Notes under the pieces: model-generated
Database searches by the model: none
Told to the model about the DNA's origin: nothing
The model's input: only the letters and a program-made list of their open reading frames with translations
Shown: in pieces, positions 1 to 64,000 of the stretch
How the letters are laid out: every line of letters begins with the position of its first letter
Numbering within the stretch: position 1 is the first letter of the stretch
Program-made: the position numbers and the translations under genes
Source of the DNA: Candidatus Dojkabacteria bacterium
GTDB taxonomy: Bacteria > Patescibacteriota > Dojkabacteria > J137
Assembly: GCA_025999215.1 (NCBI GenBank)
Contig: AP024679.1
Span: 433,082 to 497,081, forward strand
Length of the DNA: 64,000 nt
Direction: 5' to 3'

Positions 1-1035
1 GGCGTGACAGTTGTTTTGCCTTGGCTTAAGAATTTTATGCGTGATATTGGTGAATCACCATTATTTGCAGCTAAAACGCCATTTAAGCAACCTGGTTTTG
101 TGTATGAAGGCGGTGGTGATTGTAACGAAGATGGTGAATGTTTGGGGTTAAGAAGAAGTTGGTTAATTGTTGATAAAGAATATCAAAGAAGAATCAAGCA
201 AGTGAAGGTACAAGTATGTACTGATCAACCTGATAAACTTGCAAGACCAGTAGATATAGCGCTGGGTTTTGCAGAAGAAAAAGTTTTTACATATTATGTT
301 AGCCCAGTGCCTGAGTGGCAAAATTTTGTTGACTCGTATATGCGCCAGAAGCATTCTGAAAATCCAGCAGAAAATCCTTTGAATGGTGGACCTGAAGAAT
401 ACTGTGATGTAGATAGGTCTGGTGGTTCTGACGATCCAATTTTGAATATTACTGCACCGATTAATGGTGATACCGTTACAAATAGCATAACTATATCTGG
501 CGGTGTTTACTCTGATAATTCAGATATTGTGAGTGTAAAGGTATATTTTGCGAATCAATTACTTGGAACCATCGCTTCAGGTTTTGAAAATTTAAATCAA
601 ACTTATGATATTTCTTCACTAAATTTAGAAAATGGAACATATACTTTTGTTATTGATGCTATAGATGCTAACGGCAATTCTAGTCAATATTCGATTGATT
701 TAGTAAAAGGTTCAGTTACAACATCTAATCTGACTTTTGTTACAGAACCTCCTTCTAGTTTAACTTATGGTGTAACAGTAAATCCAGTAACTCATACAAT
801 TACGGTAAACTATGCTGGAACTAAAACAATTAGTAGTGTGGAACTATATCAAATCAAAAATGGTACTGATATTACTTTGCTAGGAACAATGACAAACGCT
901 GGCTCAGGCAATTACACATATAGTTGGGGTGCTAGTGTACCTAACCAAACTGCAACTTATGAATTTTACGCTATTGTATACGTCAATGGCGGATTCTTGA
1001 AATCTCCTAATAGTAATCAAGTTTCTGTTAACTAA
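1..1035 (+). CDS. Partial CDS (5' end outside window): C-terminal end of a class-A-PBP-like cell-wall enzyme followed by Ig-like beta-sandwich repeats
   Basis: The frame is open from base 1 to the TAA at 1033-1035. LPWLKNFM resembles the end of PBP transpeptidase modules. The distal half is T/S/N/G-rich with repeated strand-like segments (ITISGGVYSDNSDIVSVKVYF, TYTFVIDAIDANGNSS). Family call is from memory only. Confidence 0.4.
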   Translation, partial: GVTVVLPWLKNFMRDIGESPLFAAKTPFKQPGFVYEGGGDCNEDGECLGLRRSWLIVDKEYQRRIKQVKVQVCTDQPDKLARPVDIALGFAEEKVFTYYVSPVPEWQNFVDSYMRQKHSENPAENPLNGGPEEYCDVDRSGGSDDPILNITAPINGDTVTNSITISGGVYSDNSDIVSVKVYFANQLLGTIASGFENLNQTYDISSLNLENGTYTFVIDAIDANGNSSQYSIDLVKGSVTTSNLTFVTEPPSSLTYGVTVNPVTHTITVNYAGTKTISSVELYQIKNGTDITLLGTMTNAGSGNYTYSWGASVPNQTATYEFYAIVYVNGGFLKSPNSNQVSVN

Positions 1036-1229
1036 AGAAATTCACAATAAAGTTAAAAGTTTTAACTTTTAGAAATGTAAATATTTTATCGAATCGCTTT
1101 TTGAAACGTTTATACTTTGGTGATCATTTAACTATTCTACTCTACTGTTTTTATAAAAAACTTCTCTAAATTTTAAAAAAAGGTTTAGAGTTTTTATAAA
1201 AAATAAAAAAACTTTTGGGTAATGGAAAA

Positions 1230-1574
1230 TTATTTGGTAACTTCTTTCACAATCTGATCAAAAGTCTCAGGTCTGGAAACTGCCAATTCAGAAAGAACTT
1301 TTCTATCAAGCGCAATATTTTTAGCTTTAAGATTTGCTACAAAATCTTTGTATGCAACACCACGCTGCGAAAGTGCACTTGAAATTGTTTTAATCCATTC
1401 TGATCGAAGTTGTGATTTCCTTCTTCTTCTGTGCGCAAAACTATACTGTCCAGCATGAAGCGTAGCCTCTATTGCTCTTCTGTAAAGTTTACTGTAGGTT
1501 AGTCTATAACCTTTCACTCTTTTTAAAACCTTTTTATGGCTTTTTCTTTTGGAGTGACCTCTTTTAATTCTCAT
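1230..1574 (-). CDS. rplT: 50S ribosomal protein L20
   Basis: 114 aa. MRIKRGHSKRKSHKKVLKRVKGYR is the conserved L20 N-terminus. It is the last gene of the thrS-infC-rpmI-rplT order. Confidence 0.95.
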   Translation of the reverse strand: MRIKRGHSKRKSHKKVLKRVKGYRLTYSKLYRRAIEATLHAGQYSFAHRRRRKSQLRSEWIKTISSALSQRGVAYKDFVANLKAKNIALDRKVLSELAVSRPETFDQIVKEVTK

Positions 1575-1599
1575 AATCTCTAATTAATAGCTATTCCTT

Positions 1600-1833
1600 T
1601 TAATTTTTCTTTTTAATTCCTAATAATTCTTTCACTCTTTTTTGTTCTGGTTTTGATAATTCTAATTTATCCTTATCAACTCTTCTTTTTGAACTTCTTT
1701 TATTCTTTTTGTGGGCATTATTTTTTAATCTTTGAACTACCCTTGTTACTACTCCAGAACCAGTAACTTTAAATCTTTTGGCTGTAGATTTATGCACTTT
1801 CTTTTTAATTTTAGTTTTTTTAGCTTTACTCAT
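1600..1833 (-). CDS. rpmI: 50S ribosomal protein L35
   Basis: 77 aa, lysine-rich, with KSTAKRFKVTGSG. Overlaps the infC stop by 4 nt. Confidence 0.9.
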   Translation of the reverse strand: MSKAKKTKIKKKVHKSTAKRFKVTGSGVVTRVVQRLKNNAHKKNKRSSKRRVDKDKLELSKPEQKRVKELLGIKKKN

Positions 1834-2390
1834 GATTTTTTCTTAACATTAATTACTAAATTATATCCTTCTTTTCGCACTTCCGATATTTCTTCAACCT
1901 TATCTTTCATCATTTCTCTAAGTCTTTCCATTGTAGCATACATTTGCTCTCTTGGCACTCTTCTAGTAGATTTAATTGTTAATTTAGCTGTATTACCTTT
2001 TGATACAAATTCAATAACCCTTTTTAGTTTGTTTTCCATGTCGTTATCTGCAATGTTAGGTTTGAACCACCACTCTTTATTTTTGACTTGGTGACCTTTA
2101 GCATTTTTAGCTTTTTTGGTTTGCTCGTACTTAAATTTTGACCAGTCTATGATTTTAGCTACAGGCGGATCAATATCTGGCGATACAAGAACCAAGTCTA
2201 AACCAACCTCTCTTGCTTTTGCTAAAGCTTCTGCTTTTGAAAGTACACCTAGATTTTCACCATTTTGATCTATTACTCTCATTTTCTCGGCACGAATATG
2301 ATTATTTCTATCGTACCATTTTATTTGAATAGATTTTTTCTTTGGCGATTTTCTAACTCTCCTGATCTTTTTACACTTAAAAATTAACAA
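1830..2390 (-). CDS. infC: Translation initiation factor IF-3
   Basis: IRAEKMRVIDQNGENLGVL and GLDLVLVSPDIDPPVAKIIDWSKFKYE match IF-3. The ORF-track start is TTG; the true start is often non-AUG in infC and is uncertain here. Confidence 0.9.
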   Translation of the reverse strand: MLIFKCKKIRRVRKSPKKKSIQIKWYDRNNHIRAEKMRVIDQNGENLGVLSKAEALAKAREVGLDLVLVSPDIDPPVAKIIDWSKFKYEQTKKAKNAKGHQVKNKEWWFKPNIADNDMENKLKRVIEFVSKGNTAKLTIKSTRRVPREQMYATMERLREMMKDKVEEISEVRKEGYNLVINVKKKS

Positions 2391-2429
2391 TGATATACTA
2401 ACATATTTTTAAAATATTGACAATGGATT

Positions 2430-3980
2430 TTACCCTATTTTTAGGTTTTCACTCAAAAAAGATGTTAAGTTTTCATAATCCATTAATCCAACCTCCCTAC
2501 CTTCAAACCTCACAGAAACTGAATTGTTTGTAACCTCTTTGTTACCAATCACAAGTATGACAGGAATTTTTCTTTCTTCAGCATTTCTGATTTTATTTTG
2601 TATACTTTTAGATCTTAAATCTACTTCCACATTATATCCTTGTTTTGCAATTTTTTTACTAAAATTGCTGGCGAATTCATTTTGTTTAGATTTTATTGGT
2701 ATACAAATAATATGAGTTTCTTTAATTGTAGTTGGTAAATTTCCATTGTTTTCTTCGAGTAAGTAAGCAATGATTCTTAGAGGTACCACTTCAATCTCAG
2801 TTACAAAAAGATTTTTATTTTCATTTTTCTCATCTACATAAGTAGGTGTATTTTGTGTGAAAGTTCTTAAGGATGCCAGTTGCCACTTTCTATCAAAAGA
2901 ATCTAGCACAAAAAATACAGTTTCCACGACACCATTAGTTTTGGTAAGCACTTGGTTGTGAGACACAACATTACTTTTCAAAACACTAGAAATGACTTTA
3001 ACTTTACCATCATCTAAATTATCACTTAAAATGTCGGCAGACACATCAATTAGAAGTTTTTTCCTGAATATATCAACAATTTCTTCTATTTGAATTCCCA
3101 ATTCACTCATTCCTTCCGTATCGGTGAACATCGAAATAATTGTTTGTACTAAAGTTTCAATTTTTTCTTTTTTAATTTCAAAAAAATTGGTTGAGTCGTA
3201 ATTAAAAATTAAAGGAAATTCTTTGTAACCATGATTTTTAGATTTGTAATTTTCGAATAGAATTTTTCTAAATTCGTAATTATTTTTTCCTTGAGGAAAG
3301 AGTGTTTGGTTTAAAATGTTATCTTTCAAGCTTCTCAAAAATAATTTTTTGAGACTCTTTATTGAATTTGCACCAAGAGGTGAAAAGTATATTGAGTTTT
3401 CGTATTCAAAAAATAAATTAGATGATAAGCCTATTGTTTTGTAGTTTTTGTTTTTGACAATTTCTAGCTTTTTTTTATAATCTTGTGCCTCATTAAGATT
3501 TCGAAATACCATTCCATAGACTCTTTGCAATTCTGGTCTGTTAGGATCATCTCTCCAAAAAGATTGCTCTACTTTGTTTACTACAATTATCCCAATTTCT
3601 TCAGTTGATGATACATGCGGTCCTCTGCACAAATCTGTAAATTCTTCTCCTAGTTTGTAAAAGCTTACTTCAGGCTCATCAATTTGTTTAACTAATTCTG
3701 CTTTGTAAATCTGGCCGTTTTGAAGTAAAAAATTCAAAGCGCTATCTTTATCGAGTGTTATTTGTGTAAATTTATGATTTTCTTTAATTATTTCGTTAGC
3801 AACTGCTTCAATATTTTTTAAATCTTCTTCTGTAATTTTTTTATCAATATCGATATCGTAATAAAATCCTTCACTGGTTACTGGTCCTATTCCAAATTTT
3901 ACTTCAGGAAAAACTCTTTTTATTGCTGCCGCCATAACGTGAGCCGCAGAGTGTTTGACTGTATCAGAAATTTTGGTCAT
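2430..3980 (-). CDS. thrS: Threonyl-tRNA synthetase homolog without a TGS domain; editing and anticodon-binding signatures present, class II catalytic motifs not recognisable
   Basis: HSAAHVMAAAIKRVFP, GIGPVTSEGFYYDID and DLCRGPHV match the ThrRS editing domain. The C-terminal IPVILVIGNKEVTNNSVSVR matches the anticodon-binding fold. It sits upstream of infC-rpmI-rplT. The core region could not be aligned to motif 2/3 or the Zn ligands (see findings). Confidence 0.75.
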   Translation of the reverse strand: MTKISDTVKHSAAHVMAAAIKRVFPEVKFGIGPVTSEGFYYDIDIDKKITEEDLKNIEAVANEIIKENHKFTQITLDKDSALNFLLQNGQIYKAELVKQIDEPEVSFYKLGEEFTDLCRGPHVSSTEEIGIIVVNKVEQSFWRDDPNRPELQRVYGMVFRNLNEAQDYKKKLEIVKNKNYKTIGLSSNLFFEYENSIYFSPLGANSIKSLKKLFLRSLKDNILNQTLFPQGKNNYEFRKILFENYKSKNHGYKEFPLIFNYDSTNFFEIKKEKIETLVQTIISMFTDTEGMSELGIQIEEIVDIFRKKLLIDVSADILSDNLDDGKVKVISSVLKSNVVSHNQVLTKTNGVVETVFFVLDSFDRKWQLASLRTFTQNTPTYVDEKNENKNLFVTEIEVVPLRIIAYLLEENNGNLPTTIKETHIICIPIKSKQNEFASNFSKKIAKQGYNVEVDLRSKSIQNKIRNAEERKIPVILVIGNKEVTNNSVSVRFEGREVGLMDYENLTSFLSENLKIG

Positions 3981-4022
3981 AACATTTTCTCTATCTTAGA
4001 GAAATATAAAATTTAATACACA

Positions 4023-4096
4023 TGAGCACTACAGGATTCGAACCTGTGACCTTTCCCACGTCAAGGGAACGCTCTAACCAGCTGAGCTAAGTGCTC
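4023..4096 (-). tRNA. tRNA-Val (anticodon GAC), no encoded CCA
   Basis: The reverse complement reads GAGCACT TA GCTCAGCTGGTTAGAGC G TTCCC TTGACGT GGGAA AGGTC ACAGGTTCGAATCCTGT AGTGCTC A. This gives a full cloverleaf with anticodon loop TTGACGT. Confidence 0.9.
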
Positions 4097-4689
4097 TTTT
4101 GCACCTTCTTTTTTTCTATTACGCTGTCGATAATTCCATATTCTACTGCCTGTAGAGCTGTCATGTGATAGTCTCTGTCAATATCTTTTAATACTTTTTC
4201 TTTCTTCTGCCCAGTTGATTCCACTAACATATCTACCAATTTATCTTTGAGCCTTAAAATTTCTTTAGCTGTAATTTCAATGTCTGATGCTTGACCTTCA
4301 ACTCCTCCTAGTGGTTGATGAATTAAAATCAAACTGTTTGGCAAAGCAAACCTTTTGCCTTTTGTGCCTTGAGACAAAATCATAGCTCCCATTGAAGCAG
4401 CTTTACCTACCGCAATGGTAACAATATCAGGTTTTATATAATTCATTGTGTCAATTATTGAAAGACCGTCATATACAGAACCTCCAGGACTATTGATGTA
4501 CATGGTTATATCTTTTTTAGGATCTTCTTTTTCTAAAAAGAGAAGTTGAGCAATCACTGCATTTGCAACCCCCTCATCAATCGCCGTGCCCAAAAAAATT
4601 ATTCTATCTTTGAGTAGTCTAGAATAAAGATCATAAGCTCTTTCTCCATCTCTGGTTCTTTCAATTACGTTTGGTATTAAATATGCCAT
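4087..4689 (-). CDS. clpP: ATP-dependent Clp protease proteolytic subunit
   Basis: [34 protein letters not shown] and [11 protein letters not shown] (catalytic Ser context) are typical ClpP. The last codons and the TAG stop lie inside the tRNA-Val gene. Confidence 0.95.
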
Positions 4690-4764
4690 TTATTTTTTTT
4701 AATAACTACTTAATCATTATAGTAGTAATTATTTTAATTTTCAACAGAACCGATTAGCTTATCA

Positions 4765-4806
4765 GGTAAAAAACAAAAATCCCCGTTGGGATTTTTGTTT
4801 TTTACC
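4765..4806 (-). terminator. Long perfect hairpin between the DUF192 gene and the clpP promoter region
   Basis: ggtaaaaaacaaaaatccc (4765-4783) and gggatttttgttttttacc (4788-4806) form a 19-bp stem with a 4-nt loop. The flanks are A/T-rich on both strands. Confidence 0.5.
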
Positions 4807-4926
4807 TCGTTTGTTGGAATATTATACACATTTTCAAATTTGTTTGTCAAAGGGGTTTATACAAAGTGTTTTAATTTCTTTATGTTAAAGCTTAAAAGCA
4901 CTTGAAATTTTGTATACAATTTTTAA

Positions 4927-5463
4927 TCACCATATAAATCTATCACCTATTTTAATTCCATTCTTTTCTGTCCAAAAAGCATTTACTTCAAGTGTGTATT
5001 TTGCCGGTTTTTCTGATGAGTAAATTTCTGTAGTTTGGTTTGGCATGGTGTTAGTGTGAATTTTAACAACTTTTTTATCTGCATCTAAAAATATAATATC
5101 TAGTGGAATATAAGTATTTTTCATCCAAAAGTTTAGAGTTTGTTCTTTTTCAAACACAAAAAGCATGCCAGCATCTTCAGGTAGATAATCTCTAAACATC
5201 AAACCTCGCTGCCTTTCTGTGTTATCATCAGCTATTTCTACAAAAATTTTTTTACCGTTCGGTGCGATTATTTCAATATTTTCTGAAGGTATTGCGTTTA
5301 ATTGAATGTCTTGATTTGCTTCGTTGTTATTTAAAAAGTTTTCACCTACACCTAACGCGATTAAAACAGCAAAAAAAACAGAAATTACTGTAGCAATAGC
5401 GCTAATTAAAAGTATAATCGGAGATTTGAGGTTTTGTAAAATTTTGTTTTTAATATTATTCAT
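4927..5463 (-). CDS. DUF192-family protein with N-terminal membrane anchor
   Basis: RQRGLMFRDYLPEDAGMLFVF...FWMKNTYIPLDIIFLD is the DUF192 signature. The start overlaps the mutL stop by 1 nt (TAATG). Confidence 0.8.
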   Translation of the reverse strand: MNNIKNKILQNLKSPIILLISAIATVISVFFAVLIALGVGENFLNNNEANQDIQLNAIPSENIEIIAPNGKKIFVEIADDNTERQRGLMFRDYLPEDAGMLFVFEKEQTLNFWMKNTYIPLDIIFLDADKKVVKIHTNTMPNQTTEIYSSEKPAKYTLEVNAFWTEKNGIKIGDRFIW

Positions 5464-7301
5464 TAAATTATTCGTTTAAAAAATTTATCTATATCTTCTT
5501 TCGTTAGTTTGTAGTAAGTTGGTCGTCCATGTGGGCAATTTTTGGGGTATTTAAGGCTAAACAAATCGTTAATGAGCTTATTCATTTCGTCTATAGATAA
5601 TTTTTGTCCAGCTCTAATTGATCCGTGGCATGCTGTTTTTGCCCAAACTACATACTGTTCTTGTGTTAATTTTACACTAGTTTCAAACTCGTAACTACTA
5701 AATTTTGAATCAAGATCATCTGATTCTTCGTTTATTATCTCATCAAAGAATTCGTTTAAATTTATATTTTCTAAGTCTTCAGGGATTTCCATAATTTGTA
5801 AGGATTTTTGTCCAAATCTTTCAAATTTAAATCCTATCTGAATTAAATCATTTTCAATCTTTTTAATATTATCTTTACCGCTAGTAGTTAACTCGACAAT
5901 TGCGGGAATTAATAGAGGTTTTGATTTAGGTTTTTGAATTTTTCGTAGCAATTTTTCAAAAATGATTTTTTCGTGAGCTGCATGCTGATCAACTATAATT
6001 AAGTTTGAATTTTGTTCAAACAGTATGTATGTTCCAAAAATTTGCATAGGGTTTTTGTTCCATGAAAAGGAAATCTCAACTTCATTTTTGCTACTATTAA
6101 TTCCTTCATCTGATAATAATTGCTGAGTAAATTCAAGTGCTTTTTTGACTTCATAATTTTTGTTTCTTTGGCTTCCGATATTAAATTTAATTTTATTACT
6201 CTGCTCTGTTTTTTGTAAGGGTAAGTAATGCCTTGGTGGATTAGTAGTTTTTAAATCTGGTTCATTTGAAAAGTTATTTTCTTCTCCTAAAAAATCTTTG
6301 AGTAATTCTTGCTTGGACTCTTTCTCAAGTGTTTTTTTGACGCTCAGAAAAACAGACTTGAAAATGGAACCTGGATCATCAAAACGAACTTCAAGCTTTC
6401 GTGGGTGCACATTAACATCAACTTGATTTGAATCAAGTGTTAAAAACAAAATATATTGTGGCTTTAAATCTTTATGCAAGAAACCTGAGTATGCTTTTTG
6501 GATTGCTGATGAAATAGTTTTGTTAGTTACAAATCTTTTGTTGATAAAAATATATTGAACTGGATTTGTTTTTTTTCCAAGTTTTGAATTACCCAAAAAA
6601 CCATTTAATTTGATTGAATTACTGTGAGCAGTTAAGTTATATGAGTTTTCTAAAAATTCTCTACCTAAAATATCTTTTATTCTGTTCTCAATTGAAGTTT
6701 TTTCTAGATTATAAAGTTGTTTATTATTGTGGTAAAGCTCAAAATGTATTTCAGGATTTGCAAGAGATGCATGAATGAAAACTTGGATAATGTGTCTAAG
6801 TTCAGTTTGATTAGATTTTAGAAATTTTTTTCTTGCAGGAACTGTAGCAAATAAATTAAAAACTTGAATTCTTGTGCCGTTATTGTAACCTTCTGGAGAA
6901 GCTTCTGAGATGGTTGTTGGGGTTACCACCACCGCTTTTGGGTTACTATCGGGTGTTTTAGATTGTAAAATAATCTTTTCAGCAACTGAACGAATGCTAG
7001 CCATTGCTTCACCTCTAAAACCAAATGAATTAATTTTAAGTAGGTCAGAAGATTTTTTAATTTTAGAAGTTGCGTGTTGTTCAAACACTAAATCAATATC
7101 ATCACTCTCTATTCCTATTCCATCATCAATAATTTCAATCAAATCTAGCCCATAGTTTTCAATATAAACTTTAATATGAGTTGCATTGGCATCAATGCTA
7201 TTTTCTAAAATTTCCTTAACTACGGACGCTGGTCTTTCAACAACTTCACCGGCAGCAATAAGGTTTATTACATGTGGAGGTAGTTTGTTAATTTTTCCCA
7301 T
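5463..7301 (-). CDS. mutL: DNA mismatch repair protein MutL (endonuclease-type)
   Basis: N-terminal GHKL ATPase (LIAAGEVVERPASVVKEILENSIDA). The C-terminal domain carries DQHAAHEKIIFE (DQHAxxExxxxE) and CPHGRP motifs. Confidence 0.95.
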   Translation of the reverse strand: MGKINKLPPHVINLIAAGEVVERPASVVKEILENSIDANATHIKVYIENYGLDLIEIIDDGIGIESDDIDLVFEQHATSKIKKSSDLLKINSFGFRGEAMASIRSVAEKIILQSKTPDSNPKAVVVTPTTISEASPEGYNNGTRIQVFNLFATVPARKKFLKSNQTELRHIIQVFIHASLANPEIHFELYHNNKQLYNLEKTSIENRIKDILGREFLENSYNLTAHSNSIKLNGFLGNSKLGKKTNPVQYIFINKRFVTNKTISSAIQKAYSGFLHKDLKPQYILFLTLDSNQVDVNVHPRKLEVRFDDPGSIFKSVFLSVKKTLEKESKQELLKDFLGEENNFSNEPDLKTTNPPRHYLPLQKTEQSNKIKFNIGSQRNKNYEVKKALEFTQQLLSDEGINSSKNEVEISFSWNKNPMQIFGTYILFEQNSNLIIVDQHAAHEKIIFEKLLRKIQKPKSKPLLIPAIVELTTSGKDNIKKIENDLIQIGFKFERFGQKSLQIMEIPEDLENINLNEFFDEIINEESDDLDSKFSSYEFETSVKLTQEQYVVWAKTACHGSIRAGQKLSIDEMNKLINDLFSLKYPKNCPHGRPTYYKLTKEDIDKFFKRII

Positions 7302-7328
7302 AAAAATTTAAAACTTTTACAAATCTCT

Positions 7329-8417
7329 TTATTTAAATTCGCCAAGTAAAAATATTTCTAATTTAAGATTTAATCCTAACTTTTCTAATGCTCTTTTTTT
7401 TATCTCTTCTATCACTGCTAAGTATTCTTGCGCTGTAGCTTTACCTTTGTTTTCAATAAAATTATGGTGTTTTTCTGATATCCAAGCATCACCAATGTGG
7501 AACCCTTTCATATTTAAAACATGTTCTACCACATACCCAACACTTACCGTAGGCCAACCTCTTTTCTCTTTTTCTTTTACGCTTATATTTTGAAAAACAC
7601 AACCTATTGAATTACTTGGTTGATGCAACGCTTTTCTCTTGGTCCACTCTTGAGCTACGTAAATGGCTCTTTTTTTATCACCTTTTCTTAAATTAAAAGT
7701 AGCATCTAAAATTATTTCTTTTGTATCATGAAAAATTGAATAATCATATTTTGCCTTAAGTTCATTTTGTTTATATATCTTAATTTGATTTTTTGAATCC
7801 AGCACCTTTACTTCATCAATTATCTCATGAATAAAATGAGTACCACCATGAATGTTATTAAAAATTGCACCACCGATAGTTCCAGGAATTCTTCCATACC
7901 ATTGTAAACCAGTTAATCCTTGATATACTAAATGATTGATCGCAAATGGTAAATCTACACCACTTTCCATAACTACTTTTACTATAGGTCTGTCATTTTC
8001 ATCGTAATCTAAATCTTGAAATTCATACATTTTCCTTGCGCCCTCTTTTTCTGTTGCGCTATTCCATCTAATTTCAGATTTATATGATTTTTCCCATTGG
8101 TTTATTAAATTTTCATTGTTTTCACTTTTTTCAACTATTTCTTTTTGACCTATAGTAATTTTTTTAGCTTGATTTCGTATAACTAACCCTCTGATTCCTA
8201 AATCACCCACCAAAACATTTGAACCCCAACCAAGCATTGTGATTGGTACGTTTTCTTTTCGAGCGTGAATTATTGCATCTATTAATTCTTCATTAGTTCG
8301 TGGTTCGTAAAAAATATCCGCAGGTCCACCAATTCTTAAAGTTGTATGTTTACTCAATGGTTCATTAAGCTTTATAAATTTTGGGTTTAATTTTGAAATT
8401 AGTTTCTGATATTTCAT
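7329..8417 (-). CDS. murB: UDP-N-acetylenolpyruvoylglucosamine reductase
   Basis: LSKHTTLRIGGPADIFYEP, GWGSNVLV and the GCVFQN-type C-terminal region match MurB. There is an acidic insertion of about 60 aa in the middle. Confidence 0.9.
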   Translation of the reverse strand: MKYQKLISKLNPKFIKLNEPLSKHTTLRIGGPADIFYEPRTNEELIDAIIHARKENVPITMLGWGSNVLVGDLGIRGLVIRNQAKKITIGQKEIVEKSENNENLINQWEKSYKSEIRWNSATEKEGARKMYEFQDLDYDENDRPIVKVVMESGVDLPFAINHLVYQGLTGLQWYGRIPGTIGGAIFNNIHGGTHFIHEIIDEVKVLDSKNQIKIYKQNELKAKYDYSIFHDTKEIILDATFNLRKGDKKRAIYVAQEWTKRKALHQPSNSIGCVFQNISVKEKEKRGWPTVSVGYVVEHVLNMKGFHIGDAWISEKHHNFIENKGKATAQEYLAVIEEIKKRALEKLGLNLKLEIFLLGEFK

Positions 8418-8420
8418 AAT

Positions 8421-9707
8421 CTATTTAACTTTTTCTATTTGTGCTCCAAGTGTTAAATAAGTTTCAACTAATTCAGGATAACGTCTGCTCAATTGATCTG
8501 TTTCGTCAATTAAGGTTGAAACGCCACTTGCACCAAGTGCCGCTACAAATAAAGCTTTGGCTGAAGCGATAATATTCGGAGCTTTGATTACTGTACCTTC
8601 TAATTTGCTTGGCCCAAAAGTTATCACTCTGTGAGGATCTGCCATTACAACATTTGCTTTAAGTTTTGCTAGCTCTTCTATGAAGTAAAAGCCGTACTCG
8701 TAAAATGAATTATGAAATATTAAACTTCCCTCTGCAAAACATGCAGCGACTACTAGTGATTGTATAGCATCAGGAGGAAATTGTGGCCAATGTAGCGCCA
8801 TAATTTGAAATAAATCTCCTCTAACAGTTTTGTGAGCTTTTAATTTTTGATTTTTAGGAATTATAAGTTTATCTCCTTCGTAGTAAGAGTTAAGATTTAT
8901 TTTTTCAAAGGCAGATCTAATATTTGTCATGTGTTCTGGAATTGCGTTATTTATAGTGAGCTCGCTTCCAGTGACAGCAGCTATTGCCATATATTCTGCG
9001 ATATCTAAATGATCACTTATCACATTCCACTCTGTTCCCTTAAGTTTATCTACACCATTTATCACTAATTTGTTAGAGCCAATGCCTTTAATTTTAGCTC
9101 CCATGCTAACCAACATGTTACATAAATCTTGAGTGTGAGGTTCACAAGCAGCATTGTAAATTTCTGTAACTCCAGGCGTTAGTACAGCCAAATTAATTAA
9201 ATTTTCTGTTCCTGTAACACTTGGAAACCAAGACCAAACTTTTGCGCCTTTTAATTTTTTTGCCTCTAAAAAATAACCTTTTTCTCTTCTGTAAACAGCA
9301 CCAAGTTGCACCATATTATCAATAAAAGCATCCAGTGGCCTTGAACCTAATTTACACCCCCCCGGTATAGGCATTTCAGCTTTTCCAAATCGATGAAGAA
9401 GTGGCGCCATAAACATTACAGAAGCCTTTGCTTTTTGGGATAAATCCTCATCGATTTTATAAGTATTAATACCTTTAGCTACTATTTTCACAGATGTTCC
9501 ATTGTTAAAATACGTAACCTTACCGCCGAGAGTTTTTACAATTTTAAGCATTATTCTTACATCAGAACTTTTAGGAACATTGTGTATGATTACTGGTTCA
9601 TCAGTCAATAAACTAGCTGGAATTAATTTTAAAATTGAATTTTTATTTGGAACTGGAGTAACCTCACCATTTAGTTCTATGCCTCCTTGAATTTTATATA
9701 CAGCCAT
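8421..9707 (-). CDS. murA: UDP-N-acetylglucosamine 1-carboxyvinyltransferase
   Basis: YKIQGGIELNGEV, the PGGCKLGSRPLD active-site Cys loop, and full length of 428 aa. Confidence 0.95.
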   Translation of the reverse strand: MAVYKIQGGIELNGEVTPVPNKNSILKLIPASLLTDEPVIIHNVPKSSDVRIMLKIVKTLGGKVTYFNNGTSVKIVAKGINTYKIDEDLSQKAKASVMFMAPLLHRFGKAEMPIPGGCKLGSRPLDAFIDNMVQLGAVYRREKGYFLEAKKLKGAKVWSWFPSVTGTENLINLAVLTPGVTEIYNAACEPHTQDLCNMLVSMGAKIKGIGSNKLVINGVDKLKGTEWNVISDHLDIAEYMAIAAVTGSELTINNAIPEHMTNIRSAFEKINLNSYYEGDKLIIPKNQKLKAHKTVRGDLFQIMALHWPQFPPDAIQSLVVAACFAEGSLIFHNSFYEYGFYFIEELAKLKANVVMADPHRVITFGPSKLEGTVIKAPNIIASAKALFVAALGASGVSTLIDETDQLSRRYPELVETYLTLGAQIEKVK

Positions 9708-9912
9708 TGATTAAATTTAAAATATTTTAATAATTATACCTTAAAATTAAAAATTACTCTAAAATTTCGAAAGGGGTAGTTAGATAATAACGTTAAAGTA
9801 TTTAGTATTCTAAAATTAAGAAAACCATTTTGCAGTTTTGGCTTTCTATGAGGATAACCAGGCCAGCAGCAAGGTCTATTTGCGCTTGTTGATTTTTTTT
9901 CTAAAATCAATA
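9672..9912. repeat. Direct repeat copy 1 (murA 5' end + promoter region + 3' remnant of a ydeI-like gene)
   Basis: The 146-bp core 9681-9826 matches 12179-12324 with about five substitutions counted by eye. More diverged homology continues to about 9912. The offset to copy 2 is 2498 bp in the same orientation. Confidence 0.85.
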
Positions 9913-10088
9913 AAAGATACAAAAATACACTCATCTTGTTTGGATGATTTTCACTTCCATGTAAGAGGTTTTATAAATATAGTTTAAATTATCTTTTTTC
10001 TGTATACTTTCCAGATTGTATTGTTCAGTAGATAGTATTTCAAACTTAAATTTCCATAATTGTCATTTTCTAACTTCTGTCAATAAGT

Positions 10089-12113
10089 TTAATCAGGAAC
10101 TTTTTGTAGTAAAAATTCTCTACAGTAAATCCTGGGTGGTTTAGACCAATCTATTTCACCATCAGGTTTGCGCTCATGTAAAATAAAACATCCATATCCA
10201 TATTGCCTTAACCCTATTCTACTGATCACGATCACATTATTTTTTAATTTTAATAGTTCTTTAACATATTTGTGATGCTTACGGGTTGCGTACATATTTT
10301 CATATATTCCATACTTTATACCAAAGTTACATGTGTACACACTAACATGTTTGCCATCCTCACATGCTTTGACATTTAGAATGGGTTCAACTGGTACATA
10401 CTTGAATCCTGCCCTTTTCCAATTATCTACTGCTTGATATACTCTTAACCAAGAAATAAATTCTTCATTTGATATGACTCTTCTATTACTTTTGTTGTCT
10501 AGCTCTTCAGTAATAATTGGGGGCTTTTTCTCTGCTTTTGATATTTCTTTTATTTCTGATTTTTCAAGGTTTTCTATTAGTTTTAATACATCTTTTTCGA
10601 TTGGTTTTCTATTTTTTTCTGGCAGATACTCAAAATTCCAAGCAAACCCAGGCGCAGCTTCTTTTGGTGCCATATCAATAAGTAGTCTAGCTACCTGTAA
10701 TTGATTCCCTTCATGTAAAGATGGGAGTCTAAAAGCGACCTCGTAAGCGGTTCCTTTTGGGTTTACACCCATAAGTAACTTAATGACTGCTAATTGATTT
10801 TTTTCTGACAAGTCCCGAAGTTGCCAAGCCACATTGCGAAGAAATTCGTCATTAATTGCTTTGGGAGCTTTTTCTATAAGTGAAGTAATAATTTCTATTT
10901 GAGTATCTTCTGGTAAACATGCTAAATGGCCAGCGAGGTTCTCAGCAGACTCTTGAGGTGCTTTTTCAACAAGTAGTTTAGCAATATCTCCCCTAATATC
11001 TTCAGATATATCATCAATTTTGTCAGATAACGGGCCTGCCGTTGGATTTATATATTCATCCTTATGTAACATGTACAAAATTTCATTTTTGATTTCTTGG
11101 GGTAATTCTTCAAATTCGCAAATTTCCCGAGCAAGTTCAGGTGCCGCTTCTTTTGGTGCTATATCGAGCAGTAAATTAAAGATATGTATCATTTGCTTTT
11201 CAGAAATAAACTCGCCGACATAAAAAAGTTTTTTAGCAAGTTCAGGTGCAGCTTCTTTTGGTGCTTTCTCTAGAATTAATTTTAATATTTCCATTTGAGC
11301 TTTTTCTGGTAAATATATGGCCTGATTTGCAAGCCCTGGTGCAGCTTCTTTAGGAGCTTTTTCTATAAGCTTTTTTGCGAAGTCTGCTCTAACTTCTTCT
11401 GGAAGGTCATTAATACCCCAGGCAAGTTTAGGTGCAGCTTCTTTTGGTGCTATATCGAGAAGCTTGTTTGCAAAGTCTACTCTTGTTTCTTTTGGAAGAT
11501 AAGAAACACTCCAGGCAATTTCAGGTACCGCTTTTTTGAGGGCTACATCAAACAGTAAATTAACAATTTGTTTTCTATTTTCGTATGGAAAAGATTCTAT
11601 GGAGCTAGCGATTACTGGAGCCGCTTCTTTGGGGGCATTCTCTAGGAACCAAGGTAATGCTTCTCTTTTAACCTCTGATGGGAGGTACTTAAAATTTTCA
11701 TATTCAGCTATTGCAGAAGTCACTTTTTTTAAATTTTTCTCCTTTATATGTTTTAAGAGCATTTTACAGATTTTTGTAAAAACTGCTGGTTCAAGAAGGC
11801 GATACAAATCTGAAATAAAGTTAGCAAGTTTAACCCCAGCTTCCTCTGGAGCGATATCTAAAATCTCTTGGGTTTTTTCGAAATAATCTCCTTGTTGACT
11901 ACATAGTGATAACATCGCATCAGTTATTTTAAAGTTTATTGGATCATTTTCGATAATGTTCTGGTATTGCCTTTCTAAATTTTCAACTATTTTTTGAAAC
12001 TCATCCTGGGACCATTTAGGTGCACCTGGCAAATGATACATTTCATAGTTTGCTATCATGTTGCGTGCCGTTTCACTTAAACTTGAATTAATTGAGGAAG
12101 TATTTTGTGACAT
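10089..12113 (-). CDS. 674-aa tandem-repeat (alpha-solenoid/HEAT-like) protein with unassigned C-terminal domain
   Basis: About a dozen units of roughly 31-36 aa of the form L(I/L)(E/D)xAPKEAAPxLAxxxxxLPEExxxxxxxxL. The only gene lying between the two direct repeats. Confidence 0.7.
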   Translation of the reverse strand: MSQNTSSINSSLSETARNMIANYEMYHLPGAPKWSQDEFQKIVENLERQYQNIIENDPINFKITDAMLSLCSQQGDYFEKTQEILDIAPEEAGVKLANFISDLYRLLEPAVFTKICKMLLKHIKEKNLKKVTSAIAEYENFKYLPSEVKREALPWFLENAPKEAAPVIASSIESFPYENRKQIVNLLFDVALKKAVPEIAWSVSYLPKETRVDFANKLLDIAPKEAAPKLAWGINDLPEEVRADFAKKLIEKAPKEAAPGLANQAIYLPEKAQMEILKLILEKAPKEAAPELAKKLFYVGEFISEKQMIHIFNLLLDIAPKEAAPELAREICEFEELPQEIKNEILYMLHKDEYINPTAGPLSDKIDDISEDIRGDIAKLLVEKAPQESAENLAGHLACLPEDTQIEIITSLIEKAPKAINDEFLRNVAWQLRDLSEKNQLAVIKLLMGVNPKGTAYEVAFRLPSLHEGNQLQVARLLIDMAPKEAAPGFAWNFEYLPEKNRKPIEKDVLKLIENLEKSEIKEISKAEKKPPIITEELDNKSNRRVISNEEFISWLRVYQAVDNWKRAGFKYVPVEPILNVKACEDGKHVSVYTCNFGIKYGIYENMYATRKHHKYVKELLKLKNNVIVISRIGLRQYGYGCFILHERKPDGEIDWSKPPRIYCREFLLQKVPD
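10640..11860 (-). repeat. In-frame coding tandem repeats (about 93-105 bp period) inside the 674-aa gene
   Basis: The recurrent DNA motif ggtgc(a/c)gcttcttttggtgc (reverse complement of APKEAAP codons) occurs near 10655, 11145, 11240, 11335 and 11430, with degenerate copies elsewhere. Confidence 0.8.
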
Positions 12114-12165
12114 ATTTTGATAAAGATAAAATAAAAATTTTGGTTATTCTACAACATACTCAATG

Positions 12166-12408
12166 CATCTAACTCTACGCCTCCTTTAATTTTGTATACA
12201 GCAATTGATTAAATTTAAAATATTTTAATAATTATACCTTAAAATTTAAAATTACTCTAAAATTTTGAAAGGGGTAGTTAGATAATAACGTTAAAGTATT
12301 TAGTATTCTAAAATTAAGAAAACCTTTTTTTCATTTTGGATTTCTGTGAGAACAACTAGGCCAGCAATAAGATGTTTTTGCACCTGTAGATATTTCTTTT
12401 TCTAAAAG
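12166..12408. repeat. Direct repeat copy 2 (dead murA 5' remnant + promoter copy + ydeI-like 3' end)
   Basis: Contains ATT GCT GTA TAC AAA ATT AAA GGA GGC GTA GAG, versus murA ATG GCT GTA TAT AAA ATT CAA GGA GGC ATA GAA. The upstream block is the same as in copy 1. Confidence 0.85.
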
Positions 12409-12591
12409 GTTTAAACGTTTATTTCTAGTAGTTCCTTTTTAGCAGCGCTTAACCAACATATCCATTCATTGCGAGCTAATTGTGTGAGTTTACCCCAGAC
12501 ATCATTTTAAATAGTATTTTTTGAGCATATTATCAAGATCAAGCGGCACTGCATGAAAATAGTTTTGTATACTTTTATAATTTTTATTCAT
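12331..12591 (-). pseudogene. Small YdeI/OmpD-associated-like gene with two frame disruptions
   Basis: Three frame segments: MNKNYKSIQNYFHAVPLDLDNMLKKYYLK* / NDVWGKLTQLARNEWICWLSAAKKE.. / TTRNKRLNLLEKEISTGAKTSYCWPSCSHRNPK*. The ARNEWI.W...AKK.ETR.KR and CCWP-type tail recall the YdeI C-terminal domain (from memory). Confidence 0.5.
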
Positions 12592-12708
12592 TATTTTTTA
12601 ATTAGGGAAGTTCTAATAATTTAAGAAGCGGTTTTTATTTTTTGGAAAAATACAATTACCTGAAAAGATATCTAAAAAAAGCAAATAAAAAAAACTAATT
12701 TTTAATCT

Positions 12709-12784
12709 TGGTGCCGAGGGGCGGACTCGAACCGCCGACACCACGATTTTCAGTCGTGTGCTCTACCAACTGAGCTACCTCAGC
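12709..12784 (-). tRNA. tRNA-Phe (anticodon GAA), CCA encoded
   Basis: The reverse complement reads GCTGAGG TA GCTCAGTTGGTAGAGC A CACGA CTGAAAA TCGTG GTGTC GGCGGTTCGAGTCCGCC CCTCGGC A CCA (76 nt). Confidence 0.95.
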
Positions 12785-12917
12785 ACTACGCTTGATTATA
12801 CACCGTTTTTTTCAACTTTGCGAATTTTTTTTTGTTTGTATTAAAAATTGTTTAGAATTATAGTAATTTTTTTTAAAGTGTTGTACAATTAATTAGTTTA
12901 CATTTTAATTGAAATTT

Positions 12918-13739
12918 ATGGAAGAATCAAAAACTACTTCAAACCAAGATATGAAGACTGAAAAAGTTAAATCAAATGGAAAAAGTAAGGTCTGGTTGAT
13001 TGCAGGTTTGTTATTTGTGATTTTTTTATGTTGTTGTTTGTGTGTGGGAGTTTTGGGTTATATGTTGTTTCAATCTGAAGATTTTAAAGAGGGATATTGT
13101 GAATCACTAGAAGAGGATGATGCATTGGATAATGATTTGTTAGGTTTGTGTGATGATTGGGAACCATCTTACGAAAAAGAAGATACCAAGGTTAGTTCAA
13201 ATGACAGCGATAAAAAAGCTGACGTTGTAGACAACAATACAGACACTAAAAAAGATGAATCTAACGACAAGAAGCAAAATAATGATAGTGCTTATGTTAT
13301 TTATGATGGTTATTACTTTTCATTCGAATATCCAAGATATTGGAAACAAAGCACATCTTCTACAGATTGGTCAACAGTTGAGTTTACATCTGAAGAAGGA
13401 GTTGTAATTAGTTTAAAATCAATTTATGATAATGAGTATTCAAAGAATTTGTCAGGTTGTAGTGAATATGAAGAGTCAATTTTTAGTGGTTTGACTAGTG
13501 TGTATGATAATGTTGAGTCTGAATCTGTTTTATTTACAACTACGGAGAATGGATATGCCGCTTGTTATTTAAAAGGTTATCTTGTTGATGGACCTATTAC
13601 TACAGTTTTAGAGCAATATTTAGTATTTGATCCTTTGATTGATACTTTTGCTTTAGAATTTGGAATTAAATACGATTCTAGAGATTCTGGCATGGGTAGT
13701 TACTTGCAACATGCTGTTGATACATTAACGTTTGAATAA
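12918..13739 (+). CDS. Hypothetical membrane-anchored protein (N-terminal TM, acidic linker, C-terminal globular domain)
   Basis: Intact ORF. An ATG at 12918 is preferred over the TTG at 12909. TM segment VWLIAGLLFVIFLCCCLCVGVLGYMLF. No family recognised. Confidence 0.6.
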   Translation: MEESKTTSNQDMKTEKVKSNGKSKVWLIAGLLFVIFLCCCLCVGVLGYMLFQSEDFKEGYCESLEEDDALDNDLLGLCDDWEPSYEKEDTKVSSNDSDKKADVVDNNTDTKKDESNDKKQNNDSAYVIYDGYYFSFEYPRYWKQSTSSTDWSTVEFTSEEGVVISLKSIYDNEYSKNLSGCSEYEESIFSGLTSVYDNVESESVLFTTTENGYAACYLKGYLVDGPITTVLEQYLVFDPLIDTFALEFGIKYDSRDSGMGSYLQHAVDTLTFE

Positions 13740-13818
13740 ATTTTAAAAAGCAAGAAATATAACTGAACCTAACATATTGATTTAATTTAAAAGTGTTGTT
13801 ACAATTTGTTGTTTGCTT

Positions 13819-13895
13819 GGGCGCCTAGCTCAACTGGCTAGAGCATCCCGTTTACACCGGGAAGGTTATAGGTTCGAGTCCTATGGCGCCCACCA
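13819..13895 (+). tRNA. tRNA-Val (anticodon TAC), CCA encoded
   Basis: GGGCGCC TA GCTCAACTGGCTAGAGC A TCCCG TTTACAC CGGGA AGGTT ATAGGTTCGAGTCCTAT GGCGCCC A CCA (77 nt). Confidence 0.95.
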
Positions 13896-14008
13896 AAAAA
13901 TCTGTGTTTGTCGTTTTCGTTTTTTTTATTCAAAATATTCCCATACTTTGCTTGTGATTTTATTGTTTGGAATCTCTTTTAAATCTTTTCCTAAATTTTA
14001 TAAAAAGC

Positions 14009-14014
14009 TATAAT
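14009..14014 (+). promoter_or_regulatory. -10 box TATAAT 5 nt upstream of the nth GTG
   Basis: gcTATAATaaaccGTG. Confidence 0.4.
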
Positions 14015-14019
14015 AAACC

Positions 14020-14682
14020 GTGAGTAATGAAAAAATTAAACAAAAGGCAAAAAAGGTTAATGCGTTGTTAAAAAAAGAATACCCTATAGTTAAAACTCCT
14101 TTGCACCACAAAAATGCCTGGGAACTTTTAATTGCAGTTATATTGTCAGCTCAAACTTTAGATGAAACGGTAAACAAAGTTACTCCAAGGCTTTTTAAGT
14201 TATACAATTCATGTTATGAATTAGCTGGGGCTAATTTGGCTGAAGTAGAAGAAGTTATAAAAGGCGTAAATTATTATAAAACCAAAGCCAAAAATATTAT
14301 CAAGACATCTCAAAAGCTAGTAGAAAATTTTGATGGTAAAGTACCAAATAAAATTGAAGAATTAACAACTCTTCCTGGTGTTGGTAGAAAAACTGCCAAT
14401 GTTATAATAAACGAGTGGTTTTGTAGGCATGATCAGAAAGTTTTACCTCAGGGATTTGTTGTTGATACTCATGTAGCTAGGGTTTCAAAGCGTTTAGGTT
14501 TTACTAAGCATTCTGATCCTACTTAAAATTGAGCAAGATTTAATGAATTTGTTTGATCAGATCTGATTGGCCTGAGTTGAGTTTGAGATTGATTTTTCAC
14601 GGGAGATATAGGTGTACCGCTCGTCAACATTTATGTTGTGAGCATGATAGATTGGAGTAAACTTTGTCAATGTTTATGTTAA
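14020..14682 (+). pseudogene. nth: Endonuclease III (Nth), frame-disrupted in its C-terminal third
   Basis: The HhH-GPD core is intact (LIAVILSAQTLDETVNKVT, LPGVGRKTANVI, VDTHVARVSKRLG) up to the stop at 14524-14526. The homologous sequence continues as KIEQDLMNLFDQ and then SDWPELSLRLIFHGRYRCTARQHLC in two other frames. The 4Fe-4S Cys spacing is not intact. Confidence 0.8.
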
Positions 14683-14686
14683 CATT

Positions 14687-15963
14687 ATGGAATTTAATTT
14701 AGTTTCTGAGTATAAACCTGCTGGTGATCAACCACGAGCGATTGATACGCTTTCTAATGGTTTGCTTGCTGGGAATCAAGCACCAAACGCTTGGTTGGTG
14801 CGACCGGAACTGGTAAAACTTTTACAATGGCAAATATCATACAAAATCTTGGGAAACCTGCTTTAATTCTTTCTCACAACAAAACTTTAGCTGCTCAATT
14901 GTTTGCTGAATTTAAAAAATTTTTTCCTTACAATGCTGTTGAGTATTTTGTGAGTTACTACGATTATTATCAGCCTGAGGCTTATGTTCCCTCAAGAGAT
15001 TTGTATATTGAGAAAGATGCCGATATAAACGACACAATTGAGCGGTACAGGTCTTCAGCTAGCCAGTCGCTTTTGACAAGAAAGGATGTGATTGTAATTT
15101 CAACCGTTAGTTGTATCTATGGGCTAGGGAATCCTGCAGATTATTTAGAATTAAGTTTTGAATTTAATGTTGGGGAAAGTTATAAACGCGATAATATTTT
15201 AGCGCGACTAACAGATATGCAGTATGAAAGAAACCAACTTGATTTCATGCCTGGGAGTTTTAGAGCCATTGGTGAGATTATTGATATTTATTTAACAAAT
15301 GCAAATGATGAAGCTGTAAGGTTAGAGTTTTTTGGTGATGAATTGGAATCTATAAAGATAATTAATCCTCTAACAGGCGAGTTTGTAAAAAATTTAAATT
15401 CAGTTATTATTTTTCCTGCCAAACACTATGTAAGTCCACATCATAAACTAATGGAAACGATTGAAACAATAAGAGAAGATATGAAAAAAGAAGTTCAGCA
15501 ATTTTTGGATAAAGGAAAGGTGGTGGAAGCAACGAGACTTAAGCAAAGGGTTGAATATGATTTGGAAATGATTGCTGAAACAGGTTTTGTAAAAGGCATT
15601 GAAAATTATTCTAGATACATTGACAGAAGACCACCCGGAAGTGCGCCATCATGTTTAATTGATTATTTTCCTCATGATTACATTATGTTTATTGATGAAT
15701 CACATATAACTGTTCCGCAAATTGGAGGAATGTACAATGGCGATCGCGCACGGAAACAGAGCTTGGTAGATTATGGTTTTAGGATGAAAGCAGCGCTAGA
15801 TAATCGACCTTTGAAATTTGAAGAATTTGAACAAAAATTAAACCAAGTTATTTACACCACGGCAACGCCAAGGGATTATGAAATTCAGAAAAGCATGAAT
15901 GCAACAGAAGAAATTAGGGAAAAAAGCCCTCAAATATTCAGTGGAAAAATGTTAGAATATTAG
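14687..15963 (+). pseudogene. uvrB: UvrB N-terminal half (about 425 codons) with two single-nt frame disruptions next to the Walker A motif
   Basis: MEFNLVSEYKPAGDQPRAIDTLSNGLLAGNQ (frame a), HQTL (frame c) and VGATGTGKTFTMANII (frame b). The extra bases are about 14780 and 14793. It ends ...TATPRDYEIQKS plus a 22-aa tail and TAG. The rest of UvrB is at 63780. Confidence 0.85.
15953..15958 (+). promoter_or_regulatory. Extended -10 (TGTTAGAAT) 6 nt upstream of the DUF368 ATG
   Basis: aaaTGtTAGAATattagaATG. Confidence 0.35.
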
Positions 15964-15964
15964 A

Positions 15965-16910
15965 ATGAAAATCAAGATTAGAAATATTTCACAAAAGGAA
16001 TGGTGATGGGTCTTGCTGAGGTTATCCCTGGAGTGAGTGGGTCAACCATGGCTTTGGTGATGGGTATTTATGATGATTTCATCAATCTACTCTACTCTTT
16101 TTCAAAGTTGGCGCAAAATTGTGTTGAGTTTTTGTTTCGAAAGAAAAGATTTTTTTGATCTTAAACAAGAGTTGACTGAACTATCTAGAATGGGGTTTTG
16201 CTATACCTTTGTTTTTCGGCATGATTGTGTCAATTTTATCTTTTGCCAATATTTTAAACTATTTCATTGATAAATCACCGGGTTACGTGCTTGCTTTTTT
16301 CTTTGGATTGGTGGTCGCATCGGTGTCAATTCCACTTCAGAGAGTTGGTAAGACCCAACATTTTGAAAGTTCTTTTGTTCTTGCTTCTCTCTTGCTTTTT
16401 TCTATTTTTTGCTTGGAGTTGATCCTATTGAGTTAAACGGTAAGCCAAATTTAGTTTATGTATTTTGTTGGGGGTATGCTTGCCATTTGCGCAATGAGTT
16501 TGCCTGGAATTAGCGGTTCTTTTATTTTGCTATTGTTGGGTTTGTATGAATACATTATTTCTATAATTAAAGATTTGTCTCATTTTAAGTTTAACTTCAG
16601 TGATTTTACTAGGTTGGTTGTTCTTTCTTTTGGTGTGGTGGCTGGATTTGTATTGTTTGTGAGAATACTAAAATGGTTGCTTTCAAAATACGAGGGCGAA
16701 TTGATGGCTTTTCTTGCAGGCTTGATGTTGGCATCGCTAAGAATTTTGTGGCCATTTATCGATAATTCACAGGAAGTTTCGAGAGTTTGGATGCTTATCC
16801 CAAGGTGATGTTAGAGTTAAGTAACACTGAACACCTTGTACACGGTTGCAATTATTGTAGCAAGTGCTGTAGCCGTCTTAGTAATCAAAAAGATTTCTGA
16901 TAAAATTTAA
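15965..16910 (+). pseudogene. DUF368-family membrane protein, fragmented by at least six frame disruptions
   Basis: GLAEVIPGVSGSTMALVMGIYD and AMSLPGISGSFILLLLGLYEY are the duplicated DUF368 signature. The homologous sequence hops between frames near 16000, 16140, 16196, 16400, 16460 and 16805. The C-terminal helix TLYTVAIIVASAVAVLVIKKISDKI ends at 16910. Confidence 0.7.
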
Positions 16911-16914
16911 GAGG

Positions 16915-18834
16915 TCACACCAAGGAAGCTTTGAGTCGCCTCAGGTTTGAGCCTATGTTTTCTTGTTTTAAAATTTTGAACTTTTTATTATTCTCTCCCA
17001 AAACTCCTGTTGTTTCAACATGCGGTCCTCCGCAAAACTCTTTTGAGAAACGCCTCATCTAAACTATTACCTATAAAATAAATGGTTACTTTGTCGGGAT
17101 ATTTTTGTCCAAACTCCATTTCTGCACCAATTTTTTGTGCTTCGCCTGAGAGGCATTTCTACTCTCTTCACTGGTAAATTTTCTGTGATCTTTTGATTGA
17201 CAATATCTTCAATTTTTTTGATTTCCTCTTCTGTAATTTTTTTTGAATAGTTAAAATCTATTCTTAATCTTTCAGAAGTTATGTTGCTACCTCTCTGGTG
17301 AATATTTTCGTCTAACACAAGCTGTAATGCTCTCAAAAGCAAGTGGTGAGCTGTGTGAAGCTTGGTTGTTTCGTGCGAGTGATCTGCCAAGCCTCCAGTA
17401 AATTTTTTTTGAGCGCCGGCACGAGATTGTTCTTTATGTTGTTCTAGCAACGTTTTAAAACCAACTATGTCTACTATAAATCCTATTTCTTTTGATAATT
17501 CTTGTGTCATTTCTACTGGAAATCCATAAGTTTCATAAAGATGGAAAGCTTCTTCACCTTTTAAGAAATTTCTATGAGGATTTTCGGATTTTTTGATATC
17601 AGTAACGATTTTGTAAAATTGCTTAATACCATTGTCTAGAGTTTTTCTAAATTTTATTTCTTCTTTATCTATTTCATCAATTATAAACATCTCCTTTTCT
17701 TTAAGATGAGGATAAGCATCTTTCATTTTTTCAATTACTAGGCTTGCCAAATCCTTGGTGAAATTTTTTTCTATTCCAAGAATTTTTGCATGTCTTATCA
17801 TCCTTCTGATTAAGCGCCTCAAAATATACCCTTGATCTTTGTTAGATGGCGCAATTCCATCGGCAAGAATAAAAGTTGATGCTCTTGCATGATCAGCTAT
17901 AATCCTGAATGCTTTCGTATATTTACTTCTGTTCTTCGTTGTGATCGTATTTGTGGCCTGATATATTTTCTATTGCGTTGATGTAGTCAATAAATAAATC
18001 AGTTTCGTAAACTGAGCGCTTGTTTTGAACTGTAGCGACAATTCTGTCTAGCCCTCCTCCATAATCAATGTTTTTTTGCTCCATAGGCTTCCATTTTCCA
18101 TCCTCAAATCTGTATTCCATAAAGACACTGTTTCCAATTTCTAAGTATCTTCCTGAATCATCATTAATGTGCAGTTTTTCTCCAGTATCATTTAATACTG
18201 TTTGCATATCATAAAAAATTTCTGAGCACGGTCCACCCAATTCTCCATTAACCTCGGGCCCTCTCTGCCACCAATTGTCTTTTTTACCATAAGGAAATAT
18301 TCTAAATTGCCAATTTTGACTTGATTCACCCTGTTGAGGAACATTTGTAATATCTTCACTAAATTTCGCTTCTATTCCATATTTTTTAAATGCCTTTATC
18401 CATGCGTCAATGGCTTCATCATCGCGAGGTATATTATCATCTCCTCCCCAGACGCTAGCAAAAATTCTTTGGGGATCAAGTCCGAACTTTTCTACATAAA
18501 GCTCCATTTTCCAAAGTATTTGTTCAGTTTTTGAAAAAGCGCCCAAAGACCAGTTACCGATCATTTCAAAAAAAGTTAAGTGATTGTAGTCGCCAACATC
18601 TTCAATATCATTTGTTCTTAGACATCTTTGTACATTACACAATCTTTTTCCCAAAGGATGAGGCTGTCCAGCTAGATATGGCACAAGTGGAAACATGCCT
18701 GAATTTACAAAAAGTAAAGTTGGATCATTATTTGGGACAAGGGATACATTCGGGATAATTTTTGCATTTCTTGGAGAACTTGTCCAAAATTTCAAAAATT
18801 CATTTCTTATTTCATCGGATGTTTTCATGAACAA
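16915..18834 (-). pseudogene. alaS: Alanyl-tRNA synthetase with three single-nt frame disruptions
   Basis: N-terminal catalytic part (FLKFWTSSPRNAKIIPNVSLVPNNDPTLLFVNSGM, FFEMIGNWSLG), middle part (AFRIIADHARASTFILADGIAPSNKDQGYILRRLIRR, HTAHHLL) and C-terminal part (GAEMEFGQKYPDKV, FSKEFCGGPHVETTG). The parts lie in successive +1 frames, with breaks near 17925, 17152 and 17050. Confidence 0.85.
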
Positions 18835-18867
18835 ATTATATCAAAATTACAAGGTAATTTAAATTTA

Positions 18868-21426
18868 TTATTTTTGTTGCAACATCAAATTGATTGTTTT
18901 CTTTTGAACAATGATAGCTAGTAATCCTATCAAAGTTAGGATTTGAATATAGATATAGTAATAAATGCTTATAGGAGTTATGTTGTAATAACTACTTACT
19001 GGAAAAAAAGTACCTAAAAGAATAGCCAAAATGGTTATAACCCATGAAGTTTTTAGTAGTTTAGGTTGGAGTTTAGATAAAACTAACCTTAAAAACAAGA
19101 AAAGTACAAAACTTCCAATGTATGTTGTTAGGGCTGTTAAAATAAATCTATCGCTACCGATGGGATGTTTGATGATTGGTAAGAATGTAAACAATGCTGA
19201 ACCTACCACCCCAACTCCATACATCAGAATTAAAACTGGTAATTTAGTTAATTTTCTACTTTCCCAAAATGTTATTGCAACAAACAATAAACTAAAAGCC
19301 ATATAGCACATTGTAAGTGCGGTGTTAAAATCAGTATTTTCCACCTCATTTGGCAGATCGTTCAGTTTTAAAATAACATAAAAAAAAGAAATCAATGTAC
19401 CTAAAACAATGCTTGATGGCACTGATGACAAAAAAACATCGTGCATAAATTTTCCAGAATTTACAACTGCTTCTCTAGTAAAACTTACAATGTAACTTGG
19501 GACTGAAGATGCAAAAAAACCAAAAAGAAGAGTTGAGGTTGGGAAAATAGGTAGTGGTTCTCTGTAAACAAAACTTACAAACATCACTAGCACCATGGTG
19601 ATAATGGATTTAGCTAGAAATATTTTGCTTGCAAATCTCAAATTGAATATTATGTTATTTCCTTCAAAGAAAATCTCAGGAATTTTTCTATAATCATTTT
19701 TGAGTAAAACAATATCTGCTATCTCTCGGGTTATTTTAGATCCACTCTCCATAGCTATACCAACATCCGCTTTTTTCATTCCCAACACATCATTTACACC
19801 GTCACCAACCATTGCAACTTTGAGTCCTTTTTCTTTAAGCTGTTTTATGATCGATAATTTATCTTCTGGTCTTGCTCGCGCAAATACTTGTTTTTCTAGA
19901 GCTAATTCTTCAACTGATAATCTCGTTTGACTTAAATCAACTACTTTATCTGTTGAGATGCCTATTTTTTCAACTATAGATTGAACAGAGCTTAAACTAT
20001 CTCCAGAGATTACTTTTAACTCAATATTTTGTTTTTGTATTTTTTTAATGATTTCTCTGATGCCTGGGTTTAAACTTTCTTCAAATGCAAAAATCATTAC
20101 CTGATCCGTGGATTTAAATTCATTTAGTTTTGCGTGTTCATTAAACTGAAAATACAACCCTAATAAAATTCTCAATCCTTTTGATTCATAATTTGCTAAA
20201 ACTTTTTTTACCTCTTCTCTTGTTTTGGGTGAGATCCATTTTTCTAAAACATTTGGAGCGCCAAAAATTATTCTTTTATATCGTTCACCAATTTCAGCTT
20301 GGATTAAGCTAAATTTGTTTTTTGATGTGAATGGTATTTGTTCAAAATTGTGATAATCTTCACTCTCATATGAAGAAAAAATTTGTTCTAGAATTTCTTG
20401 CGTCTTATTTTTTCCAAAAATTTCGTGCGATACTGAAATGTAAAATTTACCTATTTCTTCTTCACCTACATTGAAAAAATTTTTATCAAACAGTTTCATT
20501 TCATTCGTGGTAATTGTACCTGTTTTATCCATACATAAAACATTAATCTTGGCCAACTCATCAATTGCTCCTTTTTTTTGAATTAAAATTCCTTTTCGTG
20601 ATAATTTAGTTACAGAAAGTGAGTATGTTAAAGTAAACAGAAAAATTAATGATTGAGGAATAATTAAAGCAAGAATTGATGTTACAGCTAAAACTTTTTG
20701 TTGATTGGAGAAATCTCCCGAGTTTGAAAGGATAAAATTTGTTACAGCTGAAACAAACCCCATGAGGGCTAAAAGAAGTGCTATAAAATTTCCTATTTTT
20801 TCAAGCTCACTTCTTGTTTGTTTAAAGCTTGTAGCTTCTGTCCCAAGTCTGTTAAGATAATTTTGTTTTCCAACATTTTGAACTTGATAGATTATTTCTC
20901 CGGTTACCACAAAACTTCCAGACAAAACTTCATCTCCAACTTTTTTTATAATGTAATCAGATTCTCCAGTTAACATTGACTCATCAATTTGAAGTAGTTT
21001 TTCATAAACTACTACTCCATCAGCAATAATTCCTTCACCTTCTCTAGCAAGAATTAGGTCATCTATCACAATTTCGCTTGCTGGTATTTCTTTAATTTTA
21101 CCATCCCTGATAACTTTTGCTGTCCTCTGAAATTCTTTTTTTAGTTCTTCAAGTCTTTTTTTGACTCTGATTTGATCCCAAACTCCGAAAGCAGAATTAA
21201 TTATCACAAAACTAGCAAAAACTAAAACTTCCTTCCAAAGCGAAAAAATAGCAAGAGCAGTAATTACGCTGATTAAGATTAGGTTGATAAAATTAAAGTA
21301 GTTTCTTCTAATTATAGTTAATGTAGAAGGAGAATAAGAATCTATAATTTCGTTAGATAGTCCAAGTTTTTTTTGCTTACTAACATCATTTTCACTTAAA
21401 CCTTTGAGATTATACCTATTGATCAT
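18868..21426 (-). CDS. P-type (E1-E2) cation-transporting ATPase
   Basis: CMDKTGTITTNEM (DKTGT phosphorylation site), the MVGDGVNDVLGMKKADVG hinge, TGES in the actuator domain, and about 10 TM segments. Ion specificity is not assignable. Confidence 0.9.
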   Translation of the reverse strand: MINRYNLKGLSENDVSKQKKLGLSNEIIDSYSPSTLTIIRRNYFNFINLILISVITALAIFSLWKEVLVFASFVIINSAFGVWDQIRVKKRLEELKKEFQRTAKVIRDGKIKEIPASEIVIDDLILAREGEGIIADGVVVYEKLLQIDESMLTGESDYIIKKVGDEVLSGSFVVTGEIIYQVQNVGKQNYLNRLGTEATSFKQTRSELEKIGNFIALLLALMGFVSAVTNFILSNSGDFSNQQKVLAVTSILALIIPQSLIFLFTLTYSLSVTKLSRKGILIQKKGAIDELAKINVLCMDKTGTITTNEMKLFDKNFFNVGEEEIGKFYISVSHEIFGKNKTQEILEQIFSSYESEDYHNFEQIPFTSKNKFSLIQAEIGERYKRIIFGAPNVLEKWISPKTREEVKKVLANYESKGLRILLGLYFQFNEHAKLNEFKSTDQVMIFAFEESLNPGIREIIKKIQKQNIELKVISGDSLSSVQSIVEKIGISTDKVVDLSQTRLSVEELALEKQVFARARPEDKLSIIKQLKEKGLKVAMVGDGVNDVLGMKKADVGIAMESGSKITREIADIVLLKNDYRKIPEIFFEGNNIIFNLRFASKIFLAKSIITMVLVMFVSFVYREPLPIFPTSTLLFGFFASSVPSYIVSFTREAVVNSGKFMHDVFLSSVPSSIVLGTLISFFYVILKLNDLPNEVENTDFNTALTMCYMAFSLLFVAITFWESRKLTKLPVLILMYGVGVVGSALFTFLPIIKHPIGSDRFILTALTTYIGSFVLFLFLRLVLSKLQPKLLKTSWVITILAILLGTFFPVSSYYNITPISIYYYIYIQILTLIGLLAIIVQKKTINLMLQQK

Positions 21427-21461
21427 AAAAAAATAATTACCTTTTAATCATATCAAATATA

Positions 21462-22037
21462 TCAAGATTTCCAAATTTCTTCTTCAAAATTAGTTTTAAA
21501 ATTTACGTATCTTGCAAATACAAACAACCAGTCCGAAAGTCTATTTAAATACGCTCTAATTTCAGGAATATTTTTTTTGAATGTTGGAGTTAATAATTTT
21601 TCATCAAGTAAGTCAAGTTCGAGAGTGTATGAAACGAATCTTCTTTCAGCTTTCCTACATATTGCTCTACATACGTGAAGTCTTGATCCGAGTTTGTTGC
21701 CTCCTGGCAGAATAAAATTTTTAAGAGTTGGAAGATTAGAATCCATTTCATCAATTGATTTTTCAATTTTTTTTGTAAGTTCATTCAAATTTATTTCTAG
21801 CTCTGCCCCAACAACTATAGCACCAATTGAAAATATACTACTTTGAACACACATCAATAATTCATCAAATTTTAAAAATTCTTTGAAATTTTCTTTCAAA
21901 ATTTCTCTTACAACTCCTAAGAAAGCATTAAATTCGTCAAGAGTTCCAATCAATTCTATAGTGTCACTTGCTTTGGATATTCTCCCCTTCACAACCGATG
22001 TTTTGCCATCATCTCCTGTTTTGGTGTATATTTTCAT
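21462..22037 (-). CDS. PduO-type ATP:cob(I)alamin adenosyltransferase
   Basis: MKIYTKTGDDGKTSVVKGRISKASDTIELIGTLDEFNAFLG is the PduO/MMAB-type N-terminus. 191 aa. Confidence 0.85.
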   Translation of the reverse strand: MKIYTKTGDDGKTSVVKGRISKASDTIELIGTLDEFNAFLGVVREILKENFKEFLKFDELLMCVQSSIFSIGAIVVGAELEINLNELTKKIEKSIDEMDSNLPTLKNFILPGGNKLGSRLHVCRAICRKAERRFVSYTLELDLLDEKLLTPTFKKNIPEIRAYLNRLSDWLFVFARYVNFKTNFEEEIWKS

Positions 22038-22096
22038 AAATTTTAAGTAAAAATATAGACAACTTAAATAATTTTTATTAGTATGTTGTTAGGTTA

Positions 22097-24664
22097 ATGA
22101 TACTACAAAAAATTTTTTTTACAATGAAATATTTAAAGTTAACAAAAAAAATATTCACTACAGTTTTGGTTTTTGGCATTTTTGGATTGGTTTTGCCTTC
22201 TATTTGGAGTGTAAATGCTATAGTAGATGTGCCTTTAGAGACTTACTCGAATACGCAGACAGAGGTAATTAAACCTACACCATCAATGAATGGTTTGTTT
22301 TGTTTTGTTCCTGCTGAAGTTAATCAAGCACTCTATGGATGTCCTATAGTTACAAGTTGTGGTTTCTTTAGTGATTTAATGTCTGTTGGTGAGACTGTTC
22401 TTTCTGGTACTACCTTTTTTAACACAGCATGTGATGCAACTAATGGAGATTCACAATTTAATCCTAATTCAGGAATTGGTTTAAATCACGTGGCATTAAA
22501 TGGTATTGATACTTTGTTAAACTTAAGACCTGTAAGTGGTGTAGATTATATTAACCAGAATGTTTATGCATTATCAAAGTTGGGTAACGTGAGCGCACAA
22601 GATGGTGGTAGGGTGCTTCCATATTATCCTGGACTTGGTTATCAGTTACAGGCACCAATGCAAGCTTTTTGGGGCTGGTCCGTTAATATAGTTTATGGTT
22701 TTTTGATAGTTTTGATAATTGTTGTAGCACTTGCAATAAGTTTCAGGCAAAGATTAGGCGGTAGCGCTGTTGTTACTTTACAAAATTCTATCCCAAATAT
22801 TGCTCTTGCTATGATTTTAGTACCACTCAGTTTTGCAATTACTGGTTTGTTTATTGATGCTATAACTGTCGGTTCGAATGTTGTTCATGGTTTTCTATTG
22901 GGACCTGGATCACCAGGTAGGGTTGTTATAGAAGGCGATGAAAACGATCGGCCCTTTAGTAGGGATCTATATCCAGATGATCCTGATTTACAGTTGTTAC
23001 AAGGAAGTATTGGAAACCCATTGGAATTATCTATTGAGGGTGGTACGGTTGGAGATGCTGCTTTTGATATTATTATTGGAGATAAAGGCACCACGAGGGA
23101 TGCAATTGATAAAGGTTTGTTAATTTTTTCTCCACTTTTTCCATTTGCAGCTATAACTATACTACTACAAGGTATATCTCAAATTCCAGTTGTTGGTGAA
23201 AGAACTACTTCTAGTATTTCTGAGTTGTTTGGTTTTGGCAGTGAGATTCCGCAGTTTGCAGCTTCGTGGTGGATAGGCCAATTTTTCACTTTATTTATGA
23301 ATATAATATTCTTTTTCACAGGTTTACGAATTTTATGGTTATTATTAAAAAAGTTTTTTGTTTTGATGATATCGCCTGTATTTTCTCCTTTTGTGTTTGC
23401 AACTATAGCAATTCCTGGAGTAGGTATGAAAAATGTTTATTCTTTTTTGAAATCACTAGGTGCTGTTTCAATATTTTATATTGTTGCTTATTCTATGATT
23501 TTGTTGGCAAATATTATTGGTAATATAAAATTTGTACAAAGCATAGAGCAACAATTTCAAGTTTCAGGTTATGTACCTCCATTACTAGGATTTAGTGGCA
23601 AATTTATTGAATTATCGGAAAAAATAATTAGTAGTGAAGGTACTGAAACTGGAGTCAATGCTTTAGTTTACTTGGTTATGTCTAGTGTTGCGGTTGTCAT
23701 CTATTTATCTATTCCAAAAACTCTAAGAGATATTGATAGAAGATTGGGAACAGATAGATCTATGTTAATGCCTATTTTGCAAGATACTATTCAGAGCGCA
23801 AGAGATTCTCTTGGAATTGGTAGAGAGTTAGGGTTATATGGTGCCAACTTAGCTGCGAGCGCCTACAATAGGTTTGCAGGTGTGGAAGCAGGGCAACCTG
23901 GAAGTGCGCAATACAGGTTTAGAAGATTTTTTTCTAACTCTTTGAATAGGTTAGATTCTCAATCAAATGATCCAAATAGGAGTTTTTTGGGTAGAGTTGC
24001 ATCTAGGTATGATAGGTTTGTAACAGGTCAAGTTGCTAGAGCTTTAGGTGTAACACCGCAAGGTTTTGATGAGCAAGGAAGGAGGTTGCCTGCTTCATTT
24101 AAGGTTCAATTTGTTCCAACTAAGTATGTAAATGAGTTTGGAATTATAACTTTTCCAAACTCATTCATTCAAGAAATATGTCAAGCAGCTACAGATGTTG
24201 GATCTAATAAATGGTCAATTGAGGGTTTTGTGATAATGAAGATAACTGCTGAAAATGCTGAGTTACCTTTTACATTTGATACAAATTCTGTTAGTATTCA
24301 AGAAGCAGTTAAAGCACCTGATGGTGCAACAGACATACCATCAGGTAAAACGGATACTCAAAGGTTGTATAAAGAGAAAGTAGATATATTTGGTGTGAGT
24401 AAAGCAACTAAAGGGGCTTTGTCCATTCAGCTGTCACCTAGATCTGCTCCTATGCCAACTGATGGTAAATCTGCAGGTATATTGTTTGATTTGGTTATAA
24501 ACGATGTAAGGAAATTGTTTGGATGGGATGGTCAAAAAATTGTAAAAGGGGACGCTATTATTTCAACTGTTTCCTCTGTCGTTATGTCGGACAAGATTTT
24601 CTTTGTTTTTAGGGATGGTGCTGCAGGACCAGTAAGGTTGCAATTGGGCGCAACACCTGATTAA
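22097..24664 (+). CDS. 855-aa polytopic membrane protein, possible VirB6/TrbL-like channel component (weak)
   Basis: Signal/TM segment, a Cys-containing ectodomain of about 180 aa, at least 6 TM helices, and an Arg-rich soluble C-terminal region of about 300 aa. The start may be the ATG at 22124 (MKYLKL). The VirB6-like idea rests on topology and context only. Confidence 0.55.
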   Translation: MILQKIFFTMKYLKLTKKIFTTVLVFGIFGLVLPSIWSVNAIVDVPLETYSNTQTEVIKPTPSMNGLFCFVPAEVNQALYGCPIVTSCGFFSDLMSVGETVLSGTTFFNTACDATNGDSQFNPNSGIGLNHVALNGIDTLLNLRPVSGVDYINQNVYALSKLGNVSAQDGGRVLPYYPGLGYQLQAPMQAFWGWSVNIVYGFLIVLIIVVALAISFRQRLGGSAVVTLQNSIPNIALAMILVPLSFAITGLFIDAITVGSNVVHGFLLGPGSPGRVVIEGDENDRPFSRDLYPDDPDLQLLQGSIGNPLELSIEGGTVGDAAFDIIIGDKGTTRDAIDKGLLIFSPLFPFAAITILLQGISQIPVVGERTTSSISELFGFGSEIPQFAASWWIGQFFTLFMNIIFFFTGLRILWLLLKKFFVLMISPVFSPFVFATIAIPGVGMKNVYSFLKSLGAVSIFYIVAYSMILLANIIGNIKFVQSIEQQFQVSGYVPPLLGFSGKFIELSEKIISSEGTETGVNALVYLVMSSVAVVIYLSIPKTLRDIDRRLGTDRSMLMPILQDTIQSARDSLGIGRELGLYGANLAASAYNRFAGVEAGQPGSAQYRFRRFFSNSLNRLDSQSNDPNRSFLGRVASRYDRFVTGQVARALGVTPQGFDEQGRRLPASFKVQFVPTKYVNEFGIITFPNSFIQEICQAATDVGSNKWSIEGFVIMKITAENAELPFTFDTNSVSIQEAVKAPDGATDIPSGKTDTQRLYKEKVDIFGVSKATKGALSIQLSPRSAPMPTDGKSAGILFDLVINDVRKLFGWDGQKIVKGDAIISTVSSVVMSDKIFFVFRDGAAGPVRLQLGATPD

Positions 24665-24674
24665 GGAAGTTTAC

Positions 24675-25691
24675 TTATTTAGCTCCAGCTCCTCTTAACC
24701 TATTAATCAATCCCACGACACTAGTTGGGTTCCTTTTGTCTCCAAAAAGAGCTTCAAAAAAGGTCCCTCCTAACGCACTTGTAAATTTACCGACATTGCT
24801 ATGAACTGGATTAAAAAGTGGCCTGGGCTTACTACCTTGTTCGAGTATATCCTTTATTGTTCTTGTATCTCCAAAAAAACTTGCAAAAAGACGAATTGGA
24901 AAAAGTTTTCTATTTTTTGTATACAAATAATTAACAGGTTTGTTTTTTCCTAGAGTTTGATACATATTACCTTCTATGTATGTTTGTGACTCCAAGCGAC
25001 TGCATGTTTTAAAAATTTTTTCAAAATACCTTATTTTTCTGTTTGGAATAGGGCGATTAAATTTTTTTGTAACAAGAAAACTATGAAAATCAGGATCTTT
25101 TGATTTTATTTTTTCAAGGAGCTCTATACGTCCTTGTATACTTTGTAGTTGCCTTTCTATAGGTAAAATTTGATTTAAGAGTGATTTTGGTAAACCATAT
25201 TCTTTTCGGAGCTCTTGTAAGACCCTTCTTCTTGCTTGCTGTTTAGACATAGCATTATTTGTTCCTAGTGTTTCAATTACTCTTTTTTCAAAAAAATTTT
25301 TTAAAGATTCTAAATCATTAGCTCTTTGTGCCTGATCGGTAGGGGTGGTAGTCGTTTGCTGTCCATTTGTAACATTTGGATTGTTTGTTTCAGTTGATGA
25401 TGAGAGTTCTTGTAATTTTTGATTAAGTCTTCCTATAAATTTATTTATAACATTTTCAACATCACTTGATTGAAGGGATTGTAATTCAGTAACTTCTATT
25501 CCAAGGGTTTGCCCGATCGGTTCAATAATCTCTTTAATGGTTGTAGTCAGCTTTTCGATATTTAGGTTAGCATTTGACTGTAGTTCTAATAGAAGTGCTT
25601 CCAATTCACTTAAAGCTTTATTCAAACTGTTTAAATTTTCATTTGTATTTTCTATTGGCTCGTTCGGTTGGGGTGGAATTGCTGATACCAT
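24675..25691 (-). CDS. Hypothetical coiled-coil protein
   Basis: Intact 338-aa ORF with an N-terminal heptad-like L/E/Q-rich region, a T/Q/N-rich linker and a basic C-terminal half. No family recognised. Confidence 0.5.
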   Translation of the reverse strand: MVSAIPPQPNEPIENTNENLNSLNKALSELEALLLELQSNANLNIEKLTTTIKEIIEPIGQTLGIEVTELQSLQSSDVENVINKFIGRLNQKLQELSSSTETNNPNVTNGQQTTTTPTDQAQRANDLESLKNFFEKRVIETLGTNNAMSKQQARRRVLQELRKEYGLPKSLLNQILPIERQLQSIQGRIELLEKIKSKDPDFHSFLVTKKFNRPIPNRKIRYFEKIFKTCSRLESQTYIEGNMYQTLGKNKPVNYLYTKNRKLFPIRLFASFFGDTRTIKDILEQGSKPRPLFNPVHSNVGKFTSALGGTFFEALFGDKRNPTSVVGLINRLRGAGAK

Positions 25692-25884
25692 TTTAATTTA
25701 CTAACATAAGAATTAATAAAACATGCCTGTAATTGTACTAATTTTATCAATTTTTAGTAATAATTAAAAATTTTTTATCAATTATATTTTTGTATTGTAA
25801 AATTTACCTTATAAGACTAAGTATTGAATAGTAAATTATTATTGATATAATTGTTTAATAATTAATCAATATATTTCAAAAGAT

Positions 25885-26424
25885 GTGAACAAATTAACTG
25901 AAATTTCTAATAGGTTTCGAGATAAAAAACTTAATGAGGTAACTAAAAAGTTAGCTAGAAAAGGTTTAGCTTCTGTTACTGGAGGGTCGTCTGAGCTTAT
26001 TCTAAAACTTAGAAATTTTGCAAAAAAACACAAAACTTTATCAATTACCATAGGATTATTTGCTTTTTTATTACCTTTATTACCCTTGTGTTTGCTTTTA
26101 TTTTTACCCCTTTTGTATGGTAATTTGCTTGATTTAGGGTATAGATTTGTAAAAGATAAATTACAAAGTATAATAAAAGATACTTTTTTAGACAGTATTT
26201 TTGGTGCTACATCAGATTTACCAACCTTTGCAGAAAATATTGAAAATGGCCGTTATTCCTGTATTGGTGATACTTATTTATTAGATACTCTTACGGGTGA
26301 AATTGTGAGTTTGTATGATATGTCACAGGAGCTTCAGGTAAATTTGACTTGTTTGCAACCTTTAGAGGTATATTTGGATCTGAAGTCGCAACAAAATATT
26401 AAAAATAGGTTTTTAGACAAATAA
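25885..26424 (+). CDS. Hypothetical membrane protein
   Basis: GTG start. One Leu/Pro-rich TM region (ITIGLFAFLLPLLPLCLLLFLPLLYG). No family recognised. Confidence 0.4.
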   Translation: MNKLTEISNRFRDKKLNEVTKKLARKGLASVTGGSSELILKLRNFAKKHKTLSITIGLFAFLLPLLPLCLLLFLPLLYGNLLDLGYRFVKDKLQSIIKDTFLDSIFGATSDLPTFAENIENGRYSCIGDTYLLDTLTGEIVSLYDMSQELQVNLTCLQPLEVYLDLKSQQNIKNRFLDK

Positions 26425-26593
26425 TTTTAAGTAGTTTTTTTTGACAAATTTATTTAGTAGAAAAACTAAGTGGAAATATTAATGGATGCTTACAAAATAT
26501 CATAAAGATTCTTGAGATCAATGATAGTTATAAAAATAACAGATGTGGTATAAACTTTAATTTTAAAAATTAAGTTAAACTAAATTTTGAGGT

Positions 26594-28318
26594 TTAAGTA
26601 TTTTTATTTTCAAAACTTTGAGGCTCATTGTAGGTCGGGGGCGTATAATAATTTGTAGTTATTGTAGTATCTGTAGCTGGTATTTGATATTGTTCCGTAA
26701 TTATTTCACTTTCAGTAGTTTTAATTTCTTCTTCTAATTCATCGGTGTCTCTTCTCCAAAGTGCGTACAGAAACCAAGGCACAAAAAGCAATACCAAAGA
26801 ACTAAAACAAATTAATAAAACTATAAATATTGAGTTTGGATTAATTTCTCGATTAAATAAAATTAAGCTTTCGTGTTTGTTTTGAGATTCTTCTCTCTCA
26901 AGAGGAGTTGGATCAACGCGAAACTGCCAATCAAAACTATTTGCTGCACCGCTTGTGTCACCTATTTCAACTTTTACATTGTGTAGACCTTCTTTTGCTA
27001 AATCTGTTGTAATGATACATCTAAACTCACTTTCGATCACTTCACAATTTTCCGAAATATCTTTTCCATCAAAATAAACTCTGAGGCTTTTCTCATCGAT
27101 GGATGAGTTTTGTGACGGTACTAATTTACCTTCAATTGTTTTTACCTCGGTAACAGTTGAATCTATTTCTGGTTTTACATTTAAAATCAAAGGAATGCTT
27201 GTTATTGTTTCATTTTGGTTTACCACAAACTTAGGAGAAACCTTACTTATTGCTATGCCATTATCAAACTGTACTTTAATTCGTAAGTAGTAAACTCCTT
27301 CACTCAAACTACTTACATCCCAACTAAATTTCCTTTCATTATTTTCAAGCTCAGCAATTTGAAAAAAGGTTTCTAAATTTGAACTATACTCAAGTATTTG
27401 TGATTTAGTTTGAGAATCTGGGCTTATTTCCCATACTATCTCTAGTAAATTATTTTCAATAATTTGGTCAGATTTTGGAGACAAAAATTCTAGAGAAATC
27501 TCAGCTTCTTTCATAGATTCACCATTATCTTGCTCTTCGTTTGGTTGATTGCTGTTAGAATTGTTTTGGCTTTGGTTAGATCCTAAAGATTCACTCACTT
27601 GAGTGTCTAAATTTTTTACGGTCAGTTTAAATTGTTGTTCAACTTCTCCACTTAATCCGTCATCAATTGAAATTATAACAGTGTAAGTGAGTTCACCTTG
27701 AGAAATTGTTGGCGTTTGAATTTTTAAGTTTGAACCGTTTAGTGTAACAAAGCTAGGAGCTTGCTTTATTCGAAAACTAATAGTATCACCATCAGCATCA
27801 AAACCTTCTAGTTTAAAAGTAAATTGCTCATTTTCATTCAAAATTAAATCATTCGGAAATTTTGTGAATGTTGGTAGTTCGTTTTGATTAGTGATTGTAA
27901 CAATTCTGGAGTTACAAACACTGTAGTAATTTTCGTTTTGGAGTTGTAAGCAAATTCTTAAACAATAATCTCCATCATTTAAATTGTTTGTGAGTGTTGA
28001 ATTTGTATTCCATGTTACAGTGTAGGGATCAGTTTGGCTAGATTGTCCAGTTGATGCGCTAGTTATACTTCCAAAATTTTGTGTGCAATTTTGTGAATCT
28101 AGAATTTCAGCCACAAAGGGGATGTTTTCGTTGTCATCATCATACATTATCCAAGAAACGTTTACTTCTCCTTTTAATTTTTTGTTGGGTGCAGGTTCAA
28201 TAACTTTAAAAACATCATTCACATCAGCTAGGGTGTTTGCTGTCGTATTTGTTTTAAAAAGTAAAAAAACTAGGCCAAGCGCTATAAAGCCAGTTAAAAA
28301 AATTTTGTTAAAATTCAT
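26594..28318 (-). CDS. Surface protein with Ig-like and cadherin-like (dystroglycan-type) domains and a C-terminal TM anchor
   Basis: Signal peptide. FKLEGFDADGDTISFRIKQAPSFVTLNG...YTVIISIDDGLSGEVEQQFKLTVKN is a cadherin-like/putative-Ig motif. C-terminal helix IFIVLLICFSSLVLLFVPWFLYALW. Confidence 0.65.
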   Translation of the reverse strand: MNFNKIFLTGFIALGLVFLLFKTNTTANTLADVNDVFKVIEPAPNKKLKGEVNVSWIMYDDDNENIPFVAEILDSQNCTQNFGSITSASTGQSSQTDPYTVTWNTNSTLTNNLNDGDYCLRICLQLQNENYYSVCNSRIVTITNQNELPTFTKFPNDLILNENEQFTFKLEGFDADGDTISFRIKQAPSFVTLNGSNLKIQTPTISQGELTYTVIISIDDGLSGEVEQQFKLTVKNLDTQVSESLGSNQSQNNSNSNQPNEEQDNGESMKEAEISLEFLSPKSDQIIENNLLEIVWEISPDSQTKSQILEYSSNLETFFQIAELENNERKFSWDVSSLSEGVYYLRIKVQFDNGIAISKVSPKFVVNQNETITSIPLILNVKPEIDSTVTEVKTIEGKLVPSQNSSIDEKSLRVYFDGKDISENCEVIESEFRCIITTDLAKEGLHNVKVEIGDTSGAANSFDWQFRVDPTPLEREESQNKHESLILFNREINPNSIFIVLLICFSSLVLLFVPWFLYALWRRDTDELEEEIKTTESEIITEQYQIPATDTTITTNYYTPPTYNEPQSFENKNT

Positions 28319-28354
28319 GCCTGATTATAGCAGTTTTTACTACAAATTTGCAGA

Positions 28355-29797
28355 TCAATCTAATTCTCCTGCACTATCTATCAAAATTTGAACATCGTTT
28401 TCGGCAGAAGATATTGCGCTCGAACTTGCATTCTTATCAATTAATTCTTTGAAAATTTCCTTAACTTGCAAACCCTTTACTTGACGCCAAGTTTTCGCAT
28501 GCGGCAAAGATTCATTGTAAATTTTTAAGTAACTATCACTTTCAAGTTCATTTGACATATCAAGCCTTGGGTAAAGAATTCCAAAGTCATACCCGTAGAA
28601 ATTTTTGATGTTATCACTAAGTTTTTTTAACTGCTGAGGCTCACTCATCCAGCTTAAGAAATCCCAAGCAACAGTTGAGTACGGTCTTGAGTTTGATACT
28701 ACTACCCCCCAGTAGTCCGTCCAATTAATTACAGGTTCATCTTGTCCTTGCAGTTGAGGAACTTGAGATATGCCAATATCCAAGCCTAAATCGTACTGTT
28801 TATTGTAAAAAAGTATGTCTCGCAATCTCCAACTTGGAGCATAAATCATTGCAGTTTTGCCTTCTAAGAAAGTTTTAGCATCGTTATCAAGGTTTGGACT
28901 CCAAGTTTGAAATTCATTTGTAGTAAAACTTTTATAAAAAATTATAGCATCAAGCGCATCTGGATCAGTTGAAAAAGTTGCATTACCATTTACATCTGTA
29001 AATTCTACCCCATTTTGTGCAAACAAAGTAAAAAGTAGTTGTGTTGGAAAGCTTACATTTTGAGAAGTTCCAGCAGCGAAACCAGCTTGAGTGATGATGT
29101 CACCATTTTTTTTGGTTAGATTTACTGCCACATTTCTAAATTCAGCCCATCCTGTTGGTGGAGCACTAATAGCGCTTTGTTGTAAAAGATCTTTGTTATA
29201 AATGATTGCAAAAGTGTCCATCCAAAGAGGAACCCCAATCACTTGACCGTTTGGTGCAAAATCGCTTACCACTGCTGGATAAAATTTACTTTGAAAAGTC
29301 TGCAAATTTTCTGTCGTGCTAATTCTTACATATGGCACATAATCAGCGGCCCAAGAGTTGTGAACCATAAACATATCTGGAATCTCAACGCTATTTCCAG
29401 ATGATATAACCCTATTCAATTCGCTATTGTATTGTTGCTCAGCGTTCTCAAATTTCCCACCGGGCCACTTATTGACATATTCAATTGTTACATTAGGCTT
29501 GATTGATTTATAATCGTCAAGCAGCGGGTTAACTACTTCTTCATCCACAAATACACCCCACCATTGTAGTACAACTGGGTCTGCATTAGCTGAATCAGGG
29601 GTTGAATTGTTTGATGAATTATTTGATCCAAGTAGTAAAAATATTAGTAAGATAAAGAGTATTATACCAATTACCACCAAAATTAATACCGCGAAGTTTT
29701 TGTTAGATGGAGGTTTAGAGCTTTTTTGCGTTGTTTCTTCGTAACTAAATGAAGGGTTAGCATACCCATAGGTTTGTGTTGTATAAGCATCTGCCAT
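28355..29797 (-). CDS. ABC-type extracellular solute-binding protein (family 1, sugar-type) with TM anchor, no adjacent permease or ATPase
   Basis: VVLQWWGVFVDEE, IPDMFMVHNSWAADYV, GVPLWMDTFAIIYNKDLL and GKTAMIYAPSW are typical family-1 SBP blocks. N-terminal helix FAVLILVVIGIILFILLIFLLL. Confidence 0.75.
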   Translation of the reverse strand: MADAYTTQTYGYANPSFSYEETTQKSSKPPSNKNFAVLILVVIGIILFILLIFLLLGSNNSSNNSTPDSANADPVVLQWWGVFVDEEVVNPLLDDYKSIKPNVTIEYVNKWPGGKFENAEQQYNSELNRVISSGNSVEIPDMFMVHNSWAADYVPYVRISTTENLQTFQSKFYPAVVSDFAPNGQVIGVPLWMDTFAIIYNKDLLQQSAISAPPTGWAEFRNVAVNLTKKNGDIITQAGFAAGTSQNVSFPTQLLFTLFAQNGVEFTDVNGNATFSTDPDALDAIIFYKSFTTNEFQTWSPNLDNDAKTFLEGKTAMIYAPSWRLRDILFYNKQYDLGLDIGISQVPQLQGQDEPVINWTDYWGVVVSNSRPYSTVAWDFLSWMSEPQQLKKLSDNIKNFYGYDFGILYPRLDMSNELESDSYLKIYNESLPHAKTWRQVKGLQVKEIFKELIDKNASSSAISSAENDVQILIDSAGELD

Positions 29798-29886
29798 ATA
29801 GATATACTATCACTATTTTTATAAAGTTTCTAATTTTTTGATTTTTTCTTTTTTGTCTAAAATTTAGTTTTAGTTTAAAATGAGTT

Positions 29887-31074
29887 ATGGCTAATTCGTT
29901 ATATAAAACAACAGCAAATGCTAGAAAAATTTTGTTTGCTTTTTTAGTATTTTCTTTGCTAATTGTTGTTAATGATTTTTACCAAAGTTTGTCAAAAACT
30001 CAAACAGATTTTGGTTTGAATTCTCAAAGAAGGTTTTATATGTCTACTAAGTTTTTTGATTTTTTAGATGATATTCCACCAGTTCCTGATATTCCAGGTA
30101 TTCCTCGTGATACAAATGATTCTCTAACTTATTCTGTTGAAGGAGTTTTTTCCGAATTTCCTGATATTTCTTATGTTTATACAATTGAAGAGCCAGCTGA
30201 AAAACTTCTCACATTTCAAAATGCACAAAATATTGCAAGTGAGCTTGGATTTAACTCAGAAAATTTTTCTGAAAGTGGCCAGTCTCAGGTTGTGTGGTCT
30301 AAAGATAATGGCGCTACAACTTTAACATTCGATAGGGTTTTACAGACATGGAATATGAAAACCGATTTGACAAACAATCCTCGATTTAATCCTGTTCAAA
30401 AAATTGTACAAAATCGTTTGAATAATTTATCTCTCACTTTGCTTAGTCGTATTAGGTTAAATGGAGGGAAGGGTTTTAATAATGGTTTATCTGAAAATAT
30501 TTTTTTAAAAAGGGAGGCAAATGGTGATTTGGTTGAAGTTACAGATTCAAATCAAGCACAGCTTATATTGTCAAATGCTTATAGAATACTACCTTTGGCT
30601 GATCTGAAACCACAGAGCGAACAGCCGGAACTATTACCTGGTGAAGTAAGACCTCGACCAGTTTCGGCAAAGGTTTATACTTCTGATCCTTTTCGTGGTT
30701 CTGCAAATTTTTTAACCAAGGGAAGTGAACCTGAAGATGACATTTACGAATTTTCTTTCATTAATTGGGAGTATGGTGTTGATGTAGGAGCTTATCCAAT
30801 TATCACTCCACAAGAAGCGTGGAATAATGTTCAGCAAGGTCAGGGAAGTTTGGTGTTTATAAGGCAACAAGGAGATAGTAGAATTGGTGGAAGAGATCCT
30901 TTAAATGTGAGAAGGTATGTTTTAGAAGCAGACAAAACAGAAATAGCTTTTTATGAACCTAGTGAGTGGAATGGTTTTGTTACTCCAGTTTATATATTTA
31001 GAGGAAGAGCTGAACTAGAGAACGGAAGGCAAGCAAGTTTTATATTTTATATTGATGCTCTTAAAAGATTATGA
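29887..31074 (+). CDS. Hypothetical TM-anchored extracellular protein, first gene of a three- or four-gene plus-strand run
   Basis: N-terminal TM helix (ILFAFLVFSLLIVVN). Overlaps the next gene by 4 nt (ATGA). No family recognised. Confidence 0.55.
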   Translation: MANSLYKTTANARKILFAFLVFSLLIVVNDFYQSLSKTQTDFGLNSQRRFYMSTKFFDFLDDIPPVPDIPGIPRDTNDSLTYSVEGVFSEFPDISYVYTIEEPAEKLLTFQNAQNIASELGFNSENFSESGQSQVVWSKDNGATTLTFDRVLQTWNMKTDLTNNPRFNPVQKIVQNRLNNLSLTLLSRIRLNGGKGFNNGLSENIFLKREANGDLVEVTDSNQAQLILSNAYRILPLADLKPQSEQPELLPGEVRPRPVSAKVYTSDPFRGSANFLTKGSEPEDDIYEFSFINWEYGVDVGAYPIITPQEAWNNVQQGQGSLVFIRQQGDSRIGGRDPLNVRRYVLEADKTEIAFYEPSEWNGFVTPVYIFRGRAELENGRQASFIFYIDALKRL

Positions 31075-32270
31075 AAAAATTACTAATAAGTCTAACAGTT
31101 TTAATGATTTTTTTTCAATTTATAAATTTTAATTCATACGCGTCGGGTTCATCAGACGCTGCTTGTAGTGATCCTGAGGTTAGAATAGGTAGAATAGCAT
31201 TTTTAACTGCTCTTGCAACTGAAATAATTAATAACCCGGGTATTGTGACTTATCTTAAGGAAGCAGTAGATAACCAATATGATGGTAATAGCTCTAATGA
31301 TTATTTTACTGGGCATTCACTAGATTATCAAGGAACTTTTTGTGAGGATAATGGTAAAGTATACTTGTTATGTACAGCAATGGATGGAAAGGTTTGTGTA
31401 AATAGATATTGGCATTTGTCAAGAGAAGAAGCTGATAACTTAGCAAAATCTGAAAATGATAGTACTTACGATGATGAAAAAGGACCTAGATTTGCAAATA
31501 CTTTAATTCCTGAAGAACAATATGATAATGAACTTTATCGTTGTGGTCAATTTTTAGAAAGTGACTTAAACTATGAACAACAAGATTTAGTTTATAGTGA
31601 ATATAATTTGTTTTATGTTCTGCGCAATCTTTATTTAGATTTTTTTTCTTCAATAAGCGTCACTGATGATGATCGTGATCAAGTTGATAGAAGTATTGCA
31701 GATATTTATGACACTTATAACCCTAAAGATATTGATGATCAGTATTTTTTTTCAACGGCACCGTATTCGGATTGGTTTGATATAAATTGGAATAGGCTTT
31801 ACAGTTGTGTTAATAGTGGGGTAACACAAGGGGACTTTTTCTATATTGATCGTGAAAAAGCAGATTCGGAATATAGACTTATTAATGACAACAATAACAA
31901 TAATAATAATAGTAACATAATTAGCAGTAAATGTAATGGAATAGATTGTTGTGCAGAAAATGATCAGCAATGTAGAAGTTGTGTAGGAGCTGGAGGAGTA
32001 TGGACGGCTGTTGGGTGTATAGATCCAAGTCCGGTTGGCGTGTTAACAAGGCTTGTGCAGTTAGGATTGGGAATAATGGGAGGAGTTGCGCTGATTCAAA
32101 TAATATATGCGGGCATAATGTACCAATCAGGAAATGAAGAGAAAATAAGGAAAGCAAGAGAGCAATTATTGGCAACGCTAACAGGGCTAGCGGTATTGGT
32201 GTTTAGCGTATTGATAGTACAAATATTAGGAGTTAATTTACTTGATACAGTACCAGCTGGTTTATTGTAA
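31071..32270 (+). CDS. Ectodomain fused to a VirB2/TrbC-like (T4SS-pilin-like) two-helix C-terminal module, paralog A
   Basis: Signal peptide and an N-terminal domain of about 290 aa. The Cys-rich knot is CNGIDCCAENDQQCRSC. It is followed by VGVLTRLVQLGLGIMGGVALIQIIYAGIMYQSGNEEKIRKAREQLLATLTGLAVLVFSVLIVQILG, i.e. helix, charged loop, helix, as in TrbC/VirB2-type pilins. Confidence 0.6.
   Translation: MKKLLISLTVLMIFFQFINFNSYASGSSDAACSDPEVRIGRIAFLTALATEIINNPGIVTYLKEAVDNQYDGNSSNDYFTGHSLDYQGTFCEDNGKVYLLCTAMDGKVCVNRYWHLSREEADNLAKSENDSTYDDEKGPRFANTLIPEEQYDNELYRCGQFLESDLNYEQQDLVYSEYNLFYVLRNLYLDFFSSISVTDDDRDQVDRSIADIYDTYNPKDIDDQYFFSTAPYSDWFDINWNRLYSCVNSGVTQGDFFYIDREKADSEYRLINDNNNNNNNSNIISSKCNGIDCCAENDQQCRSCVGAGGVWTAVGCIDPSPVGVLTRLVQLGLGIMGGVALIQIIYAGIMYQSGNEEKIRKAREQLLATLTGLAVLVFSVLIVQILGVNLLDTVPAGLL
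31938..32270 (+). repeat. Shared 3' module of the paralog pair (copy A)
   Basis: Homologous to 33168-33497. Positions 31992-32110 are identical to 33219-33337 (119 bp); the remainder differs mostly at synonymous sites. Confidence 0.9.
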
Positions 32271-32282
32271 TGTTATAGTATT

Positions 32283-33497
32283 ATGTTTGTGATACAGAAA
32301 ATATTAGGTAAAATTTTTCATAATTCAATAAATACATTCATATTCGTTTTTGTAGTAACTTTCATCTTTGTGTCGGTTTTTGGTAGTAATATCTCAGCAC
32401 AAATTTCCAATACGTGTACAATTGTGAATTATATAAACGAAAATGATATTGATTTGTTTAAAGACTTTTCTGTGTGTGATGTTGTTGTTACCAATGAAGA
32501 AAATCAGCTGATAGATGTTACACTGCCCGAATGCACTACAATAAAAGATTTACAAAACAATCAGTTTTTTTATTGTCCATATAGGGGAGGTGATGCGATA
32601 AGTTTGACTGAAACAGCAAGCTCTCAAGAAATTAGAAATGACTTAGAATCCTGTAAGGAAAAATGGAGAACAGGTCTTTTAAGTTTTGACGGTTTACCAA
32701 CAATTACAAATTTTTTACAAACGGATTCAGATATAGAAGAGTTGGTAACTTTTTTTCAGACAAATTCGGTAATTGAAATAGCAAATATTTGCTCAGTTAA
32801 TTCTGAAACAATAGTTGAAGCTGAAGATTGTCCAAGAATAGAAGGTAGTTTTTTCATGAATGATTTAGTTAGCCAAAACACTGTAGAATTATCTCTTACA
32901 GATATTTGCTTAAAAAAAACAGGCGTAACTCAAATTGATATACTCTACTCTTATGATTTGTCTTTTAATGATTTTGAGAAAACTGAAAATCCTCAAGGTA
33001 TTCTTTTAGCACGTTTTACTTTAGATCCAAGTGGTAGCGGAAAAGTGTTAAATTTACCGCTTACATCTGAAATAAATATCAACAATAGCAATCATTTAAT
33101 TGTATGGGTCAAGGAGGATAAGAGTCTAAATCTAAAATACTCCAAACCGAACTCTAATAATTGTCAAGGAATAGACTGTTGTGCTCCAGGAGATTTTGAA
33201 TGTAGATGTTTACAAAGTGGAGGAGTATGGACGGCTGTTGGGTGTATAGATCCAAGTCCGGTTGGCGTGTTAACAAGGCTTGTGCAGTTAGGATTGGGAA
33301 TAATGGGAGGAGTTGCGCTGATTCAAATAATATATGCAGGTATAATGTACCAATCAGGAAATGAAGAGAAAATAAGAAAAGCAAGAGAGCAGTTGTTAGC
33401 AACACTAACAGGACTTGCGGTATTGGTATTTAGTGTATTGATAGTGCAGATACTGGGAGTTAATTTACTAGATACGATTCCAGCTGGTTTATTGTAA
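32283..33497 (+). CDS. Ectodomain fused to a VirB2/TrbC-like two-helix C-terminal module, paralog B
   Basis: The N-terminal domain is unrelated to paralog A. The last roughly 110 aa are nearly identical to paralog A (CQGIDCCAPGDFECRC...GGVWTAVGCIDPSPVGVLTRLVQ...). Confidence 0.6.
   Translation: MFVIQKILGKIFHNSINTFIFVFVVTFIFVSVFGSNISAQISNTCTIVNYINENDIDLFKDFSVCDVVVTNEENQLIDVTLPECTTIKDLQNNQFFYCPYRGGDAISLTETASSQEIRNDLESCKEKWRTGLLSFDGLPTITNFLQTDSDIEELVTFFQTNSVIEIANICSVNSETIVEAEDCPRIEGSFFMNDLVSQNTVELSLTDICLKKTGVTQIDILYSYDLSFNDFEKTENPQGILLARFTLDPSGSGKVLNLPLTSEININNSNHLIVWVKEDKSLNLKYSKPNSNNCQGIDCCAPGDFECRCLQSGGVWTAVGCIDPSPVGVLTRLVQLGLGIMGGVALIQIIYAGIMYQSGNEEKIRKAREQLLATLTGLAVLVFSVLIVQILGVNLLDTIPAGLL
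33168..33497 (+). repeat. Shared 3' module of the paralog pair (copy B)
   Basis: See copy A. Confidence 0.9.
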
Positions 33498-33498
33498 T

Positions 33499-35232
33499 AT
33501 GAAATTTATAAAATTTGCACAACTTCTACAATCGCTAGAAAAAACTAAAAGCAGGAATGATATGACTAGTCTTCTGGCTGAATTTTTAGATGGTATAACG
33601 GAACAAGAGTTTGTTGTGGTTTACCTTATTCAAGGAAGATTGAAACCTAAGTTTGTAGATTTAGAATTTAATTTATCTCAAAAATTGATTCTCAAAGCTC
33701 TAGAAAATTTAGGTGATTCTAATATGCTTTTTAAAGATTTGGGAGATTGTGGTTTGGTGGCCGAAAAGCTTTGTAGTGATGCAAGTGATGATTTAGAAAT
33801 TGTTGAGGTTTATGAAAAACTTATTGAAATTGCAAACTTGAAGGGAGCGGGATCTCAAGATTCTAAAATTGAAATGTATCTTGAATTGATTAAGAATGTA
33901 AAACCTCTGAGTGCAAAATACATTACAAGAGTAATTGTGGGTAATTTGAGATTGGGTTTGAGTGATAAAACTATTTTAGATTCAATTTCTTGGCTTAAAA
34001 AAGGTGATAAGTCATTAAGATCAATTTTAGATAGAGCTTACGGCATAAGGTCAGATATTGGAGAAATTACTAAAATTACCTTATTCAATAAAGATTTTGA
34101 AAATATTCTAAACTCAATTTCACTAAAGCCTCTAACACCTGTAGCTTCAAAACTCGTTGAAAGAGCAAAAGATACAAAAGAAGTTTGGGAGCGTATGCCA
34201 AATTGTTTTGTGCAGCCCAAATTAGACGGATTAAGAGGACAAATTCACTATGATGGGAATGAAAATGTTGAAATATTTAGTAGAAATATGGAAAGGTTAA
34301 CTTTGCAATTTCCTGAAATTGTTGAGGAAATAAAACAAAATTTTAATAATTCCTTTATCTTGGATTCTGAAATAATAGGTTGGGATGAAGAAAATAAAAC
34401 TTTTTTACCCTTTCAAGAAACAATTAAACGAAAAAGGAAATATGATATTCAAAACCACCTCAAATCGATTCCTATAAAGGCAATGTGTTTTGATGTTTTG
34501 TATTTTGATGGAACTGATCTTACCCAAAAGCCACTAAATGAAAGGATAAATATTTTGTTCAAAAATTTTGGAAGTAAGAGTAGGTTTTTGGAAATTTTAG
34601 AAACAAAGCAGATAGCATCACTTGATGAACTAACCACGTATTTTGAAGAAAAAGTGTATAGTGGTTTGGAGGGAATTATCACAAAACAATTTGATTCATT
34701 TTATGAACCAGGGACAAGAAATTTTAGCTGGATAAAACTCAAAGCAAACACTGTGTCAAGTTTAGTAGACACGATTGATGTTGTGGTTTTAGGTTATTAC
34801 TACGGAAAGGGAGCTCGAGCAAAGTTTGGTGTAGGGACCTTGTTGGCAGGAGTTTATGACCCTGATAAAAATGAATATTATTCTTTAGGGAAAGTTGGTA
34901 GTGGTTTTACTGACGAAGATTTGAAAAAAATAAAATTTGATTTATGTCAAATTCAGATTTCGGAAAAACCAGATAATTTTATAGTTGATAAAAATATATA
35001 TCCGGACGTTTGGGTTGAACCTAAAATTATAATGGAAATTGTTGCTGATGAAATTACAAGGAGTAATGTACATACAGCAGGCAAAGGTTTTCGGACAAAA
35101 GTAAAAAACGATGATTTTCAAAAAGGTCTATCAATCCGATTTCCAAGGATGAAAATTTGGAATCGCCAAGATAAAGACATTCCTACAACTGTGACTGAAC
35201 TTGTCCGAATGTACGAATTAAGAAAAGGTTAG
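33499..35232 (+). CDS. lig: ATP-dependent DNA ligase (Lig1/archaeal-type)
   Basis: Motif I KLDGLRGQIH (AMP-lysine), FILDSEIIG, EGIITK and WIKLK. A DNA-binding N-domain and an OB-fold C-domain. Starts 1 nt after the paralog B stop. Confidence 0.9.
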   Translation: MKFIKFAQLLQSLEKTKSRNDMTSLLAEFLDGITEQEFVVVYLIQGRLKPKFVDLEFNLSQKLILKALENLGDSNMLFKDLGDCGLVAEKLCSDASDDLEIVEVYEKLIEIANLKGAGSQDSKIEMYLELIKNVKPLSAKYITRVIVGNLRLGLSDKTILDSISWLKKGDKSLRSILDRAYGIRSDIGEITKITLFNKDFENILNSISLKPLTPVASKLVERAKDTKEVWERMPNCFVQPKLDGLRGQIHYDGNENVEIFSRNMERLTLQFPEIVEEIKQNFNNSFILDSEIIGWDEENKTFLPFQETIKRKRKYDIQNHLKSIPIKAMCFDVLYFDGTDLTQKPLNERINILFKNFGSKSRFLEILETKQIASLDELTTYFEEKVYSGLEGIITKQFDSFYEPGTRNFSWIKLKANTVSSLVDTIDVVVLGYYYGKGARAKFGVGTLLAGVYDPDKNEYYSLGKVGSGFTDEDLKKIKFDLCQIQISEKPDNFIVDKNIYPDVWVEPKIIMEIVADEITRSNVHTAGKGFRTKVKNDDFQKGLSIRFPRMKIWNRQDKDIPTTVTELVRMYELRKG

Positions 35233-36062
35233 TTATAGAATACAAAACTTTGATGAGGTCTCCCTGGTTTAAATTCTTCTGGAACGGTTTGTTTGGTTAA
35301 TTTATCTGCGCCTGGTCTCAAATATGGATCAAGCACAAAATCTTGCAGGTTGGTACTAAAAAAGATAAAGCCATTTGTTCGAAGCAGGTTTTTTTGTATG
35401 GTTCTAATCAATTCTTTGTGATCTCTCTGAACTTGAAAAGTTTTTGATTTGTTTCTTGAAAAACTAGGAGGATCAATTATTATGATATCGTATTGTGTTT
35501 CACTTTTTATAGCTAATTCTAAGAACGAATATACATCCATGCTCCAAAATTCATTTGGAGCGAGAGTATTTAAGTTATTTAATACAAAATTTCTCTTACT
35601 CCACTCTATATAATTTGATGAGAGATCTACACTTGTTACGGATTTTGCGCCTTTGTCTGCACAGTACACACTAAATGATCCAGTGTAAGAAAAAAGATTA
35701 AGCACATCTTTTTTGTTGCAATGTTCAGACACTAGTTCCCGAGATATTCTATGATCAAGAAATAAGCCCACATCTAAATAATCTTCAAAGTTTATTTCAA
35801 ATTTAAGATCATTTTCTATGCAGTAATATGGTTTTGGAGCTGGCTGACCAGCAATTAGCTCAGTTTTGTTGAGTTTGGTATCAAATCTCCTTTTAAGATA
35901 AATTCCTTTGAGAGAATATGTATCAAGCAATTCTTGTGCAAAGTTTAGATAATTTAATTCAACATAAGCTTGAAGCACTCCGTATTCATCGTATTTATCT
36001 AGAGCCCACAAAATCTTGTTACTTTCATCTAAGTTTTGTGTTAATCTTTTACAGTTAGTCAT
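35229..36062 (-). CDS. Class I SAM-dependent methyltransferase (RlmI/RlmK-like catalytic domain, no PUA)
   Basis: VLNLFSYTGSFSVYCADKGAKSVTSVDLS and IIIDPPSFSRNK are the SAM-binding and DPPxF-type motifs of this rRNA methyltransferase group. Confidence 0.8.
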   Translation of the reverse strand: MTNCKRLTQNLDESNKILWALDKYDEYGVLQAYVELNYLNFAQELLDTYSLKGIYLKRRFDTKLNKTELIAGQPAPKPYYCIENDLKFEINFEDYLDVGLFLDHRISRELVSEHCNKKDVLNLFSYTGSFSVYCADKGAKSVTSVDLSSNYIEWSKRNFVLNNLNTLAPNEFWSMDVYSFLELAIKSETQYDIIIIDPPSFSRNKSKTFQVQRDHKELIRTIQKNLLRTNGFIFFSTNLQDFVLDPYLRPGADKLTKQTVPEEFKPGRPHQSFVFYN

Positions 36063-36134
36063 TTTTACAAAATAATTTTTTTATTTTATCATTAAGTAGG
36101 TTAAGTTTAAATTTTAAAGTTTATTGTTTGAATT

Positions 36135-36869
36135 ATGGAATTGCTAAAAGTTAGGTCTCAAATTCGCTCTATTGTTTTAGCTATTTTGGGAATAATTGCG
36201 TTTTTACTTTTTTTAAGAATTTCTTTTGAATTGGTCGAAGCAAATAGACAAAACGGAGTAGTTAGAGCGCTTTTTACGGTAACAGATTATTTAATTAATC
36301 CTTTCGAAGGATCAGTTATTTTAGATGATGATAGCGATTTAAAACCTTTTAATTTTGATGCACTATTTGCTTTAGTAACTTATGTTGTGCTTGGTTTTGT
36401 ATTTATTGATTTTGTGACTGGGTTCTTGCATGAGCGTTTAAAAGATGTTGTTAAAAATATTGTTGATGCATTATTTAAGTTAGTGGAATTTTTGTTAATT
36501 TTAAGGATTATTTTTATCTTTTTTGAAATTGGTATACCACGAAGCGCTGCAAGCGGTATTGTAAAATTTATTTATAATATTACAGATTGGAGTGATGTAG
36601 TTGATATTAAATTTGTTATTGAAAATTTAGCTTGGAGTAGCATCATAACTCTTGGGATTGTTGCTGTGTTTGATATTTTGAGTGAGCAATTAATTGATGC
36701 TTTGTTTGATTATGGCAATAAGGGCGATACTGTGATTACCAAAAAAGTAGTGAAAACAAAGACAATACCACAGCCTACCCAGCAAAACATAACCATAAAT
36801 GTTCCAGTGCCACCACCGCAGTACACTTCAGGTAATCCTTTTGGTGGTAATGCTAATAAGCCAAAGTAA
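36135..36869 (+). CDS. Membrane protein, possibly YggT-like
   Basis: Four predicted TM helices. LRISFELVEANRQNGVVRALFTVTDYLINPF resembles the YggT repeat. Pro/Gln-rich tail. Weak call. Confidence 0.45.
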   Translation: MELLKVRSQIRSIVLAILGIIAFLLFLRISFELVEANRQNGVVRALFTVTDYLINPFEGSVILDDDSDLKPFNFDALFALVTYVVLGFVFIDFVTGFLHERLKDVVKNIVDALFKLVEFLLILRIIFIFFEIGIPRSAASGIVKFIYNITDWSDVVDIKFVIENLAWSSIITLGIVAVFDILSEQLIDALFDYGNKGDTVITKKVVKTKTIPQPTQQNITINVPVPPPQYTSGNPFGGNANKPK

Positions 36870-36871
36870 TT

Positions 36872-38383
36872 TTAAAATAAATTTTTGCTTCTTAATTGGG
36901 TATGATATTTTTTAGCAAATCTGTGTGCTTCGTCTCTTATTCTTTGAATTAGGTATAAACTTTCAGAATTTTTAGGTAGAATTATTCTTTGGAATGTAGA
37001 ATCAATTTTTTTGGGATCTTGGTTGAATTGTTTTTTAATTTTAAATATTTCTTCATTTTTCTTAGCTAAACCAATTATTGGTATTTCATTATCAAGTTTA
37101 AAAATTTTTAAAACTTCATAAACTGCAGAAATTTGACCTTTTCCTCCATCAATTATTATTAAATCAGGTTTTTGAGCAAAGCTTTCATCAAATTTCCACT
37201 TTTTCATTTTGCTTGCAATTTCAGGGTTTATTTGGCTTAGTTCCACATCACTTTCAATTAATCTTTTAAATCTTCGCGCTAATACTTCTTGCAGCATTAA
37301 AAAATCATCAGGATTTTGTTTAGAACGAATCCTAAATTTTCTATAAAATTGTGGAGCTGCCTCTCCATCAATTTGCACTACCATTGAGCCCGTAGCGTTA
37401 GTTCCTTGCAGATTGCTAATATCGTAGCATTCAATTCTAAAATTAGGGTGTTTTTTTAATTTGTTAGCTGGAAAGTTGAGTTTTGAGATTAAATCATCAA
37501 TTGCATTTTTTCTAAGATTTTGTAGATGGTCTTCAACCATTATATCGTCAAAAGTCTCTTCAACGACTGTATTTTTTGTTGCATAATCAATGTCGTTTAT
37601 CATGTTTCTTATTTCTGCTGCTTTTTCAAATTCTAAATTGCGAGCGTATGTTTTCATTTGTTTTTCTAAATCATTCAAAATTTTATCTTTTTCTCCTTTG
37701 AAAAACCTTAAAATATGTTTGTATCTTTGAGTATATTCTTCTTTGGTTTCTAATCCAGCGCAAGCACCTTTACATAATCCAATGTGGTAATAAAAACAAG
37801 GTTTTTTCATATTTGTGATCACCTTTTTTGATTTGTCATCTAGTTGATAAGCAATTTTTCTGTGAGAGCAAAAAGGGAAAATTTTTCTTAGTTTTCTTAA
37901 AACTCTTTTTACTGGATAAGCATTGGGATATGGACCAAAGTAGATAGCGCCATCGGTTTCTTTTTTGCGAGTAATCGTAATTTTTGGAAAATCTTGATAT
38001 GTAGAGTTTGCGGTTGGAATTGGTTGATTCTTTTTTCGTATTTTTTCAAACCTCACAAATATGTAGTTTTTATCATCTTTCATCAGCGTGTTATATTTTG
38101 GCCTGTATTTTTTAATTAGGTTTGTTTCAAGAATAAGTGCCTCAATTTCAGTATCTACTGTGTAATAATTGATTTTTACAGCCTCATTTAACATCTGTTT
38201 AATTTTGTCTGAAAGTTTGTCATAGTTATTAAAATAACTTTGAATTCTATTTTTAAGGATTTTAGCTTTGCCTACATACAAAACTGTATCTTTTTGATCT
38301 AAATACAAATAAACTCCTGGTAGCTTGGGAGCATTTTTGACTATTTCTTGAAAATCTTTTGATTTGGTATTCAATATATCCAT
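36872..38383 (-). CDS. uvrC: Excinuclease ABC subunit C, short form lacking the C-terminal (HhH)2 domain
   Basis: GIY-YIG domain (LPGVYLYLDQKDTVLYVGKAKILKNRIQSYF), a UVR domain, and the endonuclease domain IIDGGKGQ...RDEAHRFA. The protein ends about 15 aa after RDEAHRFA. The start is taken at MDILN (38383) rather than the ORF-track start. Confidence 0.9.
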   Translation of the reverse strand: MDILNTKSKDFQEIVKNAPKLPGVYLYLDQKDTVLYVGKAKILKNRIQSYFNNYDKLSDKIKQMLNEAVKINYYTVDTEIEALILETNLIKKYRPKYNTLMKDDKNYIFVRFEKIRKKNQPIPTANSTYQDFPKITITRKKETDGAIYFGPYPNAYPVKRVLRKLRKIFPFCSHRKIAYQLDDKSKKVITNMKKPCFYYHIGLCKGACAGLETKEEYTQRYKHILRFFKGEKDKILNDLEKQMKTYARNLEFEKAAEIRNMINDIDYATKNTVVEETFDDIMVEDHLQNLRKNAIDDLISKLNFPANKLKKHPNFRIECYDISNLQGTNATGSMVVQIDGEAAPQFYRKFRIRSKQNPDDFLMLQEVLARRFKRLIESDVELSQINPEIASKMKKWKFDESFAQKPDLIIIDGGKGQISAVYEVLKIFKLDNEIPIIGLAKKNEEIFKIKKQFNQDPKKIDSTFQRIILPKNSESLYLIQRIRDEAHRFAKKYHTQLRSKNLF

Positions 38384-38389
38384 AATTAA

Positions 38390-38395
38390 ATGATA
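38390..38395 (-). promoter_or_regulatory. Extended -10 (TGCTATCAT) 6 nt upstream of the uvrC ATG
   Basis: The minus strand reads TGcTATCATttaattATG. Confidence 0.35.
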
Positions 38396-38490
38396 GCATG
38401 GCGCAATTTTTGAACCAAAAGGCAAATTTAATCAATCTGTAAATAATTTTATTTTTGTGCTAGACTTGTGAATAGTAATTTTAAACTTAC

Positions 38491-39660
38491 ATGTACTCGG
38501 CGATAGATTTTAATTTTTTACTAAGAGACTTACTAAATGCAGCTATGCTATCGTTAGTTTTTAGTTTTTTGATAGCTTTTCCGATCATTCACTTGCTGTA
38601 TAAGTTTAATATCACTCGGAGAATGGATTATGATTTTACCACTTTGATTGAAAAAAGGAACCTCAAAGTAGGTGTGCCAATAATGGGCGGACTCATAGTC
38701 GTAATAAGCGTTGTTGTTTTAAATTTATTTTTCAATCCAGCTAGAGATAATTCTGAAAAAGCTTATGAAAGTTTGCTTTTGATTTTAGGGATATTTGTAT
38801 TATCAGCATTGCTAGGTGGTTTTGATGACGTTTTAAATATTTATGGAAAAGAAAGAAAGCAAAGGGCTTTGAGCTTGACTTTAAGGCTCATTAAAGTTCA
38901 TAAAAGTAAATTAACCAGGATAAAATTATTAATTACTCTACCCTGGGAAGTTTACAAAAGGTTTTTTTACATACTTGGATCTAACCCCGGTAGAGGTATT
39001 CATGCCCATGAAAAAATTATAGTGCAATCCATTGTAGGTATTGCCTTGGGATCAGGTATATACTTTTATTCATCTCGTCCAAATCCTGGAGAATTTTGGA
39101 TACCTTTTTTTGATTTTAACTTAGATATTGGCTTCTTGATTATTCCTTTTGCTTGGTTAACTGTTTTGTTAATGACTAATGCTGTTAATTTAGCAGACGG
39201 GATGGATGGTTTGGCAGCTGGAGAGTTATTTCCTTCTTTTTTTGGCTTTTTAGTGCTAGCTATCGCAAAGCAGGATTTTAGAATTGCATTTTTGATTGCT
39301 ACAGTTTTGGGAGCCTTACTTACTTATCTTTATTTCAATGCTCCACCAGCACGTTTTCAAATGGGAGATGTGGGTTCATTATCGCTTGGAACGTTATTGG
39401 CAACCGTTGCGTTTATCTTAGCTGAACCGATGATGCTGTTGATAATTTCATTTCCGTTTGCTTTGACATTACTATCTTCACTGATTCAGGGTGTTGGAAG
39501 AAGGATCATCGGGAGAAGGATTTTTAGGATGGCACCTATACACTATCATTTGCAATTAACTAGAAAATGGAGTGAAGAAAAAGTTGTGTTTAGGTTAATT
39601 TTGTTCTCTATGGCTTGCTCTTTATTTGGATTGTGGGTATATTTTAATCAAGCATTATGA
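38491..39660 (+). CDS. mraY: Phospho-N-acetylmuramoyl-pentapeptide transferase
   Basis: NAVNLADGMDGLAAG, PARFQMGDVGSLSLG and about 10 TM helices. Confidence 0.9.
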   Translation: MYSAIDFNFLLRDLLNAAMLSLVFSFLIAFPIIHLLYKFNITRRMDYDFTTLIEKRNLKVGVPIMGGLIVVISVVVLNLFFNPARDNSEKAYESLLLILGIFVLSALLGGFDDVLNIYGKERKQRALSLTLRLIKVHKSKLTRIKLLITLPWEVYKRFFYILGSNPGRGIHAHEKIIVQSIVGIALGSGIYFYSSRPNPGEFWIPFFDFNLDIGFLIIPFAWLTVLLMTNAVNLADGMDGLAAGELFPSFFGFLVLAIAKQDFRIAFLIATVLGALLTYLYFNAPPARFQMGDVGSLSLGTLLATVAFILAEPMMLLIISFPFALTLLSSLIQGVGRRIIGRRIFRMAPIHYHLQLTRKWSEEKVVFRLILFSMACSLFGLWVYFNQAL

Positions 39661-40874
39661 AAAAAATAAAAATAGAAATTAGTCTACAATCGTTTTTTTT
39701 ACTTTTTCTTGCAATATTTGCTTTGTATATAGCTTACTTGCTTAGAGAAATTTTGTTACTTCTTTTTTTGGCTTTTATTATTAATTCAGGTTTGAGACCG
39801 TTGGTAGATAAACTAGAGCAAAAAAATATACCTAGAGTTTTAAGTATCGCAATAATTTATTTTTTTGCAATCAGCGTAATTATTCTTTTGATTTCAATCA
39901 TTGTTTCTGCATTAATAAATCAAGCTAATGATCTTTTTAGTTCTCTTCCTGTTTTTGTTGAAGATACGCTTGTTGAATTAAGGGAGGATGTGCCTGCAAT
40001 TAGAGAATATTTGGATAATAATGATATAAATTTAATTGTAAATGATTTACAAAATACCATTAAAGAATTAAATGGTTTAGAAGATATAAATACCAATAAT
40101 GTGATATCTATTCTTGCATACTTTGTTGAGTTGTTGGCAAGAGAAGGTTTGTCTGTTTTTCAAACTGTTTCTGGAGTATTGTTTTCAATTTTTATAGTCA
40201 TTGTAACTTCAATTTACATGTTGAGTAAAAAAGAAGATGTTTATGAGGGAATTGTTAAATTGCTTCCGTCGCAAACCTCTAAAAAAGTGACGAGTATTTT
40301 AAAAAAGATTGAAACTGGGCTAGGAGAATGGTTAATAGCAATTATCACTGTAATTTTGATAATAGGTTTTCTTGCTTACTTAATAATATCAATACCGAGC
40401 CTTTTCTTGAGTATTGATGATTATGAAGTAGCTAGGTTTGCTGTAATTATCGGGCTTGTGTCGGGTTTAATGGAGTTGATACCGCAGATAGGTGCTTTAA
40501 TTGCTTTTATATTTGCTGTTGGTTTGACCATTATTACAGGTGGTTCGCTTCCAATTGTTATTTATGTTGCAATTATGTTTTTATTGCTTCAACAAGCTGA
40601 AGGGTTGATAATCAGCCCAATTGTAATGAAAAAAGTTGTTGATATTGATCCAGTTTTGAGCATTTTTACGGTTTTGGCAGGTTTTAAACTCGGAGGAGCA
40701 TTTTTAGCGGCGCTAAGTATTCCTTTAATTGTTACATTTCAGATTATAGTAGCAGAGTTATCCAATGAATGGAAAGAACATCAAAAGAGAAAAATGCATC
40801 AAAGAGAGGAAGCAGAACAAAAAATTACTAATGAACTGAAAAATGTTTGGAAAAATATTTTTTCTTCTCAATAA
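39657..40874 (+). CDS. AI-2E/PerM-family transporter
   Basis: Eight TM helices. The LMELIPQIGALIAFIFAV and LLLQQAEGLIISPIVMKKVVDIDPV blocks are typical of this family. Overlaps the mraY stop by 4 nt. Confidence 0.75.
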   Translation: MKKIKIEISLQSFFLLFLAIFALYIAYLLREILLLLFLAFIINSGLRPLVDKLEQKNIPRVLSIAIIYFFAISVIILLISIIVSALINQANDLFSSLPVFVEDTLVELREDVPAIREYLDNNDINLIVNDLQNTIKELNGLEDINTNNVISILAYFVELLAREGLSVFQTVSGVLFSIFIVIVTSIYMLSKKEDVYEGIVKLLPSQTSKKVTSILKKIETGLGEWLIAIITVILIIGFLAYLIISIPSLFLSIDDYEVARFAVIIGLVSGLMELIPQIGALIAFIFAVGLTIITGGSLPIVIYVAIMFLLLQQAEGLIISPIVMKKVVDIDPVLSIFTVLAGFKLGGAFLAALSIPLIVTFQIIVAELSNEWKEHQKRKMHQREEAEQKITNELKNVWKNIFSSQ

Positions 40875-40888
40875 TTTTTAATAATTTG

Positions 40889-41090
40889 TTTCACAGTCAT
40901 TTTTCTGATTTTACCTTGTGAAAATTAACTAATTAGAATTTATATTTTTGTCTTTTTTATTTTCACACAAACTTTCCCACGTTATGCCTGTGAAATTTTA
41001 TACTTAACTTTGTTAAGTTAATTTTATATTAGCTAGTATGGGTTTTTTTGACTATTTTCACGGGTAAGTTTTATTTATGGGGCAATGAAA
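40889..41090. promoter_or_regulatory. Three inverted-repeat units TTTCAC(A/G)-N21-(T/A)(G/A)TGAAA in a 3'-3' intergenic region
   Basis: TTTCACA 40889-40895 pairs with TGTGAAA 40917-40923. TTTCACA 40961-40967 pairs with TGTGAAA 40989-40995. TTTCACG 41056-41062 pairs with AATGAAA 41084-41090. The spacer is exactly 21 nt each time and is not conserved in sequence. Confidence 0.4.
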
Positions 41091-41104
41091 AATCATTGCC
41101 CCAT
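41077..41104 (-). terminator. Hairpin downstream of nrdJ
   Basis: atggggcaatga (41077-41088), loop aaaa, tcattgccccat (41093-41104) form a 12-bp stem 26 nt after the nrdJ stop, with A/T-rich flanks. Confidence 0.5.
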
Positions 41105-41129
41105 AAACTAATTTCTTTTACTTAAGTCA

Positions 41130-44100
41130 TCAAGAACACCCGGTTGTGCTACCACAATCTTCACAAACTGAACAGCTACCGTTTTTTCTAACATTTACAC
41201 TTCCACAGGTTCCACAAATCTCTCCGGTGTATCCTTTACTTTTTGCTTCCTTTAACAAAGTATCTTCATCAAGAGTTCCATCAAAGCTTATTTGTTGTTC
41301 TAGCTTCATTTGTACAGGATCAGTAACGATTGGTTTAAAACTTTGCATATTGTCTTCATCATTTTCGTTATCAAAATTTAAAACTTCAGTATGTCCCTTT
41401 CCATTGATATGTGGAATTCTGATTCTAAAGTTACTTCCTTCTCTATAAGACTTTTCTACTAGCTCTTCGTTGTGATAGTATTTTGCAGTCTCTTTATCCA
41501 AAAACTTTAATGCTAACCATCTTGCTATATAGTCTATTAGTGATTTAGCAATAGGAATTTCTTTATTGCTGGTCATTCCACTTGGTTCAAATTTAGAGTT
41601 TGTAAACTTTTCAACCAAAACTTCTAGAGGAACTCCGTACTGCAAATTTAGTGAAAGTGATGTTGCAAAAGCATCCATTATACCTGATAAGGTGCTTCCA
41701 GCTTTGGAGATTACCAAGAATATTTCTCCTGGTGTACCATCTTCAAAAAGCCCTACAGTGATATAACCTTCAATTGCGCCTACAGTAAATTTATGAGTGA
41801 TGCTGTGTCTTTCATCAGGTAATCTTTTTCGCTTAACTGTGCTCTGCTCTTTCATTACAATGGTTTGTACAGCTTTAGAATCAACGTCTTCTGATACTAC
41901 TTCTTCATCGTTAAAGTTAAATAATTCTGCATAAGAACTTTTATCAGAGCTCGAATTTAGAGGTTGGCTTAATTTTGAACCATCTCTATACAAAGCATTC
42001 GCTTTGAGCATGAGCCTCCAACCTTCCCAGTATGCTTGCTCAACATCTTCAAGTGTTGCATCTTCTGGTAGATTAACGGTCTTACTGATAGCTCCAGATA
42101 TGAATGGTTGCGCTGCAGCCATTTGTTTCAAATGTCCAAGTGTTGCAATATATCTTTCACCTTTTGTTCCACATTTATTTGCGCAATCAAATACCTTTAG
42201 ATGCTCTGGTTTGATGTGAGGAGCTCCTTCGATTGTCATTGTTCCGCACGCGTACTCGCTTGCAGCTGATATCTCTTCATCGCTAAAACCGATGGCTTTG
42301 AGAATATCAAGATTGCTATTATTTAGTTCTTCATCACTTAAGCCTAAAACATCTTTACAGAATTCTTCACCGAGAATCCATTTGTTGAATGCATGCCTTA
42401 TTTCAAAAGCATTTTTGAGCCCTCCTTCTACAGCCATAATCTCTTTATCTGTAAAACCTTTTGACTTTAGAACTTCATGATTTATAAAAGGAGCGTTTTG
42501 AAGTGTAGCATGACCTATTATATATTTGATTATCTCATCAATTTGCTTTTTGCTGTAACCTAATTTTTGTAATGCAGGTTCTACTGATTGATTTACAATC
42601 TTGAAATATCCTCCACCTACTAATTTTTTAAATTTAACCAAAGCGAAATCTGGTTCAATTCCTGTAGTATCGCAATCCATAACCAATCCAATTGTTCCTG
42701 TAGGTGCAATTACAGAAACTTGAGCATTTCTGTATCCGTACTTTTCACCTAAATCAAGAGCAAAATCCCATGCTTTGCGAGCTTCCTCCAAAAGATATTT
42801 GGGAGCAAATTTTGGGTTAATTCCCATTGGTTTTATGGTTAATCCTTCATACTCATTTTCATTAGCGTTGTATGCTGCTCTACGATGATTTCTAATTACT
42901 CTCATCATGTGTTCTTTGTTCGCTTCAAATCTTTCAAAACTTCCTCGTACTTTTGCTAACTCTGCAGAAGTTGCGTATGATTCTCCGGTGAGTATTGCCG
43001 TAAGTGATCCGGTAATTGCAAAACCTTCTTCACTATCGTAAGGAATACCTTGTCTCATTAAAAGTGATCCAATGTTAGCATATCCGAGTCCGAGAGTTCT
43101 GTATTTGTAAGTTAGCTCCGCTATTTCTTTTCCGGGTAAATGTGACATTAAAACTGAAATTTCAAGGACAATTGTCCAAAGTCTTATTGCATGTTTGTAT
43201 GTTTCAACATCAAATTTTCCAGTTTTGTCATCATAAAATTTTACAAGATTAAGTGATGCAAGATTACAAGCAGTATTATCCAAAAACATATATTCTGAAC
43301 ACGGATTGCTCGCATTTATCTTTCCATCAGCGGGGCAGGTATGCCATTCATTGATTGTTGTGTCAAACTGTACCCCAGGATCTGCAGATTGCCATGCAGC
43401 TCTAATAATTTGTTCCCACAGATCTCTTGCTTTAACGGTTTTGTAAACTCCCCCATCTGTCCTATTTCTTAATTTCCACTCTTTGTCTTGTTGAACCGCT
43501 TCAAGGAATTCATTAGTTATTCTTACTGAATTATTAGAATTTTGACCACTTACAGTTGAGTAAGCTTCAGATCTAAAATCTGTATCGTATTTTTCAAGAG
43601 TAAACTCCTCGCTTGAGACTCCATTTTCAACTAGCATCAAAGCTTGTTTTATGAAGTTTAGTGGAACAAAATTATCGTGTGCTTCTTTAATTAATTTTTT
43701 TAATTCTTTATTAGTTTCGGGATTAATTCCTTTTTGTTCAGCTGATTGCATTATTTTCTTAAGATGAAGATAATTTACATGCGATCCACTTACTAGAGCA
43801 GCTACCTTTTGTTCTTCTACTACTTTCCAATTTATAAACTCTTCTATCTCTGGGTGATCCATGTCAACACAAACCATTTTAGCGGCTCTTCGAGTAGTAC
43901 CGCCACTTTTGATTGCTCCTGCTGCTGAGTCAAAAACCTTCAAAAAGCTCATTAGTCCTGATGAAGTTCCTCCACCACTTAACAATTCACCCTTTCCTCT
44001 AATTGGTGAAAAATTAGTTCCTGTACCAGATCCGTATTTAAATAATCTTGCTTCTTTTAACACAAGATCAAAAATTCCACCTTCATTTACTAAATCATCT

Positions 44101-44744
44101 TCAACTGATTGAATGAAACAAGCGTGAAGTTGAGAACGGGTATAAGCATCTTCTGATAATTTAGTTTCACCAGTTAGTTCATCCACATAGTAGTGACCCT
44201 GTGGAGCGCCTGTGAGACCGTATGCATAATTTAATCCTGTATTAAACCATTGAGGACTGTTGGGCGCACCAATTTGCATAGTTATCATGTATGCGAGTTC
44301 ATCTTGAAAAGCATCTGCATCTTCTTTGCTATTGAAGTATCCATACTCTTCTCCCCAGTGTCTCCAAGCACCGGCTAGCCTTGTAGCTACTTGTTTGATT
44401 GAATTTTCGCCACCCAAAATTACATTACCTTCTTTATCTTTTCTAAGTTCACCTTTAGAGTTTCTTTGAGGAACTCCCTTTTTTCTGCAATATTTTTGAG
44501 CAAGAATGTCTGTAGCCATTTGGCTCCATGAAACAGGAACCTCAACATTTTTCATTTCAAAAACTACTGATCCATCTGGATTCACAATTTTTGAAGATCT
44601 GAATTCAAACTCAATACCATCATACCAATTTTCTTTACCTTTAGTAAAAACTCTTTTAATCTTCAAACCTTTTGATCCGATGTTATCCTTTATTCTTTTT
44701 GAAACATCGGTTGGGCTGATGTTTTTTTGTGGTGAACTGTCCAT
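41130..44744 (-). CDS. nrdJ: Class II (adenosylcobalamin-dependent) ribonucleotide reductase
   Basis: 1204 aa. Contains the WSQMATDILAQKYCRK N-terminal block, SNPCSEYMFLDNTACNLASLNL (active-site Cys loop), and the C-terminal Cys cluster CGTCGS...CSVCEDCGSTTGC. Confidence 0.95.
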   Translation of the reverse strand: MDSSPQKNISPTDVSKRIKDNIGSKGLKIKRVFTKGKENWYDGIEFEFRSSKIVNPDGSVVFEMKNVEVPVSWSQMATDILAQKYCRKKGVPQRNSKGELRKDKEGNVILGGENSIKQVATRLAGAWRHWGEEYGYFNSKEDADAFQDELAYMITMQIGAPNSPQWFNTGLNYAYGLTGAPQGHYYVDELTGETKLSEDAYTRSQLHACFIQSVEDDLVNEGGIFDLVLKEARLFKYGSGTGTNFSPIRGKGELLSGGGTSSGLMSFLKVFDSAAGAIKSGGTTRRAAKMVCVDMDHPEIEEFINWKVVEEQKVAALVSGSHVNYLHLKKIMQSAEQKGINPETNKELKKLIKEAHDNFVPLNFIKQALMLVENGVSSEEFTLEKYDTDFRSEAYSTVSGQNSNNSVRITNEFLEAVQQDKEWKLRNRTDGGVYKTVKARDLWEQIIRAAWQSADPGVQFDTTINEWHTCPADGKINASNPCSEYMFLDNTACNLASLNLVKFYDDKTGKFDVETYKHAIRLWTIVLEISVLMSHLPGKEIAELTYKYRTLGLGYANIGSLLMRQGIPYDSEEGFAITGSLTAILTGESYATSAELAKVRGSFERFEANKEHMMRVIRNHRRAAYNANENEYEGLTIKPMGINPKFAPKYLLEEARKAWDFALDLGEKYGYRNAQVSVIAPTGTIGLVMDCDTTGIEPDFALVKFKKLVGGGYFKIVNQSVEPALQKLGYSKKQIDEIIKYIIGHATLQNAPFINHEVLKSKGFTDKEIMAVEGGLKNAFEIRHAFNKWILGEEFCKDVLGLSDEELNNSNLDILKAIGFSDEEISAASEYACGTMTIEGAPHIKPEHLKVFDCANKCGTKGERYIATLGHLKQMAAAQPFISGAISKTVNLPEDATLEDVEQAYWEGWRLMLKANALYRDGSKLSQPLNSSSDKSSYAELFNFNDEEVVSEDVDSKAVQTIVMKEQSTVKRKRLPDERHSITHKFTVGAIEGYITVGLFEDGTPGEIFLVISKAGSTLSGIMDAFATSLSLNLQYGVPLEVLVEKFTNSKFEPSGMTSNKEIPIAKSLIDYIARWLALKFLDKETAKYYHNEELVEKSYREGSNFRIRIPHINGKGHTEVLNFDNENDEDNMQSFKPIVTDPVQMKLEQQISFDGTLDEDTLLKEAKSKGYTGEICGTCGSVNVRKNGSCSVCEDCGSTTGCS

Positions 44745-44777
44745 TCTAAAAAAAATAAAAAATAAATTAAATTTTAA

Positions 44778-45230
44778 TTATTCAGATAGTCTTTTTAATT
44801 CGTTTTCGACATCCTCCAATGTTTGAAATTCTTTGTAAACTGCTGCAAAAAGTAATGCACCAAGTTTATCAATCTTATTTAAATGTTTAAGTACCAAATT
44901 TCCAATTTCTTGAGAGCTTACAGATGTTTGATTTTTTTTATTCATTAGTGTTATTTCTATTTCATCAATCATTTGTTCAATTTTTTCATCAGGAATTCCT
45001 CTCTTGGCGGTAGCCTTTAGAATTCCGCGCTTTAGTTTTTCTCTGTCAAATTCTTCAATGTTGCCATTACGTTTTAAAACATTAAGTATAACTTTTTCTA
45101 TTCGCTCGTATGTTGTGAACCTTTTGCCACAATTTTCGCATTCTCTTCTTCTTCGTACGACATTTGTGCTTAAATTATCGCGTTTATCTATTACTCTAGT
45201 GTTAGTTTTTTTACAATAAGGACATACCAT
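44778..45230 (-). CDS. nrdR: Transcriptional repressor NrdR
   Basis: MVCPYCKKTNTRVIDKR...CENCGKRFTTYE zinc ribbon plus an ATP-cone. The start is placed at the conserved MxCPxC (45230), 12 codons inside the ORF-track call. Confidence 0.9.
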   Translation of the reverse strand: MVCPYCKKTNTRVIDKRDNLSTNVVRRRRECENCGKRFTTYERIEKVILNVLKRNGNIEEFDREKLKRGILKATAKRGIPDEKIEQMIDEIEITLMNKKNQTSVSSQEIGNLVLKHLNKIDKLGALLFAAVYKEFQTLEDVENELKRLSE

Positions 45231-45278
45231 ACTCAACAAATTGTGTTTATGCCATACTTTACACACAACCTATTGTGG
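45231..45278 (-). promoter_or_regulatory. Two candidate NrdR boxes upstream of nrdR-nrdJ
   Basis: 45231-45246 (actcaacaaattgtgt) and 45263-45278 (acacaacctattgtgg) each match about 13 of 16 positions of the remembered consensus acaCwAtATaTwGtgt. Their centres are 32 bp apart. Confidence 0.5.
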
Positions 45279-45407
45279 TGTCAAGCTATTTTAAAAAATT
45301 TCTGAAGTTATTATTTTATCTCAAAAATCTCATATTTTAATTTACTATAGGATAAGTTTAAACAAATTTTTTATAAAAAATTTTTTACATGTTAATATTA
45401 TCTAACT

Positions 45408-46841
45408 ATGAAAAATTGGATACACATTACTGGGGTTTGTGGTAAAGCAACATCATTAGTTGCCTACATGTTCAAAGATCTTGGTTGGTTTGTAACTGGC
45501 TCAGATATTCAATATTTTCCACCAGCAAGCGATTTTTTGGTTAAGAATAAAATTCCGCATGCAGAGGGTTACACTTTTAAACACTTAACCAAAAATTTTT
45601 GGCTAAAGCTAGGATATATTCCTCCTAAAGATAATCCTGATATTTGCATGGTTATTAGTACAGTATCTAGAAACAATCCAGAGCTAAAGTATGCCATGGC
45701 AAGAAATATAAAAGTTATGCCCATGTCTCAAATTCTTGGAGAGTATTTAGTAAAAAAAGAGTCAATTGTGGTTGTAGGTAGCTCTGGAAAAACAACTACA
45801 ACAGCTATGTGCGCCTTTGCTCTTTCAAAGTTGGGCTACAATCCGAGCTTTATGATTGGTGCTGATGTTTTAGATTTTGAATATTCAATAAGTAACACTG
45901 ACTCAATATGGAGTGTGGTTGAGGGTGATGAGTATCACAACATAGATCCTATAATTGAAGGAAAACCTAAATTTATGGAGTATAAGCCAAAGTATATAAT
46001 TTTAACTAATTTAAACTGGGAACATCAGGATGTTTTTAAAACCTTTGAGAATTATTTGGATGCTTTTGCTGATTTGATTAGACTTTTACCGGAAGATGGT
46101 TTGCTAGTTTATAACCAAGACGATGCTAATATTTCAAAACTTTTAACAACAATAAGCGATGAAATAAGACCTAGAATGATATCTTTTGGGGAAGGTGTGA
46201 AAAGTAATTATTTTTATAAATATTCAATAGATAATTCCAAAACTAAATTTGTTTTGCATAAAAATAAACAAGAAATTTGTAGGGGTGAGACTACATTGTT
46301 GGGTAGCTATAATATTGCGAATATTACCGCCGTTTTTGCTCTGCTTGATTCTTTGGGGCTTAATTTAACTAACTTTTCAGAAATAATTTCAAAGTTTAGA
46401 GGTGTGCGAAAAAGACTTGAAATTTTATTTCAAAGTGAAAATTTAGTTGTGATTGATGATTTTGGAGTTGCGCCATCAAGGGCTAAGAGAACTCTTGAAA
46501 CTATAAAAAAATATTATCCAGATAAAAAAATTGTGGTGGTTTTTGATCCAAACGCTGGTAGCAGAATAAAAGATAAAAGTGTTTTTAAAGAAGTTTATGA
46601 AAATTCGTTTCAACATGCAGATTTTTTGTACATACCGGAATTGTCAAATTTTGATGAAAATTTACTGTCAAGAGATAAAATGATTGAATATTTAAAAGAG
46701 ATGAATTTTAAAGTTTTTGAAACACTTGAATGGCTAGAAGAAATTAAAAGTATAGTAAAAAAAGAACAATGTGTTGTGGTTTTTTTGAGTAGTTATCGTT
46801 TAACTAAAATATCGCACGATTTTGCCAAAAAGTTTTTATAA
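45408..46841 (+). CDS. Mur ligase family enzyme (Mpl/MurC-like)
   Basis: IHITGVCGKATSLVAYMFKDLGWFVTGSDIQYFPPASDFL resembles the Mpl N-terminus. VVGSSGKTTTTAM is the P-loop. The central and C-terminal Mur ligase domains are present. Confidence 0.8.
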   Translation: MKNWIHITGVCGKATSLVAYMFKDLGWFVTGSDIQYFPPASDFLVKNKIPHAEGYTFKHLTKNFWLKLGYIPPKDNPDICMVISTVSRNNPELKYAMARNIKVMPMSQILGEYLVKKESIVVVGSSGKTTTTAMCAFALSKLGYNPSFMIGADVLDFEYSISNTDSIWSVVEGDEYHNIDPIIEGKPKFMEYKPKYIILTNLNWEHQDVFKTFENYLDAFADLIRLLPEDGLLVYNQDDANISKLLTTISDEIRPRMISFGEGVKSNYFYKYSIDNSKTKFVLHKNKQEICRGETTLLGSYNIANITAVFALLDSLGLNLTNFSEIISKFRGVRKRLEILFQSENLVVIDDFGVAPSRAKRTLETIKKYYPDKKIVVVFDPNAGSRIKDKSVFKEVYENSFQHADFLYIPELSNFDENLLSRDKMIEYLKEMNFKVFETLEWLEEIKSIVKKEQCVVVFLSSYRLTKISHDFAKKFL

Positions 46842-46882
46842 TTTGTTTAAACAATTCTGATGTGTTAGAATGATATAGTAAT

Positions 46883-46888
46883 ATAATC
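46883..46888 (+). promoter_or_regulatory. -10 box TATAAT 5 nt upstream of the SPFH gene ATG
   Basis: gtaaTATAATcaagttATG. Confidence 0.4.
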
Positions 46889-46893
46889 AAGTT

Positions 46894-47832
46894 ATGTGGG
46901 AGCTATTTTTAGTACTTTTTTGGGCATTTATATTTGTTTCACCGGTACTTATTTTTTTGTTGTTACTTAGCTTTTTTACTGTTGAACAGCAGACTGTTGC
47001 TATTGTAGAACGTTTTGGAAAATTTTCTAGATTATCTGGGCCTGGACTTCATTTTAAAATCCCGTTGATTGAAAGGATAGCTGGTAGATTGTCTCTTAGA
47101 GTACAACAATTAGATGTGGTTGCTGAGACTAAAACAAAAGACAATGTATTTGTTCATATTACAGTTTCTGTTCAATACTTTGTTATTCCAGAAAAAGTAT
47201 ATGAGGCTTTTTATAAACTAGATGATCCAAAAGAACAGATTAATTCTTACGTTTTTGATGTGATTAGGTCTAGGGTTCCTAGAATTAGTATTGACAAATT
47301 ATTTGAGGAGAAAGAAGAAATAGCACAAGCTATAAAAGTTGAGTTAAATGACACTATGCAGGCTTTTGGTTTTGAGATATTAAATTCATTAGTTACAGAC
47401 ATAAATCCAGATGCGAAAGTGAAAGAAGCAATGAACGAAATAATTGCAGCGGAAAGACTAAAAGTAGCAGCAAAAGAAAAAGCAGAGGCAGCAAAGATTA
47501 TGAAAGTTAAAGAAGCTGAGGCTGACGCTGAATCCAAAGCTTTGCAAGGTAAAGGTATTGCTGATCAAAGGACTGCAATAGTCAACGGTCTCAAAGAATC
47601 TGTGGAAGATTTTCAAAGCGGAATTCCCGGAACATCAGCACAAGATGTTATGAACCTTGTATTGATGACTCAATATTTTGATACCCTACAATCATTAGGG
47701 CAAACTTCAAATACAATTCTAATACCCCATTCACCAGGCGGAATGAGTGATTTGATGGAGCAAATGCGTAATGCTTTGATACAATCAGACATGGTTTCAG
47801 AAGCCAATAAAAAAAAGATCGATGCTGATTAA
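46894..47832 (+). CDS. SPFH/band-7 (stomatin/prohibitin-like) membrane protein
   Basis: N-terminal TM, then VEQQTVAIVERFGKFSRLSGPGLHFKIPLIERI, and an Ala/Glu/Lys-rich coiled coil (AAERLKVAAKEKAEAAKIMKVKEAEADAESKA). Confidence 0.85.
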   Translation: MWELFLVLFWAFIFVSPVLIFLLLLSFFTVEQQTVAIVERFGKFSRLSGPGLHFKIPLIERIAGRLSLRVQQLDVVAETKTKDNVFVHITVSVQYFVIPEKVYEAFYKLDDPKEQINSYVFDVIRSRVPRISIDKLFEEKEEIAQAIKVELNDTMQAFGFEILNSLVTDINPDAKVKEAMNEIIAAERLKVAAKEKAEAAKIMKVKEAEADAESKALQGKGIADQRTAIVNGLKESVEDFQSGIPGTSAQDVMNLVLMTQYFDTLQSLGQTSNTILIPHSPGGMSDLMEQMRNALIQSDMVSEANKKKIDAD

Positions 47833-47849
47833 TTTTTTAAATTAACAAA

Positions 47850-48791
47850 TTGTCTAAAGTAAAGTCTGCTAAAGAGATTCTTCTTGATTATGATATTTTG
47901 AAGGGTGATGGAAATCGCCACCCTAAGCATGAGTTTCAGGCTTATGCTTATAGGCTTGCACATGATCTTAATGATTTGGTTAATCTAAAAATTTATATGA
48001 GATTAGCTAAAAACGTTGAAAGAACCCTGCTTGAGCAAGCATATGCATATGCAATCGATTCAAAGACAGAAGAAAAAGCTAAAATTTTTTTGTGGAAAGT
48101 CAAAGATTTGAGAAAAAAGTTGTCGCAGCTAAAAATCACTAGTTCTTTCGATTATGAAATAATAATTAAGCAAATGACAAAACTTCGTAATGATTTGGCA
48201 GAAGATATTGTTAAGAAAAATAATAAAACTTTTTTAGCTCAAGATATTAATCATTTTAGAATTTTGTTATCTGAATTTTTTGATAACAATACCAAAAAGA
48301 ATAATGTTTTGTTTGTAGGTCTTGATTGTATTGAGTTAGTAAGTCTTTTTAATCATCAAAATTTCCGTATTTTTGGTATAGAATACGCAAGAAATTTAAC
48401 AAATCTGTTTAAAAAACATTTTAAAATAAAAAATTTCGCCAAACAAAAATTTATAACTAAAGATTTTTTAAAAAATTCTTATAAAAATGAACAGTTTGAT
48501 TTGGTAGTTTTAAATTCTTATTGGAATTTTGTACCAACTGGAGTTGAAAAAATTTTTTTTAATGAATTAGCTAGAATCTCTAAAAGTAAAATTTTGATGA
48601 GTGTTAAATTTGCTAAGGAAACTACACAGACTTGGGATAAGTTTGTTGCTAAGGATACTGAATATTTATATTTTCAAAAAACAAACAGTTTTGATGATTT
48701 TAATTCACTACTTCATGTTTTAAATTTACAGGTAATTAAAAATGAACAATGTAATTCTAAATATTTATATTTAATCGAGAAGAAATTATGA
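47850..48791 (+). CDS. Hypothetical protein; the C-terminal half has a methyltransferase-like layout but a degenerate SAM motif
   Basis: TTG start. VLFVGLDCIELV...FDLVVLNSYWNFVP is arranged like class I methyltransferase motifs I and IV but lacks the GxGxG glycines. Overlaps the ung start by 4 nt. Confidence 0.45.
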   Translation: MSKVKSAKEILLDYDILKGDGNRHPKHEFQAYAYRLAHDLNDLVNLKIYMRLAKNVERTLLEQAYAYAIDSKTEEKAKIFLWKVKDLRKKLSQLKITSSFDYEIIIKQMTKLRNDLAEDIVKKNNKTFLAQDINHFRILLSEFFDNNTKKNNVLFVGLDCIELVSLFNHQNFRIFGIEYARNLTNLFKKHFKIKNFAKQKFITKDFLKNSYKNEQFDLVVLNSYWNFVPTGVEKIFFNELARISKSKILMSVKFAKETTQTWDKFVAKDTEYLYFQKTNSFDDFNSLLHVLNLQVIKNEQCNSKYLYLIEKKL

Positions 48792-49450
48792 ATGTAAAGA
48801 TAAATGATTCATGGAAGAATCTATTGCAAGAAGAGTTTGAAAAACAATATTTTAAAGATTTGGCATCATTTGTAAGAGAAGAATATTCAAAATTTAGAGT
48901 TTATCCTCCTGGTAGTAGCATATTCAATGCTTTTGAATTGTGCCCTTTCGATAAAGTTAAAGTTGTAATCTTGGGGCAAGATCCATACCATGGGCCTAAT
49001 CAGGCACATGGCCTTGCTTTTTCTGTAACTGATGGTGTTAAGATTCCGCCTTCACTTCAAAATATTTTTAAGGAAATTAATCAAGAATTTGGAACCCCCA
49101 TTCCAAAAAGTGGTAATTTAGAGAGATGGGCAAAGCAAGGCGTTTTTTTGCTGAACTCAATTTTAACTGTACGAGCTGGTCAACCTGGCTCTCACAAAGG
49201 AAAAGGTTGGGAAATTTTTACTGATAAAGTTATTGAGATTTTGTCAGAAAATAAAAATAATTTAGTTTTTTTACTTTGGGGTAATTTTGCTCAAAACAAA
49301 GCAAGTTTGATTGATTCCAATAGACATTTAATTCTTAAATCACCACATCCATCCCCATACTCAGCAAATAGGGGTTTTTTTGGAAATAAACATTTTATAA
49401 AAACAAATAATTATTTAATTGAAAATAATCTAGAGCCTATCGTTTGGTAA
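48788..49450 (+). CDS. ung: Uracil-DNA glycosylase (family 1)
   Basis: VVILGQDPYHGPNQAHGLAFSV and the HPSPYSA motifs. Confidence 0.95.
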   Translation: MNVKINDSWKNLLQEEFEKQYFKDLASFVREEYSKFRVYPPGSSIFNAFELCPFDKVKVVILGQDPYHGPNQAHGLAFSVTDGVKIPPSLQNIFKEINQEFGTPIPKSGNLERWAKQGVFLLNSILTVRAGQPGSHKGKGWEIFTDKVIEILSENKNNLVFLLWGNFAQNKASLIDSNRHLILKSPHPSPYSANRGFFGNKHFIKTNNYLIENNLEPIVW

Positions 49451-49458
49451 GTAAGATT

Positions 49459-49496
49459 GAGGAGAAGAGTTTGGGTTATCCCAAACTCTTCTCCTC
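49459..49496 (+). other. Perfect 17-bp-stem hairpin directly after ung, without a U-tract
   Basis: gaggagaagagtttggg (49459-49475), loop ttat, cccaaactcttctcctc (49480-49496). Confidence 0.6.
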
Positions 49497-49723
49497 ATTA
49501 CCTACCTTCAACTTATTCGCCCCCTGTATTCGTTGATATCAAGGTCGACTCTTATGTATTCGAGTATCGAACTAACAGCACCTTTTGATAATTTAATCAA
49601 AGGCTTGGTATTCCCAAATTAAGCTGCGAGGGAGCCTCAATAAACTAATTTTAACACAATGCGTATCAATTTGTCAATACTTCTTAGCATCACAACGGTA
49701 TATATTTAAGGCTTACATTTTGA

Positions 49724-49729
49724 TAAAAT
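49724..49729 (+). promoter_or_regulatory. Extended -10 (TGATAAAAT) 6 nt upstream of the ATG at 49736
   Basis: tTGaTAAAATaaaaaaATG. Confidence 0.35.
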
Positions 49730-49735
49730 AAAAAA

Positions 49736-50341
49736 ATGAATTTTATTAAAAACTTTTCTGGAATAATTGCTTGTTTTGTTGTTGTGATATCAAGCCTAGT
49801 TTGTACCACTTTGGCTCCAGATGTAATTGAAGAGAAGGATTATGTATTGAGTTATTTCGGTAAAGAATCTCAAACTCAATTTATTTTCAACTTTAGCTTA
49901 ATTTTGGCTGGACTATTTTTAATGATATTTTTAAATTATTTGCGAGTAAAACTAGAGATATCGTATAGCAAAGTTGTTTTATTTTCACCAGCGATTTTTT
50001 TTATGTTAGTTGGAGTTTTCTCATTGGATGTTAATAGTTTTTTACACACACTTTGCTTTATCGCTTTTATTTTCAGCTGGTTTGTAAATGTTATTTTGAT
50101 TTCTAAATTTGTAAGAAAAAAAATATATGCAAGTTTTTTGAGTGGAACGAGCTTTAGTGCATATATTATTCTTTCTACTTTGTTTCTGGCTGATGTAAGA
50201 TTTTGGATATGGGCAGAATTTGTTTTAGGTTCATTTGTTTTATTTCAAATTTTAATACTTACGGATTATGTAATATTTTTGAAAGAAAAAAGATTTTCTT
50301 TTAAAAAAGTCCTGAAATATGAAAAAAAATTATTTGGTTGA
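49736..50341 (+). CDS. Hypothetical polytopic membrane protein
   Basis: Intact 201-aa ORF with about six hydrophobic helices. No family recognised. Confidence 0.5.
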   Translation: MNFIKNFSGIIACFVVVISSLVCTTLAPDVIEEKDYVLSYFGKESQTQFIFNFSLILAGLFLMIFLNYLRVKLEISYSKVVLFSPAIFFMLVGVFSLDVNSFLHTLCFIAFIFSWFVNVILISKFVRKKIYASFLSGTSFSAYIILSTLFLADVRFWIWAEFVLGSFVLFQILILTDYVIFLKEKRFSFKKVLKYEKKLFG

Positions 50342-51322
50342 CTCTATTCTTGTCCATGTTTTTATGAAATCCTTTTTTAAAACTCTTCTTTCCCAATAAA
50401 TCATTAGCCACAACCACAACCTTATTGGATAAAGACTTAAAGACCAAAGTAACTCTTTGAAATTTCTTGCGTACTTAATCGGAAACCAAAAATATTCAAG
50501 CTCTTTTTTGAACGATCTAGCTTTAGTTTCTGGTTTAACTACACCAAACTCCCAAAGTTGAACATAACCTCCTGTTGATCTTTTCTTTTGCGCCATGTAA
50601 TCTTTTAAATTGTTTGCGTATTTGACATAAACAATAGCGTTTGGAGAATATCTAATTTTGCCTCCATTGTTATGAACCACATATGAAATGTAAGCATCGT
50701 CAACTAAAGTGTTTTCAGGAAAAATTCCAATTCCAAAATCCACTTTGTGTTTGGGAAGAATATCTAAAAAGTCTTTTCTGATAGCCCATAAATATCCACT
50801 GACTGGAAAAAAATTAATTTTAGATACTATTTTTGTACTTTTTCCTTGAGGGTTAGGTGTTAGTTCTATGGTTCTTTTGTGGTGGGCAGCATCTGCTAGT
50901 AGATGTCCCAAGTAACTCATTCTTTTGTTTTTAGGTTCCATTGATTTTGGTCTTCCGCTAACGAGTGTGGCATTTTCTGTGATTAGAGTCGTAATTAAAT
51001 TTTTAACAGCATCTTTTTCCAAAAAAACATCTCCATCAGTAAAAACTAAAATATCTCCAGAAGCTTTTTCAATACATAAATTTAGCGCAGTTGGCTTTCC
51101 TTTACCGAACTTTCTTCCAGGATCTTGTATGTATGTGAAATTTTTTATGTTAAGCCTTTTAACAACTTCATATGCGCTATCTTTAGTTTCTTTATCAGGT
51201 GCTGCAACAATCAATTCAAAATCTCCAGTATATCCAGAATAGTTCGGGTCGGCGAGAGTCTCAATTGTCTTTTTAATTGTGTCGGCCTCTTTGTAGGCAG
51301 TTATTATCAATGATACTTTCAT
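50330..51322 (-). CDS. Family 2 glycosyltransferase with C-terminal TM helices
   Basis: VSLIITAYKEADTIKKTIETL, the DILVFTDGDVFLEKDA (DxD) motif, and the C-terminal LWSLSLYPIRLWLWLMIYW. Confidence 0.85.
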   Translation of the reverse strand: MKVSLIITAYKEADTIKKTIETLADPNYSGYTGDFELIVAAPDKETKDSAYEVVKRLNIKNFTYIQDPGRKFGKGKPTALNLCIEKASGDILVFTDGDVFLEKDAVKNLITTLITENATLVSGRPKSMEPKNKRMSYLGHLLADAAHHKRTIELTPNPQGKSTKIVSKINFFPVSGYLWAIRKDFLDILPKHKVDFGIGIFPENTLVDDAYISYVVHNNGGKIRYSPNAIVYVKYANNLKDYMAQKKRSTGGYVQLWEFGVVKPETKARSFKKELEYFWFPIKYARNFKELLWSLSLYPIRLWLWLMIYWERRVLKKDFIKTWTRIESTK

Positions 51323-51405
51323 GTTTATAGTTTTGAGTTCGTTAATTTTAACATTTTACTTTTAAATTTTCTAATTGCTGATTTAAAAATATTTCTTTGG
51401 TGTGA

Positions 51406-51411
51406 GATAAT
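51406..51411 (+). promoter_or_regulatory. Extended -10 (TGAGATAAT) 5 nt upstream of the ATG at 51417
   Basis: gTGaGATAATcattcATG. Confidence 0.4.
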
Positions 51412-51416
51412 CATTC

Positions 51417-52268
51417 ATGTCGGAATTTTTGATAACACACATTGGCTGGAGCAAAAAAGGTCAAAAATATTTGCCAGTTCTAGAGTGGTTTAGATTAGAC
51501 AACCATGAATTTCAAAAGGTTGAGCTGGATAAGTTTAAAAATTTTGATTTTACAAAGCAATCTTCCAAAAAATTTTGTATTGGATACTATGATGAGTTAG
51601 AGGGAAAGAAACCTTGCCCAAGGTTAAAACTTATTGATGAAAAGTATGAAAGGTGTTTTGAGTGTGAAGAAAAAAATCAATTAAAAAGTATTCTTTTTTT
51701 TGGTAAAACTCCAACAACTCAAGGTTTAAAAAATTATTTTAATTCAGAGCATTTAGTATACTTGGCATATTTTGAGCCTAATATTTTAAAAGTAGGTACT
51801 GTTAATATCAAAAGATCAGAGTTAAGACTCTTAGAGCAAGATGCGCAGGCGTATGTTTTTATTGCTCGAACCCCGAATGCTGAAAGCGCTTGGAAACTTG
51901 AAAAATACTTATCAAAAAGATTTGGTTTAACTACAGCTGTTCAATCAAAAACTAAGTTTTCAACCATTACTCTGAAGCCTAACCTTGACAAAATAAAAAC
52001 ACTCTTAAATCAAAAAACAAATGAGATTGAAAAGAACATAGATGAAAATTATTTTGAATTTTTGCTTACATCAAAGAATATAAATTCATTTTTTCAAAAT
52101 GATATAATCTTTTACCCTGAGACTCTTCCGAAGAAGATGACGAAAGCTTCAAAAATAAAAGGAGTTTTTAAGGGGTTACGTGGAAATTACTTAATTTTAG
52201 AATCTGAGCAAAACTATTTTGCTTATTCAAAAAAAGATTTAGTTGGTTATAGAATAAGTTATGTTTAA
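51417..52268 (+). CDS. Hypothetical protein with a four-Cys zinc-ribbon-like cluster
   Basis: FCIGYYDELEGKKPCPRLKLIDEKYERCFECEE (C-x14-C-x13-C-x2-C). Overlaps the next gene by 8 nt. Confidence 0.5.
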   Translation: MSEFLITHIGWSKKGQKYLPVLEWFRLDNHEFQKVELDKFKNFDFTKQSSKKFCIGYYDELEGKKPCPRLKLIDEKYERCFECEEKNQLKSILFFGKTPTTQGLKNYFNSEHLVYLAYFEPNILKVGTVNIKRSELRLLEQDAQAYVFIARTPNAESAWKLEKYLSKRFGLTTAVQSKTKFSTITLKPNLDKIKTLLNQKTNEIEKNIDENYFEFLLTSKNINSFFQNDIIFYPETLPKKMTKASKIKGVFKGLRGNYLILESEQNYFAYSKKDLVGYRISYV

Positions 52269-52947
52269 TGGAAATACAGTCTTAAAAAATAAAAGACAAA
52301 TTTATGGAAATGTTTGGGAGTATCAATTGGAACTTGATCAAACTCTTGAGTTTGTGCCCGGGCAATTTGTAAGTATAGAGGTTGATAAAATGATCAGGCG
52401 GTCTTATTCGATTTTATCAGTTGAAGAAAATTTATTAACCCTTGTGATAGATTTGTCTCCTGGAGGTCCAGGCTCTAAGTTTTTTGCGCAGATAAAACCT
52501 GGGCAAAATGTCAAAATTATGGGGCCTCTAGGCAGGTTTACTTTATCAAATGTCAATATTGAAAAAGTTTTTATTGCAACAGGCACGGGGATTGTGCCGT
52601 TTGTTCCAATGATTAAATATTTACTTAAAAATCAATTTCCACATAAAATTTCACTTTTTTTTGGAACTAAATTTTTAGAAGAAAATAAAAATTACCACTA
52701 CTTAAATTTTGAAGAAGCAAATTATGAAAATTTTGAAGTTTATCGATGTATTACAAGAGATAAATTTATAGAGGATGATCATACTTTTTTAGGCAGAGTT
52801 ACTGAAGTTTTACCAAGACTAATTACAAACTGGGAAAATAAAGAATTTTATATTTGCGGAGTAAATGTGATGATTGATGATGTAGTTGATATTTTAAATA
52901 AAAATAACGTTTCTCCTTCTCGAATATTTTTTGAAAAGTACGGCTAA
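52261..52947 (+). CDS. Ferredoxin-NADP reductase-like FAD/NAD(P)-binding oxidoreductase
   Basis: RRSYSILS (RxYS FAD motif), GPGSKFF, FIATGTGIVPFVPM (NAD(P) motif) and YICGVNVM near the C-terminus. Confidence 0.75.
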   Translation: MFNGNTVLKNKRQIYGNVWEYQLELDQTLEFVPGQFVSIEVDKMIRRSYSILSVEENLLTLVIDLSPGGPGSKFFAQIKPGQNVKIMGPLGRFTLSNVNIEKVFIATGTGIVPFVPMIKYLLKNQFPHKISLFFGTKFLEENKNYHYLNFEEANYENFEVYRCITRDKFIEDDHTFLGRVTEVLPRLITNWENKEFYICGVNVMIDDVVDILNKNNVSPSRIFFEKYG

Positions 52948-53537
52948 TCTAGCAAAAAATCTATATCTAATTTTTGGAGCTCTTGCGCCATTCGTTCAAG
53001 TAATCTTTCCATTTTGTGTTCATCATTTAGTTTAATTTTGCCAACGCCGATTTGTGAAGCTGCAAGAATTGTGTTAGCTATCAAAATACTATACAGAGAT
53101 TCAAGAATGCTTGCAAAAATATCTATATTTTCATCTCTAATAATTTCAGATTCTAGTTCTGGGCTTAATTCTGCCATTTTTGTAATACCACTTTTGTTCG
53201 CCAAAGCATTTTGAAGAAGTTTTTCTATGGTTGGTTTAATTTCAAATTCATTATTATCTTGACTTATATCTGGATACTTCTCAACTTTTGATATATCAGC
53301 TGCGCTTTTGGCTATCTCAAGCAAGTTATCCATTAAAATCATTTTATCTTTAATTTTTTTGAGTACATCGTCAATTAAATCTAACCTTTTGGCAACATCC
53401 ACAATGATTTCATATAGATCTACTTCTTCTATTGTAAGTTGTCTGCTCATGTCTTCTGCAGGGTGAAATGTTATTGTAGGTTTAAAGTTAATAATATTTA
53501 ATGCTATGTATGGGTAAATATTTTGTGGCTCTTTCAT
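52944..53537 (-). CDS. Hypothetical acidic helical protein
   Basis: Intact 197-aa ORF. No family recognised. Confidence 0.45.
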   Translation of the reverse strand: MKEPQNIYPYIALNIINFKPTITFHPAEDMSRQLTIEEVDLYEIIVDVAKRLDLIDDVLKKIKDKMILMDNLLEIAKSAADISKVEKYPDISQDNNEFEIKPTIEKLLQNALANKSGITKMAELSPELESEIIRDENIDIFASILESLYSILIANTILAASQIGVGKIKLNDEHKMERLLERMAQELQKLDIDFLLD

Positions 53538-53597
53538 AACCTATTATACCATCTTTTGCGAAAAATTTTTAATATGCTGTTATAATTACTTGTTGCT

Positions 53598-54737
53598 ATG
53601 AAAAAAACTATTAAAACCAATCACGGAGAAATAAAAACACCGGCTTTTATGCCTGATGCAACCTATGGTTCAATTAAGACAGTTTCATTTAATGATGTTA
53701 AGAAGGCAGGAATTAAAGAAATTGTTACAACAACGCTACATATTGAACAAAAAGTAGGTAGTATATACATTAAAAAATTTGGAGGCATTCATAAATTTTT
53801 TAAATGGGATAGACCAATTTTAACTGATAGCGGCGGATGGCAAGTATTTTCCTTAATTAACTCTCCAAAATCAAACGGGAAAAACAAATTAACAAATGCT
53901 GGTTGCACTTTTGTGGATCCGAGTACTGGAAAAACTTCCCTACTCACTCCAGAAAACTCAATTCAAATTCAACTTAATTTAGGTTCTGACATTTTGACAG
54001 TACTAGATATTCCGATTGATCCAACTATATCCCTTGAAGAGCGAAAGAAAGCGACAACCTTAAATTCGCTATGGGCACAAAGGGCAAAAAAATACTTTGA
54101 TCAAAATAAATTGCCTGGTCAGCTTTTGGGCGCAGTTATACAAGGTGGGGATGATTTCGAGCTACGTAAGCAAAGCGCTAAAGATTTAGCTGAGTTAGAT
54201 TTTGATTTATATAATTTTGGTGGAATTCCTTTGTATTCTGAAGTTTCATGGAAATATGATTATCCCCAAGGACTTTACAGAGAGATGTTACATTTTGTTA
54301 AAAGCCTTATTCCAGACGATAAAATATCATACGCAATGGGAGTTGGAATGCCTGATGATATTGCTTATTGTGTGGATATTGGCTGGGATTTGTTTGATAC
54401 TGTTTTACCAACCAGAAATGCAAGGCATGGTTTTCTTTTTGTATCCGAAGGTCAAGGTGATGCAACTCGTAGTTACAAAAGTCCTTTTGATGATTCAAAG
54501 CTTTCTAAAAAAAGTTTTAGTTATGATATTTTGCATCTGCGGAATAAAAGGTATGAGTTTGATGAAAACCCCGTTGATGTTAATTGTACATGTGAGTGTT
54601 GTAAAAGTGTTTCGAGAGCTTATTTGAGGTATTTGATTAGAATTAAAGAACCCGCTGGTTTTAGACTTGCAACTATTCACAATTTAACGTTTTATGCTAA
54701 TTGGGTTAATAAGCTTATGATTTCGATTTCAAATTAA
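53598..54737 (+). CDS. tgt: Queuine tRNA-ribosyltransferase
   Basis: TPAFMPDATYGSIK, ILTDSGGWQVFSL, and the Zn site CTCECCKSVSRAYLRYL...H. Confidence 0.9.
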   Translation: MKKTIKTNHGEIKTPAFMPDATYGSIKTVSFNDVKKAGIKEIVTTTLHIEQKVGSIYIKKFGGIHKFFKWDRPILTDSGGWQVFSLINSPKSNGKNKLTNAGCTFVDPSTGKTSLLTPENSIQIQLNLGSDILTVLDIPIDPTISLEERKKATTLNSLWAQRAKKYFDQNKLPGQLLGAVIQGGDDFELRKQSAKDLAELDFDLYNFGGIPLYSEVSWKYDYPQGLYREMLHFVKSLIPDDKISYAMGVGMPDDIAYCVDIGWDLFDTVLPTRNARHGFLFVSEGQGDATRSYKSPFDDSKLSKKSFSYDILHLRNKRYEFDENPVDVNCTCECCKSVSRAYLRYLIRIKEPAGFRLATIHNLTFYANWVNKLMISISN

Positions 54738-54768
54738 ATTTCATTATCGTTGATTTTTTTAAAATGCT

Positions 54769-55488
54769 TTATAACTCGTTTTCAAAAATTATATCTCCAA
54801 CTGCACATAAAAATTCAATAATTATATCTATAAAAATGCATAAAATTAATAACTCAATATTTATGTCCTCATTATTCAAACCATTTATATCTAGCAATGA
54901 GTATAACTTTTCAGGTATTTTTGTTATAGAATTTAAAATATCTGAAACTTCAGATAGATTACCAATGAATTCATTGTAATAAGCCATAATTCTACCATTT
55001 TCATTTAGAGTATTGTTGTGGTTTTTACTTATAGTATTTTGGCTGGTTTCACTTATTTTCTTATAGTTTATAATTTGACTAAATGTATTAACAAGTTCTA
55101 TAGCATCATCAATACCTATTGCGTTTATAAGGTCTCTTAGGTTTTGAATAAAATTTTCTTTAGTAAGAAACGCATAATTATTCTGTAAAGCACTTAATTT
55201 CAAATTGTATCTAATTACTGGCTCTATATTGGTTATATCATCTATATTGTGATTTTTGTATCGTACTAACAACTCGATAAGTATACGATTAATTTGAAAC
55301 ATTGCATCAAATGCTTCAGTATTTTGCTGTATATTATTTCTAATTATATCAATATTTTTTTTTACATAATTAATTTGGTCAGAAGGGTTGCCCTTAGATA
55401 CGAAAAAACTATTATATATATCTTCAGCGATTTCACTTTGAAATTTAAGCAAATTAGGATTGGGATTTTCAATATTGAGTTGACTCAT
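54769..55488 (-). CDS. Hypothetical N/I/L-rich helical protein
   Basis: Intact 239-aa ORF. No TM segment or family recognised. Confidence 0.45.
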   Translation of the reverse strand: MSQLNIENPNPNLLKFQSEIAEDIYNSFFVSKGNPSDQINYVKKNIDIIRNNIQQNTEAFDAMFQINRILIELLVRYKNHNIDDITNIEPVIRYNLKLSALQNNYAFLTKENFIQNLRDLINAIGIDDAIELVNTFSQIINYKKISETSQNTISKNHNNTLNENGRIMAYYNEFIGNLSEVSDILNSITKIPEKLYSLLDINGLNNEDINIELLILCIFIDIIIEFLCAVGDIIFENEL

Positions 55489-55647
55489 AAATATCTATTA
55501 AACAAAATAAATAATTTCAAGAAAAAGTGATGACATTTTATCACATCTGAATAAATTTTTCAAGAAACATTACAAGAGCAACATGAGAGCTTTTTAACAC
55601 TCGATATCTAAAAAATGAAAATTATGAAATGCCCCAAATTCAAAAAA

Positions 55648-56301
55648 TTAATTTTCCGGCTGAGCAGATAATTCACATAACGTTTCAACTAACGTATCTG
55701 TAAAGGTTTTATTATTTGCTAATTCTGCTAGTTTTGGTAATTTAGAGAGTTGTTGTTCTAAAAAAGTTTTATCTAAATTATATACATTTTGAAGCTCAGT
55801 AATGCCAGTTAAAACTTTTAAAATAGTTTCTGATACAACATTTTTTGAAGATGAACCAGTAGTGCTAGTTAAAACTTCTAAAATAAATTTTGATAAATCA
55901 TCTGAAGATGAACCAGAGTTAATATTATCTTTCTATTTTATAATTTTATGATGCAATATAGATAATCTTAGGATTATTGGTTGCATTATGTTAGCTAAAG
56001 CTTGTTGAGGATTTTCCTGAAGTATTAGTGAATTTAAAGTATTTGTCTCTGAAGGTTTTGTCTCTAAAGACATAATATGAATAATATAACTTAAAAGTAT
56101 GTCTAAAAATGCATTAAATACTTCATCACCAACATTTAGTTTTAGTTTTTTTTCTTCTAACTTTTTTCTTAATGCTTCTTTTAAATTCTCTCTGTTCTCT
56201 GAACTTAATTTTGTTTGAAAAACATTTAGAATTTTCGTTAACTGAGCTATTGTTAGTGATTCTCCTGTTGTGTCCTGTTTGATTGTTTCTGCCATAAACA
56301 T
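55648..56301 (-). pseudogene. Orphan gene interrupted by one in-frame TAG (122 codons, TAG, then 94 codons)
   Basis: The TAG is at 55933-55935. The downstream 94 in-frame codons (55651-55932) contain no ATG, GTG or TTG and end at the TAA at 55648-55650. They include a tandem pair GSSSDDLSKFILEVLTSTT / GSSSKNVVSETILKVLTGIT. Confidence 0.45.
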
Positions 56302-56385
56302 AACTTTTTTTTTAAAAAAAAACGTTAAATTGTATCATACAAGCTTACTTTTTACAAGATATTCCAAAAAAAATTTCTTTTTTGG

Positions 56386-56391
56386 TACAAT
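56386..56391 (+). promoter_or_regulatory. Extended -10 (TGGTACAAT) 5 nt upstream of the gpmI GTG
   Basis: ttTGgTACAATgaagcGTG. Confidence 0.4.
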
Positions 56392-56396
56392 GAAGC

Positions 56397-57959
56397 GTGG
56401 CGAATTTTTTCAAAAGACCAAAACCTTTAGTTTTAATCTCAATGGATGGTGTTGGTGTGGCTGAACCAGGCCCTGGCAATGCTGTAACTTTAGCCAAAAC
56501 TTCAAACCTTGATAGGCTATGGTATGAATATCCTCATACTTACCTTGAAGCTGCTTCATTGAGTGTTGGGTTACCTGTTGGTACAGATGGAAATAGTGAA
56601 GTTGGACACATGACAATGGGCGCTGGTAAAGTGATTTTTCAAGATTTACCAAGAATTGATAATTCTATCCAAACTGGAGCATTTCAACATAACCCAGTTT
56701 TGAAAGAGGCATTTAGATATGCCAAAGATCACAAATCTAATATTCATGTGATGGGGTTGGTTGGAAAAGGAAAAGTTCATTCATCGTTTGAACATCTCAA
56801 AGCAATCATTGACATGGCAAGTGCAGAGGATGCAGATTCTAATAGGTTTTTTATCCATGCTTTTACTGATGGTAGAGATTCTGGCGTTAATGACGGATTA
56901 GATTTGCTTGATAATTTAGAGATATATTGTAAGCAGAGAAGAATTGGAAGAATAGCATCCATCATAGGAAGAGCTTACGCAATGGATCGTGACGAACGAT
57001 GGGATAGAACACAAAAGGCTTATAACTTAATTACTGAAGGAATTGGTGAAAAGGTTAAAGATTGGAGAAAAAGATTAAAAGAATTTTACAAAAAAGGTGT
57101 GAGTGATGAATACATAGAGCCGTTAGTAATCCTTGACCGGCATGATTCATATTCCAAAGTTGGTGAAAATGATGTTGTGATTTTTTTTAACTTTCGACCT
57201 GATCGAGCAATACAACTTACTAAGGCATTTGAAGATAAAAATTTTAGAGGTTTTGATAGATCTTTAATACCAGGGTTATTTTTTGTTGGGTTGACTAGTT
57301 ATGAAGATAATTTGCCAAGCAAAGTTGCTTTTCCACCTGAAGATATTACAATGCCACTAGGAAAGGTACTCTCACTGAATGGTTTAACTCAGCTTAGAAT
57401 TGCGGAGTCAGAAAAATTTCCTCATGTTACTTATTTCTTCAATGGTGGTAACGAGGAAGTATTGCCTGGTGAAACTTATGTTGAAATACCTTCCCCGAAA
57501 GATGTAGCCACTTACGACTTGAAACCTGAAATGAGCATGGAATGGGTTACAACAGAATTAATTAAAAGATTAGAGACTGGCAAGTTTGATTTTGCTTTAA
57601 TTAATTTTGCAGGACCAGATATGGTTGGACACACAGGAGTGATTGATGCTACGATAAAATCAATGGAAATTTGTGATCAGCAAATTGGAAGAATTGTTAA
57701 GTATGTACTAAATCATGACGGCGCTGTGGTAATTACAGCGGATCACGGTAATGCCGAAGAAATGATAAATACTATCACAGGAGAGCCAGACACAAAACAT
57801 TCTACAAACCCTGTTCCTTTCTTGGCGGTTAAAAAAGGACTTAAGCCTGTAGAATTGCCAGTGGGAGGTTTGGCTGATGTGGCACCAACAATTTTGGCGA
57901 TGTTAGGTTTGGAAATACCAGCAGAGATGACAGGCAGAAATTTACTTGAAGGAATATGA
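56397..57959 (+). CDS. gpmI: 2,3-bisphosphoglycerate-independent phosphoglycerate mutase
   Basis: PLVLISMDGVGV, GNSEVGHMTMGAG, HAFTDGRDS, and ADHGNAEEM near the C-terminus. GTG start. Confidence 0.95.
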   Translation: MANFFKRPKPLVLISMDGVGVAEPGPGNAVTLAKTSNLDRLWYEYPHTYLEAASLSVGLPVGTDGNSEVGHMTMGAGKVIFQDLPRIDNSIQTGAFQHNPVLKEAFRYAKDHKSNIHVMGLVGKGKVHSSFEHLKAIIDMASAEDADSNRFFIHAFTDGRDSGVNDGLDLLDNLEIYCKQRRIGRIASIIGRAYAMDRDERWDRTQKAYNLITEGIGEKVKDWRKRLKEFYKKGVSDEYIEPLVILDRHDSYSKVGENDVVIFFNFRPDRAIQLTKAFEDKNFRGFDRSLIPGLFFVGLTSYEDNLPSKVAFPPEDITMPLGKVLSLNGLTQLRIAESEKFPHVTYFFNGGNEEVLPGETYVEIPSPKDVATYDLKPEMSMEWVTTELIKRLETGKFDFALINFAGPDMVGHTGVIDATIKSMEICDQQIGRIVKYVLNHDGAVVITADHGNAEEMINTITGEPDTKHSTNPVPFLAVKKGLKPVELPVGGLADVAPTILAMLGLEIPAEMTGRNLLEGI

Positions 57960-58993
57960 ATGAGAAAACAAAAATAAAAAATGAAATTTTAAATAAAATT
58001 GAAAATGCTTCAAATATTGCAATTTGCGCTCACAGAAATCCAGATTTTGATTGCATATCATCAGCTTTGATTTTTTATTTTTTTATTAAAGAAAATTATA
58101 AAAAGTCAGCTACAATTTTTGTAGAAGATGATGTTGATGGTTTAGAATTTTACAGTACTCTGCCAGGTTTTGATAAGGTAAATTTTGTAGATGATTTGGC
58201 AAAAAGCATTAGTGCTTATGATCTTTTAATCTTTGTTGATAGCAACGTTTACAAACAATTTACAAGTGATCCATTAGCATTAGAAAATATTTTAAAATCA
58301 AAAGAAAATATACTAGTTGATCATCACGATGGGGAAGGTGATCGCTTTAACACAAAATTTGCTTTTCCCGAAAGCCCTTCATGTGCTGGGGTTTTTACTG
58401 ATTTTTTGTTTGATGAAAATAGTGCTAATTTTGAAATGGCTTTTTGGAGTGTTGTGGGAATAATGTCCGATACTTCAAAACTTTCATATGTTGATAGTAC
58501 TCAAATTTTTGAAGTTGAGAAATTAACAAGACTTGTTAAGCAATTTCTAATTGATCTTAGGTTGGTAAATAGAATTTTAGACTACAGAACTCGTTTTGAT
58601 GTGTTGCAAGAGCAAGAGTTATTTAAAAATTTAAGTGTCAGATTCTCCGAAAAATTAAATTGTAATTTTATTTGTTCGTTTTTGAGTGAAGATTTTTACA
58701 AAATTGATGCTGGTAAAAAAGGTTTAGCTGAAAGTACTTTTATAAATTTTTATTTATACAATATTGCAAATTGCGAATGGGGTTTTGTGGTGAAGATGAA
58801 AGATAGCAAAAATTTTAAAATTTCTTTTAGATCTAGCGGTAGAGGTCCTAATGTAAGACTTTGGACAGAACTGTTTGGAGGTGGTGGACATAATCAAGCT
58901 GCTGGTGCATCAATTAAATTTGATAAAAATACCAAGCCTTTGGAGGTTATTGATTATGTTATCCAAAAAATTGAAAATTCTAGTATAAAATAG
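57956..58993 (+). CDS. DHH/DHHA1-family phosphoesterase (NrnA-like)
   Basis: ICAHRNPDFDCISSAL (DHH motif I/II context), VDHHDGEG and GGGGHNQAAGA (DHHA1). Confidence 0.8.
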   Translation: MNEKTKIKNEILNKIENASNIAICAHRNPDFDCISSALIFYFFIKENYKKSATIFVEDDVDGLEFYSTLPGFDKVNFVDDLAKSISAYDLLIFVDSNVYKQFTSDPLALENILKSKENILVDHHDGEGDRFNTKFAFPESPSCAGVFTDFLFDENSANFEMAFWSVVGIMSDTSKLSYVDSTQIFEVEKLTRLVKQFLIDLRLVNRILDYRTRFDVLQEQELFKNLSVRFSEKLNCNFICSFLSEDFYKIDAGKKGLAESTFINFYLYNIANCEWGFVVKMKDSKNFKISFRSSGRGPNVRLWTELFGGGGHNQAAGASIKFDKNTKPLEVIDYVIQKIENSSIK

Positions 58994-59037
58994 TAATAAA
59001 TTGTTATTTTTACAATAATATCTTTTAGTTATTTAAA

Positions 59038-60468
59038 ATGAAAAAATCTTTAATAATTTTGCTGACAATTTTTTTTGTGTGTTGCTGTTTACTAATTTTA
59101 GGATTTATTGTTATTTTTACATTAAGCTCTGAAAGATTTAATCTAAAAGGAAAATATCAAGCAGAAACTCCTCATGAAGGAATAGAAATGTTTTTGGCAG
59201 ATACTCTAATTACTTTTGTTGATAATTTAGATTTTAGTAGTGAGCAAAATCTTGCACGTTCTTTATCAGACAGCAATGCTTTAGGTAATTCCGTAGTAGA
59301 AGTTTTTGAAAAAACAAAATTTTTGCAATATCCAGAATTTTCTAAAGAAAATAATTCAATTGAAGCTGTTTTAAATTTTTCAGTAATAAATTCTGATGTA
59401 AATGCTAAATTTGATTCTAATTGGATTGTTGAATACGGAGATGAAAAGTTTAATAGAGATAGTTTAAAAGGAAAATTATCAAAAACTGAAGTTGAAAAGA
59501 TAATTAGAAGTTTTCCGAAACTTCAGGTGACTGGAAATTTAGAAAGTACTGAACTGGATGGAGAAATTGATTTTGACGCAAGATTTATGGAAGGAAAACT
59601 TTATGTTAGTTTCGGAGATCAAGCTTTAGAAGTCTTGGAAGTTCCAAGTGATATATTTTCAAATAATTTTGTTAAACTTAATTTAAATGAAACTATTGTA
59701 AACTCTACCCTTCAAAATCAAGAAGATTTTTTGACAGAAGAACAAATTGATTTTTTTACTGATGATGAAGATATAACAAAGTTATATCAAAATGAAGCTA
59801 AAATAAAGAAAAATTTAAGAAAAATTTTGAGAAATGGAAAAATTTTTAGTGATGTTGAAGAAATTGATTCTAAGTTATTTCCTTTGGCAGTTAATTGCTA
59901 CAACGGTCAAGTGGATACAACAGAAATGAGACAAAGTTTTGAAAAGTATGGATTAGAGTTAGTAACTCTTCTTACTCCTGATTTAGAAGATCCTATTGAA
60001 GCTTTTAACCAAACTTTGGACTCTTTAATTGATGCAGAGAAGTTTTTTGATGAAAATGAAACTTTTATAAATTACTGTGTTGATAAGAATAAAAACTTTT
60101 CTGGTTTGGAAGTTACCATTGAAGCAAGTAATTTTGAATTTAAATTAAATTATTTCTTAAAAGATTTAAATTCTAGTAAAAAAATTACTAAACCGCAAGA
60201 TTATTTTGATATTACAGATTTGGTTTTATCTTCTGATGGCACAGTTAACTTAGGTACTCTATTTAGTGGCAATTTATACAACTTAGAGAATAATCATGAC
60301 GAACTTACACCTAAGAAAAGTGATGAATTTATTTATAACTCAAACATTGATTGGGATAAGTATTTAAAAGACGTTGATGAAATAATCAAAGAGTTTGAAA
60401 ACGGAAATATTGACTATGAAGAGTATTTGAAAAGATTTGATGAGCTAAATTTGAAGTATGGTGTTTGA
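59038..60468 (+). CDS. Hypothetical TM-anchored extracellular protein
   Basis: N-terminal helix LIILLTIFFVCCCLLILGFIVIF, followed by an acidic, N/E/F-rich sequence of about 440 aa. No family recognised. Confidence 0.5.
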   Translation: MKKSLIILLTIFFVCCCLLILGFIVIFTLSSERFNLKGKYQAETPHEGIEMFLADTLITFVDNLDFSSEQNLARSLSDSNALGNSVVEVFEKTKFLQYPEFSKENNSIEAVLNFSVINSDVNAKFDSNWIVEYGDEKFNRDSLKGKLSKTEVEKIIRSFPKLQVTGNLESTELDGEIDFDARFMEGKLYVSFGDQALEVLEVPSDIFSNNFVKLNLNETIVNSTLQNQEDFLTEEQIDFFTDDEDITKLYQNEAKIKKNLRKILRNGKIFSDVEEIDSKLFPLAVNCYNGQVDTTEMRQSFEKYGLELVTLLTPDLEDPIEAFNQTLDSLIDAEKFFDENETFINYCVDKNKNFSGLEVTIEASNFEFKLNYFLKDLNSSKKITKPQDYFDITDLVLSSDGTVNLGTLFSGNLYNLENNHDELTPKKSDEFIYNSNIDWDKYLKDVDEIIKEFENGNIDYEEYLKRFDELNLKYGV

Positions 60469-60693
60469 TGTGATTTTGAGATATGGTTCATAATATAATA
60501 GTTTTACGACTTAAATTTATTTTGATATTGATAACTTAAGTAAAATCTTTTATAGATCCACAAGTTTTTTGGTTTATAGGTGTAATAAAAATTTTAAGTA
60601 TAAGTTAAATTTAAAGTGGTTTTAAAAAGTTGGGAAGTATGTTATAATGTAATCGGTTTGAATTAGCTCAAGCAACGCTAAAGGAGAATAGCC

Positions 60694-61314
60694 ATGAGCG
60701 AGCACGTTAAGAAAACATATCTTCTTGTGATTTTTGTATTGCCAATGATTATACTTATACTACTACTTATTATTGGTGGGGAAGACACCCATGATCACAA
60801 AGTAGAGGTGTTTGATCAAATCTATATCCCCTCCATGGTTTTGGAAGTAGATATAGCTTTCTATTGTACTGTTGAAGGTCCTCCTCCAGAGAAAATGGAG
60901 AAGGATTGGATAGGTACTGTTCAATTCTTGAATGTTAAAGTTAACAAAGTAAGTAAAGAATTGAACATAGAAGAAACGAATATTTTGGATATTTGGTACA
61001 GTGTTGATGTAAACATTGTATCATTTGAACGCATTCAGTTCCCTGATCTAGATCAGGGATCAGAACTCTTCCGCTGTATGCCGGAGGGTTTTGAGTATGA
61101 TCAGGTTGTACAAGATTTCATGGCGTATCGGGTCATGCGAGATCTTTTGAGATCAGATAATGTTGATCTTGAAAGAATAAGAGATGTGAGCCATAGTGTC
61201 ATAATTTGGTATATAAAGACCGAACTGAAAAGGCTCGGTCGAATCATAGGGTTGGTGTATAGAGGACAGGTGTTAAATTACAATAAACCAACACCTACTC
61301 TATGGTTAAATTAG
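60694..61314 (+). CDS. Hypothetical TM-anchored protein (atypical composition, strong SD)
   Basis: AAAGGAG lies 7 nt upstream of the ATG. N-terminal helix LLVIFVLPMIILILLLIIGG. Visibly more G+C than neighbouring genes. Confidence 0.55.
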   Translation: MSEHVKKTYLLVIFVLPMIILILLLIIGGEDTHDHKVEVFDQIYIPSMVLEVDIAFYCTVEGPPPEKMEKDWIGTVQFLNVKVNKVSKELNIEETNILDIWYSVDVNIVSFERIQFPDLDQGSELFRCMPEGFEYDQVVQDFMAYRVMRDLLRSDNVDLERIRDVSHSVIIWYIKTELKRLGRIIGLVYRGQVLNYNKPTPTLWLN

Positions 61315-61320
61315 TATACA

Positions 61321-61358
61321 TGATGAATCCTATGTTTATTTTATCATAGGATTCATCA
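61321..61358 (+). terminator. 14-bp-stem hairpin after the 206-aa gene
   Basis: tgatgaatcctatg (61321-61334), a 10-nt loop, cataggattcatca (61345-61358). Confidence 0.45.
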
Positions 61359-61468
61359 CAAAGTTTTCCTTGCAGAAAAATAGTTTTGTTGATTAAATTA
61401 AGATTTTTGCTTAATTTTTTTTAAACAAAAAATTATCAATGGTCAAAAACAAGATGTGATATTTACAA

Positions 61469-61484
61469 TGTTTGTGCACAAACA
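61469..61484. promoter_or_regulatory. Perfect 16-bp palindrome upstream of an extended -10 box
   Basis: TGTTTGTGCACAAACA at 61469-61484. TGGTATAAT at 61504-61512. AAGGAG at 61538-61543. ATG at 61548. Confidence 0.35.
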
Positions 61485-61547
61485 ATTATCATTGATGATT
61501 TTATGGTATAATTAAAAGGATTGCGAAAGTACAGACAAGGAGCAATT

Positions 61548-61772
61548 ATGGAGCTGCTGATTGGTTCTTTACAAATTTTGGGAGCATTTCCGATTGCATT
61601 CCTGAACATGGTGAACTCAATTTTTATTATCGTCCTTGCAACAATTTTAATATCAGTGGGTTTTATTACAAACACACTGATTTTAATCGATGTAGGTAGT
61701 TTGCTGTTTGCTACAGCAATAGCAATTTACTTACTATTTTGGTTACTATATGTAGTAACCAAAGCAAAATAA
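61548..61772 (+). CDS. Small (74 aa) hydrophobic membrane protein
   Basis: The start is chosen at the ATG preceded by AAGGAG. Two to three TM helices. Followed by a canonical terminator. Confidence 0.45.
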   Translation: MELLIGSLQILGAFPIAFLNMVNSIFIIVLATILISVGFITNTLILIDVGSLLFATAIAIYLLFWLLYVVTKAK

Positions 61773-61780
61773 AAATCATA

Positions 61781-61802
61781 AGCCCCTTCGGGGGCTTTTT
61801 TT
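61781..61802 (+). terminator. Rho-independent terminator
   Basis: AGCCCC TTCG GGGGCT followed by TTTTTT. Confidence 0.75.
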
Positions 61803-61933
61803 CTTTTTTTAATCTTTCATTTATAAAATTTTTTAAATTAAATTTAAAGCTAATTTTTTAATTTTTATTAATTTGTTTTAACTTAAAATGTTTTTATTAA
61901 TTTCCTAATGATTTTATTGTATAATGAATTTAT

Positions 61934-62007
61934 GGTGTGGTAGCCAAGTGGTTTAAGGCGAGGGTCTGCAAAACCCTTATGCGCGGGTTCGAATCCCGCT
62001 CACACCT
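61934..62007 (+). tRNA. tRNA-Cys (anticodon GCA), discriminator U, no encoded CCA
   Basis: GGTGTGG TA GCCAAGTGGTTTAAGGC G AGGGT CTGCAAA ACCCT TATGC GCGGGTTCGAATCCCGC TCACACC T. Confidence 0.9.
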
Positions 62008-62008
62008 T

Positions 62009-62665
62009 TTAATTTTTCTGATCCCAAAGAAAACCTGTGTTGGTGATATACAAATTGTAGGTTTGTGGAGTGTTTAATACAAATTGACCGGGAACTGATA
62101 GCTGGGTTGTATCAATGAAAAAATTGTAAATTTTAGATTTAAAGGAATCTTTTGATAAATTTTCACTCAAATCTTTCCATGTTGCATCAATTCCACCGTT
62201 TAGATCGTAGTTTGAGAATTGCATTTGAATTTCATTTTTGTTAATTTCTTTTTCATTATCAATGTTGTACCTTCCGAATATTTTGGCAACTTTATAAATC
62301 GTTTTAAAATCAAGCAAAATTAAATTGTCTTTAAATTTTATAATTGGACCACCAATGTGAATGCTATCGCCGTACACTTTAAACTCTTGTTCACTTGCCT
62401 CCTCTACCCTAGTTTCATCTTTAAAAAAAATTCTTGCTAGAGCTGATTGATTTTTGATAGGTTTATATTTTACTATTGCAAATTCTCCATTTTCATCTTG
62501 TCTCAATTCTGAGATACTAACTTCAGCAACTAAAGTTTTATCAGTGAAAACCTGATAAGTACGAAGCCAAATGCCTACAAAGCTTGTTGCAGAAATTAAC
62601 AAACAAGCAAACAAAAAAAGACTTAGCAAAATTAAAGATAGAATTATTTTATTTAAAGTTTTCAT
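62009..62665 (-). CDS. Hypothetical TM-anchored protein
   Basis: N-terminal helix IILSLILLSLFLFACLLISATSFVGIWL. The stop abuts the tRNA-Cys 3' end. No family recognised. Confidence 0.5.
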   Translation of the reverse strand: MKTLNKIILSLILLSLFLFACLLISATSFVGIWLRTYQVFTDKTLVAEVSISELRQDENGEFAIVKYKPIKNQSALARIFFKDETRVEEASEQEFKVYGDSIHIGGPIIKFKDNLILLDFKTIYKVAKIFGRYNIDNEKEINKNEIQMQFSNYDLNGGIDATWKDLSENLSKDSFKSKIYNFFIDTTQLSVPGQFVLNTPQTYNLYITNTGFLWDQKN

Positions 62666-62704
62666 TGTTTAATTATAACTATCAAATGGCACAATTACAA
62701 ATTT

Positions 62705-63232
62705 ATGATAAAATTTTATATGCAAAAATTATCAAAAAAAGAAATTAAAAAAATTTTTAAACATGAGCAAAGAAGCAAATTAATTCATGTGGTTGCAGAA
62801 AATATTCAATATGCCAAAAATGTAGCGAGTATATTTAGAATATGCGATGCTGGAGGAGTTTCAAGACTATATTTAACAGGAATATCGCATACGCCACCAT
62901 TTGGTAAAGAATTGCGGAAAGTATCTCGAAATAAAGAAAAAAGTGTTGAGTGGCATTATTTTGAAAGCTCTGTGAAATTACTTTCTAGTCTCAAAAGTCA
63001 AGGTTTTAAAATAATTGCTATTGAACTTTGTAGAGAGTCTTTTCCTATTCAAGAATTAAGAGACAAAATCAAACCTTTTGATAAAATTTGTCTGGTTGTA
63101 GGTAATGAAGTTTATGGAGTTACTAGTCGTACTTTGGACGTTTGCGACATGGCAACAGTCATTCCAATGTATGGCAAAGGCGCAAGCCTCAATGTAACTA
63201 GTAGCTTAGCAATAGCGCTTTTCAACTCCTAA
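62705..63232 (+). CDS. SpoU/TrmH-family RNA 2'-O-methyltransferase
   Basis: NVASIFRICDAGGV, LVVGNEVYGV and IPMYGKGASLNVTSSLAIALF are SpoU motifs 1-3. The start is possibly at the second ATG. Confidence 0.8.
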   Translation: MIKFYMQKLSKKEIKKIFKHEQRSKLIHVVAENIQYAKNVASIFRICDAGGVSRLYLTGISHTPPFGKELRKVSRNKEKSVEWHYFESSVKLLSSLKSQGFKIIAIELCRESFPIQELRDKIKPFDKICLVVGNEVYGVTSRTLDVCDMATVIPMYGKGASLNVTSSLAIALFNS

Positions 63233-63239
63233 AATTACT

Positions 63240-63683
63240 TTAAAATGGCAAATCATCAGGATCTATAGAATCATCTACAGAATCATCATTATTCGATGTT
63301 GCCTTGGTATCAGAGCTAGATTCTGCTTTGTTTTCATCAGATCCACCTTCGTATCTTGCCACCAAAATCACATCGTCAGCATTTACCTCTGTTTTGTATT
63401 GCTTTTGACCTTCACTGTTTTCCCAGCTTCTAGTTTGTAGTCTTCCTTCAATGTAAACTCTGGTGCCTTTTTTTATTCTTTGCGCAAGAGCTTCTGCATT
63501 TCTCCAAACCACAATGTTGTGGTAAGTAACTTCGTTTTCCCATTCATCATTTTTTTTGTAACTTCTGTTGGTTGCTATTCCAAAGTTTAAAACAGCGCTT
63601 CCGCTAGGTGTAAATCTCAAATCAGGCTCATTGGTTACATTCCCCATTAAAATTACTTTGTTGACGTCTCCGAACATGCTCAT
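63240..63683 (-). CDS. ssb: Single-stranded DNA-binding protein
   Basis: OB fold (NKVILMGNVTNEPDLRFTPSGSAVLNFGIATN) and an acidic tail ending DDLPF. Confidence 0.95.
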   Translation of the reverse strand: MSMFGDVNKVILMGNVTNEPDLRFTPSGSAVLNFGIATNRSYKKNDEWENEVTYHNIVVWRNAEALAQRIKKGTRVYIEGRLQTRSWENSEGQKQYKTEVNADDVILVARYEGGSDENKAESSSDTKATSNNDDSVDDSIDPDDLPF

Positions 63684-63767
63684 TTTTTAAAATTAATAAA
63701 TATTTACTTATTATAGTTTTTTTTGATTAAAATGTAAAACTTAAAAATTCTAAAAAAATTTAAATGT

Positions 63768-63773
63768 TATAAT
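63768..63773 (+). promoter_or_regulatory. Extended -10 (TGTTATAAT) 6 nt upstream of the uvrB C-half ATG
   Basis: aaTGtTATAATcaaaatATG. Confidence 0.45.
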
Positions 63774-63779
63774 CAAAAT

Positions 63780-64000
63780 ATGAGTTTAATTCTTCCAAAA
63801 AATTACAAAGGTGTTGTCAAACAAGTGATTAGACCAACTGGGCTTTTGGATCCATTGGTTGAGGTCAGGCCAACCATGCCTGAAACTTTTGACAAACTTA
63901 AATTATCTTTACGAGAAAATGGATATGAAGACATGCCCACCTACAAAAAAACAACATGGTTAAAACCACAAATTCCTGATTTAATCGAAGAAATTGAAAA
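63780..64000 (+). CDS. uvrB: UvrB C-terminal half, separate ORF (3' end outside window)
   Basis: MSLILPKNYKGVVKQVIRPTGLLDPLVEVRP...QIPDLIEEIEK. The IRPTGLLDP block follows directly after the point where the N-half (14687-15963) stops. Confidence 0.85.
   Translation, partial: MSLILPKNYKGVVKQVIRPTGLLDPLVEVRPTMPETFDKLKLSLRENGYEDMPTYKKTTWLKPQIPDLIEEIE

Follow-up and report, generated by a model that had tools for sequence, protein, structure and literature searches.

The helicase UvrB has the central role in damage verification during bacterial excision repair and, to our knowledge, it has always been studied as one chain. Naturally split protein genes, among them those of reverse gyrase and alaS, are known from the reduced genome of Nanoarchaeum equitans. 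The canonical single-chain UvrB is represented by the structures from B. caldotenax (1D9Z, 1T5L and 2FDC), B. subtilis (2NMV) and T. thermophilus (1C4O). Additionally, a 411-residue N-terminal chain of UvrB, a laboratory construct, has been crystallised by itself (PDB 7egt).

The locus described here belongs to a tiny uncultured bacterium, the MAG Candidatus Dojkabacteria KatS3mg085 (contig of 862,240 bp), of which a stretch of 64,000 nucleotides, hereafter the window, was analyzed. All domains and motifs of the canonical UvrB are present and collinear, but they are distributed over two polypeptides, with an expanded linker whose remnants are found on both pieces, and domain 3 carries a 28-aa insertion after VRPT. 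As in N. equitans, a probably symbiotic organism with a small genome encodes a housekeeping enzyme in two unlinked ORFs, the cut being at a domain boundary, and non-covalent reassembly of the halves is presumed. The two cases differ in the domain of life and in the protein; here the cut separates the RecA-like halves of one ATPase site, the uvrB split is common to a large clade, and some relatives still have the gene in the intact or the adjacent-split state. The literature searched, which included the founding Dojkabacteria paper, contained no report of a split uvrB. The relevant features of the window are as follows.

14020..14682, + strand: nth, encoding endonuclease III, which immediately precedes the N-half and is broken here by at least two frameshifts
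14687..15963, + strand: uvrB N-half, with UvrB domains 1a, 1b and 2, the beta-hairpin and motifs I-III
14780..14790, + strand: site of the frameshift just before Walker A, with one surplus g at 14780 and one surplus c/g at about 14790
15895..15960, + strand: 22-aa tail of the N-half, MNATEEIREKSPQIFSGKMLEY, a remnant of the inter-domain linker kept in the closest relatives
36872..38425, - strand: uvrC, 517 aa, with GIY-YIG, UVR motif and RNase H-like endonuclease domain
63765..63773, + strand: extended -10-like element (TGtTATAAT) that precedes the ATG of the C-half by 6 nt and is conserved in the closest relative
63780..64000, + strand: start of the uvrB C-half, which runs past the window end (full gene 295 aa, KatS3mg085_478, P0121)
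63780..63812, + strand: leader of the C-half, MSLILPKNYKG, whose LPxxYxG motif is a conserved linker remnant

Without the two extra bases, the N-half would comprise 424 aa, compared to 378 aa in the GenBank call (KatS3mg085_434, P0001). It contains the aromatic beta-hairpin (YYDYYQPEAY), the UvrA-interaction domain 2 and helicase motifs I-III, with Walker A GATGTGKT, DESH and TATP, the helicase motifs being encoded at 14797-15870; PF17757 (UvrB_inter) and PF27431 are on record for P0001 and its relatives. As originally predicted, its conserved part ends with ...VIYTTATPRDYEIQKS, after which come 22 aa and the TAG stop codon (15961-15963), and an ORF opening with MSLILPKNYKGVVKQVIRPTGLLDP starts at 63780 on the same strand. 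The measured distance between the stop of the former and the start of the latter (63780-15963) is 47,817 nt, in agreement with the 47.8 kb noted before. The full C-half, an intact ORF of 295 aa obtained from an independent contig via the neighbouring ssb protein, contains domain 3 (motifs IV-VI), the UvrB C domain and the UVR motif, with TTLTK, GINLLREGLDLPEV and GRAAR (PF00271, PF12344 and PF02151).

The two halves are complementary and non-overlapping, both on the UvrB profile and on the solved protein, so that no conserved block is lost or doubled, as had been proposed. The UvrB family corresponds to TIGR00631 and to the Pfam set PF04851, PF17757, PF27431, PF00271, PF12344 and PF02151. On TIGR00631, the N-half covers profile positions 1-405 (scored on the 77%-identical relative P0002), and the C-half covers positions 426-657 and, in addition, the RPTGLLDP block. 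In the alignment to B. caldotenax UvrB, the N-half matches residues 5-411, and the C-half matches residues 430-453 and 453-680 of 3uwx_B (428-655 in the 658-residue chains). The cut is positioned between the first and second RecA-like domains of UvrB, at the 1a/3 boundary, where the original prediction had placed the break between the domain 1/2 part and domain 3. Neither half by itself reaches the curated equivalog cut-off of TIGR00631 (750.1 bits), the scores being 635.5 bits for the N-half relative and 347.5 bits for the C-half; their rounded sum (635 + 347) is close to the 956.5 bits of the intact relative P0112. Owing to these scores, the NCBI names of the halves are "DEAD/DEAH box helicase family protein", "UvrB/UvrC motif-containing protein" and "hypothetical protein".

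Both ends created by the cut carry remnants of the inter-domain linker. The tail of the N-half had been described as unrelated to UvrB, which does not hold: the closest relatives share the pattern ...F.G..L.Y before the stop codon, and the first part of the tail matches the linker helix of intact relatives. The LPKNYKG motif of the C-half leader is present in 114 of the best 120 C-half homologues and also in some intact relatives. In the AlphaFold model of the intact relative P0112 (pTM 0.81), the LPxxYxG segment is predicted to be ordered (pLDDT about 92), and residues 413-429 form a low-confidence gap between a confident helix and the ordered LPKDYTG. The ends of the N-halves map to P0112 positions about 405-414, and the C-half starts at the LP of LPKNY, at about position 429. 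In intact relatives this linker is variable (about 15-50 aa) with low pLDDT, and it is located exactly where the split forms break.

In order to determine how widespread the split is, we considered the best 120 matches of each half among relatives from JGI, ENA, NCBI and Logan. N-only proteins accounted for 109 of the 120 N-half homologues (378-441 aa, median 412), many of them on contigs of 100 kb-1.2 Mb, and the remaining 11 were intact (668-733 aa); all 120 C-half homologues were C-only (291-329 aa). Walker A is kept in 108 of the 109 N-only proteins, and the hairpin, DESH and motif III in all of them; among the C-only proteins, motif IV is kept in 118, and motifs V and VI in all 120. Both halves lie on one contig in each of the seven contigs (7/7) that could be paired between the two match lists. 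Both show dN of 0.13-0.25 with saturated dS and, wherever dS was estimable, a dN/dS of about 0.06-0.10. These dN/dS values resemble those of murA and the P-type ATPase. An intact uvrB from the 862,240-bp contig of KatS3mg085 was not among the best 120 matches of either half. The intact UvrB proteins of sister lineages (P0077, P0101, P0112 and others, 708-733 aa) are 62-66% identical to the N-half and share with the split forms the nth-uvrB order, the SKQSAxxVL helix, the (L)PxxYxG motif and the domain-3 insertion; they differ in that one continuous frame runs through the linker, whereas the split forms carry stop and start codons there. In other Patescibacteria, uvrB is intact with a short linker. 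A protein search with the 73 aa of the C-half that lie inside the window gave no matches, and in a genome-contig search this piece matched only distant intact uvrB genes, which were used as outgroups; a representative-library search with the C-half returned mostly fragmentary representatives.

Because two separate, well-conserved genes occur in more than 100 relatives, the fission of uvrB is real, inherited and lineage-wide, and neither faulty assembly nor a pseudogene accounts for it: in many genomes the ORFs are intact, end and begin at the same break and are under purifying selection. Thus, of the two possibilities raised in the original prediction, two separately encoded polypeptides are strongly supported. 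The rearrangement that was also considered did part the halves, but it is ancient and inherited.

Neighbor-joining bootstrap trees (200 replicates, 49 taxa) recovered the main split clade as monophyletic in 190/200 replicates for the N-half and in 130/200 for the C-half. In two NCBI assemblies the halves are adjacent, the N-half being followed by a 193-nt non-coding spacer and the C-half; this adjacent-split lineage was placed apart from the main split clade in the NJ trees, so that a single stepwise history is not established. The gene neighbourhoods point to the ancestral location. In unsplit relatives, nth is also found directly upstream of the intact uvrB, which marks it as the ancestral left flank, and in one intact relative hpf and mnmA are located 4-5 kb downstream of uvrB. 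On a 1.14-Mb contig of another genome, one half is found on the + strand near 805 kb and the other on the - strand near 1086 kb, 280 kb apart. We propose that the ancestor had one uvrB downstream of nth with an unusually long variable loop between the RecA-like domain 1a and domain 3, and that the reading frame was broken inside this loop, giving rise to an N-half that includes the UvrA-binding domain and a C-half with the UVR domain that binds UvrC. Later rearrangements would have parted the halves, by 47.8 kb on the same strand here and by 280 kb on opposite strands elsewhere, and nth and mnmA, the outer neighbours in the ancestor, probably stayed in place, nth before the N-half and mnmA after the C-half.

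The DUF368 gene, which had been placed 2 nt after the N-half stop, starts with an ATG at 15965, 1 nt after it. The TGtTATAAT element before the C-half, missed by a two-hexamer promoter scan, suggests that this half has its own promoter, and its distance from the ATG may indicate a leaderless mRNA. A 12-nt resemblance between the junctions (AAATGTTAGAAT / AAATGTTATAAT) was considered as an att-like core and rejected: it is out of frame, it is absent at the left junction of the relative, and at the right junction it is part of the conserved -10 element.

We consider it about 85% probable that uvrB in the Dojkabacteria lineage is a naturally fissioned gene in the full sense proposed here, i.e. 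that its origin, the working pair and the frameshifts as sequence errors (see below) hold jointly. The N-half would be cotranscribed with nth, and the C-half would be expressed from its own promoter in an operon with mnmA. The two proteins would associate non-covalently, rebuilding the ATP site between domains 1a and 3, and the halves, reassembled into one ATPase, would serve as the UvrB of the UvrABC system in nucleotide excision repair. Since the direct contact between the two RecA-like domains is usually modest in SF2 helicases, a stable linker-free association is not guaranteed. The uvrC gene, whose product is the partner of the C-terminal UVR domain of UvrB, sits between the two halves and passes TIGR00194 (349.7 bits, cut-off 285.45); uvrA was not found within the 64-kb window. 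A more elaborate reading, possible although doubtful, is that of an obligate two-subunit UvrB helicase, in which the ATP site would form only when the separately expressed halves meet, e.g. on UvrA-loaded damaged DNA, so that assembly would be a regulatory step of nucleotide excision repair; the expanded linker might be a fission hot spot at which independent breaks occurred at least twice, one giving rise to the main clade and the other to the adjacent-split lineage (GCA_015657875.1).

The N-half had been read as a single ORF from 14687 to 15963, and this part of the original observation did not stand, together with the unrelated tail and the DUF368 spacing, whereas the split itself did. The assembly has two ORFs, 14687-14866 and 14791-15963, and the frame changes near 14780-14791, ahead of Walker A. 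A DNA alignment with three relatives (L043, L046 and L051) placed the two extra bases, and removal of both yields GNQHQTLVGATGTGKT, the family consensus. A frame repair by one added A (GNQAPKRLVG) was also tried and is wrong according to this alignment; the N-half search query carried this approximate repair, with no effect on the search results. Taken literally, the assembly would describe a strain that lacks a functional N-half. The two extra bases are among at least 12 indels clustered in 4.9 kb (14.0-18.9 kb): at least two in nth, two in the uvrB N-half, at least five in DUF368 and three in alaS.

This cluster, together with the clean flanking genes (mutL, murB, murA and an ATPase are free of frameshifts), might be taken as a sign of decay in this strain, with the N-half, nth, DUF368 and alaS truly frameshifted and excision repair being lost, the split itself being ancestral. 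We regard such decay as improbable. The indels are not accompanied by a raised substitution divergence (71.3% DNA identity to a relative across 13.8-21.8 kb, cluster included, against 70.7% across 4.9-9.8 kb), every frame segment still encodes conserved protein, and a pair of genuine 1-nt insertions separated by 10 nt would be an unlikely mutational outcome. Furthermore, alaS is essential, and the window contains no second copy beyond a weak AlaX-like match. The MAG was assembled with metaFlye from PacBio HiFi reads of Q20 or better, and no polishing is mentioned in the methods passages covered. In an independent k-mer assembly, the 1,092-bp contig of the 273-aa neighbour stops at 13847, no independent copy of 14-19 kb is on record for P0001, the ATPase or the PduO-like protein, and proteins for 18.9-22.0 kb are likewise not on record from the independent assembly; both the break and the missing proteins are consistent with locally poor read support. 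The frameshift of the N-half, within this cluster, is most likely a HiFi consensus error.

There is also little chance that the halves act alone, the N-half for example as a UvrA-binding and DNA-binding module like the UvrB-homology module of Mfd, to which it is weakly similar, and the C-half as a UvrC-recruiting protein or another helicase-C protein. The genes are unlinked and under separate transcriptional control, and residues 10-410 of the N-half query align to residues 12-409 of the 7egt chain, whose same extent suggests that the N-half can fold alone; 7egt is a laboratory construct, whereas the N-half is a natural product with a separately encoded partner. On the other hand, motifs I-III in the N-half and IV-VI, including GRAAR, in the C-half are nearly invariant, which is only sensible if the composite ATP site is still in use, and the co-occurrence of both halves on every paired contig and the conserved linker remnants on both sides also argue against independent functions.

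An assembly or binning artefact, i.e. a misjoin at 15.96 kb or 63.78 kb, was likewise suggested originally and could be suspected in a metagenome-derived MAG whose N-half lies in a locally noisy region, but it is effectively refuted. The independent Logan contig L042, from the same run, is 100% identical to 60439-64000 and covers ssb, the intergenic region and the C-half start, i.e. the right junction. Moreover, the gene orders at the two junctions, nth-uvrBN-DUF368-alaS and SpoU-ssb-uvrBC-mnmA, recur in the closest relative, whose nth, DUF368 and alaS are intact, and the separate halves of the more than 100 relatives each have their own start and stop codons.

The genes between the halves include alaS, uvrC, ATP-dependent DNA ligase, class II RNR, nrdR, Mur ligase, TGT, UDG and ssb, as well as iPGM and DHH, which were assigned by synteny with L044. 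Restoration of an intact uvrB on demand, by excision of the 47.8 kb as in sigK/skin or the nifD element, by a split intein or by RNA trans-splicing, has next to no probability: the length of the interval is comparable to that of known intervening elements and the halves share a strand here, but the interval is housekeeping DNA with no integrase or recombinase among the 30 ORFs scanned, no repeats were found within either junction region (scanned separately) and no in-frame repeat is shared between them, another genome has the halves on opposite strands, and intein blocks are lacking (no Cys in the 22-aa tail and no HN[CST] in the 11-aa head), both linker remnants being homologous to the linker of intact proteins.

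TIGR00631 presumably belongs to the bac120 set of phylogenomic markers, in which case both the recovery of markers and the estimated completeness of Dojkabacteria genomes could be distorted by the split. Within this clade, uvrB is found intact, split with adjacent halves and split with dispersed halves, which represents a rare documented gene-fission series. A natural UvrB cut between its motor domains provides a system for testing the role of the covalent linker and of inter-domain closure, and for asking whether the assembly of an ATPase can be regulated.

The N-terminal part of uvrB (N-half; GenBank locus KatS3mg085_434) runs to ...VIYTTATPRDYEIQKS; another 22 residues then lead to a TAG stop codon at 15961-15963. 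An ORF beginning at 63780 on the same strand, 47,817 nt away (C-half; KatS3mg085_478), opens MSLILPKNYKGVVKQVIRPTGLLDP... and continues past the end of the window, whose G+C content is ~31%. The strings and coordinates on which the original prediction of a split uvrB had rested, with the C-half 47.8 kb downstream on the same strand, were thus reproduced by ORF listing and direct reading. The complete C-half was obtained from a 6,004-bp contig of an independent Logan assembly of run DRR290133, reached through the neighbouring ssb protein. It has 295 aa with Helicase_C, UvrB and UVR domains, and is followed by mnmA and then by a PCMT methyltransferase gene; ssb sits divergently upstream. As this contig is 100% identical, without gaps, to window positions 60439-64000, the C-half start with its divergent ssb is not an assembly join, and that alternative is ruled out there.

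The two halves are complementary. In alignments to solved UvrB structures, the N-half spans residues 5-411 of the B. caldotenax UvrB chain, and the C-half residues 430-453 and 453-680 of 3uwx_B (428-655 in the 658-residue chains). Similarly, an N-half covers positions 1-405 of the TIGR00631 profile and the C-half positions 426-657, with scores of 635.5 and 347.5 bits, respectively; an intact relative scores 956.5 bits, close to the sum of the two. No conserved block is missing, as originally proposed: the halves jointly hold every UvrB element, and uvrC is present in the same genome. Because each half scores below the TIGR00631 cut-off of 750.1 bits, the GenBank names are "hypothetical", "DEAD/DEAH box helicase family protein" and "UvrB/UvrC motif-containing protein". 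In UvrB, domains 1a and 3 form the ATP site between them; with the cut separating one RecA-like domain from the other, this site is shared out over two polypeptides. On every sequence criterion but single-polypeptide status, the split pair is UvrB.

Features of the C-half and of the 47.8-kb interval (window positions)
63879-63962: 28-residue domain-3 insertion after VRPT (C-half residues 34-61)
33499-35232: ATP-dependent (archaeal/eukaryotic-type) DNA ligase
36872-38425 (-): uvrC, passes TIGR00194
41130-44744: class II ribonucleotide reductase, 1,204 aa, TSCPD domain; nrdR adjoins
Inside the interval: DUF368 and alaS, both fragmented here
Inside the interval: P-type ATPase; cobalamin adenosyltransferase-like protein
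Inside the interval: membrane proteins of unknown kind; two T4SS-pilin-like paralogues
Inside the interval: MraY-like transferase, Mur ligase, UDG, TGT, SpoU, ssb
Inside the interval: iPGM and DHH protein, assigned only by synteny with L044, the C-half-side contig of the closest relative

The model of P0112, an intact UvrB of a sister lineage, shows the domain-3 insertion, defined relative to the solved structures, as partly helical. Some intact Patescibacteria UvrB (Shapirobacteria and others) also align through this stretch, in a shorter form, and the insertion is therefore older than the fission.

Scanning of 30 interval ORFs detected no integrase or recombinase, and separate scans of the two junction regions gave no internal repeats; an excisable element, a split intein and trans-splicing were set aside. 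The uvrC product, at just 517 aa, combines GIY-YIG, a UVR motif and an RNase H-like endonuclease domain; it had no match to the helix-hairpin-helix domain that UvrC usually carries at its C-terminus, although the TIGR00194 cut-off was passed. The barrel-domain match of the reductase falls in two stretches, which may reflect an insertion. An 855-aa multi-pass membrane protein without a Pfam match (22097-24664) and three paralogous proteins of ~400 aa (29887-33497), two of them with a C-terminal T4SS-pilin domain, may form a surface or pilus locus. Compared to the closest relative, ~4 kb of extra DNA lies between murA and nth (9752-13816), encoding a 674-aa protein with many "APKEAAP"-type repeats (10089-12113), a 276-aa protein rich in Ser and Asp (12909-13739) with a likely membrane span close to its N-terminus, and a tRNA-Val; a tRNA-Phe is common to both genomes.

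The original prediction posed an intact and an identically split uvrB as alternatives for the relatives, and both occur. Among the 120 best N-half homologues, 109 are N-only (378-441 aa, median 412), lacking Helicase_C and UvrB-C domains; many of these come from contigs between 100 kb and 1.2 Mb long. The remaining 11 are intact (668-733 aa). All of the 120 best C-half homologues are C-only (291-329 aa), and in these two sets seven contigs, matched by their lengths, carry both halves. Walker A is kept in 108 of the 109 N-only proteins, the exception being the truncated protein call of this MAG; the hairpin, DESH and motif III are each present in all 109, as are motif IV in 118, and motifs V and VI in all, of the 120 C-only proteins. 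For this genome against its closest relative, and for pairs of more distant members, dN was 0.13-0.25 and dS saturated; the pairs with an estimable dS, to which the window N-half and its closest relative do not belong, gave a dN/dS of ~0.06-0.10 for the halves, in line with murA (0.05) and the P-type ATPase (0.08). By these measures the uvrB halves are functional genes, not relics, and two separately encoded polypeptides, as first suggested, are the state that is conserved.

Intact relatives within the clade have an expanded linker of ~15-50 residues between domains 1a and 3, consisting of a conserved helix YELNLSKQSAxxVL, a variable middle and a conserved (L)PxxYxG directly before IVEQIIRPTG. 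The AlphaFold2 model of P0112 (mean pLDDT 82.8, pTM 0.81) is confident at helix 396-412 and around PKDYTG (431-440, pLDDT ~92); blocks 411-420 and 421-430 have mean pLDDT values of 59 and 61, with stretches below 50. N-only proteins stop at P0112 positions ~405-414 and C-only proteins begin at the LP of LPKNY, flanking this low-confidence stretch and so placing the fission in the variable, probably flexible linker middle. The 22-residue tail, described earlier as unrelated, is instead one conserved linker end, and the 11-aa leader of the C-half is the other. The six closest relatives have the long tail form (...F.G..L.Y*) in common; in most of the clade the N-half stops earlier, at ...SAKEVLG. 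At C-half position 14 (window 63819-63821), just before QIIRPTG, this sub-clade has Lys (VVKQVI) and the main split clade mostly Tyr (GIVYQII), as against Glu/Gln in the intact relatives and Glu in 3uwx_B, a solved B. caldotenax-type UvrB; the change is clade-specific and adjoins the new N-terminus.

A frameshift had been overlooked in reading 14687-15963 as one uninterrupted frame: in this assembly the region is divided between two ORFs that do not share a frame. Aligning its DNA with that of three relatives located two extra bases, at 14780 and ~14790; once they are removed, the sequence reads GNQHQTLVGATGTGKT, in agreement with the family consensus, and the resulting 424-aa protein resembles that of the closest relative. 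The two bases belong to a cluster of at least 12 indels within 4.9 kb (14020-18834; nth at least 2, uvrB-N 2, DUF368 at least 5, alaS 3), flanked by clean mutL, murB, murA and ATPase genes; all four broken genes are intact in the closest relative. Substitution divergence from the closest relative is not raised (71.3% DNA identity in the span including the indel block, versus 70.7% at 4.9-9.8 kb), conserved protein is still encoded in each frame segment, and alaS is an essential gene. The MAG was assembled with metaFlye 2.8.3 from PacBio HiFi reads (Q20 or better), and the methods passages of the source study mention no polishing (PMC9671151). The independent assembly is also fragmented at this block, with one contig stopping at 13847 and the neighbouring proteins without a record. 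On these grounds, the cluster is very probably a locally noisy HiFi/metaFlye consensus rather than decay of the N-half.

The closest relative (77% identity for the N-half and 83% for the C-half) has identical neighbourhoods, mutL-murB-murA-nth-uvrBN-DUF368-alaS-ATPase and SpoU-ssb-uvrBC-mnmA-PCMT-prfA-lepA. In a more distant member, the halves lie on opposite strands of a 1,140,724-bp contig, at ~805 kb and ~1,086 kb. In two intact relatives nth is directly upstream of uvrB, and in one of them hpf and mnmA lie 4-5 kb farther downstream; in split genomes the N-half has kept nth in front of it and the C-half has kept mnmA behind it, with hpf there as well in the 1.14-Mb genome. In the simplest reading, an ancestral nth-uvrB...hpf-mnmA locus would have broken inside uvrB, and both sides would then have drifted apart.

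An adjacent-split state was found in GCA_015657875.1 (contig L051, 8001-10344) and GCA_015657915.1 (contig L052), where a non-coding spacer of 193 nt separates a 419-aa N-half from a downstream 296-aa C-half opening MKNKLPKNYNGIV; this spacer contains an A+T-rich stretch resembling a promoter as well as a G+C-rich hairpin (GTGGCGTAGTCGCCAC). In other Patescibacteria (Shapiro-, Woese-, Woyke- and Saccharibacteria) uvrB is intact and has the usual short linker. In neighbour-joining distance trees that use other Patescibacteria as the root, the main split clade, with separate halves, is monophyletic (190/200 bootstraps for the N-half, 130/200 for the C-half), and the adjacent-split lineage joins it in 0/200, grouping with the intact proteins P0116 and P0118 in the N-half tree (155/200) and being basal in the C-half tree. 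With this lineage standing apart, the same linker loop may have broken twice, and these simple distance trees favour two independent breaks over one break plus re-fusions.

The N-half would be co-transcribed with nth, the intergenic gaps being of a few nucleotides, and the C-half would be driven from its own promoter. An extended -10-like TGtTATAAT (63765-63773), kept in the closest relative (L044, ~5986-5994), ends 6-7 nt before the C-half ATG, suggesting an mRNA with no leader or almost none. On the opposite strand, ssb has a strong promoter-like site (11/12 matches) at 63738-63710. The C-half and mnmA overlap by 4 nt in this genome; in the closest relative the overlap is 11 nt. The halves would associate through the native 1a/3 interface, possibly assisted by the retained linker ends, ATP and DNA, and the associated complex would act as UvrB.

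Full-text searches of openly accessible literature gave no report of a split uvrB, and neither did the paper that founded Dojkabacteria; the split resembles in kind those of housekeeping genes in Nanoarchaeum-type reduced genomes. For annotation, the point of interest is that both halves fail the curated UvrB model, and users of MAG KatS3mg085 should treat nth, uvrB-N, DUF368 and alaS as mis-called. For gene-fission research, three states (intact, adjacent-split and dispersed) are preserved, and for repair biochemistry the split uvrB would represent a natural two-piece helicase.

Follow-up and report, generated by a model that had tools for sequence, protein, structure and literature searches.

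A Dojkabacteria envelope locus with VirB2-like pilin hairpins fused to variable ectodomains, probably a detached part of a T4SS

We describe a cluster of eight genes that is probably a piece of a known secretion system, detached from the rest of it and built on a fused-pilin design not described before. The cluster lies in a window of 64,000 nucleotides from the tiny genome of a Candidatus Dojkabacteria bacterium (candidate phyla radiation; contig AP024679.1), which is the whole stretch of DNA that we analysed. More specifically, we propose, at about an even chance of being right, that these genes form an envelope module, dispersed in the chromosome, of a Patescibacteria-type (monoderm, MPF_FATA-like) T4SS, that this module displays variable ectodomains, and that it is conserved across Dojkabacteria. 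The eight ORFs have exactly the coordinates given in a first-pass annotation, which described eight envelope proteins and suggested a host-contact or appendage locus. The suggestion about function is partly supported by our analysis. By hydropathy scan, seven of the eight proteins have a signal peptide or a TM helix; the count is seven rather than eight because the 338-aa coiled-coil protein has neither.

The last two genes, pilin fusion 1 (399 aa, 31071..32270, + strand) and pilin fusion 2 (404 aa, 32283..33497, + strand), each encode a signal peptide and two C-terminal TM helices (hydropathy scan). Fusion 1 runs from a Sec signal peptide through a ~260-aa orphan ectodomain, a poly-Asn linker, and a Cys-rich junction (C..C....GG.WTA.GC) to a VirB2-like hairpin, in which TM1 (~324-349) and TM2 (~373-398) flank the basic loop SGNEEKIRKAREQ (hydropathy scan and alignment). 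Fusion 2 is built alike; its hairpin module is nearly identical to that of fusion 1, and its ectodomain is unrelated. The whole proteins contain 12 Cys (fusion 1) and 14 Cys (fusion 2). The T4SS-pilin-like C-termini proposed for these proteins are borne out, as both exceed the Pfam cutoff for PF18895 (T4SS_pilin; 28.3 bits for fusion 1 and 27.2 bits for fusion 2, cutoff 26.6). The pilin module by itself reaches 32.2 bits, and 23/28 family modules match PF18895 at E ≤ 0.01 (best E 3e-9). The TrbC half of the profile check that had been suggested for the locus failed: PF04956 (TrbC/VirB2) gave 13.3 bits, which is below its cutoff of 27.9 (E = 0.1). An hhalign comparison of the module alignment to four annotated VirB2/TrbC proteins from MPF_T plasmids gave a probability of 2.9%, with only TM1 in register, and the module profile had no match among PDB sequences at E up to 10. 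The link from the pilin module to classical VirB2 is indirect. The Mbov_0395-family pilin-like conjugal transfer protein of Mycoplasma ICEs (NF045849), from a similar wall-less/monoderm MPF_FATA context, matches the hairpin weakly (E = 0.013, 15 bits vs a cutoff of 40); proteins of that family are ~80 aa.

The module is conserved, and the ectodomains are variable. A direct repeat of 295 nt (copy 1 at 31977..32271, which covers the pilin module coding region, and copy 2 at 33204..33498, both + strand) is 92% identical in DNA, and the two modules are ~99% identical in protein across the last 92 residues. The last 92 codons of the two genes have 16 synonymous but 1 non-synonymous codon differences, and the first ~40 codons of the module (120 nt) are identical in DNA between the paralogs. 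The hairpin is under strong purifying selection. In contrast, BLASTP of fusion 1 against fusion 2 aligns only the last 115 residues (90% identity); no similarity was found between the two ectodomains, and neither matches anything in PDB or Pfam. In the closest relative, the module is identical at 79/95 positions and housekeeping neighbours are 60-76% identical, but the ectodomain is unalignable. In P0002, the hairpin including the loop is 100% identical while overall identity is 41%. The ectodomains of the pilin fusions diverge rapidly.

A search with the module matched 6,502 representative clusters. Among the 151 closest family representatives, 127 are at least 300 aa and carry the module at their very C-terminal end; family representatives have a median length of 478 aa, as compared to ~95 aa for the module, and the pilin fusions reach 773 aa among the relatives listed. 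The N-terminal regions of the family (200-650 aa, median of 16 Cys) carry their own typical Sec signal peptide, and their reading frames are maintained in hundreds of clusters. A pilin hairpin at the end of a large, variable, Cys-rich ectodomain is a common architecture. At 399 and 404 aa, our two fusions exceed the size by which small pilins are recognized (precursors of ~100-150 aa).

Patescibacteria T4SSs are known to have essential VirB2-like pilin arrays, with essentiality established in the one species tested genetically (PMC10633639). In many assemblies the pilin genes lie away from virB4, and VirB4 has been reported in Dojkabacteria (PMC12102498). Our locus is similar to the pilin arrays of Southlakia epibionticum (SEML1_0006-0019; Quinonero-Coronel et al. 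2025, PMC12102498; Wang et al. 2023, PMC10633639) in its PF18895 matches, phylum-level lineage, and monoderm context. Tandem pilin genes are found in both, and the published pilins are often far from virB4. The Dojkabacteria module differs in that it makes up the last ~95 aa of a protein of 399-404 aa with a large, Cys-rich, variable ectodomain. Also, the modules of the two Dojkabacteria paralogs are nearly identical, while identity within published arrays is 25% on average and 54% at most (PMC12102498, PMC10633639). We found no description of pilin-ectodomain fusions of this kind in the literature that we searched.

The hallmark ATPase of a T4SS, VirB4, was not found nearby. Pfam and Walker A scans confirmed an earlier statement that the window contains no VirB4/VirD4/PilB-type ATPase, sortase, or ABC permease, and no ABC ATPase was found in it. 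The Pfam scan covered ORFs of at least 110 aa, except for a few short ORFs that lie across longer genes; for two small ORFs close to the end of the window, the identity was taken from the precomputed annotation of locus L009. The only Walker A motif in the window's stop-free stretches of at least 100 aa is that of UvrB at 14797. We searched ~0.55 Mb in all, using BLAST, a Walker A scan, and a weak VirB4 HMM built from 3 sequences. No VirB4, VirB3/PrgI, TrsD, or VirD4 was found in the window or within ~10 kb of the anchor gene in any related locus, and no complete Patescibacteria/MPF_FATA T4SS (VirB4 with VirB3/PrgI and TrsD nearby) was found over that range; the lack of virB4, virB3, and trsD within ~10 kb is a further difference from the published arrays.

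A candidate for the assembly platform is encoded ~6.4 kb upstream of the pilin fusions. The 855-aa protein (22097..24664, + strand) had been called polytopic, and a hydropathy scan agrees, with ~7-8 hydrophobic helices (at least 5 are expected of VirB6/TrbL). It has an N-terminal TM helix, a small ectodomain, a helical TM core (~180-560), a helical region (560-650), and a beta-rich C-terminal domain (660-855). The nearest proteins to its predicted fold are TrwI and DotA, both of the VirB6 class, in a Foldseek match that is below significance, and we tentatively assign it as an extended VirB6-like T4SS platform. Unlike VirB6/TrwI of R388, DotA of Legionella, or the "extended VirB6" of Rickettsiales and MPF_FA systems, it lacks a TrbL/VirB6 sequence-profile match: no Pfam or NCBIfam family, including TrbL/VirB6, matched at E up to 1. 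An hhalign comparison to three annotated VirB6 proteins from MPF_T plasmids gave a probability of 0.85%, and the sole aligned stretch was a conserved "W-IGQ" motif. Its profile has no sequence link to solved structures, its beta-rich domain has no assigned counterpart in VirB6/TrwI or DotA, and we recognized no VirB5-like gene as its partner.

The 395-aa protein (29887..31074, + strand) has one N-terminal TM helix by hydropathy scan, as expected from its earlier description as TM-anchored, and its stop overlaps the start of pilin fusion 1 by 4 nt (ATGA). Its predicted multi-domain, extracytoplasmic fold is YycH/YycI/YpeB-like, although it has no match to Pfam YycH or YycI and its profile has no sequence link to solved structures. 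We considered VirB8 (NTF2 fold) and VirB5 as identities for this protein and rejected both, given the YycH/YycI-like fold and no demonstrable similarity to VirB8. YycH and YycI are WalK regulators, and the comparison extends to the C-terminal domain of YpeB; the 395-aa gene, however, has no WalK-type kinase nearby and is coupled to a pilin gene rather than to a two-component system.

Of the remaining envelope genes, two form a divergent operon on the − strand. The 480-aa protein (28355..29797) is a family-1 solute-binding protein (MalE/UgpB-like; SBP_bac_8 6e-23, SBP_bac_1 1e-17) with a TM helix at residues 37-55. BPD_transp and ABC_tran domains are absent from the window and from beside this gene in related loci with called-gene annotation, and we concur that it is a TM-anchored orphan: the window encodes neither a permease nor an ATPase partner for it. 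After a 36-nt gap on the same strand comes the gene for a 574-aa surface protein (26594..28318), whose homologs (574-940 aa) directly follow the solute-binding protein gene in most related loci; in relatives the ORFs overlap. The hydropathy scan supports the C-terminal anchor that had been proposed for it: the protein starts with a signal peptide, continues with Ig-like (Big_7) and cadherin-like-motif domains, and ends in a TM helix followed by a cytoplasmic tail. The Big_7 match (E 4e-5, Pfam) is just above threshold, there is no LPXTG motif, and it has no sequence link to solved structures. The 179-aa protein (25885..26424, + strand) does have one TM helix by hydropathy scan, as had been thought, and is weakly conserved (26% identity to a 145-aa gene in the same position in L001). 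The 338-aa coiled-coil protein (24675..25691, − strand) evolves fast; its positional counterpart in L001 has 583 aa, and only a C-terminal tail of ~50 aa is common to both. We rejected the idea that it is a VirB1-like lytic transglycosylase (SLT_2 and MltB gave 15-17 bits, far below threshold).

How might these proteins work together? After signal-peptide cleavage, the hairpin would sit in the membrane with its basic loop in the cytoplasm, while the ectodomain would lie on the outside. Hairpins would be extracted at the VirB6-like platform (in R388, VirB6 has been proposed as the platform where VirB2 pilins dock) by a VirB4 ATPase, encoded in another part of the genome, which would stack them to build a short pilus or stalk. 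Cryo-EM structures of conjugative pili (F-pilus and T-pilus) have the N-terminus of mature VirB2 on the outer face, and therefore the ectodomains of the fusions would be displayed along the filament or at its tip. They could serve as exchangeable host-binding or adhesin heads, much as in the two-domain adhesin FimH of chaperone-usher pili, which also has a variable receptor-binding head (a lectin domain) on a conserved polymerization/anchoring module (the pilin domain). This resemblance is an analogy only: fold and assembly are unrelated, as the pilin domain of FimH is Ig-like and is completed by donor-strand exchange, and the Dojkabacteria module is a helical hairpin in the membrane. The translationally coupled 395-aa protein might handle or regulate the membrane pool of fusions, and the solute-binding protein and the Ig-like protein might be an accessory pair for surface recognition or uptake.

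Another explanation is that the VirB2-like hairpin is merely the C-terminal membrane anchor of ordinary adhesins or enzymes, is not polymerized, and is independent of a T4SS ATPase and of the 855-aa protein. We consider this possible but rather unlikely. It would account for the lack of an ATPase in the window and in the related loci that were searched, and for proteins that are mostly ectodomain. In addition, packing would be difficult if each pilin subunit bore a large head, and a globular head of 260-650 aa per subunit may clash sterically with a packed VirB2 helix. However, the hairpin and loop are nearly invariant, both between the paralogs and in P0002, and a plain anchor is disfavored because anchoring alone does not need a near-invariant sequence. 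The conserved Cys-rich junction motif ahead of the hairpin and the consistent linkage of the VirB6-like gene, which is directly adjacent in L018, also argue against it.

A third explanation, which we consider doubtful, is that the T4SS part is limited to the pilin genes, perhaps with the VirB6-like gene, while the other envelope genes are unrelated and are co-located because gene order is frozen in small genomes. Had the genes been scattered in relatives, the first-pass proposal would have been in trouble, but their order recurs in ~20 Dojkabacteria loci and was identical in all seven loci returned by a metagenome scan. The difficulty is that DNA ligase, methyltransferase, YggT, UvrC, and P-type ATPase genes are conserved in order alongside them, and because these housekeeping neighbours are equally syntenic, a conserved order says little about whether the genes function together. 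For example, the ATP-dependent DNA ligase (33499..35232, + strand; Pfam DNA_ligase_A_N/M/C) begins 1 nt past the stop of pilin fusion 2 on the same strand and retains its position in nearly all related loci; the two genes are probably co-transcribed. (A scan for promoters and terminators was uninformative because its counts equaled those of shuffled sequence.) In addition, L002 and L003 have the 855-family gene away from the pilin, a 395-family gene lacks an adjacent pilin in L002 and L011, distant 395-family homologs in WWE3-like genomes stand alone among housekeeping genes, and the YycH/YycI-like fold is no known T4SS part. On the other hand, the 395-aa gene and a pilin fusion, besides overlapping here, are adjacent in 15/18 distinct Dojkabacteria loci, where their ORFs overlap or nearly touch. 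The 395-pilin-SBP-574 block has moved together, intact, through a rearrangement in L010, and the pilin, 395-family, and 855-family genes are contiguous in L018. A tandem pair of pilin fusions is also present in L015/L032.

Finally, long leaders are cleaved from the precursors of VirB2-family pilins, and the N-terminal region could be an extreme leader of the TraA/VirB2 kind that is cleaved to free a normal-sized pilin, but this is highly improbable: an in-frame stop parts the ectodomain from the module in L018, so the module could exist alone, yet long, Cys-rich regions that have their own Sec signal peptide and stay open across hundreds of clusters do not look like leaders, and the locus lacks a processing protease. 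(We also rejected L018 as a natural short pilin, as its short ORF results from an in-frame TAA inside a fusion-type gene.)

Returning to the envelope-module explanation, T4SSs with VirB2-like pilin arrays were already known from Patescibacteria, and what would be new here is a variant, the fusion of the pilin module to a large ectodomain. Because 6,502 clusters match the module and most close relatives are long, the fused-pilin architecture would be common but undescribed rather than an oddity of one genome. Tentatively, and with less confidence, we suggest that in Dojkabacteria the VirB2 hairpin is a modular C-terminal "display handle," by which hundreds of hypervariable Cys-rich ectodomains are loaded via the VirB6-like platform onto a T4SS-derived filament or stalk as exchangeable adhesins. 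New heads would arise where genes recombine at the conserved module, which is consistent with the 120-nt junction that is identical in DNA between the paralogs. In a stronger version, the VirB6-like protein and the fusions would work without a dedicated VirB4. If the envelope-module explanation is correct, then the 855-aa protein would be a candidate VirB6, a component that has escaped profile searches in several Patescibacteria classes. Patescibacteria rely on host cells, and a filament that itself bears the host-recognition heads would be a concrete, testable idea for what their T4SSs do.

The eight consecutive ORFs at 22097-33497 of the window (855, 338, 179, 574, 480, 395, 399, and 404 aa) are located precisely where the first-pass annotation, which worked from the sequence alone, had placed them. 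The finding is real, syntenic, and better supported as related to type IV secretion (T4SS) than that annotation could know. All eight had been described as envelope proteins, and a hydropathy scan agrees for seven: the 855-aa protein is polytopic, the 179-aa protein has one transmembrane (TM) segment, the 574-aa Ig-like surface protein has a signal peptide and a C-terminal TM, the 480-aa solute-binding protein (SBP) and the 395-aa protein have N-terminal anchors, and the 399-aa (31071-32270) and 404-aa (32283-33497) proteins each have a signal peptide and two C-terminal TM helices. The exception is the 338-aa coiled-coil protein, in which the scan found neither a TM nor a signal peptide. In Pfam, the 480-aa protein matches SBP_bac_8 (6e-23) and the 574-aa protein matches Big_7 (4e-5).

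The C-termini of the last two proteins were said to resemble T4SS pilins, and both modules score above the Pfam cutoff of 26.6 bits for PF18895, T4SS_pilin (28.3 and 27.2 bits). As a 105-aa sequence, the module alone scores 32.2 bits, and 23 of 28 related modules match PF18895 (best E = 3e-9). The description of the modules as TrbC/VirB2-like stands for PF18895 and not for PF04956, which is sub-threshold in Pfam. Also, hhalign of the module against four annotated VirB2/TrbC proteins gave a probability of 2.9%, with TM1 alone in register, and the module profile has no match among PDB sequences. Because these links to classical VirB2 are weak, we class the modules by profile score as PF18895 (VirB2-like) and not as classical TrbC/VirB2. 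Hydropathy and alignment predict a topology of the VirB2 type: the signal peptide is followed by an N-terminus on the outside, TM1, a short basic loop (SGNEEKIRKAREQ), TM2, and a short tail that is also outside. TM1 is preceded by a conserved Cys-rich junction (C..C....GG.WTA.GC).

The last ~95 residues of the two fusions are near-identical, with one V/I change, and the module coding DNA is 92% identical over 295 nt. Of the codon differences across the last 92 codons, 16 are synonymous and one is non-synonymous; all 16 synonymous differences fall within the final 53 codons of the two genes, and the first ~40 module codons are identical in DNA. At the sequence level, this pattern of synonymous differences beside a DNA-identical stretch indicates purifying selection and a mosaic or recombination history, rather than very recent duplication alone. 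The two paralogs have unrelated ectodomains, neither with a Pfam or PDB match. Relative to L001, the most closely related locus, 79 of 95 module residues are identical, and the ectodomain has no significant alignment to its counterpart there. (Compared with L001, the housekeeping neighbours are 60-76% identical, the 395-aa protein is 64% identical, and the 574-aa and 855-aa proteins are 46-51% identical.)

This fused architecture extends well outside the window. Searching 1.84 billion representatives with a 115-aa module yielded 6,502 proteins at E ≤ 1e-3 (1,441 at E ≤ 1e-10). The closest 151 of these 6,502 have a median length of 478 aa; 127 of them are at least 300 aa, and only 9 are at most 200 aa; the module is at the extreme C-terminus in every one, and the N-terminal parts have a median of 16 cysteines. 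Neither the papers on Patescibacteria T4SSs nor a wider literature search yielded a description of such pilin-ectodomain fusions. Two members of the representative protein library, P0218 (501 aa) and P0226 (552 aa), have a different arrangement: six tandem VirB2-like hairpin modules per polypeptide ("poly-pilins"), with each repeat made of a helix, a basic loop, and a helix. Separately, in the deep-sea Dojkabacteria genome L018, the fusion at 8725-9915 has an in-frame TAA (9412-9414) that cuts the pilin module, with its Cys-rich junction, off from the ectodomain. A pseudogene, a split gene, or an assembly error could each explain this.

The 855-aa protein (22097-24664) has no match in Pfam or NCBIfam. 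Nearly all of its 83 homologs are 790-960 aa, and those with a named source are all from Dojkabacteria. AlphaFold2, run on an alignment of 78 sequences, gave a model with a mean pLDDT of 75.8 (above 90 in the helical membrane core). Foldseek found no significant match to this model; among the non-significant matches listed, R388 chain 8rtd_L had the top target-normalised TM-score (0.43). Similarly, hhalign against three annotated VirB6 proteins was not significant (0.85%), and it aligned just one stretch, AASWWIGQFFTL against AAKWIGQLITY, containing a tryptophan that is invariant in the three VirB6 sequences aligned. In size and layout, the protein matches the "extended VirB6" class, whose members have 700-900 aa and additional hydrophilic domains. 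A recent nomenclature review treats DotA as a VirB6 component (DotA_B6); the DotA structure paper describes its similarity to VirB6 as limited. Overall, we consider that the 855-aa protein is probably VirB6-like. This matters because VirB6 has been proposed as the docking platform for VirB2, and because VirB6, by profile search, is scarce in Microgenomatia and absent in Gracilibacteria, both well-sampled Patescibacteria classes (PMC12102498). A family-profile match of residues 517-671 to R388 TrwJ/VirB5 (E = 5.8, non-significant) bears on a possible VirB5-like element fused to the VirB6-like protein, and is too weak to interpret.

A good model of the 395-aa protein (pLDDT 83.6, pTM 0.78) predicts a membrane-anchored, YycH/YycI-like extracytoplasmic protein that is not recognisable as a T4SS part. 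Distant homologs in a WWE3 genome (~21% identity) are isolated among housekeeping genes.

In relatives, the genes are syntenic and not scattered. We compared ~20 distinct related loci taken from assemblies, GTDB representative genomes, and JGI metagenomes. Usually the 855-family gene comes first, followed by variable genes, the small TM protein, the 574-family gene, the SBP, and the 395-family gene, and then by one or two pilin fusions, DNA ligase, a methyltransferase, YggT, and UvrC. (The pilin fusions are in tandem in L015/L032 too.) The flanking housekeeping genes are as syntenic as the envelope genes, so gene order by itself is a weak argument for shared function. ORF overlaps and two rearrangements are stronger arguments. 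The 395-family gene adjoins a pilin fusion in 15 of the 18 distinct Dojkabacteria loci that hold it, and the two ORFs often overlap or nearly touch (the overlap in the window is ATGA). L010 is rearranged with the block 395-pilin-SBP-574 kept intact, and L018 has the pilin, 395-family, and 855-family genes side by side. In L002 and L011, the 395-family gene has no adjacent pilin. The ATP-dependent DNA ligase (33499-35232) always comes next, 3' of the pilin fusion and in the same orientation; the two are separated by one or a few nt or overlap (also in L001, L005, L007, L008, L013-L017, L019, and L030-L036), and they are probably co-transcribed. A HEPN/nucleotidyltransferase (NTP_transf_2) pair lies between the SBP and 395-family genes in two relatives (L007 8031-8728 and L008 8022-8719), so this divergent intergenic region tolerates insertions.

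The first-pass annotation saw no VirB4/VirD4/PilB-type ATPase, sortase, or ABC permease in the window, and neither did a Pfam scan of ORFs of at least 110 aa, leaving aside a few short ORFs that overlap longer genes. (The annotation of L009 served to identify two small ORFs close to the end of the window.) The sole Walker A motif in the long ORFs is in UvrB. The related loci (~0.55 Mb) have no VirB4-like ORF by Walker A scan, BLAST, or a small VirB4 HMM. The missing ATPase most likely reflects gene dispersal. VirB4 is found in 2,417 of 3,035 Patescibacteria assemblies (Quinonero-Coronel et al., 2025, PMC12102498), and VirB2-like genes occur in 1,948 of the VirB4-positive assemblies and near virB4 in just 1,135 of these (PMC12102498), so it is not unusual in the phylum for pilin genes to lie at a distance from the ATPase. 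A preprint by Quinonero-Coronel et al. places Dojkabacteria among the T4SS-bearing lineages, and in the portion of Table S1 covered here, with five mentions of the class, the two rows shown are both VirB4-positive (PMC12102498). In the Saccharibacterium Southlakia epibionticum, the T4SS, pilin genes included, is essential for epibiotic growth (Wang et al., 2023, PMC10633639). What sets the Dojkabacteria locus apart from the 441 published pilin arrays (2-11 genes each; PMC12102498) is a pilin joined to a large hypervariable ectodomain, near-identical modules in the tandem paralogs (identity in published arrays averages 25% and peaks at 54%), and class-wide linkage to a divergent extended VirB6-like gene, a YycH/YycI-like gene, and the SBP/Ig-like pair.

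The two pilin-like proteins are identical to KatS3mg085_447 and _448, the 855-aa protein to _441, and the 395-aa protein to _446, on an 862,240-bp contig of a metagenome-assembled genome. The remainder of the window (~31% GC) is chromosomal housekeeping (ClpP, ThrRS, MutL, MurA/B/C, AlaRS, a P-type ATPase, ATP-dependent DNA ligase, UvrC, MraY, class II ribonucleotide reductase, TGT, and others), and Rfam matches four tRNAs and nothing else. AlaRS is in two minus-strand ORFs (17923-18834 and 17067-17822) versus one 637-aa gene in L001, and a VCA0040-like ORF has 116 aa versus 310 aa; frameshifts, pseudogenes, or assembly errors may explain these features, which lie at 16458-18834. UvrB seems to be encoded in two pieces, an N-terminal half (14791-15963; 390 aa, and 424 aa in L001) and a 295-aa C-terminal half (Helicase_C, UvrB, and UVR domains) that adjoins SSB ~48 kb away, just past the window end (L009 1776-2663). 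A 233-nt direct repeat (9668-9900 and 12166-12398, 88% identity) flanks a 674-aa minus-strand ORF (10089-12113) of tandem ~31-aa repeats with no Pfam match, and one copy overlaps the murA 5' end.

Starting from the observed domain architecture, topology signals, selection pattern, fold matches, and gene linkage, we propose that the fusions would be exported by Sec and then inserted into the membrane via the hairpin, and that a VirB4 encoded elsewhere would extract the hairpins and stack them on the VirB6-like platform. The main rival explanation is that the hairpin may now serve only as a membrane anchor; the extreme conservation of the hairpin and its linkage to the VirB6-like gene argue against this. 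If the fusions do assemble into a filament, it is uncertain whether every subunit could sterically carry a head, and, should the genome also have a gene for a short major pilin, the fusions might be minor or tip subunits. In solved conjugative pili (the F- and T-pilus structures), the mature VirB2 N-terminus faces the pilus exterior, so exterior ectodomains are topologically allowed. The N-terminal ectodomains would then end outside a short filament or at its tip, as exchangeable host-binding heads.

Follow-up and report, generated by a model that had tools for sequence, protein, structure and literature searches.

Two adjacent genes, A and B, in a MAG of ultra-small Dojkabacteria (CPR) encode exported proteins that are best described as tandem paralogs, each joining a slowly evolving, pilin-like C-terminal module to a fast-evolving ectodomain. 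Part of the module appears to have undergone a recent gene conversion, and nothing points to a programmed switching mechanism. We put the probability of this reading at about 70%. The genes lie in a 64-kb stretch of DNA, hereafter the window, and the relevant features are as follows.

29887..31074, + strand: 'up395' (KatS3mg085_446), a conserved partner gene.
31071..32270, + strand: gene A (KatS3mg085_447, 399 aa), from ORF and Pfam.
31883..31921, + strand: poly-Asn linker of A, an imperfect AAT/AAC trinucleotide run, from Tandem Repeats Finder and translation.
31932..31990, + strand: Cys-rich stretch of A (CNGIDCCAENDQQCRSCVGA), from the alignment.
31991..32110, + strand: copy 1 of a 120-nt identical tract (GGVW...IIYA), from sequence comparison.
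32111..32270, + strand: 3' part of module A (end of helix 1, charged loop QSGNEEKIRKARE, helix 2, stop), from the comparison, with helices from the AF2 model.
32283..33497, + strand: gene B (KatS3mg085_448, 404 aa), from ORF and Pfam.
33162-33217, + strand: Cys-rich stretch of B, the counterpart of A 31932-31990, from the alignment.
33218..33337, + strand: copy 2 of the 120-nt identical tract, from sequence comparison.
33338..33497, + strand: 3' part of module B, from sequence comparison.
33499..35232, + strand: ATP-dependent DNA ligase, the conserved downstream neighbour, from Pfam, synteny and the terminator scan.

The preliminary description of this DNA had recognised two tandem paralogs with a pilin-like 3' module, and both ORFs are indeed present and both match PF18895. 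Gene A runs from a signal-peptide-like N-terminus through a Cys-containing ectodomain of about 260 aa, a poly-Asn linker and a Cys knot to a PF18895 two-helix module. Gene B has the same architecture but an orphan ectodomain. The signal-peptide-like N-termini of both proteins were recognised by inspection, and 287-293 residues precede the Cys knot in A and B. The stop codon of up395 and the start codon of A overlap as ATGA, a 12-nt spacer separates the stop of A from the start of B, and the stop of B is found 1 nt before the start of the ligase gene. A, B and up395 are all unnamed by NCBIfam. The AAT/AAC run of gene A sits directly 5' of the A/B homology boundary.

The full-length proteins match Pfam PF18895 (T4SS_pilin) with 28.3 bits for A and 27.2 bits for B, a margin of just 1-2 bits over the gathering cutoff of 26.6, while the module alone reaches 31.9 bits. 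Among 44 related modules, 41 match the same family. The earlier expectation that the module would fit TrbC/VirB2-type profiles holds for PF18895 but not for PF04956 (TrbC/VirB2) itself, which had no match to A or B at E<=0.1 and matches 3/44 of the related modules with a best E of 0.072. A profile of the 44 modules compared with PDB sequences gave no meaningful match and none to solved pilins, and fold searches do not discriminate when the query is a helical hairpin. The AF2 model of the 112-aa module (pLDDT 84) consists of a short helix, a beta hairpin closed by the invariant Cys residues and two long hydrophobic helices (34-65 and 69-103) with the charged loop QSGNEEKIRKA between them. In the topology that we infer, the N-terminal domain is outside, helix 1 would run inward, the loop would be cytoplasmic and helix 2 would run outward. 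With its N-terminus outside, the module would hold the variable domain on the cell surface, either as a plain hairpin anchor or as a subunit able to enter a VirB2-type filament.

The module family comprises 6,506 cluster representatives at E<=1e-3. In 150 of the 151 best representatives the module is found at the extreme C-terminus, and in 136 of the 151 closest ones more than 150 aa precede it; short members also exist, for instance P0013 with 141 aa. The large ectodomains were rightly said to differ from classical short pilins, but with 136/151 relatives built alike they are not particular to this locus. A and B would thus be tandem paralogs within a large family of Patescibacteria proteins exported by Sec, in which a fast-evolving extracellular domain is probably joined through a short disulfide-bonded stretch to the slowly evolving module. 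In the literature on Patescibacteria T4SS we found no description of large-ectodomain PF18895 proteins.

The genes occupy a conserved place in the chromosome. The order solute-binding protein (SBP), 390-aa YycH/YycI-like protein, module gene and DNA ligase is kept in at least 16 related loci (L001-5, L009, L010, L012-16, L018, L020 and L033; in L011 the order is the same but for the ligase, which does not follow the module gene). A single module gene is present in 14 of the 15 loci with the up395-module-ligase order, the exception being L010, which has a tandem pair. The slot formed by the YycH/YycI-like membrane protein, the module gene and the ligase would be a housekeeping, operon-like unit that normally holds one gene and holds two in the KatS3mg085 lineage. 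The ligase is probably co-transcribed with up395, A and B, because the terminator scan found no terminator-like site between the four genes; the sole such site is on the + strand within the opposite-strand SBP gene. A promoter scan was uninformative, with 35 found and 33.7 expected in shuffled sequence.

The partner protein up395 has an N-terminal TM helix, which provides a membrane anchor, and an extracytoplasmic YycH/YycI/PepSY-like domain, according to a structure prediction built with database homologs that has the YycH/YycI fold. It has no sequence-family match to YycH/YycI, the extracytoplasmic regulators of WalK, or to the PepSY domain of YpeB, and no adjoining histidine kinase. Given the conserved adjacency and the overlapping stop and start, up395 and the module protein may be functionally linked.

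BLASTP aligns A and B only over their last 115 residues (103/115 identical, E 2e-68) and finds nothing at E<1 upstream, in agreement with the claim that the N-terminal ~290 aa cannot be aligned. Comparison of an A-type ectodomain profile with the B ectodomain gave an hhalign probability of 1%, and no homolog of the B ectodomain besides itself was found among 5.8 billion proteins. The A ectodomain has orthologs in L001 (29% over 173 aa) and L033, with identities of 25-29%, and in the two closest relatives the ortholog of A occurs alone, without B. Identity between the window and L001 is 70-77% for housekeeping proteins, 95% for the module and 29% for the ectodomain; the last 78 aa of the module are 100% identical despite 42 synonymous codon changes. 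At the sequence level these comparisons point to a module that evolves very slowly and an ectodomain that evolves very fast. At least four mutually unalignable ectodomain classes are found on the conserved module in the same chromosomal slot across Dojkabacteria, and the variable ectodomain with its constant module is therefore an evolutionary pattern.

The modules of A and B are each other's nearest relatives, and 91 of their C-terminal 92 aa are identical. It had been stated that the proteins are almost identical from the Cys knot onward. This holds from the GGVW motif to the stop, and only from there, because the Cys-rich stretches upstream are homologous yet diverged, being separated by a 1-codon indel and numerous non-synonymous changes. 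At the DNA level, exact identity had been claimed for 31992-32110 and 33219-33337; it extends one base further, so that 31991-32110 equals 33218-33337 over 120 nt in all. The tract encodes the disulfide-loop hairpin and most of helix 1. Downstream of it, the last 160 nt contain 18 nt differences between A and B in 17 codons, 16 of which are synonymous and one a Val/Ile change, consistent with the mainly synonymous differences described earlier. In this 3' part the two genes differ from L001 at 26-27 nt and from L033 at 35-38 nt.

This contrast is reflected in the dS between the two modules, which is 0.03 over codons 1-40 and 0.69 over the remaining 52. The longest run in which A equals B comprises 50 of 120 sites polymorphic among five orthologs/paralogs (site-permutation P = 2.7e-4). 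Both results bear out the suggestion that the mosaic points to gene conversion within the module. A short and recent gene conversion is the best reading of the 120-nt tract, and a single event of this kind would have wiped out every difference between A and B over 120 nt. In itself, the conversion footprint is ordinary concerted evolution of tandem paralogs. The identity of the module proteins is due mostly to very strong purifying selection rather than to conversion, as shown by a dN/dS of about 0.01 at a dS of 0.69.

A comparable pair occurs independently in L010, another Dojkabacteria genome. Here the ectodomains are 30% and the modules 95% identical, the dS of 0.65 is spread evenly, the longest exact match is 32 nt and no conversion tract is found.

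The tract could also have been kept constant by a function at the nucleotide level, such as an RNA structure, an internal signal or a binding site, and its GC content of 47.5%, compared with 37% in the remaining module and 30% in the ectodomains, would fit such a role. However, 29-35 of the 120 nt are changed, mostly synonymously, in the L001, L033 and L002 orthologs, so the tract is not intrinsically invariant, and this segment also shows 12 nt differences between the two L010 paralogs. A functional element of this kind was rejected since the orthologs vary in the tract, and it is the least probable explanation that we considered.

Assembly or polishing could in principle have produced the tandem or the 120-nt identity, by joining strain alleles or homogenising a repeat consensus. 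The DNA comes from a MAG, assembly is notoriously error-prone at exact repeats that exceed the k-mer, and the exact A and B proteins were not found in public assemblies. Yet 18 differences are retained in the adjacent 160 nt, and the copies were therefore resolved as distinct; moreover, a typical read is longer than 120 nt. With its 12-nt spacer, the junction of A and B does not resemble that of up395 and A, which makes a simple join of alleles unlikely. The contig is 862 kb long (862,240 bp), and the tandem pair in the same slot of the independent L010 assembly also argues against an artefact, which we consider very unlikely.

A more far-reaching proposal was that the locus is a cassette-like system for display. 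In its strong form, antigenic variation would be programmed and the constant module would serve as a recombination handle that moves ectodomain cassettes into an expression site. The unrelated ectodomains behind a common module together with the conversion footprint, and the presence of four or more unalignable classes in the orthologous slot of different lineages, are what such a system would leave behind. But there are only two copies, each a full gene that has a start codon and a leader peptide of its own, and no third copy, module fragment or silent cassette is present within the 64-kb window. Searches of the window turned up no recombinase, invertase or RT, and a DGR or invertase mechanism was rejected as such genes are absent from it. 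Further, 14 of the 15 loci with the up395-module-ligase order have a single gene, conversion is wholly absent from the independent pair in L010, and the converted tract of A and B is in the constant and not in the variable region.

In Neisseria pilE/pilS and Borrelia vlsE, many silent partial cassettes exist and the variable region is converted. A and B resemble these systems in the non-reciprocal transfer between repeated segments of surface-protein genes, but they are two full genes with the converted tract in the constant region. The part of the cassette proposal that stands is the variable ectodomain on a constant module across lineages; programmed switching with silent cassettes is not supported and is highly improbable.

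Gene B probably arose within the KatS3mg085 lineage. It would be either a duplicate of A whose ectodomain diverged past recognition or a copy whose ectodomain was replaced. The module dS is similar in the two pairs (0.65-0.69), and the ectodomains of the L010 paralogs are still 30% identical. Since the ectodomains of A and B are not, an extra event must be assumed, namely an earlier conversion, an asymmetric acceleration or a domain replacement. In a replacement, the module copy of B would have been duplicated or integrated while the outer domain came from a non-homologous source and not from divergence of A. Possible donors are the allele of an unsampled lineage at the hypervariable slot or another gene, and the domain could have arrived by one crossover between the module and a circular fragment. 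Besides the comparison with L010, the sharp homology boundary at the Cys knot is in favour of it, as are the failure to detect a homolog of the B ectodomain and its lack of profile similarity to the A-type, P0004-type and 'typical' classes.

On the other hand, the module of B is the sister of the A module and a foreign origin of that module was rejected, and the ectodomains of B and A match in GC content (30.3% and 30.4%), not far from the 31.8% of the window. The module clock may also have been set back by earlier conversions. The A ectodomain is only 25-29% identical to its own orthologs, and it is therefore plausible that B lost its similarity to A through rapid or asymmetric divergence. 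We regard replacement as a serious but tentative option, somewhat short of an even chance.

Conjugative pilins of the VirB2/TrbC type are made as small precursors of roughly 70-130 aa with a leader and a two-helix core, and their topology is N-out/C-out. A and B share with VirB2/TrbC/TraA the leader peptide, the two hydrophobic helices, the short charged loop and, as far as inferred, the topology. They differ in being 3-4 times longer, in the conserved Cys-closed hairpin before helix 1, in having no PF04956 match and in the lack of a linked T4SS within the window. No T4SS domains were found by Pfam in the 45 larger ORFs of the window, virB4 included, or in the Pfam annotations of the called genes at five syntenic loci (L001-L003, L005 and L033). 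A pilus function is therefore unsupported by the context.

Contact with host cells is a necessity for Patescibacteria. Their epibiotic growth has been reported to require T4SS and VirB2-like pilin arrays (PMC12102498, PMC12857230), and a genomic survey detected no adhesins (PMC12102498). Such arrays, among them the Ca. Southlakia epibionticum ML1 pilin array and the TM7x 'Sec secreted array', are defined as 2-11 PF18895/PF04956 genes in tandem or one gene apart in a Patescibacteria genome (PMC12102498). Two adjacent PF18895 genes, A and B, in a Dojkabacteria MAG fall under this definition. Published arrays consist of small pilins with a mean identity of 25%, and many, though not all, are near virB4 (PMC12102498). 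A and B are similar in family, in their tandem arrangement in a CPR genome and in being about a quarter identical overall. They are unlike the arrays in their length of ~400 aa with a large N-terminal domain and in modules that are 99% identical, and unlike many of them in occupying a housekeeping slot with no virB4 or other T4SS gene in the 64-kb window.

Most pilin-like modules of Dojkabacteria follow, as a C-terminal tail, large exported domains that evolve extremely fast, and they occupy a conserved slot in the chromosome. If proteins of the A/B type are the missing host-contact proteins, the ectodomain classes are candidate determinants of host specificity and the module/partner pair is a tractable target. 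A bolder possibility, which we consider unlikely, is that the PF18895 hairpin is a true VirB2-type polymerising or machine-docking module. It would then act as a universal C-terminal adaptor in Dojkabacteria and much of the CPR, displaying fast-evolving domains for host recognition on a T4SS-related surface filament or at its base. A and B would be alternative or co-assembled 'adhesin-pilins' that set the host range. Their modules would have to stay identical within the genome because both fit the same assembly partner, possibly the YycH/YycI-like neighbour, and conversion would help to keep them matched.

Tandem VirB2 paralogs in Bartonella and Anaplasma represent pilin amplification and variation (PMC12102498). 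The parallels with A and B are the duplicated pilin-type genes, the host-dependent bacterium and the proposed diversification of surface interactions. However, in Bartonella and Anaplasma the pilin itself varies, whereas in A and B the pilin-like part is constant and the appended domain varies.

Two adjoining genes on the same strand, here called A and B, share a pilin-like 3' end, an observation of the preliminary description that the ORFs, BLASTP and a repeat finder all bear out. By exact protein they are KatS3mg085_447 and KatS3mg085_448, on an 862-kb contig of a Candidatus Dojkabacteria MAG.

Genes around A and B in their local order, and the tract shared by the two.
First in the order, minus strand, solute-binding protein
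29887-31074, plus strand, unclassified 395-aa protein (up395), its stop overlapping the start of A
31071-32270, plus strand, gene A, ORF of 399 aa
31991-32110 = 33218-33337, plus strand, exactly identical tract of 120 nt
32283-33497, plus strand, gene B, ORF of 404 aa, adjoining A
Beginning 1 nt past the stop of B, plus strand, ATP-dependent DNA ligase
After the ligase, minus strand, methyltransferase

BLASTP aligns the last 115 residues alone (103/115 identical), with no match at E<1 upstream of them, and a profile of A-type ectodomains (from the N-terminal ~290 aa) obtains an hhalign probability of 1% against that of B, so the N-terminal regions are indeed unalignable. Between the DNA of A and B there is a 295-nt direct repeat with 92% identity. 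The identical tract first read as 31992-32110 = 33219-33337 is one base longer, 120 nt and not 119. Of the 17 codons that are changed on its 3' side, 16 are synonymous and one is a Val/Ile exchange, in agreement with the mainly synonymous divergence described there. On its 5' side a Cys-rich stretch is homologous but diverged (A CNGIDCCAENDQQCRSCVGA, B CQGIDCCAPGDFECR-CLQS), and further upstream A and B have no similarity. The near identity claimed from the Cys knot onward therefore holds from the GGVW motif, not in the Cys-rich stretch itself. Directly 5' of the homology boundary, an imperfect AAT/AAC trinucleotide run (31883-31921) forms the poly-Asn linker of A, a possible site of slippage or length variation.

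The proposed gene conversion within the shared module is well supported. By the Nei-Gojobori method, A and B have a dS of 0.03 in module codons 1-40 and of 0.69 in the last 52, where dN/dS is ~0.01. A Sawyer-type test took the 120 positions that vary among A, B and three orthologs; A and B agree there over up to 50 consecutive positions, a run length that 0.027% of 200,000 site permutations reached. The 120-nt tract is not intrinsically invariant DNA, because its orthologs in three related loci differ from A at 29 (L001), 35 (L033) and 34 (L002) nt, mostly synonymously; these 29-35 differences per 120 nt also make a functional element at the nucleotide level unlikely. The best explanation is a recent conversion of a short tract, or a recombination with the same homogenising effect. 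The tract has a GC content of 47.5%, versus 37% in the rest of the module and 30% in the ectodomains (window, 31.8%), and its third-position GC is 0.33-0.35 versus 0.20-0.23 in orthologs, which would be compatible with GC-biased conversion.

At least 16 further loci of Dojkabacteria share the gene order (L001-L005, L009-L016, L018, L020, L033), except that the module gene of L011 is not followed by the ligase. Each has one module gene between the counterpart of the 395-aa gene (the 390-aa gene) and the ligase, except L010. The two closest relatives, L001 (housekeeping proteins 70-77% identical to the window) and L033 (390-aa protein 64% identical), also carry a single one. Their ectodomains are recognisable as orthologs of that of A, though very diverged: 25-28% identity in a three-way alignment, and 29% over 173 aa for L001 versus A. 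The ectodomain of B has no homolog beside itself in a search of 5.8 billion proteins. An ectodomain of a third class occurs in L002, and one of a fourth, "typical" class of 450-550 aa in most other genomes; in profile comparisons among the four classes the leader peptide aligns and nothing else. Over its last 78 residues the L001 module equals that of A, even though 42 codons of the module differ synonymously. Given this identity and the 25-29% between ectodomains, few sequences of these genomes evolve as slowly as the module or as fast as the ectodomain.

Outside the converted tract, the 3' part of the module has 18 nt differences between A and B, versus 26-27 from either to L001 and 35-38 to L033. 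These distances place the two modules as sisters inside the KatS3mg085 lineage and reject an origin from one native and one foreign module copy. Ectodomain GC is 30.4% in A and 30.3% in B. L010 (Dojkabacteria BIN12, JAUQWV010000006.1) holds an independent tandem pair in the same chromosomal slot (3232-4734 and 4774-6279, 500 and 501 aa), with ectodomains 30% and modules 95% identical; the module dS of 0.65 is evenly spread and the longest exact DNA match is 32 nt. In the Dojkabacteria genome JAUZRK01 two unlinked copies lie on two contigs (L017, 4852-6279; L019, 5974-6279 / 6359-7534), with modules 97% identical in protein and 79% in DNA. One copy, a gene of 475 aa, lacks a 390-aa partner; the other is a short (~100 aa) ORF upstream of a partner-gene paralog. 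The L010 and JAUZRK01 pairs show that duplication at this locus recurs and that module identity between paralogs is kept mainly by purifying selection, on top of which the 120-nt tract would be an added, recent conversion event. Module dS is similar in the A/B and L010 pairs, yet the L010 ectodomains can be aligned and those of A and B cannot. An earlier conversion may have reset the module clock of A and B, the B ectodomain may have accelerated after duplication, or it may have been replaced by an unrelated sequence, the last being conceivable, if somewhat doubtful.

The VirB2/TrbC-like assignment of the module holds for Pfam PF18895 (T4SS_pilin; A 28.3 and B 27.2 bits, cutoff 26.6; module alone 31.9), which 41 of 44 related modules also match, while PF04956 (TrbC/VirB2) matches 3/44, weakly. 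Modelled with AF2 (44 homologs, pLDDT 84), the 112 C-terminal residues resolve the supposed Cys knot and helical hairpin into a short helix, a beta hairpin with invariant cysteines at its ends and a pair of long helices (34-65 and 69-103) joined by a charged loop, QSGNEEKIRKA. Since the N-termini of A and B are signal-peptide-like by inspection, the ectodomain would lie outside, helix 1 run inward, the loop be cytoplasmic and helix 2 run outward. The module profile matches no PDB sequence and fold searches return generic helical hairpins and nothing else; the link to VirB2-type pilins thus comes from the Pfam family and the overall architecture of a hairpin, without an independent structural match.

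A HMMER scan of the 117-aa module against 1.84 billion cluster representatives gives 6,506 relatives at E<=1e-3 and 1,452 at E<=1e-10. Among the 151 best of the 6,506, the module ends at most 15 residues from the C-terminus in 150, and 7 look like short pilins. Because 136 of these 151 have >150 aa before the module (117 have >250 aa; median 383), a large ectodomain is the rule in this subfamily and no peculiarity of the A/B locus. Two relatives, P0117 (501 aa) and P0126 (552 aa), carry six tandem PF18895-like two-helix modules in one polypeptide behind one leader peptide, and resemble a fused "poly-pilin" or a membrane protein of 12 helices made up of pilin units.

A cassette-like system, as first proposed, is unsupported as the mechanism, because both genes are complete, conversion affects the constant rather than the variable part, single-copy loci prevail among relatives, and no recombination machinery was found (no T4SS, recombinase or reverse-transcriptase domain in 45 larger window ORFs scanned against Pfam). 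The 64-kb window holds no further module copies or silent cassettes. What stands is a pattern of evolution: in a slot conserved across Dojkabacteria, and duplicated here, hypervariable exported domains are joined to a pilin-like membrane module that stays constant. A and B are akin to known PF18895 and VirB2-like proteins of Patescibacteria. The latter are small pilins of divergent sequence whose genes form arrays of 2-11, in many cases close to virB4; in Ca. Southlakia epibionticum they are essential, and adhesins are stated as not detected in Patescibacteria (PMC12102498, PMC12857230). The literature searched contained no description of the long form, a PF18895 module with a large ectodomain. 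That A and B are adhesin-pilin fusions presenting host-recognition domains through a VirB2-type assembly module seems unlikely.

The window is ordinary chromosomal DNA (ClpP, MutL, MurB, MurA-like, P-type ATPase, RNR, MurC-like, TGT, iPGM and others), and a scan found no terminator-like site between the four plus-strand genes from up395 to the ligase. The 395-aa partner matches nothing in Pfam, NCBIfam or PDB sequences; its confident model (pLDDT 83.6, pTM 0.78) starts with a membrane helix at the N-terminus, and alpha/beta domains come after it. Since the partner gene strictly adjoins the module gene, with overlapping stop and start, the two may form a functional pair, e.g. an extracytoplasmic chaperone or regulator and the module protein. 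In L005 a HEPN/nucleotidyltransferase pair (toxin-antitoxin-like, 8022-8719) lies between the solute-binding protein and partner genes.

Further large proteins near the locus (26594-28318, minus strand, and 22097-24664), with weak or no family matches (Big_7 Ig-like, weak M36-peptidase C-terminal region, GbpA-like), are probably also surface proteins; related loci have counterparts of 570-940 aa in that position. Elsewhere in the window, two consecutive minus-strand ORFs (17067-17822 and 17923-18834) each encode a part of alanyl-tRNA synthetase (PF01411; profile 1-267 and 302-450); a frameshift, a true gene split or an error in sequencing could account for this. A UvrB-like ORF with a TTG start (14791-15963; UvrB_inter and partial helicase motifs) looks N-terminally truncated. 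In the 1,204-aa class II ribonucleotide reductase (41130-44744, minus strand) the barrel domain is matched in two stretches, which may reflect an inserted element such as an intein.
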